Source: Mustelus asterias
Lineage: Eukaryota
DNA: 64,000 bases
Direction of reading: 5' to 3'
Assembly (NCBI RefSeq): GCF_964213995.1
Contig: NC_135810.1
Coordinates: forward strand, 118,916,001 to 118,980,000
In this document: piece after piece, positions 1 through 64,000 of the stretch
How the letters are laid out: each line of letters begins with the position of its first letter
Position numbering within the stretch: the stretch's first letter is position 1
The notes under the pieces: generated by a model
The model's input: the letters and a program-made list of their open reading frames with translations, nothing else
The model's database searches: none
What the model was told of the DNA's origin: nothing
Program-made: the position numbers and the translations under genes

Positions 1-599
1 AGTGGCGAATTCCTGATCTCGGTCGCGCTGTCAGCTGTGGAACTGAGAATAGGAACTTTCAGGCAGAGAGAGGTGATGGAATTGGAATGTTAGTCAATGT
101 CTAAATGATGGTAGTAGAGCCTCGAGGGGGATGAATGTTCCTATGTCACAGAGCAACCTGGTAAATTAAGTATTAAAAAGATAGCCTTGCCTTCATTAAA
201 TACACTTACCTGTCTCTCAAAAATATCTTTGCTTATAATGAACGCGCCTGGGAGTTTAAATGACGACCTTTCGTGTGTATTGCCTTGCATTATAATGCGT
301 CGTTTTTTCATTATTCTGTTTGTTATACTGCTTGGTACTTCAATTTTGTCTGTATAAATAACTCTTTTTTCTGCTTGCCCACGCAATAAGTCACCAAACA
401 CCAACAGTAACTCACGGAATTGATTTAATGGAATAAGTCATAGAATATATCGGGATATTATTAAATCAAACATTTCAAAATTAGAAGGTTTTTTTCAATT
501 TAACCTATACCAAGTAGGAATAACCTTAGATGTAAATAAAAATGTTTGATGATACAAGCGCTACTTTATTAATATTTTATTTAATTAACTTGATACGTT

Positions 600-1186
600 T
601 TTAAATAATATAAGGCCACACCTAGAATATTGTGTGCAGTTTTGGTCTCCTTTCCTGAGGAAAGACGTTCTTGCTCTCGAGGGAGCGCAGCGAAGGTTTA
701 CCAGGCTGATTCCGGGGATGGCGGGACTGATGTATGAGGAGAGGTTGACTGGGTTAGGATTGTTTTCGCTGGAGTTCAGACGAATGAGGGGGGATTTCAT
801 AGAGACTTATAAAATTCTAACAGGACTAGACAGGGTAGATGCAGGGAGGATATTCCCAATGGTGGGGGAGTCCAGAACTGTGGAACACAGTCTGAGGATT
901 CAGGGTAGACCATTTAGGACGGAGTTGAGGAGACATTTCTTCACCCAAAGAGTGGTGAGCCTGTGGAATTCATTACCACAGGAAGTAGTTGATGCCAAAA
1001 CATTGAATGTATTCAAGAGGCGGCTGGATATAGCACTTGGGGTGAATGGGATCAAAGGTTATGGGGAGAAAGCAGGATTAGGCTATTGAGTTGGACGATC
1101 AGCCATGATCGTGATGAATGGTGGAGCAGGCTCGAAGGGCTGAATGGCCTCCTCCTGCTCCTATCTTCTATGTTTCTATGTTTCTA
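600..1186 (+). mobile_element. 5'-truncated CR1 (HER1-type) LINE, RT C-terminus plus 3' tail
   Basis: ORF 634-1089 (RPHLEYCVQFWSP...VVSLWNSLP) matches the CR1 ORF2 C-terminus; it ends in a (TTTCTATG)n tail. Confidence 0.9.
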
Positions 1187-1569
1187 TAATATCCCTAAAC
1201 CTCTTGATGTAAATGCATGTATCGTTGTTACCCTTTTAGAATTAAAGGGGTGCTGTCAAAATCAACCTTTAATTTTTTCATGTTATTTTCTTTGGCTGTC
1301 TTTACTTGAGTAGCAGATTATAGTTATTGAAACCTTTAATGTTGAATTCATCCCAAAACACTTCACAGAGGTGTGAGGGGAATGGGGAGTCACACACAGA
1401 AGGATAGGTTAGGAAGGGTGATCAAATACATAAGATGGGATTTAAGGAGGTTCTAAAGGGAGGAGGGGGAGCAGGAGAGGCAGTGAAATTTAGGGAAGGA
1501 ATTCCAGAGATTTGGAGCTTGCTTGCTGAAGGAATAGCGATGAATGGTGACACGAAAGCTTTCTGATTT

Positions 1570-2140
1570 AATTTTGATTTGATTAATTATTGTCACATGC
1601 ATTAACATACAGTGAAAAGTATTGTTTCTTGCACACTATACAGACAAAGCATACCCTTCATAGAAAAGGAAATGAGAGATTGCAGAATGTAGTGTTGCAG
1701 TCATAGCTAGGGTGTAGAGAAAGATCAACTTAATATAAGGTAGGTCCGTTCGAAGGTTTGATGGCAGCAGGAAAGAAGCTGTTTTTGAGTCAGTTGGTAC
1801 GTGATCTCAGACTTTTGTATCTTTTTTCCCGATGGAAGAAGGTGGAAGAGAGAATGTCCGGGCTGCGTAGGGTCCTTGATTATGCTGGCTGCTTTTCCAG
1901 GACAAGAGGAAGTGTAGACAGAGTCAATGGATGGGAGGCTGGTTTGCGTGATGGATTGGGCTACATTCACAACCTTTTGTAGTTTCTTGTGGTCTTGGTC
2001 AGAGCAGGAGCCGTACCAAGCTGTGATACAACCAGAAAGAATGCTTTCTATAATGCATCTGTAAATGTTGGTGAGAGTCGTAGCGGACATGCCAAATTTC
2101 CTTAGCCTCCTGAGAAAGCGGAGGCGTTGCTGGTCGTTCT
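1570..2140 (-). mobile_element. Rex1/Babar-clade LINE 3' fragment
   Basis: ORF 1725-2168 (QRLRFLRRLRKFGMS...IIKDPTQPGHSLFHLLPSG) is typical of the Rex1/Babar RT C-terminus; (AAATC)n-like tail. Related pieces at about 25430-26632, 28105-28342, 28610-29090 and 36676-36908. Confidence 0.8.
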
Positions 2141-2413
2141 TCTGCATTGGGAGCTGGAGTTGGAGCAATGAGCATTGGGGGCGAGGGTTGTAGGAGTGGG
2201 GGACGTTTTACAGATAAATGGGATGAGGCATTTCAAACAAGGTGACAAAATAAAGAAGAGGCGCTTCTGATGATTGGAAGACCAGGAGCTGATATAGGTT
2301 CACAAATAAGGGTGACTGAGTTCAAACAGAACCAGGGAGAGTAGCCAAAATATAAAGAGCAGAATGAGACCCATGTTAACGGGAGCCAAGCCGGTTGTTG
2401 AAGCTGAACCAAG

Positions 2414-2483
2414 ATGTGGAACTTTTCTTTATTGAGAGAGTTTATTGGTTTGTTTGGTCTCACACCTCTCCTGTCCACGTCTG
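2414..2483 (+). CDS. Candidate leader (signal peptide) exon of the CD28-family gene
   Basis: ATG with A at -3 encodes MWNFSLLREFIGLFGLTPLLSTS-G and ends at a phase-1 donor CTG|GTTAGA, matching the phase-1 V exon. TATAAA at 2351-2356. The donor is weak and the call is unverified. Confidence 0.25.
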
Positions 2484-2552
2484 GTTAGATCAGATGGTTA
2501 GAGCGTCGTGCTAATAATACCAAGGTTGTGAGTTCAATTCCCGTGCTAGAGA
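2479..2552 (+). pseudogene. tRNA-Ile(AAT) pseudogene
   Basis: 74 nt colinear with vertebrate tRNA-Ile-AAT (GGTTAG.TCAG.TGGTTAGAGCGT.GTGCTAATAA...CCAAGGT...GTTC.AT.CCCGT). There are mismatches in the D, anticodon and T stems and no oligo-T terminator. Confidence 0.85.
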
Positions 2553-2828
2553 ATCACAGCTCTCCTCACACAAAGCCCGGTGTCCCAGCTGTCCCCATTA
2601 ATATGTGCTCAAAGACAATTAACACATATCAACAGTTTCTCTTAATCTTAACAATATTACTGACAAGACATTAACAAACCTCGATGTGGCTCAAGTTCTC
2701 TTGGTGCTTTACAGAAATTTTAAAACATTCAGAGGGAGGAACACATGAGAGACTGAAAAATGTACTCTTAAGATGCTTGTGGTGGTTGGAAGTCAAACAT
2801 CTCAGTTGCAGGATTTTTTTCTTAAACT

Positions 2829-3185
2829 CAATAGAATCCCTACAGTGCAGAAGGAGACCATTCAGCCCATCGGATCTGCACTGACCTTGGAAAGAGTGTT
2901 CTAGCTAGGCTCGCTCCTCTGCCCTAGCCCTGTAACCTCACACATTTACCATGGCTAATCCTCTGAACCTACGTATCCTGGGACACTAAGGGTCAATTTA
3001 TCATGGCCAATGCGCCGAACCGGCACATCTTTGGACTGTAGGAGGAAACTGGAACACCCGGAGGGAACCCACGCAGACGCTGGGAGAACGTGCAAACACC
3101 ACACGAACAGTCATCCAAGCCAGGAATTGAACCCGGGTCCTTGGCGCTGTGAGGCAGCAGTGCTAACCACTGTGCCACTGTACCT
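2829..3185 (-). mobile_element. HE1-type V-SINE with CR1-type tail
   Basis: tRNA head GGCACAGTGGTTAGCACTGCTGCCTCACAG, V-domain GTCTGCGTGGGTT.CCTCCGGGTG and a GGATTCTAT tail. Other copies at about 5864-6190(+), 7037-7350(-), 7703-8022(+), 12748-13032(-), 17625-17933(-), 25497-25828(+), 37360-37684(+), 38847-39190(+), 41590-41903(-), 42293-42616(-), 46235-46585(-) and 55943-56246(+). Confidence 0.85.
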
Positions 3186-3280
3186 CCCAGAAAGATAAGT
3201 TAATGGAATATTTAATGCTGCCCAACGCTGCTGCACCTTACAAAAATAATTCATCTGAAATAGATTTGTGGCAAATACAG

Positions 3281-3480
3281 TAATTTAAATTTCTAACTAT
3301 TTTAAATTCACCCGAAAATTGAAATTCAAGTCAATTTAAATCCGTGTGACATCCACAATAAATTTAAATCCACTATAAATTTCAAATCGTGCTAAACTTA
3401 AATTCACACTGAATTTAAAACTGTGTTGCTGTTGAACTGAGCAAATTTAAATTCTCGTTCCATTAAACTCATAATTTAGA
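3281..3480. repeat. Degenerate AT-rich repeat with recurring AATTTAAAT motif
   Basis: AATTTAAAT or close variants recur about seven times at 15-30 bp spacing. Confidence 0.55.
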
Positions 3481-3987
3481 TGTGCAAATATGGCGATATT
3501 TATTTGACAAGCGACATTTCGGAATTTGAACTAAAATAGTATAGGTGTCATCATGTCTTACACTTGATAAAAAATAGCTTGGCCATCGAGATAATAATGG
3601 TTTTCTAAAAGCAAAGAAAGCCGATTTACTTCCAAATGTATCACTTATGAATCAAAGTAAGATTACATCTCGTAAAACATTAGGGTAGCTTTCCTGCCAG
3701 TTGTAAAACGGGGTGAGAGCGAATCTCTAGCCTCACGTTTAGCACTAATTAAAGTCAACAGAAGTCAAAATGACAAGAGGTGTCGGATGGAATGAATGAT
3801 TTCCCATCATGCAAAGTCACAATTACTGTGGCTGGATTACAGGAAATGCATTAAAATCTGATGTGGTTAGCACTGCTGCCTCACAGCATCAGCGTTGGAT
3901 AGTCAGTAGCTTTTTCCCAGGGTGGAAGAGTCAATTACTAGGAGGCATAGGTTTAAGGTGTGAGGGGCAAGGTTTAAAGAAGATGTG

Positions 3988-4318
3988 TGTGGTGAACCAT
4001 TGTTGGTTCCCACCAGGTAGTACTGAGCCAGGGTCTGGCCAGTACTATGAGTCTGTATATATGTTACTGTTGGGGTTAGGGTTGGGCTGTTCTACATGTT
4101 ACTGTTGGGGTTAGGGTTGGGCTGTTCTACCTGTAATATAGTTCTTGTGGTACATCCCAGTCGGGCTCCGCCTCCTGGGAGAGGTATAAAGGTCACTGCT
4201 CTGTCTGGGACCCTTTAGTCTGGGATCGCGTATTATATATGGTAGCTCTATTGTTGTAGTCAATAAAAGCCTTTATTTCCCCGAGTACCTCTAGCCTCGT
4301 GAGTTATATCGCGCATCA
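3988..4318 (+). mobile_element. Solo LTR inserted in a CR1 fragment
   Basis: TGTGGTG...GCATCA termini; 5-bp TSD ATGTG (3983-3987 and 4319-4323); TATAAA at 4185 and AATAAA at 4262; internal tandem duplication of about 35 bp. Confidence 0.85.
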
Positions 4319-5171
4319 ATGTGCGAGGCAAGTTTTTTACACGGCCGGAGGAGGTAGTGGAAGCAGATGCGGTAGTGACTTTTAAGGGGCGTCTTGACAA
4401 ATACATGAATAGGAGGGGAATAGAGGGAGATGGTATCCGGAATGGTAGGGAGCTTTAGTTCTGTCGGGCAGCATGGTCGGTGCAGGCTTGGAGGGCCAAA
4501 GGATCTGTTCCTGTGCTATAATTTCCTTTGTTCTTTGCTGACCTGGGTTCAATTCTGGCCTCGGGTCATTATCAGTGCGGAGTTTGCACGTTCACCCCGT
4601 GTCTGCGTGGGTTTCCTCCGGGTGCTCCATTTTCCTCCCACGGTCCAAAGATGTGCGGGTTAGATGGATTAGCCATGCTGAGTGTGCGGGGTTACGGGGA
4701 TAGGGCTGTTCCGGAGGAGAGTGGGTGCAGAAACGATGGGGCAAATGGCCTCCATCTGCACTGTCGGGATACTATGGTAACACTTGGGTTTCAGTGCGTG
4801 GACGGGCAGCATTTTAGCATGGTCGATTAGCTCACAGGGTGACAAATACCCGGAGCTGAGTTATTTCTGAACTGCTTGGGTAGAGAGGAAACCTGAGCCT
4901 GTGTATGCAGCGAGAGATTGCAGTACGGTGCAAGGGTGGGACCTTGCTGCTGCAGGTTCAGTCTTGGGTGGTATTACAAGACATTGAATCAAGACAGTCA
5001 GGAAAAGTGTTAGCGAAAGGTGAGCCATTCATAGATTAGTGTTTATTTTTGTTCTGTCAATATTGGCAGCTCTTCACAAAATAACCTTAGTGTTATAACT
5101 GCTGAAATCTGCGGCTGGTTCACGGAAACAGAGAATGATTACAACGGTTAAAATCCCCACTGGCCGCTGTT

Positions 5172-5253
5172 AAAAATACAGATTGCTTCACAAATTTACA
5201 TATCGAGCTTGCGTAGAGCCACGCTAATCTTCTCTGTATCGTTCCAATCTTAG
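5172..5253 (-). pseudogene. U6 snRNA pseudogene lacking the 5' stem-loop
   Basis: Reverse complement CTAAGATTGGAACGATACAGAGAAGATTAGCGTGGCTCTACGCAAG...AAATTTGTGAAGCAATCTGTATTTTT aligns with U6 from about nt 25 to the 3' end, including the ACAGAGA box and AGC triad. Confidence 0.9.
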
Positions 5254-6223
5254 GACAACATAGAGTCATGTCTGTGACTGCCCTCTACAAGAGCGACTTG
5301 GCTAATTCAGCCCCCCTGCTTTCTCCCTGTAGCCCTGTAAATCTTTTTCTCCTCAGTTAATGATCCAATTCCCTTTCGAAGATCTCAACTGAATCTGTCT
5401 CCGGCTCACCCTCGGGCAGTGCGTTCCAGATGCCAACCACTCGATGCGTTGACTTTGCTGACCTGGGTTCAATCCTGGCCTCGGGTCATTATCGGTGTGG
5501 AGTTTGCACATTCACCCCGTGTCTGCGTGGGTTTCCTCCGGGTGCTCCATTTTCCTCCCACGGTCCAAAGATGTGCGGGTTAGATGGATTAGCCATGCTG
5601 AGTGTGCGGGGTTACGGGGATAGGGGGGTTATGGGGATAGGGCTGTTCCGGAGGAGCGTAAAAACCTTTTTCCTCATAGAATCATAGAATCCCTACAGTG
5701 CAGAAGGGACCAGTTGGCCCATCGAGTCTGCGCTGACTTGCCAACAGAGTATCTTACCCAGGCCCTCTCCCCCGCCCTATCCTGTATGTTGCCATTGCTC
5801 CTTTGGCCAATCACCTGAACTCTGTGCTTCGATGCTTCTGCCAAAGGGAAAAGTTTGTCCCCTTGGCGGCATAGTGGTTAGCACTGCTGCCTCACAGCGC
5901 CAGGGACCTGGGTTCGATTCCTGGCTTGGGTCACTGACTGTGTGGAGTTTGTGTATTCTCCCCGTGTCTGCGTGGGTTTCCTCTGAGTGCTCTGGTTTCC
6001 TCCCACAGTCCAAAGATGTATGGGTTAGCTTGATTGGCCATGCTAAATTGACCCTAGTGTCAGGGGGATTAGCAGGGTAAATGTGTGGGGTTACGGGAAT
6101 AGGGCCTAGTTGGGATTGTGGTCGTTACAGACTTGATGGGCCAAATGGCCTAATTCTGTACTGTGGGGATTTTATGATTCTATTTCTATGATTAGTTCAC
6201 TAAAGTCTTGTGGAGAGAGGACA

Positions 6224-6264
6224 GAGCCAATGTTTCGAGTCTGGATGACCCTTCGTCAGAGCTC
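6224..6264 (-). ncRNA. Minimal hammerhead ribozyme motif (family A) in a Penelope-like terminus
   Basis: Reverse strand reads GAGCU-CUGACGA-A-GGGUC-AUCCA-GACUC-GAAA-CA-UU-GGCUC, and stems I and II pair. A related, more decayed copy lies at about 7645-7685(+), with its tail resuming at 8023-8105. Confidence 0.6.
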
Positions 6265-8389
6265 TGAGAGAGCTAGCCAATTATTCCCATAACCCCAACT
6301 GGAAATCTGTCGCCCTTACCTGGTCTGGCCTACATGTGACTCCAGAGTCACAGCAATGTGGTTGACTCTCAACTACCCTCTGAAATGGCCTAGCGAGACA
6401 CTCAGTTCAAGGGCAATGAGGAATGGGCAATAAATGCTGGCCCAGCTAGTTACTCCCATGAATTTTTAAAAAAATTATAACCAGTCCAGGAAATCAATCA
6501 CGGATCAAGTGTTATCAATAAAGACATTTTATGTGACGCTCTCTCTGCCCCAGTCCAGAATCAGTCCAACTCCCTCCCGAAGATATCCATCATATCGTAA
6601 GAGGTGTCATAAAACTAGATCATTAAGATCTTTTTTCCGTAGTGCCCTTAGCTATAAAGGTTTGAATAATCTTCCCCTGTGAGATGTTGATTGGATTAAA
6701 TTTCCTAAACCTCTCATTCATCATTTTAATAATTTATTAATTAAAAGTAAGTTTAACAGCCAGAACTGACAAAATTAAAACCATCCCCCACTCCCCGCCG
6801 AGACTTTGAATGGATAAATTATCCACAAAAGGTTATCATTATAACAACTCAAGTACTTTTCCTGATCATTTTAACCTGTTCAAATAATCTTTCAAAATGA
6901 ATTGAAATAATGGCCTCTGATGGTGTGACCAGGTCCTGGGGGAGGGGGCTGGTTTAAACTGAAGCAATTATTGGTTCTGGTGACTCACAGAGGAACTAGA
7001 TTAGCACATGCAGTCAATTCCAGCCATCTTCTGTACCATCGAATCCCTACAGTGCAAAAGGAGGCCATTCGGTCCATCGAGTCTGCTCCGACCACAATCC
7101 CACCCAGGCCATGTCCCCGTAGCCCCACACATTTACCCTGCTAATCCCCCTGGCACTGGGGGCAAGTTAGCATGGCCAGTCAACCTAAACCACACATCTT
7201 TGGAGTGTGGGAGGAAACTGGAGCACCCGGAGGAAACCCACGCAGACACGGGGAGAACGTGCAGTCTCCACACAGACAGTCACCCGAGGCCGGAATTGAA
7301 CCTGGGTCCCTGGTGTTGTGAGGCAGCAGTGCTAACTGTGCCACCGTGCTGCCAGTAATATGTTTTATTACTGAATCAGTCATCAGGTAGGATTTTACTG
7401 TCAGGTTGCTTTCAGCGAGAGACTTAGGCAAAAGCTTTGTCTTAAAAAAAGAAAAGTGATGGAAGTATGTGGGAGTTTTTTCTTCATCATCGTGAGCTGT
7501 GGTGATCTGCAATGTGCAGTCTGAAAAGGTGGCAGAAGCAGATTCAAGGCTAACCTGTGAACTGGATTATTACTTGCAAAGGAATAATATACAGGGCTGA
7601 GGAAAAGAGTTGGGGCTGTGGTGTTGATTGGCTAGCTCTATCAAAGCTCTGACAAAGGGTCATCCAGACTCGAAACATTGACCATGTCCACTTTCCACAG
7701 ATGCACTGTTGCCTCACAGCAACCAGGAACCCAGGTTCGATTCCCGGCTTGGGTGACTGTCTATGTGGAGTTTGCACGTTCTCCCCCGTGTCTGCATGGG
7801 TTTCCTCCGGGTGCTCCGGTTTCCTCCCACAGTCCAAAGATGTGCGGGTTAGGTGGATTGGCCATGCTAAATTGACCCTTAATGCCCCGGGATGCATAGG
7901 TTAGAGGGATTAGTGGGGTAAATATGTGGGGTTACGGGGATAGGGCCTGGGTGGGATTGTTGTCGGTGCAGGCTCGATGGGCCGAATGGCCTCTTTCTGC
8001 ACTACAGGGATTCTACGATTCTATGCTGACAGACCTGCTGAGATTTTCCAGCATTTTTTGTTTTTATTTCAGATTTCCAGCATCCACAGTATTGTATTTT
8101 TATCTTTGAAAGAATCTCCTGGCTTGTGTAATTCTACAGCCTCTGATTGTCTTCAATGGTGGCATCACAACTAATGGCAAGATTATTGTCACTTGTTCCA
8201 TTTCACCATGGATTCTAACTACGAGAGAACAAGTTAGTCTCACTGAATGACTCTGCGGCAGAGGTGCTTTCTGAAAAGCAAGCTCTTCTTTCTGCTGAGT
8301 GCCCTAGATAGACACGAGAGGTTATTTGCAATATGTGTTCTATAGATCTGACTCAAACATCTGAAGGTGAGAAAAAATATTCTTACTGA

Positions 8390-8710
8390 TGAGGCGATGG
8401 CCTGGCGGTATTATCTCGAGATCATCAATCCAGCAACTCAACTGATGTTCTGGGGACCCGGGTTCGAATCCCGCCACGGCAGATGATGGAATTTGAATTC
8501 AATTTTTAAAAATCTGGAATTAAGAATCTACCATGAAACCATTGTCGATTGTCGGAAAAATCCCATCTGGTTCACTGATGTCTTTTAGGGAAGGAAATCT
8601 GCCGTCCTTACCCGGTCTGGCCTACATGTGGCTCCAGAGCCACAGCAATGTGGTTGACTCTCAACTGCCCTCGGGCAACTAGGGATGGGCAACAAATTCT
8701 GGCACTAGCA
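8390..8710 (+). mobile_element. tRNA-derived SINE (family B) with LINE-derived GGGCAATAAATGCTGG...GAATGAAT tail
   Basis: A-box-like TGGCCTGGCGG and B-box GGTTCGAATCC. Other copies at about 15062-16205 (split by CR1), 24400-24778(-), 38764-39455 (split by HE1) and 54312-54775. Confidence 0.75.
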
Positions 8711-10391
8711 GATGTTGATCTTCAGGTCTGCCAGGGCAGGAAGGGGCCAGCCCAGCCGCAATACCCCATCCTGTCAACGGTGACCATCCTGAGGTCAACG
8801 GTGAACCCCCATGTTCTGTGGGCCATTGCAATTCTTGCCAGGAGCTAGCAGGCCCAAAGAATCCCCCTTAGACATTTTATTGGGAAAATTCCACCCACAA
8901 TGTTTTGGCCTCAACTGCTTTCTATGGTAGAAAATTCCACAGGCTCACCACTCTCTGGGTGAAGAAATTTCTCCTCATTTCAGTTCTACATGGTTCACTC
9001 TGTATCCTTTAACTATGGCCCCTGGTTCTGAACACCTGCGCCATCGGGAACATCCTCCCTGCATCTACCCTGTCTAGTCCTGTTAGAATTTATAGGTTTC
9101 TGAGCTCATAAGAATCATAAGAACTAGGAGGGTGAGTGCGATCATGGCTGATCTCATCTTGGCCTGAATTCCACCATCCTGCCCTTCAAACCCTTACGAA
9201 TTAAAAACCACCTCTTCCTTAAATTTACTCAAAGTTCCGGAGATCCCCCCCCCCCCCCCTCTCTCTCATTCTTCTAAACTCCAGTGAATATAATCCTAAC
9301 CGACTCAATCTCTCCTCATACTTCACTCCCGCCATCCCCGGAATCAGCCTGGTAAAGCTTCGCTGCACTCCCGCTATCGCAAGGACATCCTTCCTCAGAT
9401 AAGGAGAGCTAACATGCACACAATACTCCAAGTGTGGCCTCACCAAGGCCCTGCATGATTGCAGCAAGACATCTCTGCTCCTTTGAAAGGCAGAACCGGC
9501 TCGAAGGGCCAAACGACCTACTCCTGCTTCTATCTTCTATGTTTCCAAGACTCACGACTCCCTGTCTTAAGTGGGCGAGCCCTTATTTTTGAACAGTAAC
9601 TTTTAGTTCCAGAGATAAAACAGATTGTCACGTTGTCAGGTTACTGTTCGAGGGAGGTATCTGTGTGCAAACTGGCTGCTGCACCGTGGCAGGGAAGACA
9701 TTTCATAAAGTATCTCATTGACTGTAAAGCACCGTGAGATGTCCTGAGGTGGTGAAAGGTGCTATATAAATGCAAGGTCTTCCTTTCTTCCTTAAGACTG
9801 TGTGTAGATGACAATATGTAGTCCAAAGATGTGCGGATTAGGTTGATTGGCCATGGTAAATTGCCCCTTAGTGTCAGGGGATTAGGAGGGTAAATAAGTG
9901 GGGTTATGGGGATGGGACCTGAATGATATTGTGGTCGGTGCAGGCTCGATTGGCCAAATGACCTCCTTCTGCACTGTAGATTCTATGATTCAATGAATGT
10001 AGGTATTGGCCATTGTCCATTGGTTACTGTTGAACACAGGAGATTGGAAATACTGAAAGTTCAGTGGGACGGCATGGTGACACGGTGGTTAGCACTGCTG
10101 CCTCACAGCACCAGGGGCCTGGGTTCAATTCCCGGCTTGGGTCACTGTCCATGCGGAGTTTGCACATTCTCCCCGTGTCTGTATGGGTTTCCTCCAGTTT
10201 CCTCCCACAGTTTGAAAGATGTGCTGGTTGGGTGCATTGACCCGAACAGGCGCAGGAGTGTGGCGACTAGGGCATTTTCACAGTAACTTCATTGCAGTGT
10301 TAATGTAAGCCTTACTTGTGACACTAATAAATAAACTTTACTTAACTTATCATTGTTGCTTCCTTTCACCTCTCACTCCACACCGTCTCAG

Positions 10392-10754
10392 GTTACGAAA
10401 GCAAAATTACGGTGTCCCAGCATCCCAGAGAAATCACCGCGTCAGTGGGAATGACAGCCACGATTGCTTGCGAGGCGCACCATCACAACGGTGCCCCTGA
10501 GCACACGGACATGTACTGGTACACTGGAGAGGAGCGGGACAGACCAATCCTGACCTTCTCGACAGACTCCGATTCCCTGTCTAGTCAAGATGGCCGCCTA
10601 TACGTTTGTGGCAATCTCTCCAACTTCTATAACGTCCTGGTCATAAACAACCTGACAGTGATGGACTCTGGACTTTATGTCTGCGAAGTAGCAGTCTCTC
10701 TACCTCCTCCTCACATGAGTGAATATGGAGAAGGAACTCAATTAACTGTGCGCG
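10392..10754 (+). CDS. CD28/CTLA-4-family receptor, V-set Ig domain exon
   Basis: Acceptor ...ccgtctcag| and donor |gtgagt, phase 1-1. Encodes YESKITVSQHP...TIAC...MYWY...LVINNLTVMDSGLYVCEVAVSLPPPHMSEYGEGTQLTVR. The C-x6-PPP-x5-GxGT spacing is identical to CTLA-4 CKVELMYPPPYYLGIGNGT. Confidence 0.9.
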
Positions 10755-10852
10755 GTGAGTAAAACAGACGCAATTGTCTCTTAATGACATCCTTTGTGGG
10801 TTTATTTAACGTATGTTTTATGTCTGATAAATCTATATAGTGCTATATAGTT

Positions 10853-11164
10853 GGGCGGCATGGTGGCACAGTGGTTAGCACTGCTGCCTCACAGCGCCAG
10901 GGACCCAGGTTCGATTTCCGGCTCGGGTCACTGTCTGTGCGGAATTTGCACGTTCTCCCCATGTCTGGGTGGGTTTCCTCCGGACGCTCCGGTTTCCTCC
11001 CACAGTCTGAAAGACGTGCTGGTTAAGCGTATTGGCCGTGCTAAATTCTCCCTCAGTGTCCCCAAATAGGTGCTGGAATGTGGCGACTTGGGGATTTTCA
11101 CAGTCACTTCATTGCAGTGTTAATGTAAGCCTACTTGTGACAATAATAAATAAACTTAAAACTT
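10853..11164 (+). mobile_element. HE1-type V-SINE, variant with TTTTCACAGT...GTGACA.TAATAAATAAACTT tail
   Basis: Same head and V-domain as HE1 but a different 3' part. Copies at about 10067-10345(+), 11441-11763(-), 14525-14822(-), 16415-16735(-), 21836-22146(+), 43423-43585(-), 52700-52967(-) and 58450-58700(+). Confidence 0.85.
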
Positions 11165-11196
11165 GATGGAAGAGAAGTTGGCAGATGGGATGTTAC

Positions 11197-11771
11197 TGTG
11201 ATAACCCCCATGATCTGCATAGAGAATCATTAATTGACCTCCCAGTTGGGCTTGTTGAATACGAGCTCCCAGAGGACTGGTAATTAGCCCACCAGGTGGA
11301 GTTCATATACAAAGCTCTATATAAAGCAAGACCCTGAGAGGTCCTTTAAGTCCCGGTTGGGACCTGTTGTGTTCACCACAGGATTATTGTTTATTTTAAT
11401 CCGTGCAATAAAACACGGTTCCTTCACAGCCAACTCCTGGAGTTTAAAGTTTAAAGTTTTTTAAGTTTATTTATCAGTCACAAGGAGGCTTACATTAACA
11501 CTGCGATGAAGTTACTTTGAAAATTCCCTAGTGCCACACTCCGGTGCCTGTTTGGGTACACTGAGGGAGAATTTAGCACGGCCAATGCAACTAACCAGCA
11601 TGTCTTTGGGCTGTGGGAGGAAACTGGAGCACCCGGAGGAAATCCATGCAGACACAGGAAGAATGTGAAGACTCCTCACAGACAGTGACTCAAACTGGGA
11701 ATCAAATCCAGGTCCCTGGCGCTGTGAGGCAGATGTGCTAACCATTGTGCCACCGTGCCACCCCTATTATA
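11197..11771 (+). mobile_element. Solo LTR interrupted by a SINE
   Basis: TGTGATA...TATTATA termini; 5-bp TSD GTTAC (11192-11196 and 11772-11776); internal TATATAAA and AATAAA; HE1 variant inserted at about 11441-11763. Confidence 0.6.
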
Positions 11772-13276
11772 GTTACCAACAGAGATCTTGATGAACTGCC
11801 TGGTCTATCAGATGGGATGGGTTTTTGGATTGATGGAACCAAGGTCTTAACAGTTCCACAATGTGACATATCAAAAAAAACCTCACGAGCATACCAAAAT
11901 ATTAAGTTGCAGGGGAAGGATTAAGGAAATTGAATCTGTTTCTTCTACAGCGGGGACCTCGGGGTAAACCAACTGAAGTTCCCACGGTTACATTAGATGT
12001 TTAAAACTCAATTCTCCAATATGATAGAGTGACACGGTGGCACAGTGGGATAAATGGTCTCCTTCTGAACTTGCCCCTTAGTGTCCCAAGATGCAAATGT
12101 TAGAGGGATTAGCAGGGTAAATGTGTGGGGTTACAGGGATAAGGGTTAGGTAGGGTTGTTGTCAGTGCAGACTCAATGGGCCAAATGGCCTCCTTCTGCA
12201 CTATAGGATTTCTATGATTCTGTGGTCAAAGACTCAAATACCAAATTAAAAAGGGGGAAGTTAAAAGGTGGAAATTCAAGGTGATTCACTCCAGCCAAAA
12301 TCAACACAATAGCGGATTTATGAGCTGAGGGCAGCTGGTGAAGCAGACTGGTTGAGGAGGTTAAGGGCAAAACACTGCAGATGTTGGAAATCTGCGATAA
12401 AGATAGGAAATGCTGGAAATACTCAGCACAGGTCTGTGGACAGAGAAAGAAGGTGAACGCCTCATCACTTATATAACAATTGAGGGGGATAGTCAGGAGG
12501 ATAGGGTTTTTAGCTCACCTCTGGGATGTAAACGTCACCGACAAGGCCTTATTACCCATCCCTAATTGCCCTTCAGAAGGTGGCGGTGAGCTCCCTTCTT
12601 GAACTGCTGCAGACCAGGAGGTGCAGGTACACCCACAGTGCTGTTAGGGAGGGATTTTGACTAGCAACAGTGAAGGAACGGCTGATATTTTTCCAAGTCA
12701 GGATGGTGAGTGGCTTGGAGGGAATCTTGCAGGTGGCGGTGTTCCCATAGAAATCATAGGATCCCTACAGTGCAGAAGAGGCCCATTCGGCCCATCGAGT
12801 CTGCACCAACTCTCTGACAGAGCATCTTACCCAGGCCCACCTCCCACCCTCTCCCCGTAACCCCACTAATTTACCCCACTAATCCCTCTTAACCTACACA
12901 TCTTTGGACATAATAAGGATGCAATTTAGCACGGCCAATCCACCTAACCTGCACATCTTTGGAGTGTGGGAGGAAACCGGAGCACCCGGAGGAAACCTAC
13001 GCAGACACAGGGAGAACGTGCAGACTCCGCACAAAATTACACTCCATTGCACCTGCTGTCCCATTCTTCTAGGTAGCTACCAAATAAACCTGTTGGACTT
13101 TAACCTGGTGTTGTTAAAACTCTTACTGTGTTTACCCCAGTCCAACGCCGGCATCTCCACATCATTCTTCTAGGACAGAAACATGGGTTTGGAAGGGTTG
13201 TCTATTGGAAAGGCAGGCTTTTGGGGCCTAATGCCATTTTCTGCTGCTGCTAAAATGTCTTACAATTTATTTTCAG

Positions 13277-13389
13277 AGCCAAATGCATGTGAGACATCGA
13301 AGGCCTCCCAACAGATATGGCACAACATTGGATTCTCAGTCATTTTAATCTATAGCCTCGCTGTCACTCTAACGACGGTGGTGCTCGGT
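13277..13389 (+). CDS. CD28/CTLA-4-family receptor, stalk plus transmembrane exon
   Basis: Acceptor ttattttcag| (phase 1, in frame with the V exon) and donor GGT|gtgagt (phase 0). Encodes EPNACETSKASQQIWHNIGFSVILIYSLAVTLTTVVLG, with a stalk Cys and a YxxxxT motif (CD28 YSLLVT, CTLA-4 YSFLLT). Confidence 0.88.
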
Positions 13390-13452
13390 GTGAGTAATTT
13401 AAAACAAATTATTATTGCAATTGTTCATAGTGTGGTCAAGCATTCATGGGTT

Positions 13453-14421
13453 GCTATCAGGGGAAGTCTCACAACACCAGGTTAAAGTCCAACAGGTTTA
13501 TTTGGTAGCATGAGCTTTCGGAGCACTGCCCCTTCATCAGGTGAGTGAGCCACAGCAATGTAAAGTCATAGAGATTTACAGCATGGAAACAGGCCCTTCG
13601 GCCCAACTTGTCCATGCCACCCTTTTTTTTTAAACCCCTAAGCTAATCCTAATTGCCCGCATTTGGCCCATATCCCTCTATTCCCATCTTACTCATGTAA
13701 CTATCTAAATGCTTTTTAAAAGACAAAATTGTACCCATCTCTACTACTACTTCTGGCAGCTTGTTCCAGACACTCACCACCCTCTGTGTGAAAAAATTGC
13801 CCCTCTGGACCCTTTTGTATCTCTCCCCTCTCACCTTAAACCTATGCACTCTAGTTTTACACTCCCCTACCTTTGGGAAAAGATATTAACTTTCTAGCTG
13901 ATCTGTGCCCCTCATTATTTTATAGACCTCTTTAAGATCACCCCTCAGCCCCCTATGCTCCAGAGAAAGAAGTCCCAGTCCCAGTCCCAACTACAGCAAT
14001 GTGGTTGACTCTCAACTGCCCTCAGGCAACTAGGGATGGGCAATAAATGTAAGCCAGCCAGCGATGCACATGTCCCACAAATGAATACAATAATACAGAT
14101 AATCTGGTCATTGTCACATTGTTGTTTTTGGGAACTTGCTGTGTGCAAATTGACTGCTGCGTTTCCTATACTCCCGAAAGATGTGCTGGTTAGGTGCATT
14201 GGCCATGCTAAATTCTCCCGTAGTGTACCCGAACAGGCGCCGGAGTGTGGTGACTGGGGGATTTTCACAATAACTTCATTGACTCACTTGATGAGGGAGC
14301 AGTGCTCCGAAAGCTCATGCTACCAAATAAACCTGTTGGACTTTAACTTGGTGTTGTGAGACTTCTTACTGTGCCCACCCCAGTCCAACACCGACATCTC
14401 CACATCATGGCTATCAGGGGA
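13453..14421. mobile_element. Composite insertion bounded by inverted Penelope-like termini
   Basis: Direct repeat GCTATCAGGGGA at 13453-13464 and 14410-14421; inverted termini at about 13465-13546 and 14282-14409; the interior copies 16106-16401 and contains a later CR1 fragment (13562-13992, TSD ACAGCAATGT). Confidence 0.7.
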
Positions 14422-15103
14422 TATAGTCGACATGGGTCAATGCCCATAATAGGATTCACAGCACAGTAACAGCCCGTTTAGCTGTTAGTGGTTCACTGGG
14501 TAGCATTCTTACCTTTGAATCACAAAGTTTAAAGTTTATTGATTAGTGTCACAAGTAGGCTTACATTAACACTGCAATGAAGTTACTGTGAGAATTCCCC
14601 AGAGGCCACACTCCGGTACTCGGGTACACTGAGGGAGAATTTAGCATGACCAATGCACCTAACCAGCATGTCTTTCGGACTGTGGGAGGAAACCGGAGCA
14701 CCCGGAGGAAACCCACACAGACACGGAGAAACGTGTAGACTCGGCACAGACAGTGACCCAAACCGGGAATCGAACCTGGGTCCCTGGCACTGCGAGGCAG
14801 CAGTGCTAGCCACTGTACCGCCTACAAGGCTCTCGGTTTAAGTCCCATCCGAGGGCCTGAGCACAAAAATCACGGATGACCCTCCAGTTGAGTACCAAGC
14901 GAGTGCTACACTGTTGGAGGAGCTGTCTTTTCATCAAGGAGTTAAACTGAGGGCCCAACCTGCCTACTCGGGTGGATGATCCCGTGAAACCATTTTGAAG
15001 GAGATCAGGGGAGTTCTCCCTTGGGCCCTGCCCAATACTTATCCCTCAATCAACATCACATGGGGGGGGTAATGGCCCAGACATTAATCCAGAAACTCAG
15101 CTA

Positions 15104-15908
15104 ATAAGACCATCAGATATAGGAGCAGAATTAGGCCATTCGGCCCATCGAGTCTGCTCCGCCATCCAACCATGGCTGATATGATTCTCCTGCCTTCTCC
15201 TCGTAACCCTTGATCCCTTTATTGATCAAGAACCTATCTATCTCTGTCTTAAAGGCACCCAATGACCTGGCTTCCACAGCCTTCTGTGGCAATGAGTGCC
15301 ACAGATTCACCACCCTCTGGCTGAAGAAATACCTCCTCATCTCAGTTTTAAAGGAGCGTCCCTTCACTCTGGGGTTGTGCCCTCGAGTTCTAATCTTTCC
15401 CACTAGTAGAAACATCTTCTCCAAATCCATTCTATCTCGGCCTCTCAGTATTCTGTAAGTTTCAATTAGATACCCCCTCATCCTTCTAAACTCCATCGAG
15501 TACAGACCCAGAGTCCTCAACCGTTCCTCATACGACAAGCTCTTCATTCCTGGGATCATTCTTGTGAACCTCCTCTGGACCCCCTCCAAGGCCAGCACAT
15601 CCTTCCCTAGGTATGGGGCCCAAAACTGCTCACAATACTCCAAATGGGGTCTGACCAGAGCCTTATACTGCCTCAGCAGCACATCGCTGCTCTTGTATTC
15701 TAGCCCTCTAGAAATGAATGCTAACATTGAATTTGGCCTCCTAACTGCCAGCTGAACCTGCATGTTAACCTTAAGAGAGTTCTGAACAGGACTCCCAAGT
15801 CCCTTTGTGCTTCAGATTTCCGAAGCCTTTCCCCATTTAGAAAATAGTCCCCATCTCTATTCTTCATACCAAAGTGCATAACCTCACACTTTCCCACATT
15901 GTATTCCA
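15104..15908 (-). mobile_element. CR1 LINE 3' fragment nested in a family-B SINE
   Basis: ORFs 15131-15763 and 15721-15966 encode a frameshifted CR1 RT C-terminus; host SINE sequence resumes on both sides. Confidence 0.85.
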
Positions 15909-17026
15909 TGGTTCTGGGGAACTGGGTTCGAATCCCGCCACGGCAGATGGTGGAATTTGAATTCAATAAAAAATATCTGAAGTTAAGAATCTACTGATGA
16001 CCATGAAACCATTGTCGATTGCCGGAAAAACCCATCTGGTTCACTAATGTCCTTGAGGGAAGGAATTCTGCTGTCCTTACCCGGTCTGGCCTACATGTGA
16101 CTCCAGAGCCACAGCAATGTGGTTGACACTCAACTGCCCTCAGGCAACTAGGGATGGGCAATAAATGCTGGCCAGCCAGCGACGTTCATGTCCCACGAAT
16201 GAATACAATAAAACAGATAATCTGGTCATTGTCGCATTGCTGTTTTTGGGATCTCGCTGTGCGCAAATTGACTGCTGCATTTGCTATTCTCCCGAAAGAC
16301 GTGCTGGTTAGGGTGCATTGGCCGTGCTAAATATCTCCCTCAGTGTACCTGAACAGGGGCCGGAGTCTGGCGACTGGGGGATTTTCACAGTAGCTTCATT
16401 GCAGTGTTAAAAAGTTTATAAAGTTTAAAGTTTATTTATTAGTGTCACAAGTAGGCTTACATTAACACTGCAATGAAGTTACTGTGAAAATCCCCTCGTT
16501 ACCACATTCTGGCGCCTGTTCAGGTACACTGAGGGAGAATTTAGCACGGCTAACGCACCTCTAACCAGCACGTCTTTCGGACTGTGGGAGGAAACCGGAG
16601 CACCCGGAGGAAACCCACGCAGACACGGGGAGAACGTGCAGACTCCGCACAGACAGTGACCCAAGCCGGGAATCAAACCCAGGTCCCTGGCACTGTGAGG
16701 CAGCAGTGCTAACCACTGTGCCACCGTGCCGCCCTTTATTTGACCCTTAATGGTGTTTGATCACCACATGTAATGTAAGCCCACTTGTGACGCTAAGAAA
16801 TAAACTTAAACTAAAAATTTGGATGGGCCAAATGGCCTCCTTCTGCACTGTAGGGATTCTATGATTCGAAGTATTTATTCAATTCTCTTTTGAAAGTTAC
16901 CATTCTACCTGCTTCCAGCATGTTCTCTGGCAGCTCATTCCAAGTCGCTGCATTAAAATATCATCTCACCTCTAATTCTTTAGCCAATTAATCTGACTCA
17001 TTAGATTTCTCTCTGTCATTGCCCAG

Positions 17027-17042
17027 AGCCTGTGTAGCCTAG
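17027..17042 (+). CDS. Candidate 16-nt micro-exon of the CD28-family gene (SLCSL)
   Basis: Acceptor tttctctctgtcattgcccag| and donor AG|gtaagt; phase 0 to 1, compatible with the TM exon donor. Confidence 0.4.
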
Positions 17043-17234
17043 GTAAGTGATGGGAAAAGAAACGAATCGAAAAATCCTCGCCATGCGCCCTCACAGCCCA
17101 CACAACACACTTTTTTTTGCAATGCAAAATACTCTTCAAGGAAAGAGAAAGCTAATCATTTCACCAGATTTCTGCCCTGAAGCCTTTCATTTACTAGTTC
17201 CTGTCCTCACATTGACCTCAGAGCTTGCCCACAG

Positions 17235-17321
17235 CTAAACTTTGCCCAGATCTGCTGCTATTGACCACTTCCGCATCGAGAGAGAGCGGCCAGAGGAATA
17301 GTCTTAAAGAGACGGGCAAAG
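17235..17321 (+). CDS. Candidate 87-nt cytoplasmic exon of the CD28-family gene
   Basis: Acceptor ttgcccacag| and donor AAG|gtaagt; open in phase 1-1 (AKLCPDLLLLTTSASRESGQRNSLKETGK); non-repetitive sequence. Confidence 0.4.
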
Positions 17322-18177
17322 GTAAGTGCTAAAGATCTGAACTCCCCTGTAGACATTAGACTGTTCAAGAGCAATGCCACGCAAGATCTTTGGTATACGT
17401 AAAATACAGTGCGTGAAAGTGAGTGCAACAAATGGTATATATAAAATACACAAGGCTCTATTCTTATAGAAATTGAAAGATGCGTAGCTGAAATTAACTT
17501 TGCAATTAAAACAGATGTGACATTGCCTTTCTCACTATTTTAAGTTGATTTTTATAAAAATGTGTTAATGCCTCCTCTCAATTAACGGACAGAGAAACAT
17601 CATAAGAACATATCAAGCCTTTTAGACAGAAGGAGGCCATTCAGTCCATCAAGTCTGTACCCACCGCAATCCCACCCAGGCTCTTTTCCTGTATCCCTAA
17701 TTTACCCTGATAATCCCCCTGACACTAAGGGTCAATTTAGCCTGGCCAATCCACCTAACCTACACATCTTTGGACTGCGGGAGGAAACCAGAGCACCCAG
17801 AGGAAACCCACGCAAACATGGGGAGAACGTGCAAACTCCACACAGACAGTGACCCAAGGCCGGAATCAAACCCGGGGTCCCAGGTGCTGTGAGGCAGCAG
17901 TGCTAACCTGCTAACCACTGTGCCACTGTGCCGCTCTGCAGTGCACAGAGTGTGCGAGATTCTTCTTGAAACTGCCGCTGAAAAAAACAGCAAGATTTAC
18001 TCCAGTTTTTACCCGAATTTGAGACTTAGAATTCTTTTGGGAGAATCGCTCCCAATATCTTTAATGTCTAGAAATGTATCGATCTCTATCTTGGAGATAC
18101 TAATGACTGGGTTTCCACAGCCCTGTGGATTGAGCATTCCAAACATTCACCACCCTCTGACTGAAGAAATTCCACAT

Positions 18178-19379
18178 CTTGAGAAGGTGACCAAAGAGGT
18201 GGATGAGGGTAAAGCAGTTGATGTGGTGTATATGGATTTCAGTAAAGTGTTTGATAAGGTTCCCCACGGTAAGCTATTGCAGAAAATACGGAGGCATGGG
18301 ATTGAGGGTGATTTAGCGGTTTGGATCAGAAATTGGCCAGCTGTAAGAAGGCAGAGGGTGGTGGTTGATGGGAAATGTTCATCCTGGAGTTCAGTTACGA
18401 GTGGTGTACTGCAAGGATCTGTTTTGGGGCCACTGCTGTTTGTCATTTTTATAAATGACCTGGATGAGGGCGTAGAAGGCTGTGTTAGTAAATTTGCGGA
18501 TGACACTAAAGTCGGTGGAGTTGTGGACAGTGAGGAAGGATGTTGCAGGTTACAGAGGGACATAGATAAGCTGCAGAGCTGGGCTGAGAGGTGGAAAATG
18601 GAGTTTAAGGTGGAAAAATGTGAGGTGATTCACTTTGGAAGGAGTAGCAAGAATACAGAGTACTGGGCTAATGGTAAGATACTTGGCAGTGTGGATGAGC
18701 AGAGAGATCTCGGTGTCCATGTGCATAGATCCCTGAAAGTTGGCACCAAGGTTGATAGGGTTGTTAAGAAGGCGTACAGTGTGTTAGCTTTTATTGGTAG
18801 AGGGATTGAGTTTCGGAGCCATGATGTCATGTTGCAGCTGTACAAAACTCTGGTGCGGCCCCACTTGGAGTATTGCGTACAGTTCTGGTCGCCGCATTAT
18901 AGGAAGGATGTGGAAGCATTGGAAAGGGTGCAGAGGAGATTTACCAGGATGTTGCCTGGTATGGTGGGAAGGTCTTATGAGGAAAGGCTGAGTGACTTGA
19001 GGCTGTTTTCGTCAGAGAGAAGAAGGTTAAGAGGTGACTTAATAGAGGCATACAAGATGATCAGAGGATTAGATAGGGTGGACAGTGAGAGCCTTTTTCC
19101 TCGGATGGTGATGGCTAGCACGAGGGGACATAGCTTTAAATTGAGGGGTGATAGATATAGGACAGATGTCAGAGGTAGGTTCTTTACTCAGAGAGTAGTA
19201 AGGGCGTGGAATGCCCTGCCTGCAGCAGTAGTGGACTCGTCAACATTAAGGACATTTAAAGGGTCATTGGATAAACATATGGATGATATTGGAATAGTGT
19301 AGGTTAGATGGGCTTTAGATTGGTTTCACAGGTCGGCGCAACATTGAGGGCCGAAGGGCCTGTACTGCGCTGTAATGTT
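18178..19379 (+). mobile_element. 5'-truncated CR1 LINE (RT domain); tail remainder at 21616-21636
   Basis: ORF 17920-19302 from EKVTKEVDEG onward contains DFSKVFDKV, QGSVLGP and FADD. A shorter copy of the same subfamily lies at about 50240-50735. Confidence 0.92.
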
Positions 19380-21615
19380 ACATAGAACATAGAACATAGA
19401 ACAGTACAGCACAGAACAGGCCCTTCGGCCCACGATGTTGTGCCGAGCTTTATCTGAAACCAAGATCAAGCTATCCCACTCCCTATCATCCTGGTGTGCT
19501 CCATGTGCCTATCCAATAACCGCTTAAATGTTCCTAAAGTGTCTGACTCCACTATCACTGCAGGCAGTCCATTCCACACCCCAACCACTCTCTGCGTGAA
19601 GAACCTACCTCTGATATCCGTCCTGTATCTCCCACCACGAACCCTATAGTTATGCCCCCTTGTAACAGCTCCATCCACCCGAGGAAATAGTCTTTGAACG
19701 TTCACTCTATCTATCCCCTTCATCATTTTATACACCTCTATTAAGTCTCCCCTCAGCCTCCTCCGCTCCAGAGAGAACAGCCCTAGCTCCCTCAACCTTT
19801 CCTCATATGACCTACCCTCCAAACCAGGCAGCATCCTGGTAAATCTCCTCTGCACTCTTTCCAGCGCTTCCACATCCTTCTTATAGTGAGGTGACCAGAA
19901 CTGCACACAATATTCCAAATGTGGTCTCACCAAGGTCCTGTACAGTTGCAGCATAACCCCACGGCTCTTAAACTCCAACCCCCTGTTAATAAAAGCTAAC
20001 ACACTATAGGCCTTCTTCACAGCTCTATCCACTTGAGTGGCAACCTTTAGAGATCTGTGGATATGGACCCCAAGATCTCTCTGTTCCTCCACAGTCTTCA
20101 GAACCCTACCTTTGACCCTGTAATCCACATTTAAATTTGTCCTACCAAAATGAATCACCTCACATTTAACAGGGTTAAACTCCATTTGCCATTTTTCAGC
20201 CCAGCTTTGCATCCTATCTATGTCTCTTTGCAGCCTACAACAGCCCTCCACCTCATCCACTACTCCACCAATCTTGGTGTCATCAGCAAATTTACTGATC
20301 CACCCTTCAGCCCCCTCCTCTAAGTCATTAATAAAAATCACAAAGAGCAGAGGACCAAGCACTGATCCCTGCGGCACACCGCTAGCAACCTGCCTCCAAT
20401 CCGAAAATTTTCCATCGACCACCACCCTCTGTCTTCGGTCAGACAGCCAGTTACCTATCCAATCGGCCAACTTTCCGTCTATCCCACACCTCCTCACTTT
20501 CATCATAAGCCGACCATGGGGGACCTTATCAAACGCCTTACTAAAATCCATGTATATGACATCAACTGCCCTACCTTCATCAACACACTTAGTTACCTCC
20601 TCAAAAAATTCTATCAAATTTGTGAGGCACGACTTGCCCTTCACGAATCCGTGCTGACTATCTCGGATTAATCCGCATCTTTCTAAATGGTCGTAAATCC
20701 CATCCCTAAGGACCCTTTCCATCAATTTACCAACCACCGAAGTAAGACTAACCGGTCTATAATTACCAGGGTCATTTCTATTCCCTTTCTTAAACAGAGG
20801 AACAACATTCGCCATTCTCCAGTCCTCTGGCACCATCCCCGTGGACAGCGAGGACCCAAAGATCAACGCCAAAGGCTCTGCAATCTCTGCAATCCCTTGC
20901 CTCCCACAGAATCCTAGGATACATTTCATCAGGCCCAGGGGACTTATCGACCTTCAGTTTATTCAAAACTGCCAAGACATCCTCCCTCCGAACATCTATT
21001 TCCTCCAGCCTATTAGCCTGTAACACCTTCTCTTCCTCAAAAACATGGCCCCTCTCCTTGGTGAACACTGAAGAAAAGTATTCATTCATCACCTCGCCTA
21101 TCTCTACTGCCTCCATACACAAGTTCCCACTACTGTCCTTGACCGGCCCTAACCTCACCCTGGTCATTCTTTTATTCCTCACATAAGAGTAAAAAGCCTT
21201 GGGGTTTTCCTTGATCCGACCCGCCAAGGACTTCTCATGTCCCCTCCTAGCTCTCCTAAGCCCCTTTTTCAGCTCATTCCTTGCTAACTTGTAACCCTCA
21301 ATCGAGCCATCTGAACCTTGTTTCCTCATCCCTACATAAGCTTCCCTCTTCCTTTTCACAAGACATTCCACCTCTTTCGTGAACCATGGTTCCCTCACTC
21401 GGCCATTTCCTCCCTGCCTGACAGGAACATACCTATCAAGGACATCCAGTATTTGTTCCTTGAAAAAGTTCCACTTTTCATTAGTTCCTTTCTCTGACAG
21501 TTTCTGTTCCCAACTTATGCCCCCTAACTCTTGCCTAATCGCATCATAATTACCCCTCCCCCAATTGTAAACCTTGCCCTGCCGTACGGCCCTATCCCTC
21601 TCCATTGCAATAACA
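19380..21615 (-). mobile_element. 5'-truncated CR1 LINE with one frameshift
   Basis: ORFs 20790-21656 and 19466-20929 form one ORF2 broken near 20880-20895; (TTCTATG)n tail; TSD AATGTT (19374-19379 and 21616-21621). Confidence 0.92.
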
Positions 21616-22177
21616 AATGTTCTATGTTCTATGTTCAGTCCTAAATGGTCTGCCACTTATTCTAGACTTCCTCCCCACCCCTCACCCCTAACCCAGCCAA
21701 GGGAAACATCCTCCCCTCAGCTACCCTGTCCAGCCTGTAAGAACTTTGTATGTCTCAATGAGATCACCTCTCATTCTTCTAAACTCTAGAGAGTAAAGGC
21801 CTGGCCTCCTCAATCTCTGCTCATAGGATCAGACTGGGCAGCACAGTGGCACAGTGGTTAGCACTACTGCCTCACAGCGCCAGAGACCCGGGTTTGACTC
21901 CTGCCTTGGGTTACCGTCTGTGTGGAGTCTGTACGTTCTCCCTGTATGTGCGTGGGTTTCCTCCGGGTGCTCCGGTTTCCTCCCACAGTCTGAAAGACGT
22001 GCTGGTTAAGGTGCATTGGCCGTGCTAAATTCTCCCTCAGTGTACCCGAACAGGCGCTGGAGTGTGGCGACTGGGGGATTTTCACAGTAACTTCATTGCA
22101 GTGTTAATGTAAGCCTAATTGTGACACTAATAAATAAACTTTAACTTTGGTGACCCTTCACTGCCCTCCCTCTACAG

Positions 22178-22188
22178 CAAGTCATGCC
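22178..22188 (+). CDS. Candidate 11-nt micro-exon of the CD28-family gene (ASHA)
   Basis: Strong acceptor ccttcactgccctccctctacag| and weak donor GCC|gtaaat; phase 1 to 0, linking exon 17235-17321 to 22298. Confidence 0.25.
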
Positions 22189-22297
22189 GTAAATATGTGT
22201 ATATTTTGTTTGATGTTCTTATGCTGGATAAGGCAGCGAGAAGTCAGGGGTCTGATATTCAGCACTGTACTGACACTGCAACTGAAATTCATTCCAG

Positions 22298-22495
22298 ACT
22301 CTCCTATTTCTTGGTCGCAAACCCCCTGGGAGCAAACTCAATCCTGAAGAAGCATCCGGAAGCCAAGGGGAATCTCACCGGAGTTATTTCAGAGGACGTG
22401 CAGTGCCTCTGAGTGCCGACCGGGCCAGAGAGGCGCATAACCAGGAGTACGAAGATATGGCACTCATCAGAACTATCAGTCAGAACCCGAGGTAG
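22298..22495 (+). CDS. CD28/CTLA-4-family receptor, terminal cytoplasmic exon
   Basis: Acceptor aattcattccag| in phase 0. Encodes TLLFLGRKPPGSKLNPEEASGSQGESHRSYFRGRAVPLSADRAREAHNQEYEDMALIRTISQNPR*. TLLFL-GRK completes the TM helix if spliced directly from 13389; YEDM is a YxxM motif. Confidence 0.75.
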   Translation, partial: TLLFLGRKPPGSKLNPEEASGSQGESHRSYFRGRAVPLSADRAREAHNQEYEDMALIRTISQNPR

Positions 22496-25400
22496 CACAG
22501 CAATGTGGGCTGACGCTTCAGGTCTGCATCTGTAGTGAGCTGTGTCATCAGTAATAAGTGTTCATCGATAATTCTTTTGCATATACTTCCAGAAAGCATT
22601 CCCTCTGTAGAATTTCTTCTGAACTGTATAAGTCTTTATTTGGTGCAGATTGTTATAGTGAGGTGTTTCAAATTTGAACAAAATTAGTGAGGGAGCCACA
22701 ATTAACGTGCAAAATTGCATGTGGGAAAAGACTGGCATCGCAATGAACGAGAATTGTATAACGCAGGAGACGATTTGAAACAGAAATCCAATTAAGAACA
22801 AAGAACAATACAGCACAGCAACAGGCCCTTCGGCCCTCCAAGCCCGCGCCGTTCCCTGGTCCAAACTAGACCATTCTTTTGTATCCCTCCATTCCCACTC
22901 CATTCATGTGGCTATCTAGATAAGTCTTAAACATTCCCAGTGTGTCCGCCTCCACCACTTTGCCCGGCAGCGCATTCCAGGCCCCCACCACCCTCTGTGT
23001 AAAATACGTCCTTCTGATATCTGTGTTAAACCTCCCCCCCCCCTTCACCTTGAACCTATGACCCCCTCGTGAACGTCACCACCGACCTGGGGAAAAAGCT
23101 TCCCACCGTTGGGCTCCCCTGCTTTTTCCCAATGACGGAACTATAGCACGGGAGGTGGCCATTCGGCCCATCGTGTCTGTGCCAGCTCTCTGCAAGGGCC
23201 AAGCCCCATTTCCCCACCTTCTCCCCTGAAAATATCTTTTCAGGTAACGATCTAATTCTCCTTTGAAGACCTCAGTTGAACCTGCCTCCACCACTCGCTC
23301 AGGGAAAGCATTCCAGATCCAAATCCCTCGCTGCCTAAAAGGAATTCTCCCCCCTGTCACCTCCAGTTCTTTGGCCAATCGTCTTAAATCTGTGTCCTCT
23401 GGTTACCAACCTTCCTGCCATTGGAAACAGTTCCTGCTTATTCACTCTATTAAAACACTTCCCAATTCAGAATGCCGGCATTATGCCTTCTCAATCTTCC
23501 TCTGCTTGATGTGGAGATGCCGGCGTTGGACTGGGGTAAGCATAGTAAGAAGTCTCACAACACCAGGTTAAAGTCCAACAGGTTTATTTGGAATCACGAA
23601 CTTTCAGAGCAATGCTCCTTCATCAGGTGAGCATTATTACCTGTGAGTGTGATCCATCCACTATTCTATATGATTATGGTTCATCTTATATATTCTGCCT
23701 CCCCATTGTTTGAGCAGTATCTGAGGGTAAAGTTCCAGAAAGGCATGGCGCAGGAGGCAAGTTCCCCACCAGCGAAACAGTTACACTGAAAACTTGTGAG
23801 TTAGGTAAATAACATTCAAAGAGATGGATAACACGGGGGACAAGAAACAGTTCCACAACTTTGGAGAGCTAATGAGACTGGTAGCTGCTTCAAAGAACAC
23901 AGGCGACAAATTTTTCATCCAAAATCCCCATTCGAATAAAACGTTTTAAAATCAATTCAGGCGCCATTGTTTTCCATTGCAAAAGTTTCCTTGGGGGTTT
24001 TTTCACGCATGGAATAAGAACATCGGAACACGAGTAGGCCATTCAATCCCTCAGCAATTAGATTGAGTGTCAGACACGGCTCACCACTCAGCTTCTCAGT
24101 CAGAAGTCTGTGAGTTTATGGTCTCACCCCCGAGACTTCACCACATTATACGCCCTGTCACTCTGGTGCAGCACCATGGGAGTGCTGCACTGTCGGAGGC
24201 ACCGTCTTTGGAATGTTAAACCTGGACCCCATCTGTTTTCTTCAGTGGATATAAAAGATTCCACGTCATTAATTGGAAGAGGAACAGAGAGTCCTCCCTG
24301 GTGTCACGATCAACATCTCTAAAACAGTTTCTAAAATGTTCTGAACACCATGCCGTTTGTGGGATCTTGCTGTGCGCAAATAAGCTCCGGTGTTTATTCT
24401 TTATACTTGAGTGTCGCCGGCTGGCCAGCATTTATGGCCCACCCCTAGTTGCCCTTGAACCGAGCAGCTTGCTAAGCCATTTCAGAGAGTCAACCACATT
24501 GCTGTGGCTCTGGAGTCACGTGTAGGCCAGACCAGGTAAGGATGGCAGATTTCCTTCCCCAAAGGACATTAGTGAACCAGATGGGTTTTTCTGACAATCG
24601 ACAATGGTTCCATGGTCATCAGTAGATTCTTAATTCCAGATATTTTTTATCGAATTCAAATTCCACCATCTGCCGTGGCAGGATTCGAACCCAGGTCCCC
24701 AGAACATTAGCTGAGATTAATATTTAATAATTAAGATTAATGGTCTAGCAATAATACCACTACGCCATCGCCTCCCCTAATGTTTCCCACATTAGAACCG
24801 GGTTTGTATTTTGGACGTACTTTATTGACTTTAAAGATATTTGGGACATGCTGTGATTGTGAAAGTTGCTGTACAAATCTTTCTTTCCATTGGACCCTGG
24901 CTAAGGTGTACTTTAACTCCTAATTTCCTGCCATTGTTCCAGATCATTAACACTCAGTCAAAACGAATAACCTGTTTACCCGGTCCCAAAACCTTTAATT
25001 GCCTCCCAGTGTCAATAACCTTACGGAGGAGAGATTTGTGTATTTGTGTATTTGTCCCAGCCAATTGATTGGCCGAGCTCTAATTTTAAGATCATGTCCC
25101 CTTGTTCCAGGATCACCCACTTTTGAAACAAGGCTGTCCACCTTAATGCAGACTTTTAATTTCGTATTATCGCAAAAGTAACAGGCAAATTTGTACAGGT
25201 TGTCACATTACTGGAGGCTTCTACAATAAAATGCCTCAACAGAGGTAATCTTTTATTCAAAGGTTATCCTTGAGCGCACTCACTAGCTGCTATAATTTGT
25301 CACTGTCAGAAAGAGCTCAGCAGCGAGAGAAATGTTCACCATACAGATCGACTGACTAACAGGGGACGGGTGTCTCCAAAACCGCAAGGCGTACGAGGTT

Positions 25401-25907
25401 TCAGCGAGCTCTCCAGACGCTATTCCCTCTAAGGACGAAGGAAATTCGGCATGTCGGCTGCGACTCTCACCAACTTCTACAGATCCACCATAGAAAGGGC
25501 GGCACGGTGGCACAGTGGTTAGCACTGCTGCTTCACAGCTCCAGGGACCTGGGTTCGATTCCTGGCTTGGGTCACTGTCTGTGCGGAGTTTGCACATTCT
25601 CCTCGTGTCTGCGTGGGTTTCCTCCGGGTGCTCCGGTTTCCTCCCACAGTCCAAAGATGTGCAGGTTAGGTTGATTGGCCAAGCTAAATTGCCCCTTAGT
25701 GTCCTGGGATGTGTAGATTAGAGGGATTAGCAGGTGGATATGGGGATAGGGCCTGGGTGGGATTGTTGTCGGTGCAGACTCGATGGGCCGAATGGCCTCT
25801 TTCTGCACTGTAGGGGTTCTATGGTTCTAAAGCATTCTTTCCGGATGTATCACAGCTTGGTATGGTTCCTGCTCTGCCCAAAACCGCAAGGAACTACAAA
25901 GGGTCGT

Positions 25908-26237
25908 AGGGGTTTTTTTTCCAAGATGGCGTCGGAGCGAGGCGACTTCTTGCAAGCTGTGCCTAGTGCACCTTCTAATTCTATCTTTGACTCCTGTTTT
26001 ATGCTTCTAAAACTTCATTCTAACTCTTTTAAACTCTCTAACAATGCTGCCATCAGATCTTTGAATGGACCTACCTCGCATTAAGTTGATCTTTCTCTAC
26101 TATGACTGTAACACTACGTTCTGCACTTTCTCACTTCCTTCTCTATGAATGGTATGCTCTGTCTGTATAGCGCGCAAGAAGCAATACTTTTCACTTTATG
26201 CTAATACATGTGACAATAATAAATCAAATCAAATCAA
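25908..26237 (+). mobile_element. Short bipartite non-autonomous element with Rex1-type 3' end
   Basis: A CAAGATGGCG-headed segment of about 130 bp is joined to a Rex1 3' UTR and (AAATC)n tail, nested in another Rex1 copy. Similar element at about 48361-48618. Confidence 0.55.
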
Positions 26238-27398
26238 AGAATGTAGCCCAGTCCATCACACAAACCAGCCTCCCATCCATTGACTCTGTCTACACTTTCC
26301 GCTGCCTCGGCAAAGCAGTCAGCATAATCAAGGACCCCACACACCCCGGACATTCTCTCTTCCACCTTCTTCCGTCAGGAAAAAGATACAAAAGTCTGAG
26401 GTCACGTACCAACCAACTCAAGAACAGCTTCTTCCCTGCTGCCGTCAGACTTTTGAATGGACTTACCTCGCACTAAACTGATCTTTCTTTACACCCTAGC
26501 TATGACTGTAACACTACATTCTGCACCCACTCCTTTCCTTCTCTACGAACGATATGCTTTGTCTGTATAGCGCGCAAGAAACAATACTTTTCACTGTATG
26601 TTAATACATGTGACAATAATAACTCAATCAAATCTCTCACTCAGCAGGTCTGTCTCGCTACCTTCTCAGTAAATCACTGAATCCCATCTCTCTCAGAAAC
26701 ACAGGGAATATTACAGCAGCTTTTGTTTATGAACTATCTTTAAGGTAGCAAAAGTTCCCAATGCCCCTCACAGCAGGTGCTATTAAAGAAAGTGAGACAC
26801 AGAAGCACGTTGGGCAATATTAGGGCAGGTGTGACCAAAACACTTGTTTAAAGAGCTCAAGGTTTTGCTGGAGGAGAGGTGTCGGGTCCATTCATTCCTT
26901 AGAATAGGCGTAGGCAGCACCTGGTACGATTTTTAAAAATGATTTTCTTGATTGAATAAAATTTAAAATTAAAACTACAGAAACAAAAAAGAAAGAGAAA
27001 AGCCAGGGCCTGTACTAATCTTGAATACTCACTGAACTCGAAAACAAGACTGAACAGTGGACTCAAAAATACACACTGAAATGCACAATATATATTATCC
27101 GTAATCTGTATTATTGAAATTGCTGGTACAAACTGTGCCCCTAACTTTCATAAACAATTGGCAGCTGTGTGGCCGTGAAAGCTTCTGGTTTGGCTGATGA
27201 GAAAGCCTGGCTTGCAGGATTATTTTCAAAGAACAAAGTCAACTTTCCAAGCTCATCCCAGCATTCCCAGCTGAGTTTTAAAATGTGGCCAAGTTAGGTA
27301 CATAGGCAGAAATATCTTAAAATGAAGCCTTTCAACTGAAGCAAACCATACAAAGGATCCCGCAGAGGTATAGGCTGAAATCTGACCATCATCCACAC

Positions 27399-27509
27399 CG
27401 GCGGGATTTTCCCATCCCGCTGCAGTGAACGAAGGTTTGGCCAGCCGCCAAATTGTCCGATTTCGCTGCAGTGGGAGCGTAGGAATGAACGGCCGGTAAG
27501 ATCACGCCC
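27399..27509. mobile_element. Short MITE-like element
   Basis: Imperfect TIRs GGCGGGATTTT / AAGATCACGCC. A related hairpin element lies at about 29439-29577 and a larger relative at about 39576-40597. Confidence 0.5.
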
Positions 27510-29821
27510 AGAGAAGCAGAGAGCTTTAAGGGGAAAACACCTGAGCTTGGGGCCTCCGCAGCTGAAGATACCGCCAATGGTTGAGCGATTAAAATTGGGG
27601 ATGCACAAGAGGCCTGAATTGGGGGAGCATGGGGGGTTACTGGGCTGGGGGGAGTTAGGGATAGGGAGGTACACTTTCCACACCAATGGTGTCTCACCGT
27701 CGATGGGTCCCCGGCAGTGGAGGTCCGAACCGCGGGAAAGTCCGTTGACAAGGAGGACCAGAGGATGTCATTGCCGGAATACAATGGACTGCCTCCACAA
27801 AACAGGCCATGGGACAGGTGGGGGAGTCCCACCCCATGGCAATCAAGAATAGCTGTTTCCTCTTTCACTGATTTGAATGCCTAAGACCAGTCTCAACAAA
27901 AACACATTCTTCATTTTAAACAGAGAATATCTTAGATTTCATGCTAAACTGGGGAAATACACAGCTTGGCTCCTGAAGCCTTTCACAGAATGTTGGACTG
28001 GGGAGGGCACAGTAAGAAGTCTCACAACACCAGGTTAAGGTCCAACAGGTTTATTTGGAATCACGAGCTTTCAGAGCACTGCTCCTTCATCGGGTGATAT
28101 ATAGCCTGAGGTCACGTACCAACCAACTCAAGAACAGCTTCTTCCCTGCTGCTGTCAGACTTTTGAATGGACCTACCTCACATTAAGTTGATCTTTCTCT
28201 ACACCCGAGCTATGACTGTAACACTACATTCTGCACTCTCTTGTTTCCTTCTCTATGAACGGTATGTTTTATCTGCATGGCGTGCAAGAAACAATACTTT
28301 TCACTGTATGATAATACATGTGACAATAATAAATCAAATCAAAGAGAGAATCTAGCCACCTTTCCTGGGCAGGGTTTTACAGAACACTCCAACATGATAC
28401 TTGGGAGCATGTCCCTGATAAAGCCACTTCCCCTCAGCAATTTGACACTTGGCGGGGTATGATTTGGCTCAGGCCAATACCTCTGTTTCCACTTGGGGAG
28501 GGAGTGCAGCCTCAGGGAGCTGCCGGCCTATCCGATTGGCCAACACTCTATAATCCTAGCAGCACCATGTTCAAGCGATGGCCATCGCTGAGGCTAATGA
28601 ATTGAATTGATTTGGGATACAGTGAAAAGTATTGTTTCTTGCGCACTACACAGACAAAGCTTACTGTTCATAGAGCACAGAGGGGAGAAGGAAAGGAGTG
28701 GGCGCAGAATGTAGTGTTAGTCGTAGCTAGAGTGTAGAGAAAGATCAACTTAATATATGGTAGGTCCATTCAAAAGTCTGATGGCAGCAGGGAAGGAGCT
28801 GTTCATGAGTCGGTTTGTATGTGACCTCAGACTTTTGTCTCTTTTTCCTCGAGGAAGAAGGAAGAGAGAATGTCCGGGGTGCGTGGGGTCCTTGATCATG
28901 CTGGCTGCTTTTCCAAGGCAGCAGGAAATGTAGACAGAGTCAAGGAATGGGAGGTTTGCGTGATGGATTGGGCTACATTCATAACCCTTTGTAATTTCTT
29001 GAGGTCTTGGTCAGAGCAGGAGCCATACCAAGCTGTGATACAACCAGAAAGGATGCTTTCTATGGTGCATCTGTAAAAGTTGGTGAGAGTCTTGCTACAG
29101 CCAGGACCTAAAGAAGAGTAGGTTATGGGTTCCAGGTTTGAGAGGCTGGGGTGGAAAAGGGTTGTAGGGGGTTATGCCTTTCAGGGAGGGGGGGCCTCTA
29201 ATTGGCACAGGGGACTGTCAAGTTAACAAGCTACCACTCAGAATGGGTTTCCCCTTGACCTGGATAAAATAGCAGGGAGGTGGGACGAGGCCCACAAGTG
29301 GCCACCCACCCACTACCCCTAAAATTGGAGACGAGTCAGGGCGGGTGGGAGGACAGATGGTGGGCAGGCCACGTACTCCATTTTACAAGCCCCCGCCCTA
29401 TCAGGGCTGGCGGCAGGAGAGTGTAAAATCCAACCCCTCAGCCAAAATTCTCCAGCCGTTCACGCCGGCGGGATGTGTTGGTCCCACGGCAGTGAATGGA
29501 GATTTGGCTGAGTGCCAAATTCTCCCTCCTTATTCACAGCAGTGGCAGGGCGTGAACAGCCGGAGAATTCCGACCCTCATTTCTAACTAATCTCTGATAG
29601 CTCCATTGGAAATGGGTGAAGATTTGCGTCAGATGTGTGCCCTTTCTTCAAGCTCCTATTTGACGTGAGGCAACTCATCTTTTAGAAACATAGAAGCATA
29701 GGAATAGGAGGCCATTCAGCCCATCACCATCTAATTGCTGATCTGTAACTTAACTCCATTTACCTCCTTTGGTACCTAAACCTTAATACAATTGGTCGCC
29801 TTGCGATAGGAAAGATGTTAT

Positions 29822-30048
29822 TGATGCACCATCAATTTACGAGGACTCCAGCGAGTGACTGAAATACAACAGGCTTTTAATCGCAAAGAACTGGAACACA
29901 CCCTTGTAGTCAGCCCGGCCCAGACTGAGGCAGAGGGGAGGAACCGTTACCTTTATACCTCGATCAGGTGGAAAGGGAGGAGTCTCGGGTCAGGCGCAGC
30001 AGGGGTGTGTCCAGGCGTACAACACGCAGTTACAGTGGGTCACCACAG
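29822..30048 (-). mobile_element. Solo LTR
   Basis: Minus-strand termini TGTGGTG...GCATCA (same ends as the LTR at 3988); 5-bp TSD GTTAT (29817-29821 and 30049-30053); TATAAA on the minus strand. Confidence 0.85.
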
Positions 30049-30281
30049 TTATTAAACTGGAGAAAGTGCAGAAGAGATTTACAAGGATATTGCCAGGACT
30101 CAAGGGACTGAGTTATTGGGAGAGATTGGACAGGCTGGGACTTTTTTCTTTGGAGTATAGGAGACTGAGGGATGATCTTATAGGGTGTATGAGAGGCATG
30201 GATAGGGTGAATGCACTCAGTCTTTTTTTCCCAGGGTTGGGGAATTGAGCATAGGTTTAAGAGAGGAAAGAATGAATGGGA

Positions 30282-30327
30282 GAATTGTATGTGGAGCTGT
30301 GTTAAAGAAATAAAGGTAGTTAAAAAA
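30282..30327 (+). mobile_element. 46-bp polyadenylated retroposon 3' remnant (L1/Tx1-style)
   Basis: AATAAA at 30309 followed by an A-run, flanked by the 15-bp direct repeat AAAGAATGAATGGGA (30267-30281 and 30328-30342). Confidence 0.7.
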
Positions 30328-30444
30328 AAAGAATGAATGGGAACATAAGAACATAAGAACATAAGAAATAGGAGCAGGAGTAGGCCATCTAGCCCCTCGA
30401 GCCTGCCCCGCCATTCAATAAGATCATGGCTGATCTGACGTGGA

Positions 30445-33400
30445 TCAGTACCACTTACCCGCCTGATCCCCATAACCCTTAATTCCCTTACCGATCAGGA
30501 ATCCATCCATCCGCGCTTTAAACATATTCAGCGAGGTAGCCTCCACCACCTCAGTGGGCAGAGAATTCCAGAGATTCACCACCCTCTGGGAGAAGAAGTT
30601 CCTCCTCAACTCTGTCTTAAACCGACCCCCCTTTATTTTGAGGCTGTGTCCTCTAGTTTTAACTTCCTTACTAAGTGGAAAGAATCTCTCCGCCTCCACC
30701 CTATCCAGCCCCCGCATTATCTTATAAGTCTCCATAAGATCCCCCCTCATCCTTCTAAACTCCAACGAGTACAAACCCAATCTCCTCAGCCTCTCCTCAT
30801 AATCCAAACCCCTCATCTCCGGTATCAACCTGGTGAACCTTCTCTGCACTCCCTCCAATGCCAATATATCCTTCCTCATATAAGGGGACCAATACTGCAC
30901 ACAGTATTCCAGCTGCGGCCTCACCAATGCCCTGTACAGGTGCATCAAGACATCCCTGCTTTTATATTCTATCCCCTTCGCAATATAGGCCAACATCCCA
31001 TTTGCCTTCTTGATCACCTGTTGTACCTGCAGACTGGGCTTTTGCGTCTCATGCACAAGGACCCCCAGGTCCCTTTGCACGGTAGCATGTTTTAATTTGT
31101 TTCCATTGAGATAGTAATCCCATTTGTTATTATTTCCTCCAAAGTGTATAACCTCGCATTTATCAACGTTATACTCCATTTGCCATATCCTCGCCCACTC
31201 ACTCAGCCTGTCCAAATCTCTCTGCAGATCTTCTCCGTCCTCCACACGATTCACTTTTCCACTTATCTTTGTGTCATCTGCAAACTTCGTTACCCTACAC
31301 TCCGTCCCCTCCTCCAGATCATCTATATAAATGGTAAATAGTTGCGGCCCGAGTACCGATCCCTGCGGCACGCCACTAGTTACCTTCCTCCAACCGGAAA
31401 AACACCCATTTATTCCGACTCTTTGCTTCCTGTCGGATAGCCAGTCCCCAATCCACTTTAACACACTACCCCCAACTCCGTGTGCCCTAATCTTCTTCAG
31501 CAGCCTTTTATGGGGCACCTTATCAAACGCCTTTTGGAAATCCAAAAACACCGCATCCACCGGTTCTCCTCCATCAACCGCCCTAGTCACATCTTCATAA
31601 AAATCCAACATGTTCGTCAAGCACGACTTTCCCCTCATGAATCCATGCTGCGTCTGATTGATCGAACCATTTCTATCCAGATGCCCTGCTATCTCCTCTT
31701 TAATAATGGATTCCAGCATTTTCCCTACTACAGACGTTAAGCTGACCGGCCTATAGTTACCCGCCTTTTGTCTCCTTCCTTTTTTAAACAGCGGCGTAAC
31801 ATTAGCCGTTTTCCAATCAACCGGCACTACCCCAGAATGCAACGAGTTTTGATAAATAATCACTAACGCATCCACTATTACCTCTGACATTTCTTTCAAT
31901 ACCCTGGGATGCATTCCATCCGGACCCGGGGACTTATCCACCTTCAGTCCCATTAGTCTACCCAGCACTGCCTCTCTGGTAACATTAATTGTATTAAGTA
32001 TTTCTCCTGCTGCCAACCCTCTATCGTTAATATTTGGCAAACTATTTGTGTCCTCCACCGTGAAGACCGACACAAAAAACTTATTTAAAGACTCAGCCAT
32101 ATCCTCATTTCCCACTATTAACTCCCCCCTCTCGTCCTCCAAGGGTCCAACATTCACTCTAGCCACTCTATTCCTTTTTATATATTTATAAAAACTTTTA
32201 CTATCATTTTTTATATTAATTGCTAGCCTAGCTTCATAGTCTATCCTTCCTTTCTTTATCGCTTTCTTAGTCTCTCTTTGTTGTTTCTTAAATTTTTCCC
32301 AATCACTTGTTTCTCCACTATTTTTGGCCACTCTGTACGCAGCTGTTTTTATTTTAATACTCTCCTTTATTTCCTTCGTTATCCACGGCTGGTTCTCCCT
32401 TTTCTTACAATCCTTGTTTTTTGCTGGAATATATTTTTGCTGAGAACTGAAAAGGATCTCCTTAAAAATCCTCCACTGTTCCTCAGCTATCCTACCTGCC
32501 AGCCTGCTCTCCCAGTCTACCTTAGCCAATTCATCCCTCATCCTATCATATTTCCCTCTGTTCAAACAGAGGACACTGGTTTGGGACCAAACTTTCTCCT
32601 CTTCCATCTGAATCAGAAATTCGACCATATTGTGGTCACTAGACCCAAGAGGGTCCTTCACAATAAGATCCTTAATTCTACCTACCTCGTTACACAATAC
32701 CAGATCCAAAATAGCTCGTTCCCTCGTCGGTTCCGTAACATGCTGTTCAAGGAAACTATCCCGACAGCATTCTAAGAACTCTTCCTCCATTCCACCCTTA
32801 CCGACTTGAGTCTGCCAGTCAATGTGCATGTTGAAGTCCCCCATGATTATTGCCGTTCCGTTTTTACACGCATCCCTTATCTGCTTGTTTATAGCCCTCC
32901 CTACCTCAACATTATTATTTGGGGGCCTATATACCACACCTACTAGTGTCTTTCTCCCTCTACTATTCCTCATCTCTACCCATAATGATTCCACGTTTTG
33001 TTCCTCAGAGCCTATGTCATCCCTCAGTACTACCCTGATATTATCTCTTATTAATAGCGCGACCCCACCACCTTTTCCTTCCTGTCTATTCTTCCTAAAC
33101 GCCTGATACCCCTGGATATTCATCTCCCAGTCCTGGTCACCTTTCAGCCACGTTTCTGTAATGGCCACTAGATCGTACCCACTCGTGCTGATTTGCACCA
33201 TCAACTCATTTACCTTGTTCCGAATGCTTCGTGCATTCAGGCAAAGTGTCCTTATTCCAGCTTTTATCTGGACCCGCTTTGATGAGTCGCGAACACCCTC
33301 TCCCTCTACTCCCTTATCTAAATTACCGCCTTCATTCACTTGCACCCTCTCCTCTACCATTAATTTTGTAATTCCCCTTACCCCTGCATCCTCCACCCCA

Positions 33401-33450
33401 TCAATTAGTTCCTTGATCCTAGTCAACTCTTCTAGCTCCCCTCCCCCCAA
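30445..33450 (-). CDS. CR1 ORF2: APE endonuclease plus reverse transcriptase
   Basis: LNARSI, ITETW, GGGVAL, YRPP, GDFN, LDL and SDH endonuclease motifs; NYRPVSL, DFQKAFD, PQGSVLGP and FADD RT motifs; about 1000 codons open. Confidence 0.95.
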   Translation of the reverse strand: MGGGELEELTRIKELIDGVEDAGVRGITKLMVEERVQVNEGGNLDKGVEGEGVRDSSKRVQIKAGIRTLCLNARSIRNKVNELMVQISTSGYDLVAITETWLKGDQDWEMNIQGYQAFRKNRQEGKGGGVALLIRDNIRVVLRDDIGSEEQNVESLWVEMRNSRGRKTLVGVVYRPPNNNVEVGRAINKQIRDACKNGTAIIMGDFNMHIDWQTQVGKGGMEEEFLECCRDSFLEQHVTEPTRERAILDLVLCNEVGRIKDLIVKDPLGSSDHNMVEFLIQMEEEKVWSQTSVLCLNRGKYDRMRDELAKVDWESRLAGRIAEEQWRIFKEILFSSQQKYIPAKNKDCKKRENQPWITKEIKESIKIKTAAYRVAKNSGETSDWEKFKKQQRETKKAIKKGRIDYEARLAINIKNDSKSFYKYIKRNRVARVNVGPLEDERGELIVGNEDMAESLNKFFVSVFTVEDTNSLPNINDRGLAAGEILNTINVTREAVLGRLMGLKVDKSPGPDGMHPRVLKEMSEVIVDALVIIYQNSLHSGVVPVDWKTANVTPLFKKGRRQKAGNYRPVSLTSVVGKMLESIIKEEIAGHLDRNGSINQTQHGFMRGKSCLTNMLDFYEDVTRAVDGGEPVDAVFLDFQKAFDKVPHKRLLKKIRAHGVGGSVLKWIGDWLSDRKQRVGINGCFSGWRKVTSGVPQGSVLGPQLFTIYIDDLEEGTECRVTKFADDTKISGKVNRVEDGEDLQRDLDRLSEWARIWQMEYNVDKCEVIHFGGNNNKWDYYLNGNKLKHATVQRDLGVLVHETQKPSLQVQQVIKKANGMLAYIAKGIEYKSRDVLMHLYRALVRPQLEYCVQYWSPYMRKDILALEGVQRRFTRLIPEMRGLDYEERLRRLGLYSLEFRRMRGDLMETYKIMRGLDRVEAERFFPLSKEVKTRGHSLKIKGGRFKTELRRNFFSQRVVNLWNSLPTEVVEATSLNMFKARMDGFLIGKGIKGYGDQAGKWY

Positions 33451-33455
33451 CCTAT

Positions 33456-34394
33456 CTAGTTTAAATTCTCCCCAGTAACCTTAGCCAACCTACCGGCCAG
33501 GATATTGGTCCCCGTGTGATTCAAGTTCCACCCGTTTTTTGTATACAGATCACCCCTGCCCCTAAAGAGGTCCCAATGGTCCAGGAACCTGAATCCCTGC
33601 CCCCTGCACCAGTCCCTCAGCCACACATTCATCTTCCACCTCACTCCATTCCTGCCCTCACCTTCCCGTGGCACAGGCAGGAATCCTGAGATTACTACCT
33701 TTGCTTTCCTCTTTCTCAGCTGTCTCCCTAATTCCCTGTACTCCCTTTTCATGACCCCTTCTCCCTTCCTACCCACATCAGCGGTACCAATATGTACCGC
33801 TACCTCAGGCTCCTCTCCCTCCCACCTCAGGATTTCCGGGACGCGACTAGCGACATCCTGGATCCCGGCCCCAGGGAGGCAGACCACCATGCGAGAATCC
33901 CGCCTACCTCCGCAGAAACGCCTGTCTGTCCCCTTCACCATCGAGTCCCCGATTAATACCGCCTTCCTCCTCTTTTCCTTAGCCCTCTGAGTTACAGGGC
34001 TGGACTCCACTGCGGAGACACGGCCACTGCTGCTTCCCCCAGGCGGGCTGTCCCCCCCAGCAGTACTCAAGCAGGAGTACTTGTTGTGCAGGGGCAAATC
34101 CACTGGGGTGCTCTCAACCACCCTAGCCTTACCCTTCCTGGCCATCACCCACTTGGCCTCCTCCCGTTGCCCTGGTGTGACCACCTGATGATAGCTCTTG
34201 TCTATCACCTCCTCATTCTCCCTCATCAGCCTAAGATCCTCGAGCTGCAGTTCCAGCTCCCTAACACGGTCCCTCAGGAACCGCAGCTCGACACACCCCT
34301 CACAGATGTGGATGTCCGGGAGGCCAGATGCCTCCAGGACCTCCCACATCCTACACTGGGAACAACACACTGGTTTCACACTCATACTGGACAC
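33456..34394 (-). CDS. CR1 ORF1: zinc-finger/coiled coil plus SGNH esterase-like domain
   Basis: CxxC...CxxC followed by a leucine-rich heptad; LIGDSMV, CLPGA and HIGT blocks typical of CR1 ORF1 esterase domains. Confidence 0.9.
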   Translation of the reverse strand: MSSMSVKPVCCSQCRMWEVLEASGLPDIHICEGCVELRFLRDRVRELELQLEDLRLMRENEEVIDKSYHQVVTPGQREEAKWVMARKGKARVVESTPVDLPLHNKYSCLSTAGGDSPPGGSSSGRVSAVESSPVTQRAKEKRRKAVLIGDSMVKGTDRRFCGGRRDSRMVVCLPGAGIQDVASRVPEILRWEGEEPEVAVHIGTADVGRKGEGVMKREYRELGRQLRKRKAKVVISGFLPVPREGEGRNGVRWKMNVWLRDWCRGQGFRFLDHWDLFRGRGDLYTKNGWNLNHTGTNILAGRLAKVTGENLN

Positions 34395-34513
34395 TTTATG
34401 TCAAGTAAGACAGTGAAAAGTTAATAAGAGTGTAAGGAAACAAAAAAATAAATAATTAATTAAAGTCAGAAAACCCACTCTCTTACCCTCAGCCTGCTCC
34501 TGGGAACAAATCC

Positions 34514-35220
34514 CTGATATTAACAACTGATATTAAACCCAAACAACTGAGATTAAACCCAAACAACTGAGATTAAACCCAAACAACTGATATTAAACCC
34601 AGAACAACTGAGATTAAACCCAGAACAACTGATATTAAACCCAAACAACTGAGATTAAACCCAAAACAACTGAGATTAAACCTAAACAACTGATATTAAA
34701 CCCAAACAACTGAGATTAAACCCAGAACAACTGATATTAAACCCAAACAACTGATATTAAACCCAAACAACTGAGATTAAATCCAAACAACTGATATTAA
34801 ATCCAAACAACTGAGATTAAACCCAGAACAACTGAGATTAAACCCAAACAACTGATATTAAACCCAAACAACTGAGATTAAATCCAAACAACTGATATTA
34901 AACCCAAACAACTGAGATTAAACCCAAAACAACTGATATTAAACCCAAACAACTGATATTAAACCCAAACAACTGAGATTAAATCCAAACAACTGAGATT
35001 AAACCCAAACAACTGATATTAAACCCAAACAACTGATATTAAACCCAAACAACTGAGATTAAATCCAAACAACTGAGATTAAACCCAAACAACTGAGATT
35101 AAACCCAAACAACTGAGATTAAATCCAAACAACTGAGATTAAATCCACAACAACTGAGATTAAACCCAAATAACTGAGATTAAACCCAAACAACTGATAC
35201 TGAATCCAAACAACTGAGAT
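34514..35220. repeat. Minisatellite, 20-21 bp unit AAACCCAAACAACTGA(G/T)ATT, about 35 copies
   Basis: Directly visible tandem array with few variant positions. Confidence 0.95.
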
Positions 35221-35467
35221 AGTTGAGGAACCTGAGGAGCAAATTTTTACACAGAGGGTGGTACATGTGTGGAATGAGCTGCCAGAGGAAGTGGTTGAGG
35301 GAGGAACATTGACAACATTTAAAAGGCATTTGGACAGATACATGGATAGGGATAAGGGCCAGATGCAGGCAAATGGGCATTTTGATAGGCATGGACCAGT
35401 TTAGGCTGAAGGGCTTGTCTCCGTGCCATAGATTCTATGATTCTATGAATCGCCTAACTGAAATTGA

Positions 35468-35790
35468 TTGAGGCCTTGTGGTGCAGTGGGTAGGGTCTCT
35501 GCCTCTGAGCCAGAAGCTCCAGGTTCAAGTTCCACCCCAGAACCTGATGGCCAAGGAAGACATTTTTACAACAGGGCCAAAGAGGTTAAAGTATCAACCT
35601 GCAAGATCCTTCCAACGCACCCCAATGGCAAGTGGTATGGGCAGGATGGCCAGCCACGCTTGATGCAGACTGGTGTCCCTCAAGCTATAAGCCTCTGGCA
35701 ACAGGCTAGCAACCTGTCCTGGGTAAAATTAGCTGTGAAACAGATAGAGCCTGCCTTGTTGTGCACACAAGGTGCGGGAAGAGAAACAAA
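35468..35790 (+). mobile_element. tRNA-derived SINE (family C)
   Basis: tRNA-like head TGGTGCAGTGGGTAG...CTCTGAGCCAGAAG...GGTTCAAGT; related heads at about 42787 and 54797. Confidence 0.55.
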
Positions 35791-36204
35791 CAGCAAAAAT
35801 CCATCATCCTCAGTTTAGAATAACGCACCCCCCATCCTCTCCCACAGCCTCAGCAGCTTTTGTGGAGGAGGAGGAGGGCTCCAGACTCCCACTACCCTTT
35901 GGACAATGAAGTGCTGAATGTCAGCACCCTTGAATAGTCCATCTATAATTTTAAGGTTATGCCCTGGAATTTAGAAGGTTGAGAGGTGATTTTATTTGAA
36001 CTTTTCAAGACATTAAGAGGAACAGAGAGGATAGATAGAGAGAAAGTATTTCTGCTGGTTGGGGAGTCAAGGATGACCTATCAGGAATGAAATTAGGAAA
36101 CATTCCTTCATGCAAAGGATGCTGAAAGTTTGCAACTCTCTACCGCAAGCAACTACTGATGCTAAATCAATCATGTTAATTCTGAGACTGATATACTTTG
36201 GTTG

Positions 36205-36605
36205 CCATGATGTGGAGTTGCCGGCGTTGGACTGGAGTGGGCACAGTAAGTAGTCTCACAACACCAGGTTAAAGTCCAACATGTTTATTTGGTAGCACGA
36301 GCTTTCAGAACGCTGCTCCTTCATCAGGTGAGTGCAGGATTTGGGTTCACAAGCAGGGCATATATAGACACAAACTCAATTACAAGATAATGGTTGGAAT
36401 GTGAGTCTTAACAGGTAATCAAGTCTTTACAGGTACAGACAATGTGAGTGGAGAGAGGGTTAAGCACAGGTTAAAGAGGTGTGAATTGTCTCCAGCCAGG
36501 ACAGTTAGTGAGATTTTGCAAGCCCAGGCAAGTCGTAGGGGTGACATGAACCCAAGATAAACCTACCAAATAAACCTGTTGGACTTTCATCTGGTGTTGT
36601 GAGAC
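36205..36605 (-). mobile_element. Penelope-like element fragment with hammerhead motif (family B) and inverted partial terminus
   Basis: Terminus TGATGTGGAG.TGCCGGCGTTGGACTGG...TTCATCAGGTGAGT with an inverted partial copy at about 36562-36605. The same terminus occurs at about 13073-13165, 23507-23632, 27991-28098, 44298-44484, 48078-48168 and 63298-63412. Confidence 0.65.
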
Positions 36606-38279
36606 TACATACTTATGATATCCAGAGGTATTAAGGGATATGGGGCAAAGGAGGGTTTGTGGAGTTAGCTTCCTGACCATCCATTGACACTGTCTACACT
36701 TTCCGCTGCCTTGGAAAAGCAGCCAGCATAATTAAGGACCCCACGCACCCCGGACATTCTCTCTTCCATTTTCTTCCTTCGCGAAGAAGATACATAAGTC
36801 TGAGGTCACATACCAACCGACTCAAGAACAGCTTCTTCCCTGCTGCCATCAGACTTTTGAATGGACCTACCTTATATTAAGCTGATCTTTCCCTACACCC
36901 TAGCTATGATGTGTAAAGACGTGCAGGTTAGGTGCATTTTCCATGCTAGGATGCATAGGTTATAGGGATTCGCGTGGTAAATGTGGAGTTACAGGGATGG
37001 GGTCTGGGTGGAATTGTTGTCGGTGCAGACTTGATGGGCCGAATGGCCTATTTCTGCACTAGAGGGATTCTATGGAAGGATTCTATGACTGTAACACTAT
37101 ATTCTGTATTCCATCCTTTCCTTCTCCCCTGTGTACTCTATGAACGGTATGTTTTTTCTGTATAGCGCACAAGAAACAATACTTTTCACTGTATCCCAAT
37201 ACATGTAACAATAATAAATTAAATCATGATGCCATTGAAGGGCAGAACAGCCTGAAAGAATGTCTTCCCCCTGTTTCTCCACCTTTTCGTTCTGGACTCC
37301 TCTCTCCCACTCACCATAGGGATGTTTTCTATCTGCTCCATCATATACCACAATCATCTGGCACGGTGGCACAGTGGTTAGCACTGCTGCCTCACAGCAC
37401 CAGGGACCTGGGTTCAATTCTGGCCTTGGGTCACCGTCTGTGTGGAGTTTGCCTGTCCTCCGCGTGTCGGCGTGGGTCTCCTCCGGGTGCTCCGGTTTCC
37501 CCCCACAGTCCAAAGATGTGCAGGTTGGATTGATTGGCCGTGCTAAATTGGCCCTTAGTGTCAGGGGAACTAGCAGGGTAAATATGTGGGGTTACGGGAA
37601 TAGGTCGTGGGTGGGATTGTGGTCGGTGCAGGCTCAATGGGCTGAATGGCCTCCACCTGTACTGCAGGGGAGTCTATGATTCTAGATCATCACTTAAATC
37701 TTCTACATCCAAAAGAATGCACGCCTGATCTATGCAACCTGCCAACAGTTGCTGTCTCGATTCTCAAACAAGCCATGACAATCTTGACAACGTATCTGTG
37801 GGTGATTGACACTATCCTATAGAATAAGTCAGTCCCTTTATTAGAATACAGGAGAAAAAGGAAGAGTGTGTTTTGAGCTATTGATGGCAAGCTGAATAAC
37901 CCCTCTCCAGTCTGATGTTCAGTGGTCTCATCAGCATTAAATTTTTATGTAACGCTTTAGAAGCAGGTAGCAATATAGCAAGGTTACACTTCCAGTGCAA
38001 TTACTTTTAGCAATTTGACTTTCAAAAGGATTGCAGATAGCAAGGCCTCCTCAGGTACAAAGGAAAACTGTTAAGAGACATTAAGGCAGCAGACAGCAAC
38101 TTTACAAGGCAGCTTCTTTACAAGACTGACCTTGGAAGTCACAGAAAATATGCAGCAAACAGGCACAGTATAAAGATATATTTAAAAGGACGGTTTACTG
38201 GTGGCAGAGTCCTCAAAGAATAGGTCTTCATTCAGGGGTTGCAATGCATCAGATAATTCTCTGAGCACCAAAATCTAGG

Positions 38280-38640
38280 CTGGCATTACGGTGTCGTACT
38301 GAGGGAGTGCTGCCCTGTCAGAGGTGCCGTCTTTTGGATGGGGTGTTAAACCGGAGCCCCACCTGCCGTCTCGGGTGGGACTGTTTTGAAGGAAGTTAGA
38401 GGAGTAATCTCCAATACCTTGCTCAAATATTTATCCCTCAACTAACATCACAAAAGCGGATCATCTGGTCATTATCACATTAAAGTTTGTGGGAGCTTGC
38501 AGTGCACAAAGTGCCTGTCGCATGTTCTGCATTACGACAGCAACTGCACTTCAAAAGGACATCATTGGCTTTAAAAGCACCTTGGAATGACTGGAGATCC
38601 TGAAAGGCATTATATAAATGCAAGTCTTTCACCTTTCTTT
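38280..38640 (+). mobile_element. Deu-domain SINE (SacSINE1/AmnSINE1-like)
   Basis: Deu core GTACTGAGGGAGTGCTGC.CTGTC.GAGGTGCCGTCTTT.GGATG...GTTAAACC and tail TATATAAATGCAAGTCTTT. Older copies at about 14487-16290 (split), 24070-24390 and 47785-48290(-). Confidence 0.7.
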
Positions 38641-39955
38641 TCCTTTGGGTTAACCTAATAAACTGAATCAACACACTGAGGGGTCAATTGTAATACAGCT
38701 CCTTAAAGGGATACCGCATCAAAGTAGACAGCGTCACAAAGGAAACGCAAAACATTAAAATCATGGGGAGGTGACAGCCTAGTGGTATTACCGCTAGACT
38801 ATTAATCCAGAAACTCAGCTAATGTTCTGGGGACCCAGGTTCAAATGGGCGGCACGGTAGCACAGTGGTTAGCACTGCTGCTTCACAGCTCCAGGGACCT
38901 GGGTTCGATTCCCGGCTTGGGTCACTGTCTGTGTGAGTTTGCACATTCTCCTCATGTCTGCGTGGGTTTCCTCCAGGTGCTCCGGTTTCCTCCCACAGTC
39001 CAAAGATGTGCAGGTTAGGTTGATTGGCCATGCTAAAAATTGCCCCTTAGTGTCCTGGGATGCGCAGATTAGAGGGATTAGCGGGTAAAATATGTAGGGA
39101 TATGGGGATAGGGCCTGGGTGGGATTGTGGTCGGTGCAGACTCGATGGGCCGAATGGCCTCTTTCTGTGCTGTAGGGTTTCTATGATTCCTAAATCTCGC
39201 CACGGCAGATGGTGGAATTTGAATTCGATAAAAAATTAAGAATCTATTGATGACCATGAAACCATTGTTGGAAAAACCCATCTGGTTCATTAAGTCCTTT
39301 CGGGAAGGAAATCTGCCATCCTTACCTGGTCTGGCCTACATGTGACTCCAGAGCCACAGAAATATGGTTGACTCTCAACTGCCCTCGAGCAACTCAGGGA
39401 TGGGCAATAAATGCTGGCCAGCCAGCGACGCCCATGTCACACAAATGAATTTTAAAAAAATGAGTGGAAGATACAATTCGAAGGGAGTGCCCCTGATGCC
39501 CCATCCAATGTTTAGCCTTCCGGCACACAATCAAAACAGGATGAATGGCCATTCCATTGCTCTTTGCGACACCATGGGGGTGATTCTCTGACCATGGGGG
39601 TGATTCTCCGAGCTCACCCCACCCAGCGCAGATCCTGGAGAGTAGCGTGAAATCGGTTTCACACCCGCTGCCAAACAGTTTGCGATTCTGCGGCCCTTTC
39701 TAATGGCATGAACAGGGTCAATATGCATTGCCTGTTCAACTCCCAGCATATGGAATTCTCCATCGGGCAGTGCCCTCCTGGCAGGGCCCACCTGGCACAC
39801 TGGCAGTGCCCACTGGATGCCCTCGCAGTGACCACCGGAGACCCCAGCGGTACCAACTGGCCATCGCCAGTGTGCCAGGGGCAATGCCAAGGTGATGGGG
39901 CTTGAGTGGGGGCTATGACAGGGAGAGGGTATGCAAAGGTGGAATAACGGGAGTT

Positions 39956-40143
39956 TATGCAGGGGTGTTATGACCGGGCCTATGCAGGGGGGCTATGACC
40001 GGGCCTATGCAGGGGGGCTATGACCGGGCCTATGCAGGGGGGCTATGACCGGGCCTATGCAGGGGGGCTATGACCGGGCCTATGCAGGGGGGCTATGACC
40101 GGGCCTATGCAGGGGGGCTATGACCGGGCCTATGCAGGGGGGG
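39956..40143. repeat. Minisatellite, 25-bp unit TATGCAGGGGGGCTATGACCGGGCC, about 7.5 copies
   Basis: Near-perfect tandem array inside a GC-rich MITE-like element. Confidence 0.95.
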
Positions 40144-41062
40144 ACACGCAGGAGTGGATCATGCCTTGGATCATGATTAGTGGATCATGTCAGGTCATGA
40201 TGGCTGGGTAATGTTGGGGGATCATGTCAGGGAATCATGATGGGGGCATGTCGGGGGTCAGGCAGGGCAACCCATCGAGCGGGCCCCGATGCCGGTGATC
40301 CATTATGGAGGGGAGGTGGGGGAATATGCTGCTGACGAGGTGGGGGATCCCGATGTCCATGGGGGGAAGAACGGAGTCTCCCATTGCACTGAGAGATCGG
40401 GGCGCCCTTGCGAAACAATGCCCAGTGTGCTCTGAAGCCGGGCTCACCGGCATGTTTACTGGCGCGAAATTCCAGACCCTCCAGAAAAGTGACCGAGTGG
40501 GAGGATTGCGGAGGGAAAGGCCTGAGAGACCAGCACGGATCACTCGATATTCTTGCTGTTACCACACTTTGTTTTTTGTTTAGAAGAATTCCGCCCTGTA
40601 TTTTGGGCAAATAGGCCACTAACAAAAAAGCACAAAACTTATCCAAATATCTCACGAAAACAAACCGGCACAAGAAAATTACACTGGCAAGCACTTTAAA
40701 AATAAATCAGGAGGTGACACTCAAGAATCCCACTGAAGAAATCCCATTCATTGCACATTCATTTTATTGAAGCATCAATGCAGAATTACAATGCAGCATA
40801 AAAAAAAATTACACTTAATCATGAACTAATACGCAGTCAACAATTCAAAAATAGATTTTGCTTTGAGTTGAAATGACTCGTGTTCAGCAGTTTGAGAGTT
40901 GATTTCTTCATTACCATTTTGGTTGTGTTGAAGCTTAGATACCCCAGTGTGTTACTGAGTTAGCCATTAGCAGCAAGCATAGTCGATTCAGAAAGTGCTT
41001 GCTGCATGCAATTAATTGCTTTATATACCATGGCAACAGGAAGGAGTGGTGGGTGTGGTGGA

Positions 41063-41240
41063 ATGGAGGGGTAATTACAATTGTCCTTGGGATGGAGGGG
41101 GTAATTACAATTGTCCTTGGGATGGAGGGGGTAATTACAATTGTCCTTGGGATGGAGGGGGTAATTATAATTGTCCTTGGGATGGAGGGGGGGAATTATA
41201 ATTGTCCTTGGGATGGAGGGGGGGAATTATAATTGTCCTT
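41063..41240. repeat. Minisatellite, about 30-bp unit ATGGAGGGGGTAATTACAATTGTCCTTGGG, about 6 copies
   Basis: Directly visible tandem array. Confidence 0.95.
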
Positions 41241-44200
41241 ATTGTTCCCAAACTAGAAAGAGATTCTTATTTTAAGAAACAGCCTGTTCACTACGTCACA
41301 CTCTCACTTCTAAGTCAGGAGATTGTGGGTTCAAATCCAGCTCCAGGACTTGAGCGCAAAAGTGGTGGGTGGGCTTTGGGAACCATTGGACCAAAGTCAC
41401 CTGTTCCTCCCAAGCGCACGCACTAAACTTACCACGTCATGTCTCAAGTTACACATACATTGTAACCCGACATTTTATTTTCTGAAAGAAATCTACTTTA
41501 CATTTGAATAAATTATCTTTCTTCACCTTGGGAGCCAATTCTGCAGATTGACCCTTTGTTAATTGAAATATTGCTTCCACAGATTAGTTTCATAGAATCC
41601 CTACAGTGCAGAAGGAGGCCACTTGGCCCATCAAGTCTGCACAGACCACAATCCCATCCAGGCCCTATCCTCATAGCCCCACTTATTTACTCTGCTAGTC
41701 CCTCTGACAATAAGGGAGAATTTAGCATGGCCAATCAACCTAACCCACACTTCTTTCGACTGTGGGGGGAAACCGGAGCACCCGGAGGAAACCCATGCAG
41801 ACACGGGGAGAACATGCAAACTTCACAGTCACCCGAGGCCGGAATTGAACCCAGGTCCTTGGCTCTGTGAGGCAGCTGTGCTAACCACTGTGTCTCTGTG
41901 CCGCATTCATCCTCCTTCAAGCGTAGACCATGTACTGTGGTTCTACAGTCCTGAACAAGGTGAAGTAGCTGGTCAAAGTCTATAGCATCTCATCCTTTCA
42001 ACGCCCAAAATATAGGAATCATGTCAACCTCTTAACTTTCTCTTTTCTGGTGAGAAAATGCCAATTTACACAATCATTTCTCATAATCCATCTCCTCAAT
42101 CATTCTGTTTCATCCCTTTTGCATCCATTCAATAACTATGGTGACCAGAATGCTACACAGTATTCTAAATGCAGTCACACCATTGATTTCTATAGGAGTG
42201 GGACTACCTCACAACCTCACCTCAATGTTAATCTTTTAACCTATCCAAATTTACTCACTACGGCTAAGCATTGCTGCAATAGTTCAAGTTATTAGAATCA
42301 TAGAATCCCGACAGTTCAGAAAGAGGCCATTCAGCCCATTGACCTTGCATCGACAACAATCCCACCCAGGGCCTATCCCCATAACCCCACATATTTACCC
42401 TACTAGTCTCCCTGACATTAAGGGGCAATTTAGCATGGCCAATCCACCCAACCCTCACATCTTTGTACTGTGGGAATGAACCGGAGCACCCGGAGGAAAC
42501 CCATGCAGACACGGGGAGAACGTGCAGACTCCGCACAATCACCCGAGGCTGGAATCGAACCCGGGTACCTGGCGCTGTGAGGCAGCATTGCTAACCACTG
42601 TGCCACTGTGCCGCCCAGTCAGACCGCTCTCATTTCTGCAGACATTATTATCTTTCCGTTTACGTAGAAACACAAAAAATAGAAACAGGAAAAGGCCATT
42701 CGGCCCTTCGAGCCTGCTCTGCCACTCATTTTGATCACGACTGATCATCAGCCATGAAAAAAATGAACTGATTTTAACTAATAGTGGAGGTCTTGTGGCA
42801 CGATGGGTAGCGTCCCTGCCTCTAAGCCAGAAGATCTGGGTTCAAGTCCCACTCCAGGCATTGATGACCAAGGAAGATGTGCTCCAAACAGGTTGCGCAT
42901 CTACTTATAAATCCTTCCAATTATATGCAGGTGGTAAGAGCTAGAGGTATACGGTCAGCCATGTGATGGAAAAAAATTGGTGCCTCTACCCATCACTATG
43001 CATGGTAAACAACCCTGATAGGAGGCTACATCAGACATGTTAAAGTGTATGTTGCCACAGATATCTGACTCCATGGAGGGCTGGTAGACCTAGTTGGCTG
43101 GACGGCTGGTGTGGATCAGAGCAGTTTCAAATTCACCATGGGGTTCGATCTTACTTTTGGCTGGAGTGGATTCGGGACCTGCCTCCTTGTCCTAGCCATG
43201 GTGGAGATGTGGGTCGGACCTGCCCTCAGGCTGAGAACTGGATAAGAAGGACTAATAGTCCCTCCCTTTGCATTTCTCTGCAGTGAATTCCACCTGTCTT
43301 CCCAATTCCCAGGTACATTCGAAACCTCCCACAGCCTTTCCTGTTCAGCTTTCGAGTCTACCGCCACTTTGTAACCAGAAGTTAACACAAAATTCTCAAA
43401 TTTGTCAATGGCCAACCCAACTAAAAGTTAAGTTTATTTATTGGTGTCACAAGTAAGGCTTTCATTAACGCGGCAATGAAGTTACTGTGAAAATCCCCGA
43501 GTTGCCACACTCCGGCGCCTGTTCGGGTACATTGAGGGAGAATTTAGCACGGCCAACGCACCTAACCAGCACGTCTTTCGGACTATAACATCAGTCCTGA
43601 AGGAGAATTGTGTTGGGGAATCAACAAGGGGTTGTCAGTACCGTGGACCTGTTTACATCAAGTATTCACAGGTCAGACACAGCACAGGTTGAAGACAAGT
43701 GCCTTGAATTTTCGACTGGTCACCCAGGTATACTATACATCAAGAGCTTCCATGTCTATTACACCTTTAACATAAAAACTGACCCACTTTTACTTTTCAT
43801 CGAGCCAGTTTAACACACAGTCAGCAAGATGAAAGTCTACCTCAAGGCATAGCTTCCTCTACGCTGTCCCCGACAGTACAGATTAACCTTAACCTCAGAA
43901 AAGCATGACATTTCCACTAAGAACTGGACTAGCACTGTCTAATCTTGATTACAAAAAGAATCCTTGTAGGCAAAATCTTTCATGTCTGTGTGGGCTGGAT
44001 CACAGCACAAATGCTAGAGATAAAGGTGCCTGGTTCTAATATAGCGCACTGGTAGATCAGTCTTAAATCTGACACTAACAATTGCACTGGTAGATTTAAT
44101 CTCTGCATTTTTATTCACGGTTGGAGCTCAATAAGTCTCTTTTGGTATTACCACGTATCTCACTGCTTTCTTGCTCATTTTAAAACATAATTAATGGCAA

Positions 44201-44355
44201 GGTTAGAAGCAGCGTAGAAAAAAATGTTTAAACAATTACAATGAGTATTTTCAGTGAGGTGGAAATATAGGCACATAATAAGGTTGCTTGAAACAATGCC
44301 ATGATGTGGTTGGTGATGCTGGCGTTGGACTAGGGTGGGCACAGTAAGAAGTCTC

Positions 44356-44484
44356 ACAACACCAGGGTAAAGTCCAGCAGCTTTATTTGGAATCACGAGC
44401 TTTCGGAGTGCTACTCCTTCAAGGAGCAGCACTCCGAAAGCTCGTGATTCCAAATAAACCTGTTGGACTTTACCCTGGTGTTGT
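44356..44484. repeat. 64-bp-arm inverted repeat (fold-back Penelope-like terminus)
   Basis: Arms 44356-44419 and 44421-44484 with three mismatches and a 1-nt spacer; flanking AAACAAT(G/A)CC at 44291 and 44486. Confidence 0.9.
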
Positions 44485-44676
44485 TAAACAATACCTTATA
44501 ACTAAAGACTCCTTAATTTGTTTTTAAAAATATATGGTCTCAGAAACACCAAAAAAGACTCAAAACCCCATCTAATAAAAACAAGAGAGTTTGACTTATT
44601 CAGTCTCAATGTTCTGCTTTTATCAATGTATGGCACAGTGTTCAGACAGAAAAGAAATCATAGGAAATTAAGGCAG

Positions 44677-44808
44677 TTACTCAAAATAGCCTTTATTCCG
44701 CAGAAATCTCGTAGCATCGTTGAAGCCCTTGTAATACAGCGATTCCATCGTCACTTGGCCCGGTGGGAACAGCGCCTGACTGAGCCTCACAAAATTGGCA
44801 ATGGACAG
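44677..44808 (-). CDS. PNPLA4: Patatin-like phospholipase domain-containing 4, last coding exon
   Basis: LSIANFVRLSQALFPPGQVTMESLYYKGFNDATRFLRNKGYFE*, colinear with the human PNPLA4 C-terminus as I recall it (LSLANLVRLNQALFPP...KENWFE); acceptor gaactacag|. Confidence 0.95.
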   Translation of the reverse strand: MSIANFVRLSQALFPPGQVTMESLYYKGFNDATRFLRNKGYFE

Positions 44809-45154
44809 CTGTAGTTCAAATCGGGGAGGGTGGGTGAGAAAGAGAGGAAGTAAAAAGGAGGAATTATTCCACGAATGCACAATGTTAAAATGCGCTGCTG
44901 TACCATTTCCCCTGATTATTGAAATAAACAATGCTGATAGGCAGCTAATCTAATACGATCAAAGGGTTACATGCAGGGAATGGAACGTTTGCACTCAATA
45001 AAGACAGAAGAATTCACATTAAAAGGGAAATAAAACAATAGAACAGTTACAGCGCACAAGGTGACCATTGGGCCAGTTGTATCTGTGTTGACACTCTGAA
45101 GTAATGCGCCCGGTGCCATTCCCCAGCCTTCTCCTCCTATCCCTGCACACTCTT

Positions 45155-45630
45155 AGAAACATAGAAAAATAGAAGATAGGAGCAGGAGGAGGCCATTCAG
45201 CCCTTCGAGTCTGCTCCACCATTCAACACGATCATGGCTGATCATCCAACTCAATAGCCTAATCCTGCTTTCTCCCCATAACCTTTGATCCCATTCGCCC
45301 CAAGTGCTATATCCAGCCTCCTCTTGAATACATTCAATGTTTTGGCATCAATTACTTCCTGTGGTAATGAATTCCACAGGCTCACCACTCTTTGGGTGAA
45401 GAAATGTCTCCTCATCCCCGTCCTAAATGGTCTATCCCGAATCCTCAGACTGTGACCCCTGGTTCTGGACACCCCCACCAGCAGGAACATCCTCCCTGCA
45501 TCTACCCTGTCTAGTCCTGTTAGAATTTTATAAATCCCGATGAGATCCCCCCTCATTCATCTGAACTCCAGTGAAAATAATCCTAACCTAGTCAATCTCT
45601 CCTCATACATCAGACCCGCCATCCCCAGAA
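45155..45630 (-). mobile_element. CR1 LINE 3' fragment (same subfamily as 600-1186)
   Basis: ORF 45251-45556 is nearly identical to the end of ORF 634-1089 and has the same tail. Confidence 0.88.
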
Positions 45631-47401
45631 TTTTCCTTTTCAGGTAACAGTCTAGTTCCCTCCTGAATGCCATGATTGAGTCAGTTTCCACCACACTCCC
45701 AGGTAGTGCATTCTAGATTCTAACCACAACCCTATGCCCTCTGGTCTTGATCCTTCTACCGATTGGGAACAGTTTCTCCCTATCTACACTTTCCAAACCC
45801 CTCGTGATTTTGGACACCTCGATCAAATCTCCTCTCAATTTTCTCTTCTCCGAGAACTTCTCCGATCTTCCTATGTATCTGGTGGAACTATTCTCCTGAA
45901 TCATTTCCAAACCCTCTAATGCTTTCACACCCTGCCCAGAACTAGATGCAATGCTCCAGATGAGGCCAAACCAGTGTTTTACCGATTTATCGTAACTTCC
46001 TTGTTTTTGTATTCTACACCTCTATTGCTAAAGCCCAGGATGCCTTATGCTATATTAATTGTGCAGTCAATCTGTTATCTTCAATGATATATGCACATGT
46101 ACACCCAGGTTCCTCTTGCACCCTCTTTTGAATTGTATCCTTTATTTTATATTGAAAAGATATTTCTTCGGGGGGTGGGGAGGGCAGAAGAAATTGACAA
46201 ATTATCACCAACTGTGTGACCTGAACCAGAGATTTAGAACCATAGAACCATTGCATCCCTACAGTGCAGAAAGAGGCTATCTGGCCCATCGAGTCTGCAC
46301 CGACTCTCCGAAAGAGCATCCCACCCAGGCTCTCCCCTGTGCCCTGTGTAATCCTGCACATTTACCATGGCCAATCCATCTAATCTGCACATTTTTATAC
46401 ACCAAGGGACAATTTACCGCGGCCAATCCACCTACCTGCATATCTTGAGACTGAGGAAACCAGATCACCCGGAGGAAACCCATGCAGACACGGGGAGAAC
46501 GTGCAGACTCCGCACAGTCACCCAAGGCCAGAATTGAACCCTGGTCCCTGACACTGAGGCAACAGTGCCAATCGCTGTGCCACCGAAAGGGTTTGCTGGA
46601 TCTAGTGGACTCAGGAAGCAGGACTACCACATGATGTCAGGAATGCTGAGAGTTTCAACAAAGGTTCTTGCATTTGGATGCTTCATGAGAAATGGGATCA
46701 GGAGTAGGCCACATGACCCATTGGGCCTGTTCCACCATTCAATTAGATCATAATTGATCTACTTCAAATCCCCTTATCCCTTGATGCCCAATAATCTATC
46801 GACTTTAGAGTTGAACATCATTAAATAATCCTGAGTGAAGAAATCTCTAATTTCAGTCCTAAATGTCTAACACCAATTTGATAAAGATGGTTGAAAACAG
46901 GTGTCAGACCTGCTACATGTGTAAATAGGACCTCAATATTAGGTTTTAGGCAGCCACAAAGGGTGCTTGAAAAATGGGCCAGGCCCAATATTGGGTTGGA
47001 TATCTGTCAGGCATTGTTTGGGAACCAGATGTTGGTTCCCAAATTGATCTTGTTGTGCCTGTTTTCTGACCAATTTATAGCCCTTAATCTTCATGGCAAA
47101 TGAGAATAAATTGGAATATTATGGTCATAATACAGTGGGTCCACCATAAAGCAAAGCAAACCTTTGTTCTCCACACAGTTTCACTTTGATTTGATATGAT
47201 GTCAGATCAGGACCCAAATCTAGATTCAGGTCACAGCCAGGTCAATAACTGCATCATTGGTGTGGAGACATTACGGTGTCAGTGGCCTTTGCAAAACTGC
47301 ACTATAAATATACAAGTACTTAAACAATGGAAAGTATTTAAATCAGCATCTTTCAGATAAGGAAATCTTTTGTTAAGTATTTGACTTTGAAAAGAACTTA
47401 C

Positions 47402-47554
47402 GATAAAGTCCTGCTTTGCAATCGTGATGTACAAATTGCTTTGAGATTTGTCCTGCGGGCAGATATCCAATTTCCCACTGAAAGGTGAAATAGTCATGGT
47501 CTGTCCAGTGGATAAGATTGGAAGTCTGTTTGTTAACCCACCATCAATCCAAGC
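47402..47554 (-). CDS. PNPLA4: PNPLA4 coding exon with catalytic DGG motif
   Basis: AWIDGGLTNRLPILSTGQTMTISPFSGKLDICPQDKSQSNLYITIAKQDFI; acceptor gtttttcgttag| and donor |gtaagt; phase 0-0. Confidence 0.96.
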
Positions 47555-48899
47555 CTAACGAAAAACAGCAAGGTTTTTGAATGAGTCCGTGTTTACGAGG
47601 TCAGAGAGAGTAAGGCAGAATTAATAAATCTTGTGTATGTACAATTACAAAACTGTTACCACATCTGATTTTGCTTTTAAAAATCACCCATCCTGTTCCA
47701 GTTGCCACTCTGAAATTCTTTATTTATGACACCAGTTTTTAAAGTATGGATGACATTAAGTGAATTTTACAGAGGCAACAAAAGATAGACTTGCATTTAC
47801 GCAGTGTCTTTCACGACCTCAGGACACCGCTAAGTGTTTTACAACGACTGAAGTATTCTTGAATTACATCAATGACAACAGTATTTTACTGGATGCCGCA
47901 ATGTAGAAACCAGTACACAGCAACCAACTTGTGTACAGTGGGATGATAGTCAGGGAAGCTATTTTTGTAATGTTGTCTGAGAGATAAATGTTTATCAGGG
48001 CACCACTGCTTTGCTTTAAAATAGTGTCCACCTACAAGGGAAGACTTCCGTTTAACTTCATCCGAATCTCCAACAGTGCTCACCTGATGAAGGAGCAGCG
48101 CTCCGAAAGTTCGTGATACCAAATAAACCTGTTGGACTTTAACCTGGTGTTGTGAGACTTCTTGCTGTCTCAGTATCGCACTGGAGTGTCTACCTGGATC
48201 TTTTGATCAGGGCTCTGGGGTGGGACTTCAACACAGAACCTTCCGACTCTGAAACAATAATGACCCGTAGCTGAGACATAGTAATAGGAAAGGCCAGTCT
48301 GGCAGCGGGGGGAGAAAATTTGCTGGAAAAGAACTGGAACCATTTTTCACATGTAGGACTGTCAAGATGGTGCTGGTGCAAGGTGAATTCTTGTGAGCTT
48401 TCCCCAGCATACCATCTTTTACTCCCGTTCTATGCTTTAAAAACTGTACTCTCACTCTTTTAAACTCTCTACACTCTAGTTATGGCTGTAACACAATATT
48501 CTACACCCTCTCCCTTTCTTCTATGTATGTTATGAACGGTATGTTTTGCCTGCATAGCGCGCAAGAAACAATACTTTTCACTGTATCATACATGTGACAA
48601 TAATAGATCCAATCAAATGTCTGGAATCCACCTGTGATGACTGTCTTTGCTCTGTCCATAGCATGGAAATGCGCTTAGGCAGACCCAAGAATTTCTCCCT
48701 ACATCAAATCTCCAGCTACTTTTCAAGGAATATGAGAAACGGGGCATTAATCCCTTGGACCTATTCTGTCATTAAATTAGATTATAGCTGATCTTAATCT
48801 CAATTTCATTTTCCCATCTTGACCCCATGTACATTGACACTCTTATCTTAGTTAACAAATGTCTCTCCACGTCAATGTCAAAAGCTTTAAATTCTCATA

Positions 48900-49270
48900 A
48901 AACTGGGGATGGGAGGGCGATTTGTTTCCACTCTGGTTTGATGGGTTCTGAGATAGCTGCCAAGTGCAATGAGTGATCTGCAGATCACGTGAGGTATGAA
49001 GAGTTGGGTAGCTGAGTTGTTTGGAGGTTTGTGCACTCTCGCCAATGGGATGCCTCGACTTCACCTCGACATGTTCCTGACATAGTCTCTGAATGTGTTT
49101 GGTGGCTTCCTGAATGCACCTTCTCCATTTTGGTCAGTCACAGGCGAGGATTCCCAGTAACTGGCGGGGATGTTTGACCTCTTCAGCGAGGACATCCCCC
49201 AAGTGTTTGTGCAGCAGAAACTCCTTTATCACTATTAATGTAATACTGTGCTCCACTGCAACCAGTGTGA
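48900..49270 (-). mobile_element. Probable degraded RTE-clade LINE 3' fragment
   Basis: Broken translation (WRRCIQEATKHIQ...) resembles RTE ORF ends; weak similarity, recognised from memory only. Confidence 0.35.
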
Positions 49271-52200
49271 TACTGTGCCCCTGGAAGGGTGCAAATCAAA
49301 CCTATCTGTTACTGTTTCTGCTCACTCCAGTCAGAAACTGCATGTGCAGATATTGCGCAGGTACGATCAGGCTGCTCTGTGATGCCAAGTATTCAAGCAA
49401 CATTCACTGTCCACTCTCATCACAGAATGGTTGCAACACAGGAGGCCATTCAGCCCGTCGTATCCGTTACAGCTCTCTGCAAGAACAACTCCCCTTGTCC
49501 CACTTCCTCGCCTTTGCCCTGTAACACTGCATAGTTTTGTCAGATAAAAAGACCCAATCCCTTTTGACTGCTTCGATGGAACCTGCCTTCACCACACTCT
49601 CAGGCAGTGCATTCCAGATCCTACCAACTCACTTTGTAAAAAATAGTTTCTTTATGCCTTCATTGCTTCTTTACCTTAACTCAATGTCCATTGATTCTTG
49701 ATCCTCCCCGCCAGGTTCTCCCTCTCTGTTCTGTCCCATCCCCTCATAATTTTGAATACCTCTATCAAATCTCCTGTCAACCTTATCTTCTCAGAAGAGA
49801 ACAGCACCAAATTCTCCAGTCTATCTCAGTAACTGAAGTTGCTTATTCCCGGAGTCGTTCGCCCGAATCTTTTCTGCACCCTCTCTGATGCCGTCACATC
49901 CTTCTCAAAGTGTACAAGTTCAGCAAAACCTTTTTGCTCTTGTACTTTATGCCCATATTAATAAAGCCCAGGATGCTGTATGCTTTATTAACTTCTCTCC
50001 ATCAGTCCTGCTACCTTTCATGATCTCTGCACAAATACACACAGGTCCCTCTGCTCCTGCACCCCGTTAAGAATTGTATCCCTTATTTTATATAGTCTGT
50101 CCATGTTCTTCCTATCAAGACGCTCCACTCCACCACATTGAACTTCATCTGCCATCTTTTCGCCCACCCCGCCAACTTGTCTATGTCCTTTTGAAGTTCT
50201 AGTAATTGACTCTTCCACCCTGGGAAAAAGCTACTGACTATTATAGGAAAGATGTGGAAGTGTTGGAAAGGGTGCAGAGGAGATTTACCAGGATGTTGCC
50301 TGGTATGGTGAGAAGATCATATGAGGAAAGGCTGAGGGACTTGAGGTTGTTTTCGTTAGAGAGAAGAAGGTTAAGAGGTGACTTAATAGAGGCATACAAG
50401 ATGATCAGAGGATTAGATAGAGCAGATAGTGAGAGCCTTTTTCCTCAGATGGTGATGGCTAACATGAGGGAACCTAGCTTTAAATTGAGGGGTGATAGAT
50501 ATAGGACAGATGTCAGAGGTAGGTTCTTTACTCAGAAAGTAGTAAGGGCATGGAATGCCATGCCTGCAGCAGTAGTAGACTCGTCAACATTAAGAGCATT
50601 CAAATGGTTATTGGATAAACATATGGATGATATTGGAATAGTGTAGATTAGAGGGGCTTTAGATTGGTTTCACTGGTCGGCGCAACATCGAGGGCCGAAG
50701 GGCCTGTACTGCGCTGTAATGTTCTATGTTCTATCTATCCAATTGCACAGTTAAATTGTACAGCAAAAGTAGCTGAAGGCAGCAACTCACAAAGCTTCCT
50801 GAAGGATATTTTTGTTGGTGTGGCTTACTGGGTTTCAATCACACTTTATAATCTATATTAATAATATTCCACCACACACTCATTCCAGAAAAATGGTTTA
50901 CTTTCCAATAGAGAATACTGACGTCAGTGTGAATAAGCTTTGGGTGCCAAGTGAAGAAAGTAAATAGTTACTTTGTGCTCCATATCTGAAGTTGATGATT
51001 ACTAATCCAAAACCTAGGATTTGGCGAAGGTTCATGACTTGGGAACAATTACTGATTCTAGGCTTAATTCTATTTCTTCATTCAGTTGATTTCTTCTTTC
51101 TCCCTTTACATTTCATGTTGCATGCTCTGCACCAATGATTTATGAAGTTTACCATATCAAGAGCTCAGATCGGTAACCAAGACCATATAATTCCAGTTCC
51201 ACAACACTGCCTGCTTATACCTCTACCTTGCCTCATCATTCTTTCATTGCTCTCCAAGAGAGAATTCACAAATATGCTCCTTAATTGCCTCACTGGTTCT
51301 GCTTTTCAGATATTTCAGCTCCAAGTATCCTCTTGCCAAGCACCACCAGTTTCCCGTCTCTCCACAATTTAACTGCAAAATCCTTGTCCTCTTCCATTAC
51401 CTTCCCACCTAACCCACAAACCTCTCCAGCCACGTGTCAAATTTCATCTGATTCCTCTCCTGTAAAGCAGCTTGGGACGTTAGACCGCGTTAAAGAGGAT
51501 ACTTCAATGCAAGTCGTTGTGTAGAGATCTTGGATTGGTTTTCCCACGAGCAATGTACGAGCGCTGGCTCCACACCTGCTGCATCGTTTGGAGTTCAAAG
51601 GTAGCCTTCTCCACGGCGACACATTCAACGTGCTGCACGCACATTTCCACCACCCCAGCTGATGCTCGAGAACCCTGTTGTGCCTCCATCTGCTCGCTCG
51701 CCGTCAGAGGCAAGAATTACCTGCTGATGGCATAGCGGATCTGACACAGCTCCTATCACAAAAACCACAGCTCCAGAGCGGAGCGATGACGGCAACATAA
51801 CCATGCAGTCACATTGTGACCCGCATATTATATTCCTGCCACGCGGTTTCTTTTCGGTGCAACAATGGACATTTCGCAAAGATATTCTTGAGTGTTTGAA
51901 GCATTTAATTGAGGTGGGGGGGTGGGGGGGGGTAGTGTTGCTGGTTGTTGTGCTGCTCTGCTAGTTGGCTCAGACTTGTAGGAGTACGATTTATAAGTTT
52001 AAGGTGCGAGGAGCAGACTTAAAGGAGATGTACGAGGCAGGTTTTTTCTTTACACAGAGGGTGGTGGGTGCCTCGAACTCGCTGCCGGGGGAGGTAGTGG
52101 AAGCAGATACGATAGTGGCTTTTAAGGGGCCGTCTGGACAAATACATGAATAGGATGGGAATGGAAGGATATGGTCCCCGGAAGAGTAGGGGGTTTTAGT

Positions 52201-55084
52201 TCAGTCGGGCAGCATGGTCGGTGCAGGCTTGGAGGGCCGAAGGGCCTGTTCCTGTGCTGTAATTTTCTTTGTTCTTTCTTTGTTCTTACAACCAACCAAG
52301 CAATGAAACAATGATCGTGGGGGGGGGGGGCAATAATGCAAACATATGTGTAGTGCCCAGTTCATGACCAACAGAGATCACATAAACTAGAGAAAATGAA
52401 TTGGAAGAAAAAGTAGTGATCAGTTCCTTCTTTTAGGGTTTGATAGTGCAATCAAGGAGAAATTGTTTCCACTCGCAGGATGGTCAGTAACTAGAGGTCA
52501 CAGATTTAAGGTAATTAGCTAAAGAACCAGAAGTAGGATAAGGTGAAATGTTTTATATGAGTTATTATCTGGAATAAGAACGTAAGAAATAGGAGCAAGA
52601 GTAAGCCATTTGCTCCCTCAACCAAAATAAGGTCACAGTTGTCTGAAAGAGTGGCAGAAGCAGCTTAAATAGTAATTTTCAAAAGAGAATTTAAGTATTA
52701 GTCACTGCAATGGAAGTAACTGTGAAAATCCCCTAGTTACCACACTCTGGCGCCTGTTCGGGTTACACTGAGGGAGAATTTAGCATGGCCAATGCACCCT
52801 AACCAGCATATCTTTCGGACTGTGCGTGGAAACTGGAGCACCCGGAGGAAACCCACGCAGACACGGGGAGAACGTGCAGACTCCACACAGACAGTGACCC
52901 AAGCCAGGAATCGAACCCGGGTCCCTCTGCTCTGAGGCAGCAGCAGTGCTAACCACTGTGCCACTGCGAATTTGTATAAATACTTTTTAAAATCTGTAAA
53001 GACCATGGAATAAAGATGTAAAGCAGCACTAATTTCAAAGAAAAAGAAAATGACTTGCAAGTGCTTTTCACGAACACCGACTGTCTCTCGACGTTTTACA
53101 GCCAATGAAGAAACTCTGAAGTGTTGTTGAACATAGGAAACACGGCAGCCAATCTGCACACAGCAAGGTCCCACAAATAGCAATGTGGCAGCGGGTTCAA
53201 GGTATTGAAATGTAAGATGAGGGTAGCGTTGTTTAAAACAGTGTTCCATTAGTTGACACAGGCATTAAGGAGTAATAGCAATCAGCATACTGGGGCTGAC
53301 ACTCCAGTGAAGTACTGAGGAAATGCTAGACTGTCAGAGGTGGTGGCTCCCTGCACTGTTCCAAAGAGAGGCGTCGCTCATTCTCTTGCAACACTACCTC
53401 TCCTTGAGAAAGTGTGTTATGTCGCCCCGAAAATCCTGGCACACTGCACAAACACGGGAACAGTCAACCGGGCAATATAATGGACGATCCCAAGGTTCAA
53501 ACCTGATCGAAAGTCAAGGATTTCAGGAGAGGAAAAGGGGCGGGAAGATGGGTAGAGAATTTAACGGGGTGGTGGGGAAGCAAGTTACAACGTAAGAAAG
53601 GTACAAGATTTCAAGTTCTCCTTGTTCAGAAGCTGTAATCAACTGGGTCAACATCAATGCAATGGAACTCGTGTTTTTACCTCATGTTGCTTCTAATCTC
53701 AGCCATGCACAGTATGGGGCCAGCAACTTAACTTGGGCAGGGTGGCAACGAGAGAGGAGGAAGTCATCCCGAGTAGATACTTTTATGCACAATTCTGAAA
53801 TGCCTGGGAGCATGGTGGAGGCGGGTTGCCTCACATCCTTCAAAACATATTTGGATGAGCGCTTGGCACATCATAACATTCAAAGCTATGGGCCAGCTGC
53901 TGGTAAATGGGATTAGTTGGGAGTTCAGGTTTTCTCACATGCTGGTGTAGACTTGAAGGGCTTCTGTGCTGTATGATTCATTGATTTTATAAATTATGCT
54001 GGGCGATAAGAGGAAGCAGGTTAAGACTTCTATCAAAATATCAGATAGAGGAATCCGCTCAGAAGAAGGAATATTTTTGTTACTAGTAAATTGCACAGTG
54101 TGATTTTGGTCTGGAACTTCAGCTTTCCAACAAACAGCCATTCTTAGGAGAGCTTCCCCATTTTATATTTTGGCAGCCTCTACAAGACTTCATCAACCTG
54201 CTTCTTGCCTCAATTTATTCAACTCTTGCTCTAAGCTGCTGCACTTCTGCCCTCAAGTGTCCATTTCTATACTGCTGCTGTCAGTTTGCAGCAGACAAAG
54301 GTTAAGATAAAGGGGGGAGGCAATGGCCTAGTGGTATTGTCACTAGGCTATTAATCCAGAAACTCAGCTAACGTTCTGGGACCCAGGTACGAATCCCGCC
54401 ACGGCCGATGGTGGAATTTGAATTCAATAAAACATTTCTGGAATTAAGAATCTACTGATGACCATGAAACCATTGCCGATTGTCAAAAAAACCCATCTGG
54501 TTCACCAATGCCCTTGAGGGAAGGAAATCTGCCATCCTTACCTGGTCTGGCCTATACGTGACTCCAGAGTCACAGCAATGTGGTTGACTCTTAACTACCC
54601 TCTGAAGGGGATTTTCACAGTTACTTCATTGCAGTGTTAATGTAAGCCTACTTGTCACACTAATAAATGAATGAATGAAATGGCATAGCAAGCCACTCAG
54701 TTCAAGGGCAATTAGGGATGGGTAATAAATGCTGGCCCAGCCAGTGATGCCCACATCCCATGAATGAATTAAGAAAAAATTCACGTCCTCACATCCAGTG
54801 ATTCAGTGGTAGCGACCCTACCTCTGGACCAGAAGGTGCGGGTTCAGGTCCAGCATCAGGACTTGCTGGCCATAGAAGGAGCGTTCATAACACGGTTCAA
54901 TGGACTGATAATCAGCTGGGGAATCCTTCCCCCCAACTTCCCCACAGGAATAAAAAAGTGTGAAGTTATGCTTAAAAAGAAATGTAATTGATGTGTAATT
55001 TACACATGAAATTCCAGATGAAATTTCTACAGAAAATGCACATAACAAATCAAAGCTATTATGTAGAAACTAACTTATACTTAC

Positions 55085-55150
55085 TTCTCCTTTATATTCC
55101 ACTGCCTTGATCCCAGCATAAAATGGCACAAAGCTACTGGCGAGAAGAAC
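55085..55150 (-). CDS. PNPLA4: PNPLA4 coding exon
   Basis: VLLASSFVPFYAGIKAVEYKGE; acceptor ttctcatcag| and donor |gtaagt; 66 nt, phase 0-0. Confidence 0.96.
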
Positions 55151-56249
55151 CTGATGAGAAATAGAAAGTGTCAGCTTTCAAAGATAAAGCTACCAAGATA
55201 ACATTTTTCTGCTTGCAAATGACTTAATGTGAATCCCTGCATGGTACTGACAAAGACAAAGAATCCCCCAGTTTGTGCTGAGGCATTTGTGGGAGCTTGC
55301 TGTGTACAAATTAGCTTCCGCGATTCTGACATTACAGTGAGTACACTTTGAAAAGTGCTTCGCAAGCTGTGACTGACGTCCTGAGCTAGTAAAAGGCACT
55401 TTTTTTTAAAGACCCCACAAAGTTTTATCTCTGGGGTTGCCCTGGCGAATAGTCTTTGGTTCCCAGAGATTCCAGTGGAACACTGGAGTATAGGCTAATC
55501 CTAGGTGGATCCGCTGATGGATGACGTAGCCCAAAACAAGACATCCACAGATTTCGGATGCACAGGGCCAGGTAGGGCTATGATTCGTCAGCTGCCTGTC
55601 TATCTTTTCTGCAACTGGTGGTGGACCCACTGTGTCGTTTCTTACGCCAATCTGCTAATCCATCCCACTGGTTGCCACAGCCCCCCAGCACCAAGCCATG
55701 CAATCGTGTTTCATGGAGTGGTACAAGGCAATTGAGGGAAATTGTTACAAGAGATGGCACTCTCAGTACATAGCTTCTCCTGCCAAGTATCACAAGTTCA
55801 AGCCTGGGCTCAGTGGGATTTAACGTCTATTAATACTAATGGAAAAAAGTCACGTAAGAGCATTTCAGTAATAACCCTTTGTCACCCATTGAATCCGTTC
55901 CCAAGCAGCACAGCTATAACATTGGCATCTATCCAACTATATGGGGTGGCACAGTGGTTAGCACTGCTGCCTCACAGTGCCAGGGACCCGGTTCGATTCC
56001 CAGCTTGGGTCACTGTCTGCGTGGAATTTGCATGTTCTCCCCATGACTGTGTCGGTTTCCTCCGGGTGCTCCGGTTTCCTCCCACAGTCCAAAGATGTGT
56101 GGGTTAGGTGCATTGGCCATGCTAAATTGCCCCTTAATGTCAGGGGGACTAATGCATGGGGTTATGGGGATAAGGCCTGGGTGGGACTGTGGTCAGTGCA
56201 GACCCGATGGGCCAAATGGCCTCCTTCTGTACTGTAGGATTCGATGTTC

Positions 56250-57600
56250 GAAATATGGAAAATTGCCCAGGTATCTCCAGCACACAAGAAGCAGGACAAA
56301 TCCAACCCAGTCAATTAATGCCCCATCAGTCTGCTTTTGATCATCAATAAAGTGATGGAAGGGGTCATCAATAGTGCTATCAAGCAGCAATCGCATTGCA
56401 ATAATCTGCTGACTGACCCCAGCACTACTCACTTCCTGACCTCATTGGTGAATATATGGACAAAAGAGCTAAACTCAAGAATGAGGTGAGAATGACTGCC
56501 TTTGACATCAAGGCAGCATTGGACCGCGTGTGGCATCAAAGAACCCTAACAAAACTGGAGTTAAAGGGAATCAGGGGAAAGTTCCCCACTGTTTGGAGTT
56601 ATATCTAGCCATTGGAGGTCAACCTTCTCAGCCCCTGGAGTTTCTCAGAGTAGTTTCCTAGGCCCAACCACCTTCAGCTATTTCATCAATGGCCTTTCTT
56701 CATCATCTTCTTCAAGATCAGAAATGGGGATATTCACAGATGAATCCACAATGTTCAGTGCCATTCACAATTATTCAGATACAGAAACAGTCCAGGTCCA
56801 AATGTAACGAAACCTGGATAATATCCAATCTTAGGCTGATAAATGGTAAGTAACATTCGCGCCACACAAATGCCAGGCAACGACCAACTCCAACAAGGGA
56901 GAATATAACCTTGACATTCAATGGCATTACCATTTATTAATCCCCCACTATCAACATCTTTGGGATTACCATTGACCAAAAACTGAACTGGACTAGCCAT
57001 ATAAACACAGTGTCTACAAGTGCAGACCAGAAGCTAGGAATTCTGTGGCAAGTATTCATCACCTGATTCCCCAAAGCTTGTTCACCATCTACAAGGCAGG
57101 AGTGCGATGCAATACTGTCCACTTGCCTGGATGAGTGCAGCTCCAACAATACCCAAGAAGCTTGATACCATCCAGAACAATGCAACCCACTTGATTGGCA
57201 CCACATCCACAAACTTTCACTCCCTCCACCGCCAACACACAGTAGTAGCAGTGTGTATGAACTACAACAAGCACTGCAGGAACTCACCAAGGTTCCTTAG
57301 ACAACACTTTCCAAACACAAGACTGCTACCATCTAGAAGGGCAAGGGCAGCAGATACATGGGAACACCACCACCTGCAAGTTCCCCCACAGCTACCCACC
57401 ATCCTGACTTGGAAATATAGCGGCCGGTCCTTCACTGCCCCAGGGTCAAAATCTTGGAACTCCCTCCCTAATAGTACTGTGGGTGTATCTACAGCAGTTC
57501 AAAAAGGCAATTCACCACCACCTTCTCAAGGGCAATTAGGGATGGGTAATAAATGGTGGCCTAGCCTGCAAAGCCCACATCCCGTGAATGAATGCATTAA
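56250..57600 (+). mobile_element. Degraded CR1/L2-group LINE (RT plus 3' end)
   Basis: Broken RT motifs (WKIAQV..HKKQDKSNP, FDIKAA.DRVWH); the 3' end AAGGGCAATTAGGGATGGG.AATAAATG...GAATGAAT is shared with SINE family B. Confidence 0.75.
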
Positions 57601-59158
57601 AAAATTTATATCCCTGTAAGGAGTGATTGCTTTCGGCTGACCAGAAAGACGTGGTAAAGTAAGGGGAATATTTTCACTTAAAAAATATACGGGCCAAGAG
57701 TTTTTATTGATAACTTTTTTTAATACTCAGATTTTTATCGCCTGGTCATTTCAATATGTGAGAAAAATATTGAGAGCAGTTTGCATACTATATTCTCGAG
57801 ATCTAATCTGCAATGTCACAAGTAAATCTAAATGAAAACAGTTTGCGAGAACAAAATATGACATTTATAAGAATTTGTTGATATTAAGGGAAAACCAATG
57901 GCAATAAATCACAATGCAGTGCAATCATAAAACACCAATGCCCTGGACAATAAGCTACGATAAGATCAGGATCAGCTTTATAATAAAATTTCCTGTGTCT
58001 GTCCTGATCATCGTCAATATCATGACCTTCCTGTCTGCCATTTTTCTTCCTCCTCATTAAAAGTTGTGTCCCATCACTTTTACCAACACCTTCTCTCTCC
58101 TCCCTTCTGCAAGCAACAGAGTGTATCCTGCTGGGGGCTCTGAATGCAGAAACATAGAAACTAGAAGCAGGAGTAGGCTACTTGGCCCTTCGAGTCTGCT
58201 TTACCATTCATTTTGATCATGGCTGATCATCAAATTCAATATCCCGATCCCCCCTTTCTCCTGTATCTTTTGATCCCTTTAGCCCCAAGAACCACATGTA
58301 ATTTCTTCTTGAAATCCAACAACATTTTGGCCTCAACTACATTCTGTGGTGGTGAATTCCACAGATTCACCACCCTCTGGGTGAAGACATTTCTCCTCAT
58401 CTCAGATCTAAAAGGTTTACCCCTTATCCTCAAACTATGACCCCTAGTTCACGGTGGCACAGTAGTTAGCACTGCTGCCTCACAGCGCCAGGGACCCAGG
58501 TTCAATTCCCAGCTTAGGTCACTGTCTGTGTGGAGTCTGCACATTCTCTCTGGGTGGGTTTCCTCTGGGCGCTCCAGTTTCTTCCCAGAGTCCAAAGATG
58601 TGCTGGTTAGGTGTATTGGCCATGCTAAGTTCTCCCTTAGTGTACCTAAGAGTGTGGCAACTAGGACTTGTGACTAATAAATAAACTTTACTTTTACTTT
58701 ACTTAGTTCTGGATTCCCCAAACGTTGGGAACATTCTTTCTAAATCCACGCTGTTAGAATTTTATAAGTTTCTATGAGATCCCCTCTCACTCTGCTAAAC
58801 TCCAGTGAATATAATCCTAACTAACTTAGTCTCTCCTCATATGACAGACCCGCCATCCCAGGAATCAGCATGGTAAACCTTCACTGTGCTCCCTCTATAG
58901 CAAGGGCATCCTTCCTCAGATAAGGCCACCAAAACTGCACACAATACTCCAGGTGCGGCCTCATCAATGCCCTATACAATTGCAGCAAAAGATATCCTGG
59001 ATATCTGGTGTACCTCTGTTCCCCCAGCAAGGTACATCCACGGCATACATCCCCTACCCACCACCACCATCACCATCCCAAAAACAATAAGATAAAACTT
59101 TGTATAAAATTGGCATTGGCTCGCACCTAACTTGAGTATTGCTGAAAAAAAAGACATG

Positions 59159-59193
59159 CTGTTGAAGCTTTTCATATTGCACTCATCAGGACA
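59159..59193 (-). ncRNA. Degenerate minimal hammerhead motif (family C)
   Basis: Reverse strand reads UGUC-CUGAUGA-GUG-CAA-UAU-GAAA-AGCU-UC-AACA, with palindromic AAGCUU at stem III. Confidence 0.45.
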
Positions 59194-59460
59194 AGCAAGA
59201 ATGCCAAATTTCAAATGGAGCAGTAATTACACCAACGACCAATTTAAGATTACCAGTTGAGCTCGCAATCTGTTTCACTTAAGACTTGTTAGAAGCTACA
59301 TATATTCATATTCAGTGACCTGCCCTCTGCAAGCAAAAGGAACATGTCCAGGCATTGCACCTTTTTTTAATTGAACAAAAGCATGGGGGGAGGCAGGGCT
59401 CAAATCCACTCTGGCCACAGGAGAGGTGCCAGGGGGCTGGAGGAAAAAGTCAGGCAATTA

Positions 59461-60650
59461 CAGGCATTCGTAATTTATCACATCTATCATGCCACCAACG
59501 ATCCATTCCAGCTACAATTTTCTGGCCTCGTATATTCAGTTACTTGAAGCAGACCTAACCCCTACTGAATCTGCATTGTGAGTTAGATTGTATGCCTCCC
59601 CAATGACCCTCACCCCCCCCCTCCCCAATTAAAGGATGGTGGGCCAGCTAGCCCACCACCCTTTTCCCCCCCTTTTTCTGTCTTTCCCCTCAATTTCAAT
59701 TTCTATTTCCCCCTTTTGGGTTTTATCTCCTCACTTGCTTTTGCGACTCTATCGCTCCTCACTTTCCTCATTCATGGGGAGACTGCGGACGAGGCACATC
59801 AGTGGTAGGGAAATTAGAATCATAGAATCCTTACAGTACAGAAGGAGGCCATTCAGCCCTCTGAGCTTGTACCGACCACAATCCCACCCAGGCCCTATCT
59901 CCATAACCCTTATTTACCCTGCCAATTCCCCTGACACTAGAGTCAATTTAGCATGGCCAATCAACCTAACCTGCACACCTTTGGACAAAAAATTCTGGGG
60001 GACAGAATTAATCTCCATTCGGAGAGGCAAGGATTAATCAAGGATAGTCAACATGGCCTTGTCAAGGGGAGATTATGACTCTCAAATTTGATTGAATTTT
60101 TCAAGGGGGTGACTAGGTGCGTCGATGTGGACAGTGCAGTTGATGTAGTCTGTATGGACTTCAGCTTTTGTTCCATACCATGAGATTCCCGCTTACTCGT
60201 AGCAACTTCTAATGAGACTACTGTAAGTTAGTGTCACCTCACCTTACCTTTCCGTGATTTTCAAATCACCAACACCCTCACAATCACACCATACCTACTT
60301 TCTCATGGTCAGTACCTCCTCCTCCATAGTCTCCCCATGAGAGAGGAAAGTGATAGAGTCGCAAAGAAAGTGAGGCAACAAAACAGAAAAAAACAAAAAA
60401 GGGGGAAATAGAAATTGAAAATGAGGGGAAAGACAGAAAAAGGGGGGAAAAGGGTAGTGGGCTAGCTGGCCCACCATCCTTTAATTGGAGAGGAGGGGTG
60501 AGGGTCGTTGGGGAGGCATACAATCCAACCCACAGTGCAGATTCAGTAGGGGTTATGTCTGCTTCAAGTAACTAAATATACGAGGCCAGAAAATTGTAGC
60601 TGGAATAGATCATTGGTGGCATGATAGATGTGATAAATTATGAATACCGG
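59461..60650. mobile_element. Long-TIR (fold-back) non-autonomous element, possibly hAT-like
   Basis: Inverted arms of about 335 bp (59461-59797 and 60312-60650); CAG terminus; imperfect 8-bp flanks GGCAATTA / GGCAAATG. Confidence 0.6.
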
Positions 60651-61175
60651 GGCAAATGCGATAAAATCAGTGTGACTGCAGTGATTGAGGAGCTTAGAAC
60701 AAGGAGTCATAGACAGGAGTAAGAGATTAAGGACAAAGAATGGGAGATTTTTTTCCTATTCTTTGCACAGAAGGTTGAGGATGTGGCATTGAGCATCAGA
60801 GTCAGTGACTGAACTGTTACAATCATAGAATCCCGACAGTGCAGAAGGAGGCCATTTGGCCCATCGAGCCTGCACCGACAACAATCCCACCTCGGCTTAT
60901 CCCCATAACCCTGCATATTTATCCTGCTGGTCCTCCCTGACACTAAGGAGCAATTTAGCGTGGTCGGTCTACCTAATCTGCACGTCTGTGGACTGTGGGA
61001 GGAATGTAATGTAGGAAAAGTTACGACAGAAACTGCACTTCTCAGAAAATTAGCTGTAAAATACTTCAGGATGCCCTGCATTGGGAAAAGCGCGATATAA
61101 AAACAAGTCCTTTATTATCTTCTTCGCTTAATATTTGCCCAAATATCCATTTCCCTGCAATCTAAGATCAGTTAC

Positions 61176-61311
61176 CGTTATCAGGTCCTCCCTGGTGGGA
61201 TAGGAGGAGATCAAACAATTTTTCAGTGTCTTGACGTTTGTGACGGACACGTGGAGTCGATTGTGAGCTTTCTCATGGGCATCAACAGAAAGAATGGATT
61301 CCATCCCCTCC
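61176..61311 (-). CDS. PNPLA4: PNPLA4 coding exon
   Basis: (R)EGMESILSVDAHEKAHNRLHVSVTNVKTLKNCLISSYPTREDLIT; acceptor ttcctcctcag| and donor |gtaact; phase 2-0. Confidence 0.96.
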
Positions 61312-63478
61312 CTGAGGAGGAAAAACACAAATCACATTCCTTGCTTTCAACTGTTAAGCATTTGCAGCCTGTCGAGAACGATAAGTCTCTGTAAAAGAAA
61401 AGGCAAAACCTACGTGACTCATACACAAACTTCATGCAATCTAACCAAACCATAACTCAACCTCAATCGTGTTCACGTTTTGAGTTAAGCACTGGTAACT
61501 GCAGTTGTTGCAACCCTGAACGTGGCGTCGTAAGAGGGAACATGAATAAACAGGACGAGGAATGACATAAATTATAGCATGGTTACGACACAGAAGGAGG
61601 CTATCGGCTTGTCGTGTCTGCGCAGGCTCTCTTCAAGAGCAGCTCAGCGAGTCACTCTCCCCCACCCCTACGCCGTAGCTCAGCTTTTTTCCTCTTTGGT
61701 TCCTTTTCCAATTCCCTTTTGAAAGCCCCGATTGAATCCGTCTCCACCACACGCTCAGACAGCGCATTCCAGATCCTAACCACTCGCTGCATAACAAAGA
61801 TTTTTCTCATGTCGCCTTTGGCAATCACATTATGACCCTTGTGCCAATAGAATGTTTTCTCTATATACTCTGTCTGGATATCTCATGGTTTTGAACGCTA
61901 TGATCAAATCTCCTTCACCTTCCCTTCTCCAAGGGGAACAACCCCAGCTTAATTCTCCAATCTCTCCACATAACTAAAGTTCCTCATCCCTGGAACCGTT
62001 TTTTTATAAATCGTTTCTGCAGTCTCTCTATAAAGCCATCGCATCCTTCCCAAAATGTAAGGCCCAGAATTGGATACAGTGCTCCAGTGTTTTACAAAGG
62101 TTTATCATAACTTCCTTACCTCTGTACTCTAGGCCTCCGTAGACCCTAGAATTCTGCATATCTCTTAAACCAACTTCTCAATCTGTCCTGCCACCTTCAA
62201 CGATTTGTGCACATATGACCACGGGCTGCATGATATGTGTCCTCGTTGGGAATGTTTTTGGTGGGGGGGGGCGGGGAACACATAAAATAAGGCAGGTGCC
62301 CATCCTACAAACTTCCCCGAGCTCACCCCATAATACAGAGAGTGAGCAGGGTGCCAAAATCTGCCGATTTAATTGGTGGAGGTGCTTAATCCTCAGAAGA
62401 GACAGACCAGTAACCACCTGCACTCGATCTCAGATCGGAAAATTTCCGTTGGTCATTAGTTTCAACTTTACTTGTATTGATTTGAATACTTTTAAGATTC
62501 CGCTCGGAATATTTACGAGGAAATCTTTTCTTTCTGTTTACAATGTTACTAACGCAAACCGGCCACAGAAAATAAAGAGGAATTTACATTAACATAATAA
62601 CAGCAGGTCAAACAATCCCCTTGTCTGCTCCACCATTCAACAAGATGATGGCTGATCTTCTACCTCAACTCCACTTTCCTATCTCTTCCTCATATCCCTT
62701 GGTTCCCTCAATGTCAATATTGCATCCACATCCTCAAGACATCTTAAAGCACTTCACATTAGCAGCAAGAAAGCACAAGTGACAAGCGAGTTGAACCTGG
62801 AGGCGTTTTATTCTTGGTTCTGTAGGTGGAGGGAGGAATGAAAATCTGGAAAACATCCTTCCCTCCATCCACACTGGGCGGGGGGGGGGAGGGGGAGCTC
62901 TGTGTTCCTCACTGACCAGCAACACATGGAACAAGACAGTCACAGAATAATCAAGCACCCAGAGGGGGCTGGCCAACTCTGAGAGTACAATGTTGGGCTG
63001 AGTGCCTCCCCGGTGATTGGGAGGGGGCGGGGTGGAGGCCAGTCCCCTCCTGACAACAATTTTCAAGAATGTTGTGGAGCTGGGAAACATTCAGGTAACC
63101 ACTTCACATTTGGAGGCAGTCTCTTTAAGGTTGGCCCTTTAAGGTTAGGCAGCGTATCAAATCATCCTGAACACTGCAAGCTACTTTCTGGGCAGTCCAA
63201 TTTCAGGAAGGAGTCCTGAAATAGGTCTTAAACCCTTTTAGTGCAGATGAAAACAGCCCTCCATATATTGAGTTGAAAGCCCTGGAGGTTTATACTGGAT
63301 GTGGAGATGCCGGCGTTGGACTGGGGCAAGCACACTAAGAAGTCTCACAGCACCAGGTTAAATTCCAACAGGTTTATTTGGTAGCACAAGCTTTCGGAGT
63401 GCTGCTCCTTCTTCACCTGATTGGCAATACAGCCTTGAGGGACTGAGCACCTTTTCTGTTCCTGTGTTCTACTCTTAC

Positions 63479-63573
63479 CTCAACTGCTTCATAAAGTCAT
63501 ATCCGGGTGTTACGGCTCCAAGTTTCTGCCTCCGGACATCGGCTGCAAATCCGTAAGTAAATTCTTTGCATTG
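63479..63573 (-). CDS. PNPLA4: PNPLA4 coding exon (most 5' exon in the window)
   Basis: QCKEFTYGFAADVRRQKLGAVTPGYDFMKQL(R); acceptor cttctgctcctcag| and donor |gtaaga; phase 0-2. The exon carrying the GxSxG nucleophile must lie beyond 64000. Confidence 0.96.
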
Positions 63574-64000
63574 CTGAGGAGCAGAAGTGGTGGGTGGGTG
63601 AGGGGATGGTGAGTCGGCGGGGCGGGGCGGGGGGGGGGGGGGGGGGTGCAGGAAACAGGAAAAGAAAAATTAAAACAGCTTTTCTCCCATCATTTTGGGG
63701 CTTGACTAAGCCATACAGAATAGTAAGGTATGAAAATCAGCCCCTTCATAAAATGATGCAGCTCAGGGGAAGGCCACTCGGTCCATCGTATCTATGTTGG
63801 CTCTTCGAAAGAACTATCTATTTAATCCCATTCCCCTGCCCTTTCCCCCACAGCCTTGCTAATATTTCCCCTTCGGTTAATGTTTTTTGTTCATTCATGG
63901 GACGTGGGCGTCGCTGGCTGGCCAGCATTTATTGCCCAAACCTAGTTGCCCCTTGAGAAGGTGGTGGTGAGCTGCCTTCTTGAATCGCTGCAGTCCACGT

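What the first reader, a model, noticed from the sequence alone, without database searches (positions are those of the whole stretch)
10392..22495. Hidden CD28/CTLA-4-family costimulatory receptor gene in a shark
Seen: three phase-compatible exons in repeat-rich DNA, only partly visible in the ORF track, carry four independent family hallmarks. These are a PPP loop spaced exactly like CTLA-4 MYPPPY, a stalk cysteine (EPNAC; compare CTLA-4 EPCP and CD28 HLCP), the TM YxxxxT motif (YSLAVT) and a cytoplasmic YxxM (YEDM). Exon phases (1,1,0) follow the CD28 pattern. Inference: a disulfide-linked dimeric B7-family receptor that is not CD28, CTLA-4 or ICOS. I recall that comparative surveys have named extra non-human members (CD28X, CD28H-like); I cannot tell here whether this gene is one of those or new.
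Basis: partly seen in the sequence, partly recalled or inferred. Interest (0 to 1): 0.9.

Follow-up and report, generated by a model that had tools for sequence, protein, structure and literature searches.

The report
Shark CD28X costimulatory receptor gene
The three exons are a real immune-receptor gene of the CD28/CTLA-4 family, but it is the shark copy of CD28X, a member already named in 2024, so it is a sound annotation and not a new kind of gene.

Summary
Exons 10392-10754 (IgV), 13277-13389 (stalk and transmembrane) and 22298-22495 (tail and stop) have canonical splice sites and phases 1/1/0. They are collinear with predicted 204-241 aa proteins of other sharks and rays.

The V exon is a Pfam V-set domain (E 2.9e-14). 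Its best single-domain solved relatives are CTLA-4 chains.

Among 11 elasmobranch orthologues the loop is kept in 10 of 11, the stalk Cys in 8 of 10, YxxxxT in 11 of 11 and EYEDM in 11 of 11.

These are the features by which Quiniou et al. 2024 (PMC11599192) define CD28X: YxCx6PPPx4/5GxG, EYEDM, an optional YxxxxT, and synteny with pnpla4. A five-exon gene that I read as PNPLA4 lies tail-to-tail 22 kb downstream. That name rests on recall; no tool could give it.

The V domain is sister to the Scyliorhinus torazame protein (96/93). It is separate from the Chiloscyllium and Callorhinchus CD28-like genes (AU p 0.006).

Verdict: already known; low interest. The scan had not noted this gene on other DNA.

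The parts
10392..10754 (+). IgV exon, phase 1 at both ends. It encodes 120 whole codons, YESKITVSQHP...GEGTQLTVR.
   Evidence: Sequence, translation. Pfam V-set E 2.9e-14. 68% identity to Stegostoma XP_048388075, E 2.7e-48. 77% identity to Scyliorhinus torazame GCB71653.
10682..10735 (+). F strand, FG loop and start of the G strand: C-EVAVSL-PPP-HMSEY-GEG. This is the CD28X/CTLA-4-type loop with the G-strand bulge motif.
   Evidence: The only match to the pattern in the six-frame scan of the window. Aligned without a gap to the MYPPPY...GNG stretch of 4n8p_A. Fits the motif YxCx6PPPx4/5GxG given in PMC11599192 section 20.
13277..13389 (+). Stalk and transmembrane exon, phase 1 in and phase 0 out: (E)PNACETSKASQQIWHNIGFSVILIYSLAVTLTTVVLG. 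The stalk Cys codon is at 13288-13290 and YSLAVT at 13351-13368.
   Evidence: tblastn with P0001 gives E 5.7e-10. 66% identity to the S. torazame protein. YxxxxT is kept in 11 of 11 elasmobranch orthologues and the stalk Cys in 8 of 10.
22298..22495 (+). Cytoplasmic exon of 65 codons plus TAG. It starts with the last hydrophobic residues of the membrane span (TLLFLG), then RKPPGSK... EYEDM is at 22445-22459.
   Evidence: tblastn with P0001 gives E 5.4e-16. Both tails count 65 residues, so they can be laid side by side without a gap (my count); the local alignment gives 73% identity over 64 columns. EYEDM is kept in 11 of 11 orthologues.
13390..22297 (.). Intron of 8.9 kb filled with retroelement debris.
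   Evidence: Reverse-transcriptase ORFs at 17920-19302 (+) and 19466-20929 (-): Pfam RVT_1 E 9.6e-21 and 8.4e-33.
44677..44808 (-). Last exon and stop of the convergent neighbour, which I read as PNPLA4: LSIANFVRLSQALFPPGQVTMESLYYKGFNDATRFLRNKGYFE*.
Evidence: Stop-to-stop pieces; ag/gt sites and phases. No tool named it (blank; one search gave only chance-level hits; blank).
47402..47554 (-). Neighbour exon holding WIDGGLTNRLPIL...SPFSGKLDICPQDKS. The DGG is of the kind that carries the catalytic Asp in patatin-type lipases (established knowledge).
   Evidence: Phase 0 at both ends. Pfam, NCBIfam, the PDB and the homologue search gave nothing usable for this 51-91 aa piece.
55085..55150 (-). 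Neighbour exon: VLLASSFVPFYAGIKAVEYKGE.
   Evidence: Phase 0 at both ends.
61176..61311 (-). Neighbour exon: EGMESILSVDAHEKAHNRLHVSVTNVKTLKNCLISSYPTREDLIT.
   Evidence: The acceptor needs one base to complete a codon, which fits the phase-2 donor of the exon before it.
63479..63573 (-). Neighbour exon: QCKEFTYGFAADVRRQKLGAVTPGYDFMKQL. The first exon or exons of this gene lie beyond the end of the window.

Best explanation
This is the CD28X gene of a shark: the orthologue of the CD28-family member that Quiniou et al. named in 2024.

What is shown:
- Three of its presumably four coding exons are in the window and are intact. The leader exon was not found.
- The protein is a type I membrane protein with one IgV domain. 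Its FG loop (SLPPPH) and G-strand GxG sit exactly where CTLA-4 has MYPPPY and GNG.
- It has a short stalk with one cysteine, a transmembrane helix with a YxxxxT motif, and a tail of about 59 residues after the hydrophobic start of the last exon. The only conserved tyrosine of the tail lies in EYEDM.

What is inferred, by analogy with CD28 and CTLA-4:
- Two chains pair through the stalk disulfide and the YxxxxT helix contact.
- The PPP loop contacts a B7-type ligand on an antigen-presenting cell.
- The phosphorylated YEDM recruits the p85 SH2 domains of PI3K (YxxM). There is no GRB2 site, because Asn is missing at +2, so the signal would be activating and PI3K-biased.
For: - Exon anatomy and translations.
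- V-set domain at E 2.9e-14.
- CTLA-4 chains are the best single-domain solved relatives (4n8p_A at 1.1e-8; 4kkn_A, 9dq4_A, 9dq5_C and 1dqt_A at 4-6e-7), with the PPP loop and GxG aligned without a gap.
- Orthologues cover all three exons in order: Stegostoma/Rhincodon, Hemiscyllium, Chiloscyllium, Heterodontus, S. torazame and four rays.
- Per-exon identity to S. torazame is 77%, 66% and 73%.
- Motifs kept in orthologues: loop 10 of 11, stalk Cys 8 of 10, YxxxxT 11 of 11, EYEDM 11 of 11.
- The paper's definition of CD28X is YxCx6PPPx4/5GxG, a strictly conserved EYEDM, a possible YxxxxT, and synteny with pudp, sts, anos1, nlgn4x and pnpla4.
- A phase-compatible five-exon gene that I read as PNPLA4 ends 22 kb downstream on the other strand.
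- In the V-domain tree the window is sister to S. torazame (96/93), inside an 11-row elasmobranch EYEDM clade (88/90).
- One clade of elasmobranch plus gar, paddlefish, smelt, caecilian and crocodilian proteins is not rejected (AU p 0.283). A clade with Chiloscyllium LOC122555512 and the Callorhinchus 'CD28 homolog' is rejected (p 0.006).
- In Chiloscyllium plagiosum the orthologue and LOC122555512 lie on records of different length, 121.7 and 88.2 Mb, so on different chromosomes.
- Skate-like Logan contigs of 1220-1267 nt encode 196 aa running from the V domain to the tail. I infer they are spliced transcripts of the orthologue.
Against: - There is no RNA evidence for this locus.
- No leader exon was found in the 10.4 kb upstream.
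- The ML tree does not recover all EYEDM proteins as one clade. The label needs 4 changes and the backbone is open.
- The AU groups were named after I had seen the tree.
- No canonical CD28, CTLA-4, ICOS, CD28H or PD-1 sequence could be put in the tree.
- The paper's accession lists are in supplements that are closed, so I could not check that the database orthologues are the very sequences it calls CD28X.
- No tool named the neighbour as PNPLA4. Searches were blank, and one search gave only chance-level hits.
- YEDM is not unique to this group. The Callorhinchus 'CD28 homolog' has IYEDM, and section 17 of the paper mentions a YEDM in CD28H.
- Ligand, dimer and PI3K coupling are untested everywhere.
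Confidence: 0.85

Rival explanations
1. It is one of the three chondrichthyan CD28/CTLA4 co-orthologues of the CD28/CTLA4/ICOS cassette, not CD28X.
For: The paper says the cassette genes also have P-[P/L]-P followed by GxG, usually a YxxxxT, and a Tyr motif in the tail. NCBI labels the orthologues 'CTLA-4-like' or 'CD28-like'.
Against: - No second V exon of this kind lies in the 64 kb.
- The likely neighbour is PNPLA4, a CD28X marker.
- EYEDM is strictly kept, whereas the cassette's third gene has EYxNM.
- The orthologue lies on a different chromosome-sized record from Chiloscyllium LOC122555512.
- The AU test rejects a clade with that gene and the Callorhinchus 'CD28 homolog' (p 0.006).
- Caveat: I did not show that those two are cassette genes.
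Confidence: 0.05
2. It is a decaying or silent copy: the three exons survive, but the gene has lost its leader or promoter and is not expressed.
For: No leader exon was found in 10.4 kb upstream. There are no RNA data. No protein of this species appeared in the protein searches. The locus is swamped by retroelements.
Against: - All three exons are open and all six splice sites are canonical.
- The structural Cys, Trp and Tyr-x-Cys residues and all four motifs are intact (one search lists invariant C26, W42, Y95, C97, P104-106 and G114).
- Identity to S. torazame is even across the exons, at 66-77%.
- A first intron longer than 10 kb is ordinary in shark genomes (general knowledge).
Confidence: 0.07
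3. It is a further, unnamed member of the CD28 family that only resembles CD28X.
For: The ML tree does not join the elasmobranch EYEDM clade to the gar/paddlefish and caecilian/crocodilian EYEDM-type proteins. Identity to those is only 29-38% in the V domain. I could not see the paper's accession list.
Against: The paper states that cd28x exists in sharks and rays with exactly these motifs and this synteny. Joint monophyly is not rejected (AU p 0.283). Epaulette shark, a species the paper uses, has a 72%-identical orthologue.
Confidence: 0.03

Closest known systems
CD28X (Quiniou et al., Front Immunol 2024, PMC11599192). Database orthologues: Scyliorhinus torazame GCB71653, Heterodontus francisci XP_067889236, Hemiscyllium ocellatum XP_060682866, Stegostoma tigrinum XP_048388075.
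   Same: One IgV domain; YxCx6PPPx5GxG; stalk Cys; YxxxxT in the membrane span; EYEDM in the tail; the same exon order; a likely PNPLA4 neighbour; 66-77% identity per exon to the nearest orthologue.
   Different: Nothing of kind. This copy has a third cysteine in the V domain (LYVCGN). Two rays share it; the other sharks have R or S there. Its leader exon was not located.
CTLA-4 (solved chains 4n8p_A, 4kkn_A, 1dqt_A)
   Same: Best solved single-domain relatives. The PPP loop and the G-strand GxG are in the same register. There is a stalk cysteine, and a YxxM-type tyrosine motif in the tail (tail motifs).
   Different: The loop is SLPPPH, not MYPPPY. The tail has EYEDM, not YVKM, and lacks the C-terminal PYxxP. 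The genomic neighbourhood differs, and the gene is lost in mammals.
CD28
   Same: Family architecture, PPP loop, YxxxxT dimerisation motif, and a YxxM site for PI3K.
   Different: CD28 of bony vertebrates usually lacks the G-strand GxG and has Y-M-[N/D]-x, which also binds GRB2/GADS. This gene has GEG and no Asn at +2.
Chondrichthyan CD28/CTLA4 cassette genes. Likely examples: Callorhinchus 'CD28 homolog' XP_007893994 and Chiloscyllium LOC122555512 (XP_043557471).
   Same: PxP loop, mostly with GxG; YxxxxT; a Tyr motif in the tail.
   Different: Only 27-29% identity in the V domain. They form a separate starred clade with turtle proteins (99/93). A joint clade is rejected. In Chiloscyllium they lie on another chromosome-sized record.
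CD28H / TMIGD2
   Same: Single V domain, CD28-family architecture.
   Different: CD28H has an E-I-P loop motif, a Y-x-N-x tail motif and fsd1/stap2 synteny. None of these is present here.

Membership tests
CD28X | Single extracellular IgSF V domain, then stalk, membrane span and short tail. | tested here: met
   Pfam V-set E 2.9e-14 on the V exon. A hydrophobic stretch IGFSVILIYSLAVTLTTVVLG continues into TLLFLG and is followed by basic residues. No second Ig exon lies between the exons.
CD28X | V-domain motif YxCx6PPPx4/5GxG. | tested here: met
   YVC-EVAVSL-PPP-HMSEY-GEG. The motif is as given in section 20 of PMC11599192.
CD28X | Strictly conserved EYEDM in the cytoplasmic tail. | tested here: met
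   NQEYEDMALIR at 22439-22471. Present in 11 of 11 elasmobranch orthologues.
CD28X | YxxxxT in the membrane span (present in some species only). | tested here: met
   YSLAVT at 13351-13368. Present in 11 of 11 elasmobranch orthologues; absent in the gar and paddlefish proteins.
CD28X | Synteny with pudp, sts, anos1, nlgn4x, pnpla4. | tested here: inconclusive
Five collinear, phase-compatible minus-strand exons at 63.6-44.7 kb end in a stop 22 kb from this gene's stop. No library or search named them: searches were blank, and one search gave chance-level hits only. The other four markers are not in the window.
CD28X | Groups with CD28X sequences in a tree. | tested here: inconclusive
   It lies inside an 11-row elasmobranch EYEDM clade (88/90) and is sister to S. 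torazame (96/93). A union with the gar, paddlefish, smelt, caecilian and crocodilian EYEDM-type proteins is not recovered, but is not rejected either (AU p 0.283). The paper's reference accessions are in closed supplements.
CD28X | Transcribed and spliced as modelled. | not testable with these tools
No holder run is on record as RNA. There is indirect support only: 1.2-kb Logan contigs that encode the skate orthologue from the V domain to the tail.
CD28/CTLA4/ICOS cassette (CD28, CTLA-4, ICOS or their chondrichthyan co-orthologues) | Lies in a run of three consecutive CD28-like genes. | tested here: not met
   There is one V exon of this type in 64 kb, with the next tblastn hit at E 1.4. The downstream neighbour is a lipase-like gene on the other strand. 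Limit: the window shows only 10 kb upstream.
CTLA-4 | [M/L/I]-[Y/F]-P-P-P-Y loop with GxG; YVKM-type tail motif. | tested here: not met
   GxG and PPP are present, but the flanks are S-L and H, and the tail has EYEDM.
CD28 | PPP loop without GxG; tail motif [D/E/V/I]-Y-M-[N/D]-[M/I/V/T]. | tested here: not met
   GEG is present. The tail has Y-E-D-M.
CD28H (TMIGD2) | E-I-P in the loop; Y-x-N-x in the tail; fsd1/stap2 synteny. | tested here: not met
   The loop is S-L-P-P-P and the tail motif is Y-E-D-M. Synteny markers were not looked for.

The most novel reading that the evidence does not exclude
CD28X is a working fourth receptor for B7-type ligands, which sharks, rays, basal bony fish, crocodilians, birds and turtles keep and mammals have lost. 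It would be a disulfide-linked dimer that uses a CTLA-4-like PPP loop to compete with the CD28/CTLA4 cassette receptors for the same ligands, yet signals positively and only through PI3K. This locus would then give a clean, compact gene model for testing that in a shark. Nothing here excludes it and nothing here shows it.
Probability: 0.3. Interest if true: 0.6.

Novelty: already known. Interest (0 to 1): 0.22.

Why it matters
As a discovery it matters little. The family member was named and described in sharks and rays in 2024, and close orthologues are already in the protein databases, though under misleading names ('CTLA-4-like', 'CD28-like', 'uncharacterized').

As annotation it is useful:
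- It gives exact exon coordinates for a gene that no protein search returned for this species.
- It shows the likely PNPLA4 linkage within one 64-kb stretch.
- It confirms that loop, stalk cysteine, YxxxxT and EYEDM are kept together across elasmobranchs.

CD28X has no published function that I could find. Searches returned only the naming paper. So the open question stays the same: which ligand does it bind, and does it stimulate or inhibit.

Tried and rejected
- Leader exon. I scanned upstream 1-10391 for ATG-started hydrophobic peptides ending at a phase-1 donor, and ran tblastn with six orthologue leaders. Nothing resembles the orthologue leaders. A 'PLKW' hit at 6377 lies in a stretch that I recognise as a common shark repeat; that is recall, and I did not count its copies. 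Two single-copy candidates remain unsupported: 295-334 (MRRFFIILFVILL, then G|gt) and 7459-7501.

- Naming the neighbour. I tried Pfam on stop-to-stop pieces and on trimmed exons, NCBIfam, PDB sequences, the word-indexed homologue search on the 91-aa piece and the ESM Atlas (closed). All were blank or at chance level. One search was blank because only proteins of 50-159 aa were candidates. My first strict motif scan for patatin-type N-terminal motifs found nothing. Those exons probably lie beyond the end of the window.

- Canonical references. The profile search with 18 family members returned 22 proteins, none named CD28, CTLA-4 or ICOS of bony vertebrates. The tree therefore lacks them.

- Other readings considered and rejected: CD28H (no E-I-P, no YxNx), and an antigen-receptor V segment (no recombination context looked for; the exon splices to a stalk/TM exon as in the orthologues).

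Full report
**Observation**

- The V exon runs 10392-10754. A pyrimidine tract and ag precede it and G|gtgagt follows. It is 363 bp, that is 2 bases, 120 codons and 1 base, so it is phase 1 at both ends.
- The second exon runs 13277-13389 (ttttcag before it, GGT|gtgagt after it). It is 113 bp, so it enters in phase 1 and leaves in phase 0.
- The third runs 22298-22495 (cattccag before it) with 65 codons and TAG.

In the ORF list only pieces of these exons show.

The introns carry SINE-like repeats. The 8.9-kb intron between the last two exons also carries reverse-transcriptase ORFs (RVT_1, E 8.4e-33 and 9.6e-21). The window has no N.

**Is it more than chance?**

- The V exon is a Pfam V-set domain (E 2.9e-14, 53.6 bits against a cut-off of 26). 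The two short exons match no Pfam family, as expected.
- A full HMMER pass of the V exon over 1.84 billion representatives gave 157 proteins at E up to 1e-3, 21 at up to 1e-10 and one at up to 1e-30. The best is a 241-aa protein of Stegostoma/Rhincodon (E 2.7e-48, 68% identity).
- I laid that protein back on the window with tblastn. The three best hits are exactly the three exons, in order: E 6.6e-53, 5.7e-10 and 5.4e-16. The next hit is at E 0.08.
- The pattern C...PxP...GxG occurs once in the six frames of the window. The V exon has no paralogue in the window; the next tblastn hit is at E 1.4.

**What it is**

A second search, with the Stegostoma protein, found 8 proteins. They come from Hemiscyllium, Chiloscyllium, Heterodontus, Scyliorhinus torazame, Hemitrygon, Mobula and Hypanus. 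NCBI calls them 'CTLA-4-like', 'CD28-like' or 'uncharacterized'.

The nearest is S. torazame GCB71653, with 77%, 66% and 73% identity in the three exons taken apart. Its tail and the window's tail exon both count 65 residues, so they can be laid side by side without a gap (my count). This supports the 13389^22298 junction.

Among 11 elasmobranch orthologues:
- the loop motif is present in 10 of 11 (the Narcine model lacks that part)
- the stalk cysteine in 8 of 10 (absent in Hemitrygon and Hypanus)
- YxxxxT in 11 of 11
- EYEDM in 11 of 11

No protein of the window's own species appeared in these searches.

**Comparison with what is in print**

Quiniou et al. 2024 (PMC11599192) extend the family to nine members. 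I read the outline and sections 10, 15, 16 and 23, plus passages.

They define CD28X by:
- YxCx6PPPx4/5GxG
- a strictly conserved EYEDM
- a possible YxxxxT
- a synteny block with pudp, sts, anos1, nlgn4x and pnpla4

The window's protein reads YVC-EVAVSL-PPP-HMSEY-GEG, YSLAVT and EYEDM, which fits each point. The three chondrichthyan cassette genes (the CD28/CTLA4 co-orthologues) share PxP, GxG and YxxxxT. So only EYEDM, position and phylogeny can separate them from CD28X. CD28H is excluded by its E-I-P loop and its YxNx tail.

Two library searches for CD28X found only this paper among relevant ones.

**Position**

On the minus strand I found five stop-to-stop pieces that make collinear exons with ag/gt sites and matching phases. 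They are 63573-63479, 61311-61176, 55150-55085, 47554-47402 and 44808-44677, the last with the stop. The gene is convergent with the receptor gene, and the two stops are 22 kb apart.

From memory these exons look like PNPLA4. They include a DGG of the kind that holds the catalytic Asp of patatin-type lipases, and the protein ends soon after it.

I could not get a tool to name the gene. Pfam, NCBIfam, PDB sequences and the homologue search (limited to 50-159 aa) gave nothing usable. So the synteny criterion is likely met but formally inconclusive.

There is independent support that the gene lies outside the cassette:
- In Chiloscyllium plagiosum the orthologue sits on a 121.7-Mb record, and the CD28-like LOC122555512 on an 88.2-Mb record.
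- In Hemitrygon the two records are 203.0 Mb and 94.5 Mb.

**Tree**

I built the tree on the V domain alone: 30 rows, 120 columns, IQ-TREE with LG+C20.

- The window is sister to S. torazame (96/93).
- It lies inside a clade of the 11 elasmobranch EYEDM rows (88/90).
- Chiloscyllium LOC122555512 and the Callorhinchus 'CD28 homolog' form another clade with turtle proteins (99/93).

Against my reading, the backbone is open. The gar/paddlefish/smelt and caecilian/crocodilian EYEDM-type groups do not join the elasmobranch clade in the best tree, and the label needs 4 changes.

AU tests:
- All these held as one clade costs 2.06 log-likelihood units, p 0.283, so it is not rejected.
- The elasmobranch clade held with LOC122555512 and the Callorhinchus gene costs 26.9 units, p 0.006, so it is rejected.

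I named both groups after seeing the tree, which weakens the tests. Canonical CD28, CTLA-4, ICOS, CD28H and PD-1 are missing from the tree, because the profile search (22 proteins) did not reach them and PDB sequences cannot be passed on.

**Solved relatives**

The search returned 4757 distinct PDB sequences at E up to 10, most of them antibodies. Of the 60 shown, the best single-domain one is 4n8p_A (E 1.1e-8). The table labels it 'Uncharacterized protein'; I recall it as a monotreme CTLA-4. Four more chains are named CTLA-4 (E 4.1e-7 to 5.6e-7). None of the 60 is a CD28, ICOS or PD-1 chain. The alignment to 4n8p_A runs without a gap from the F-strand Cys through PPP to GxGTQ.

**How it most likely works**

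Shown:
- one V domain with a CTLA-4-type loop in register
- two N-x-S/T sequons (NLS, NLT)
- one stalk cysteine
- a membrane span with YxxxxT
- a tail whose only conserved tyrosine is in EYEDM

Inferred from the established behaviour of CD28 and CTLA-4, and from the paper's discussion:
- a covalent homodimer through the stalk cysteine, stabilised by YxxxxT
- ligand contact through the PPP loop, probably with a B7-family protein
- PI3K p85 recruitment to phospho-YxxM, without a GRB2 site, because Asn is lacking at +2

The direction of the signal (costimulation) is a guess that the paper shares.

**What is missing**

- Expression. Five runs hold the exon, none of them on record as RNA. Indirect support: Logan contigs of 1220-1267 nt encode a 196-aa skate-like orthologue from the V domain to the tail, which I infer to be spliced mRNA.
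- The leader exon. It was not found in the 10.4 kb upstream.
- Structure prediction and the gene context of orthologues.

**Verdict**

It is a real, apparently intact gene. It is the orthologue of the already named CD28X, so I rate novelty as already known and interest as low.

The value lies in a clean gene model for a species in which no protein search returned it, and in the likely PNPLA4 linkage seen within one window.

Noticed in passing
P0057 (Osmerus mordax XP_067116649, named 'uncharacterized protein cd28'): A teleost (smelt) protein has the PPP loop with GNG and a QEYEDM tail, and is sister to the gar EYEDM-type protein in the V-domain tree (98/94). The 2024 paper says cd28x was not detected in any teleost. 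It may be a surviving teleost CD28X, or a CD28 with a changed motif. No teleost CD28 was in the tree for comparison.
   Followed up: partly
P0008 (Rhinatrema bivittatum XP_029457705): A caecilian protein with LPLPPP, YSVGLT and QEYEDM groups with crocodilian proteins (85/78). The paper lists turtles, birds and crocodiles for tetrapod cd28x and does not mention amphibians.
   Followed up: no
window 44677-63573, minus strand: Five exons of a lipase-like gene that I read as PNPLA4 from recall, convergent with the receptor gene. Its first exon or exons lie beyond the end of the window. No tool could name it.
   Followed up: partly
window 10604-10606 (Cys in LYVCGN of the V exon): A third cysteine in the V domain. 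Hemitrygon and Hypanus share it, but the other shark orthologues have Arg or Ser there and Leucoraja has His. It may be unpaired.
   Followed up: no
P0159 (Chiloscyllium plagiosum XP_043548348, isoform X2): A predicted 216-aa isoform lacks the membrane span (25 residues) but keeps the stalk and the tail. This recalls the soluble CTLA-4 splice form (recalled). It is a prediction only.
   Followed up: no
window 30445-34394, minus strand: An apparently full-length LINE between the two genes. Its ORF2 has 1001 aa with endonuclease and RVT_1 domains. A 312-aa ORF lies upstream of it.
   Followed up: partly
P0116 (Carcharodon carcharias XP_041039503, 'CTLA-4-like'): Its loop reads E-I-P-P-P with GEG, the form the paper gives as primordial for CD28H-type genes. 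Yet the paper says CD28H seems to be lacking in the great white shark. It may be one of the CD28H-like paralogues.
   Followed up: no
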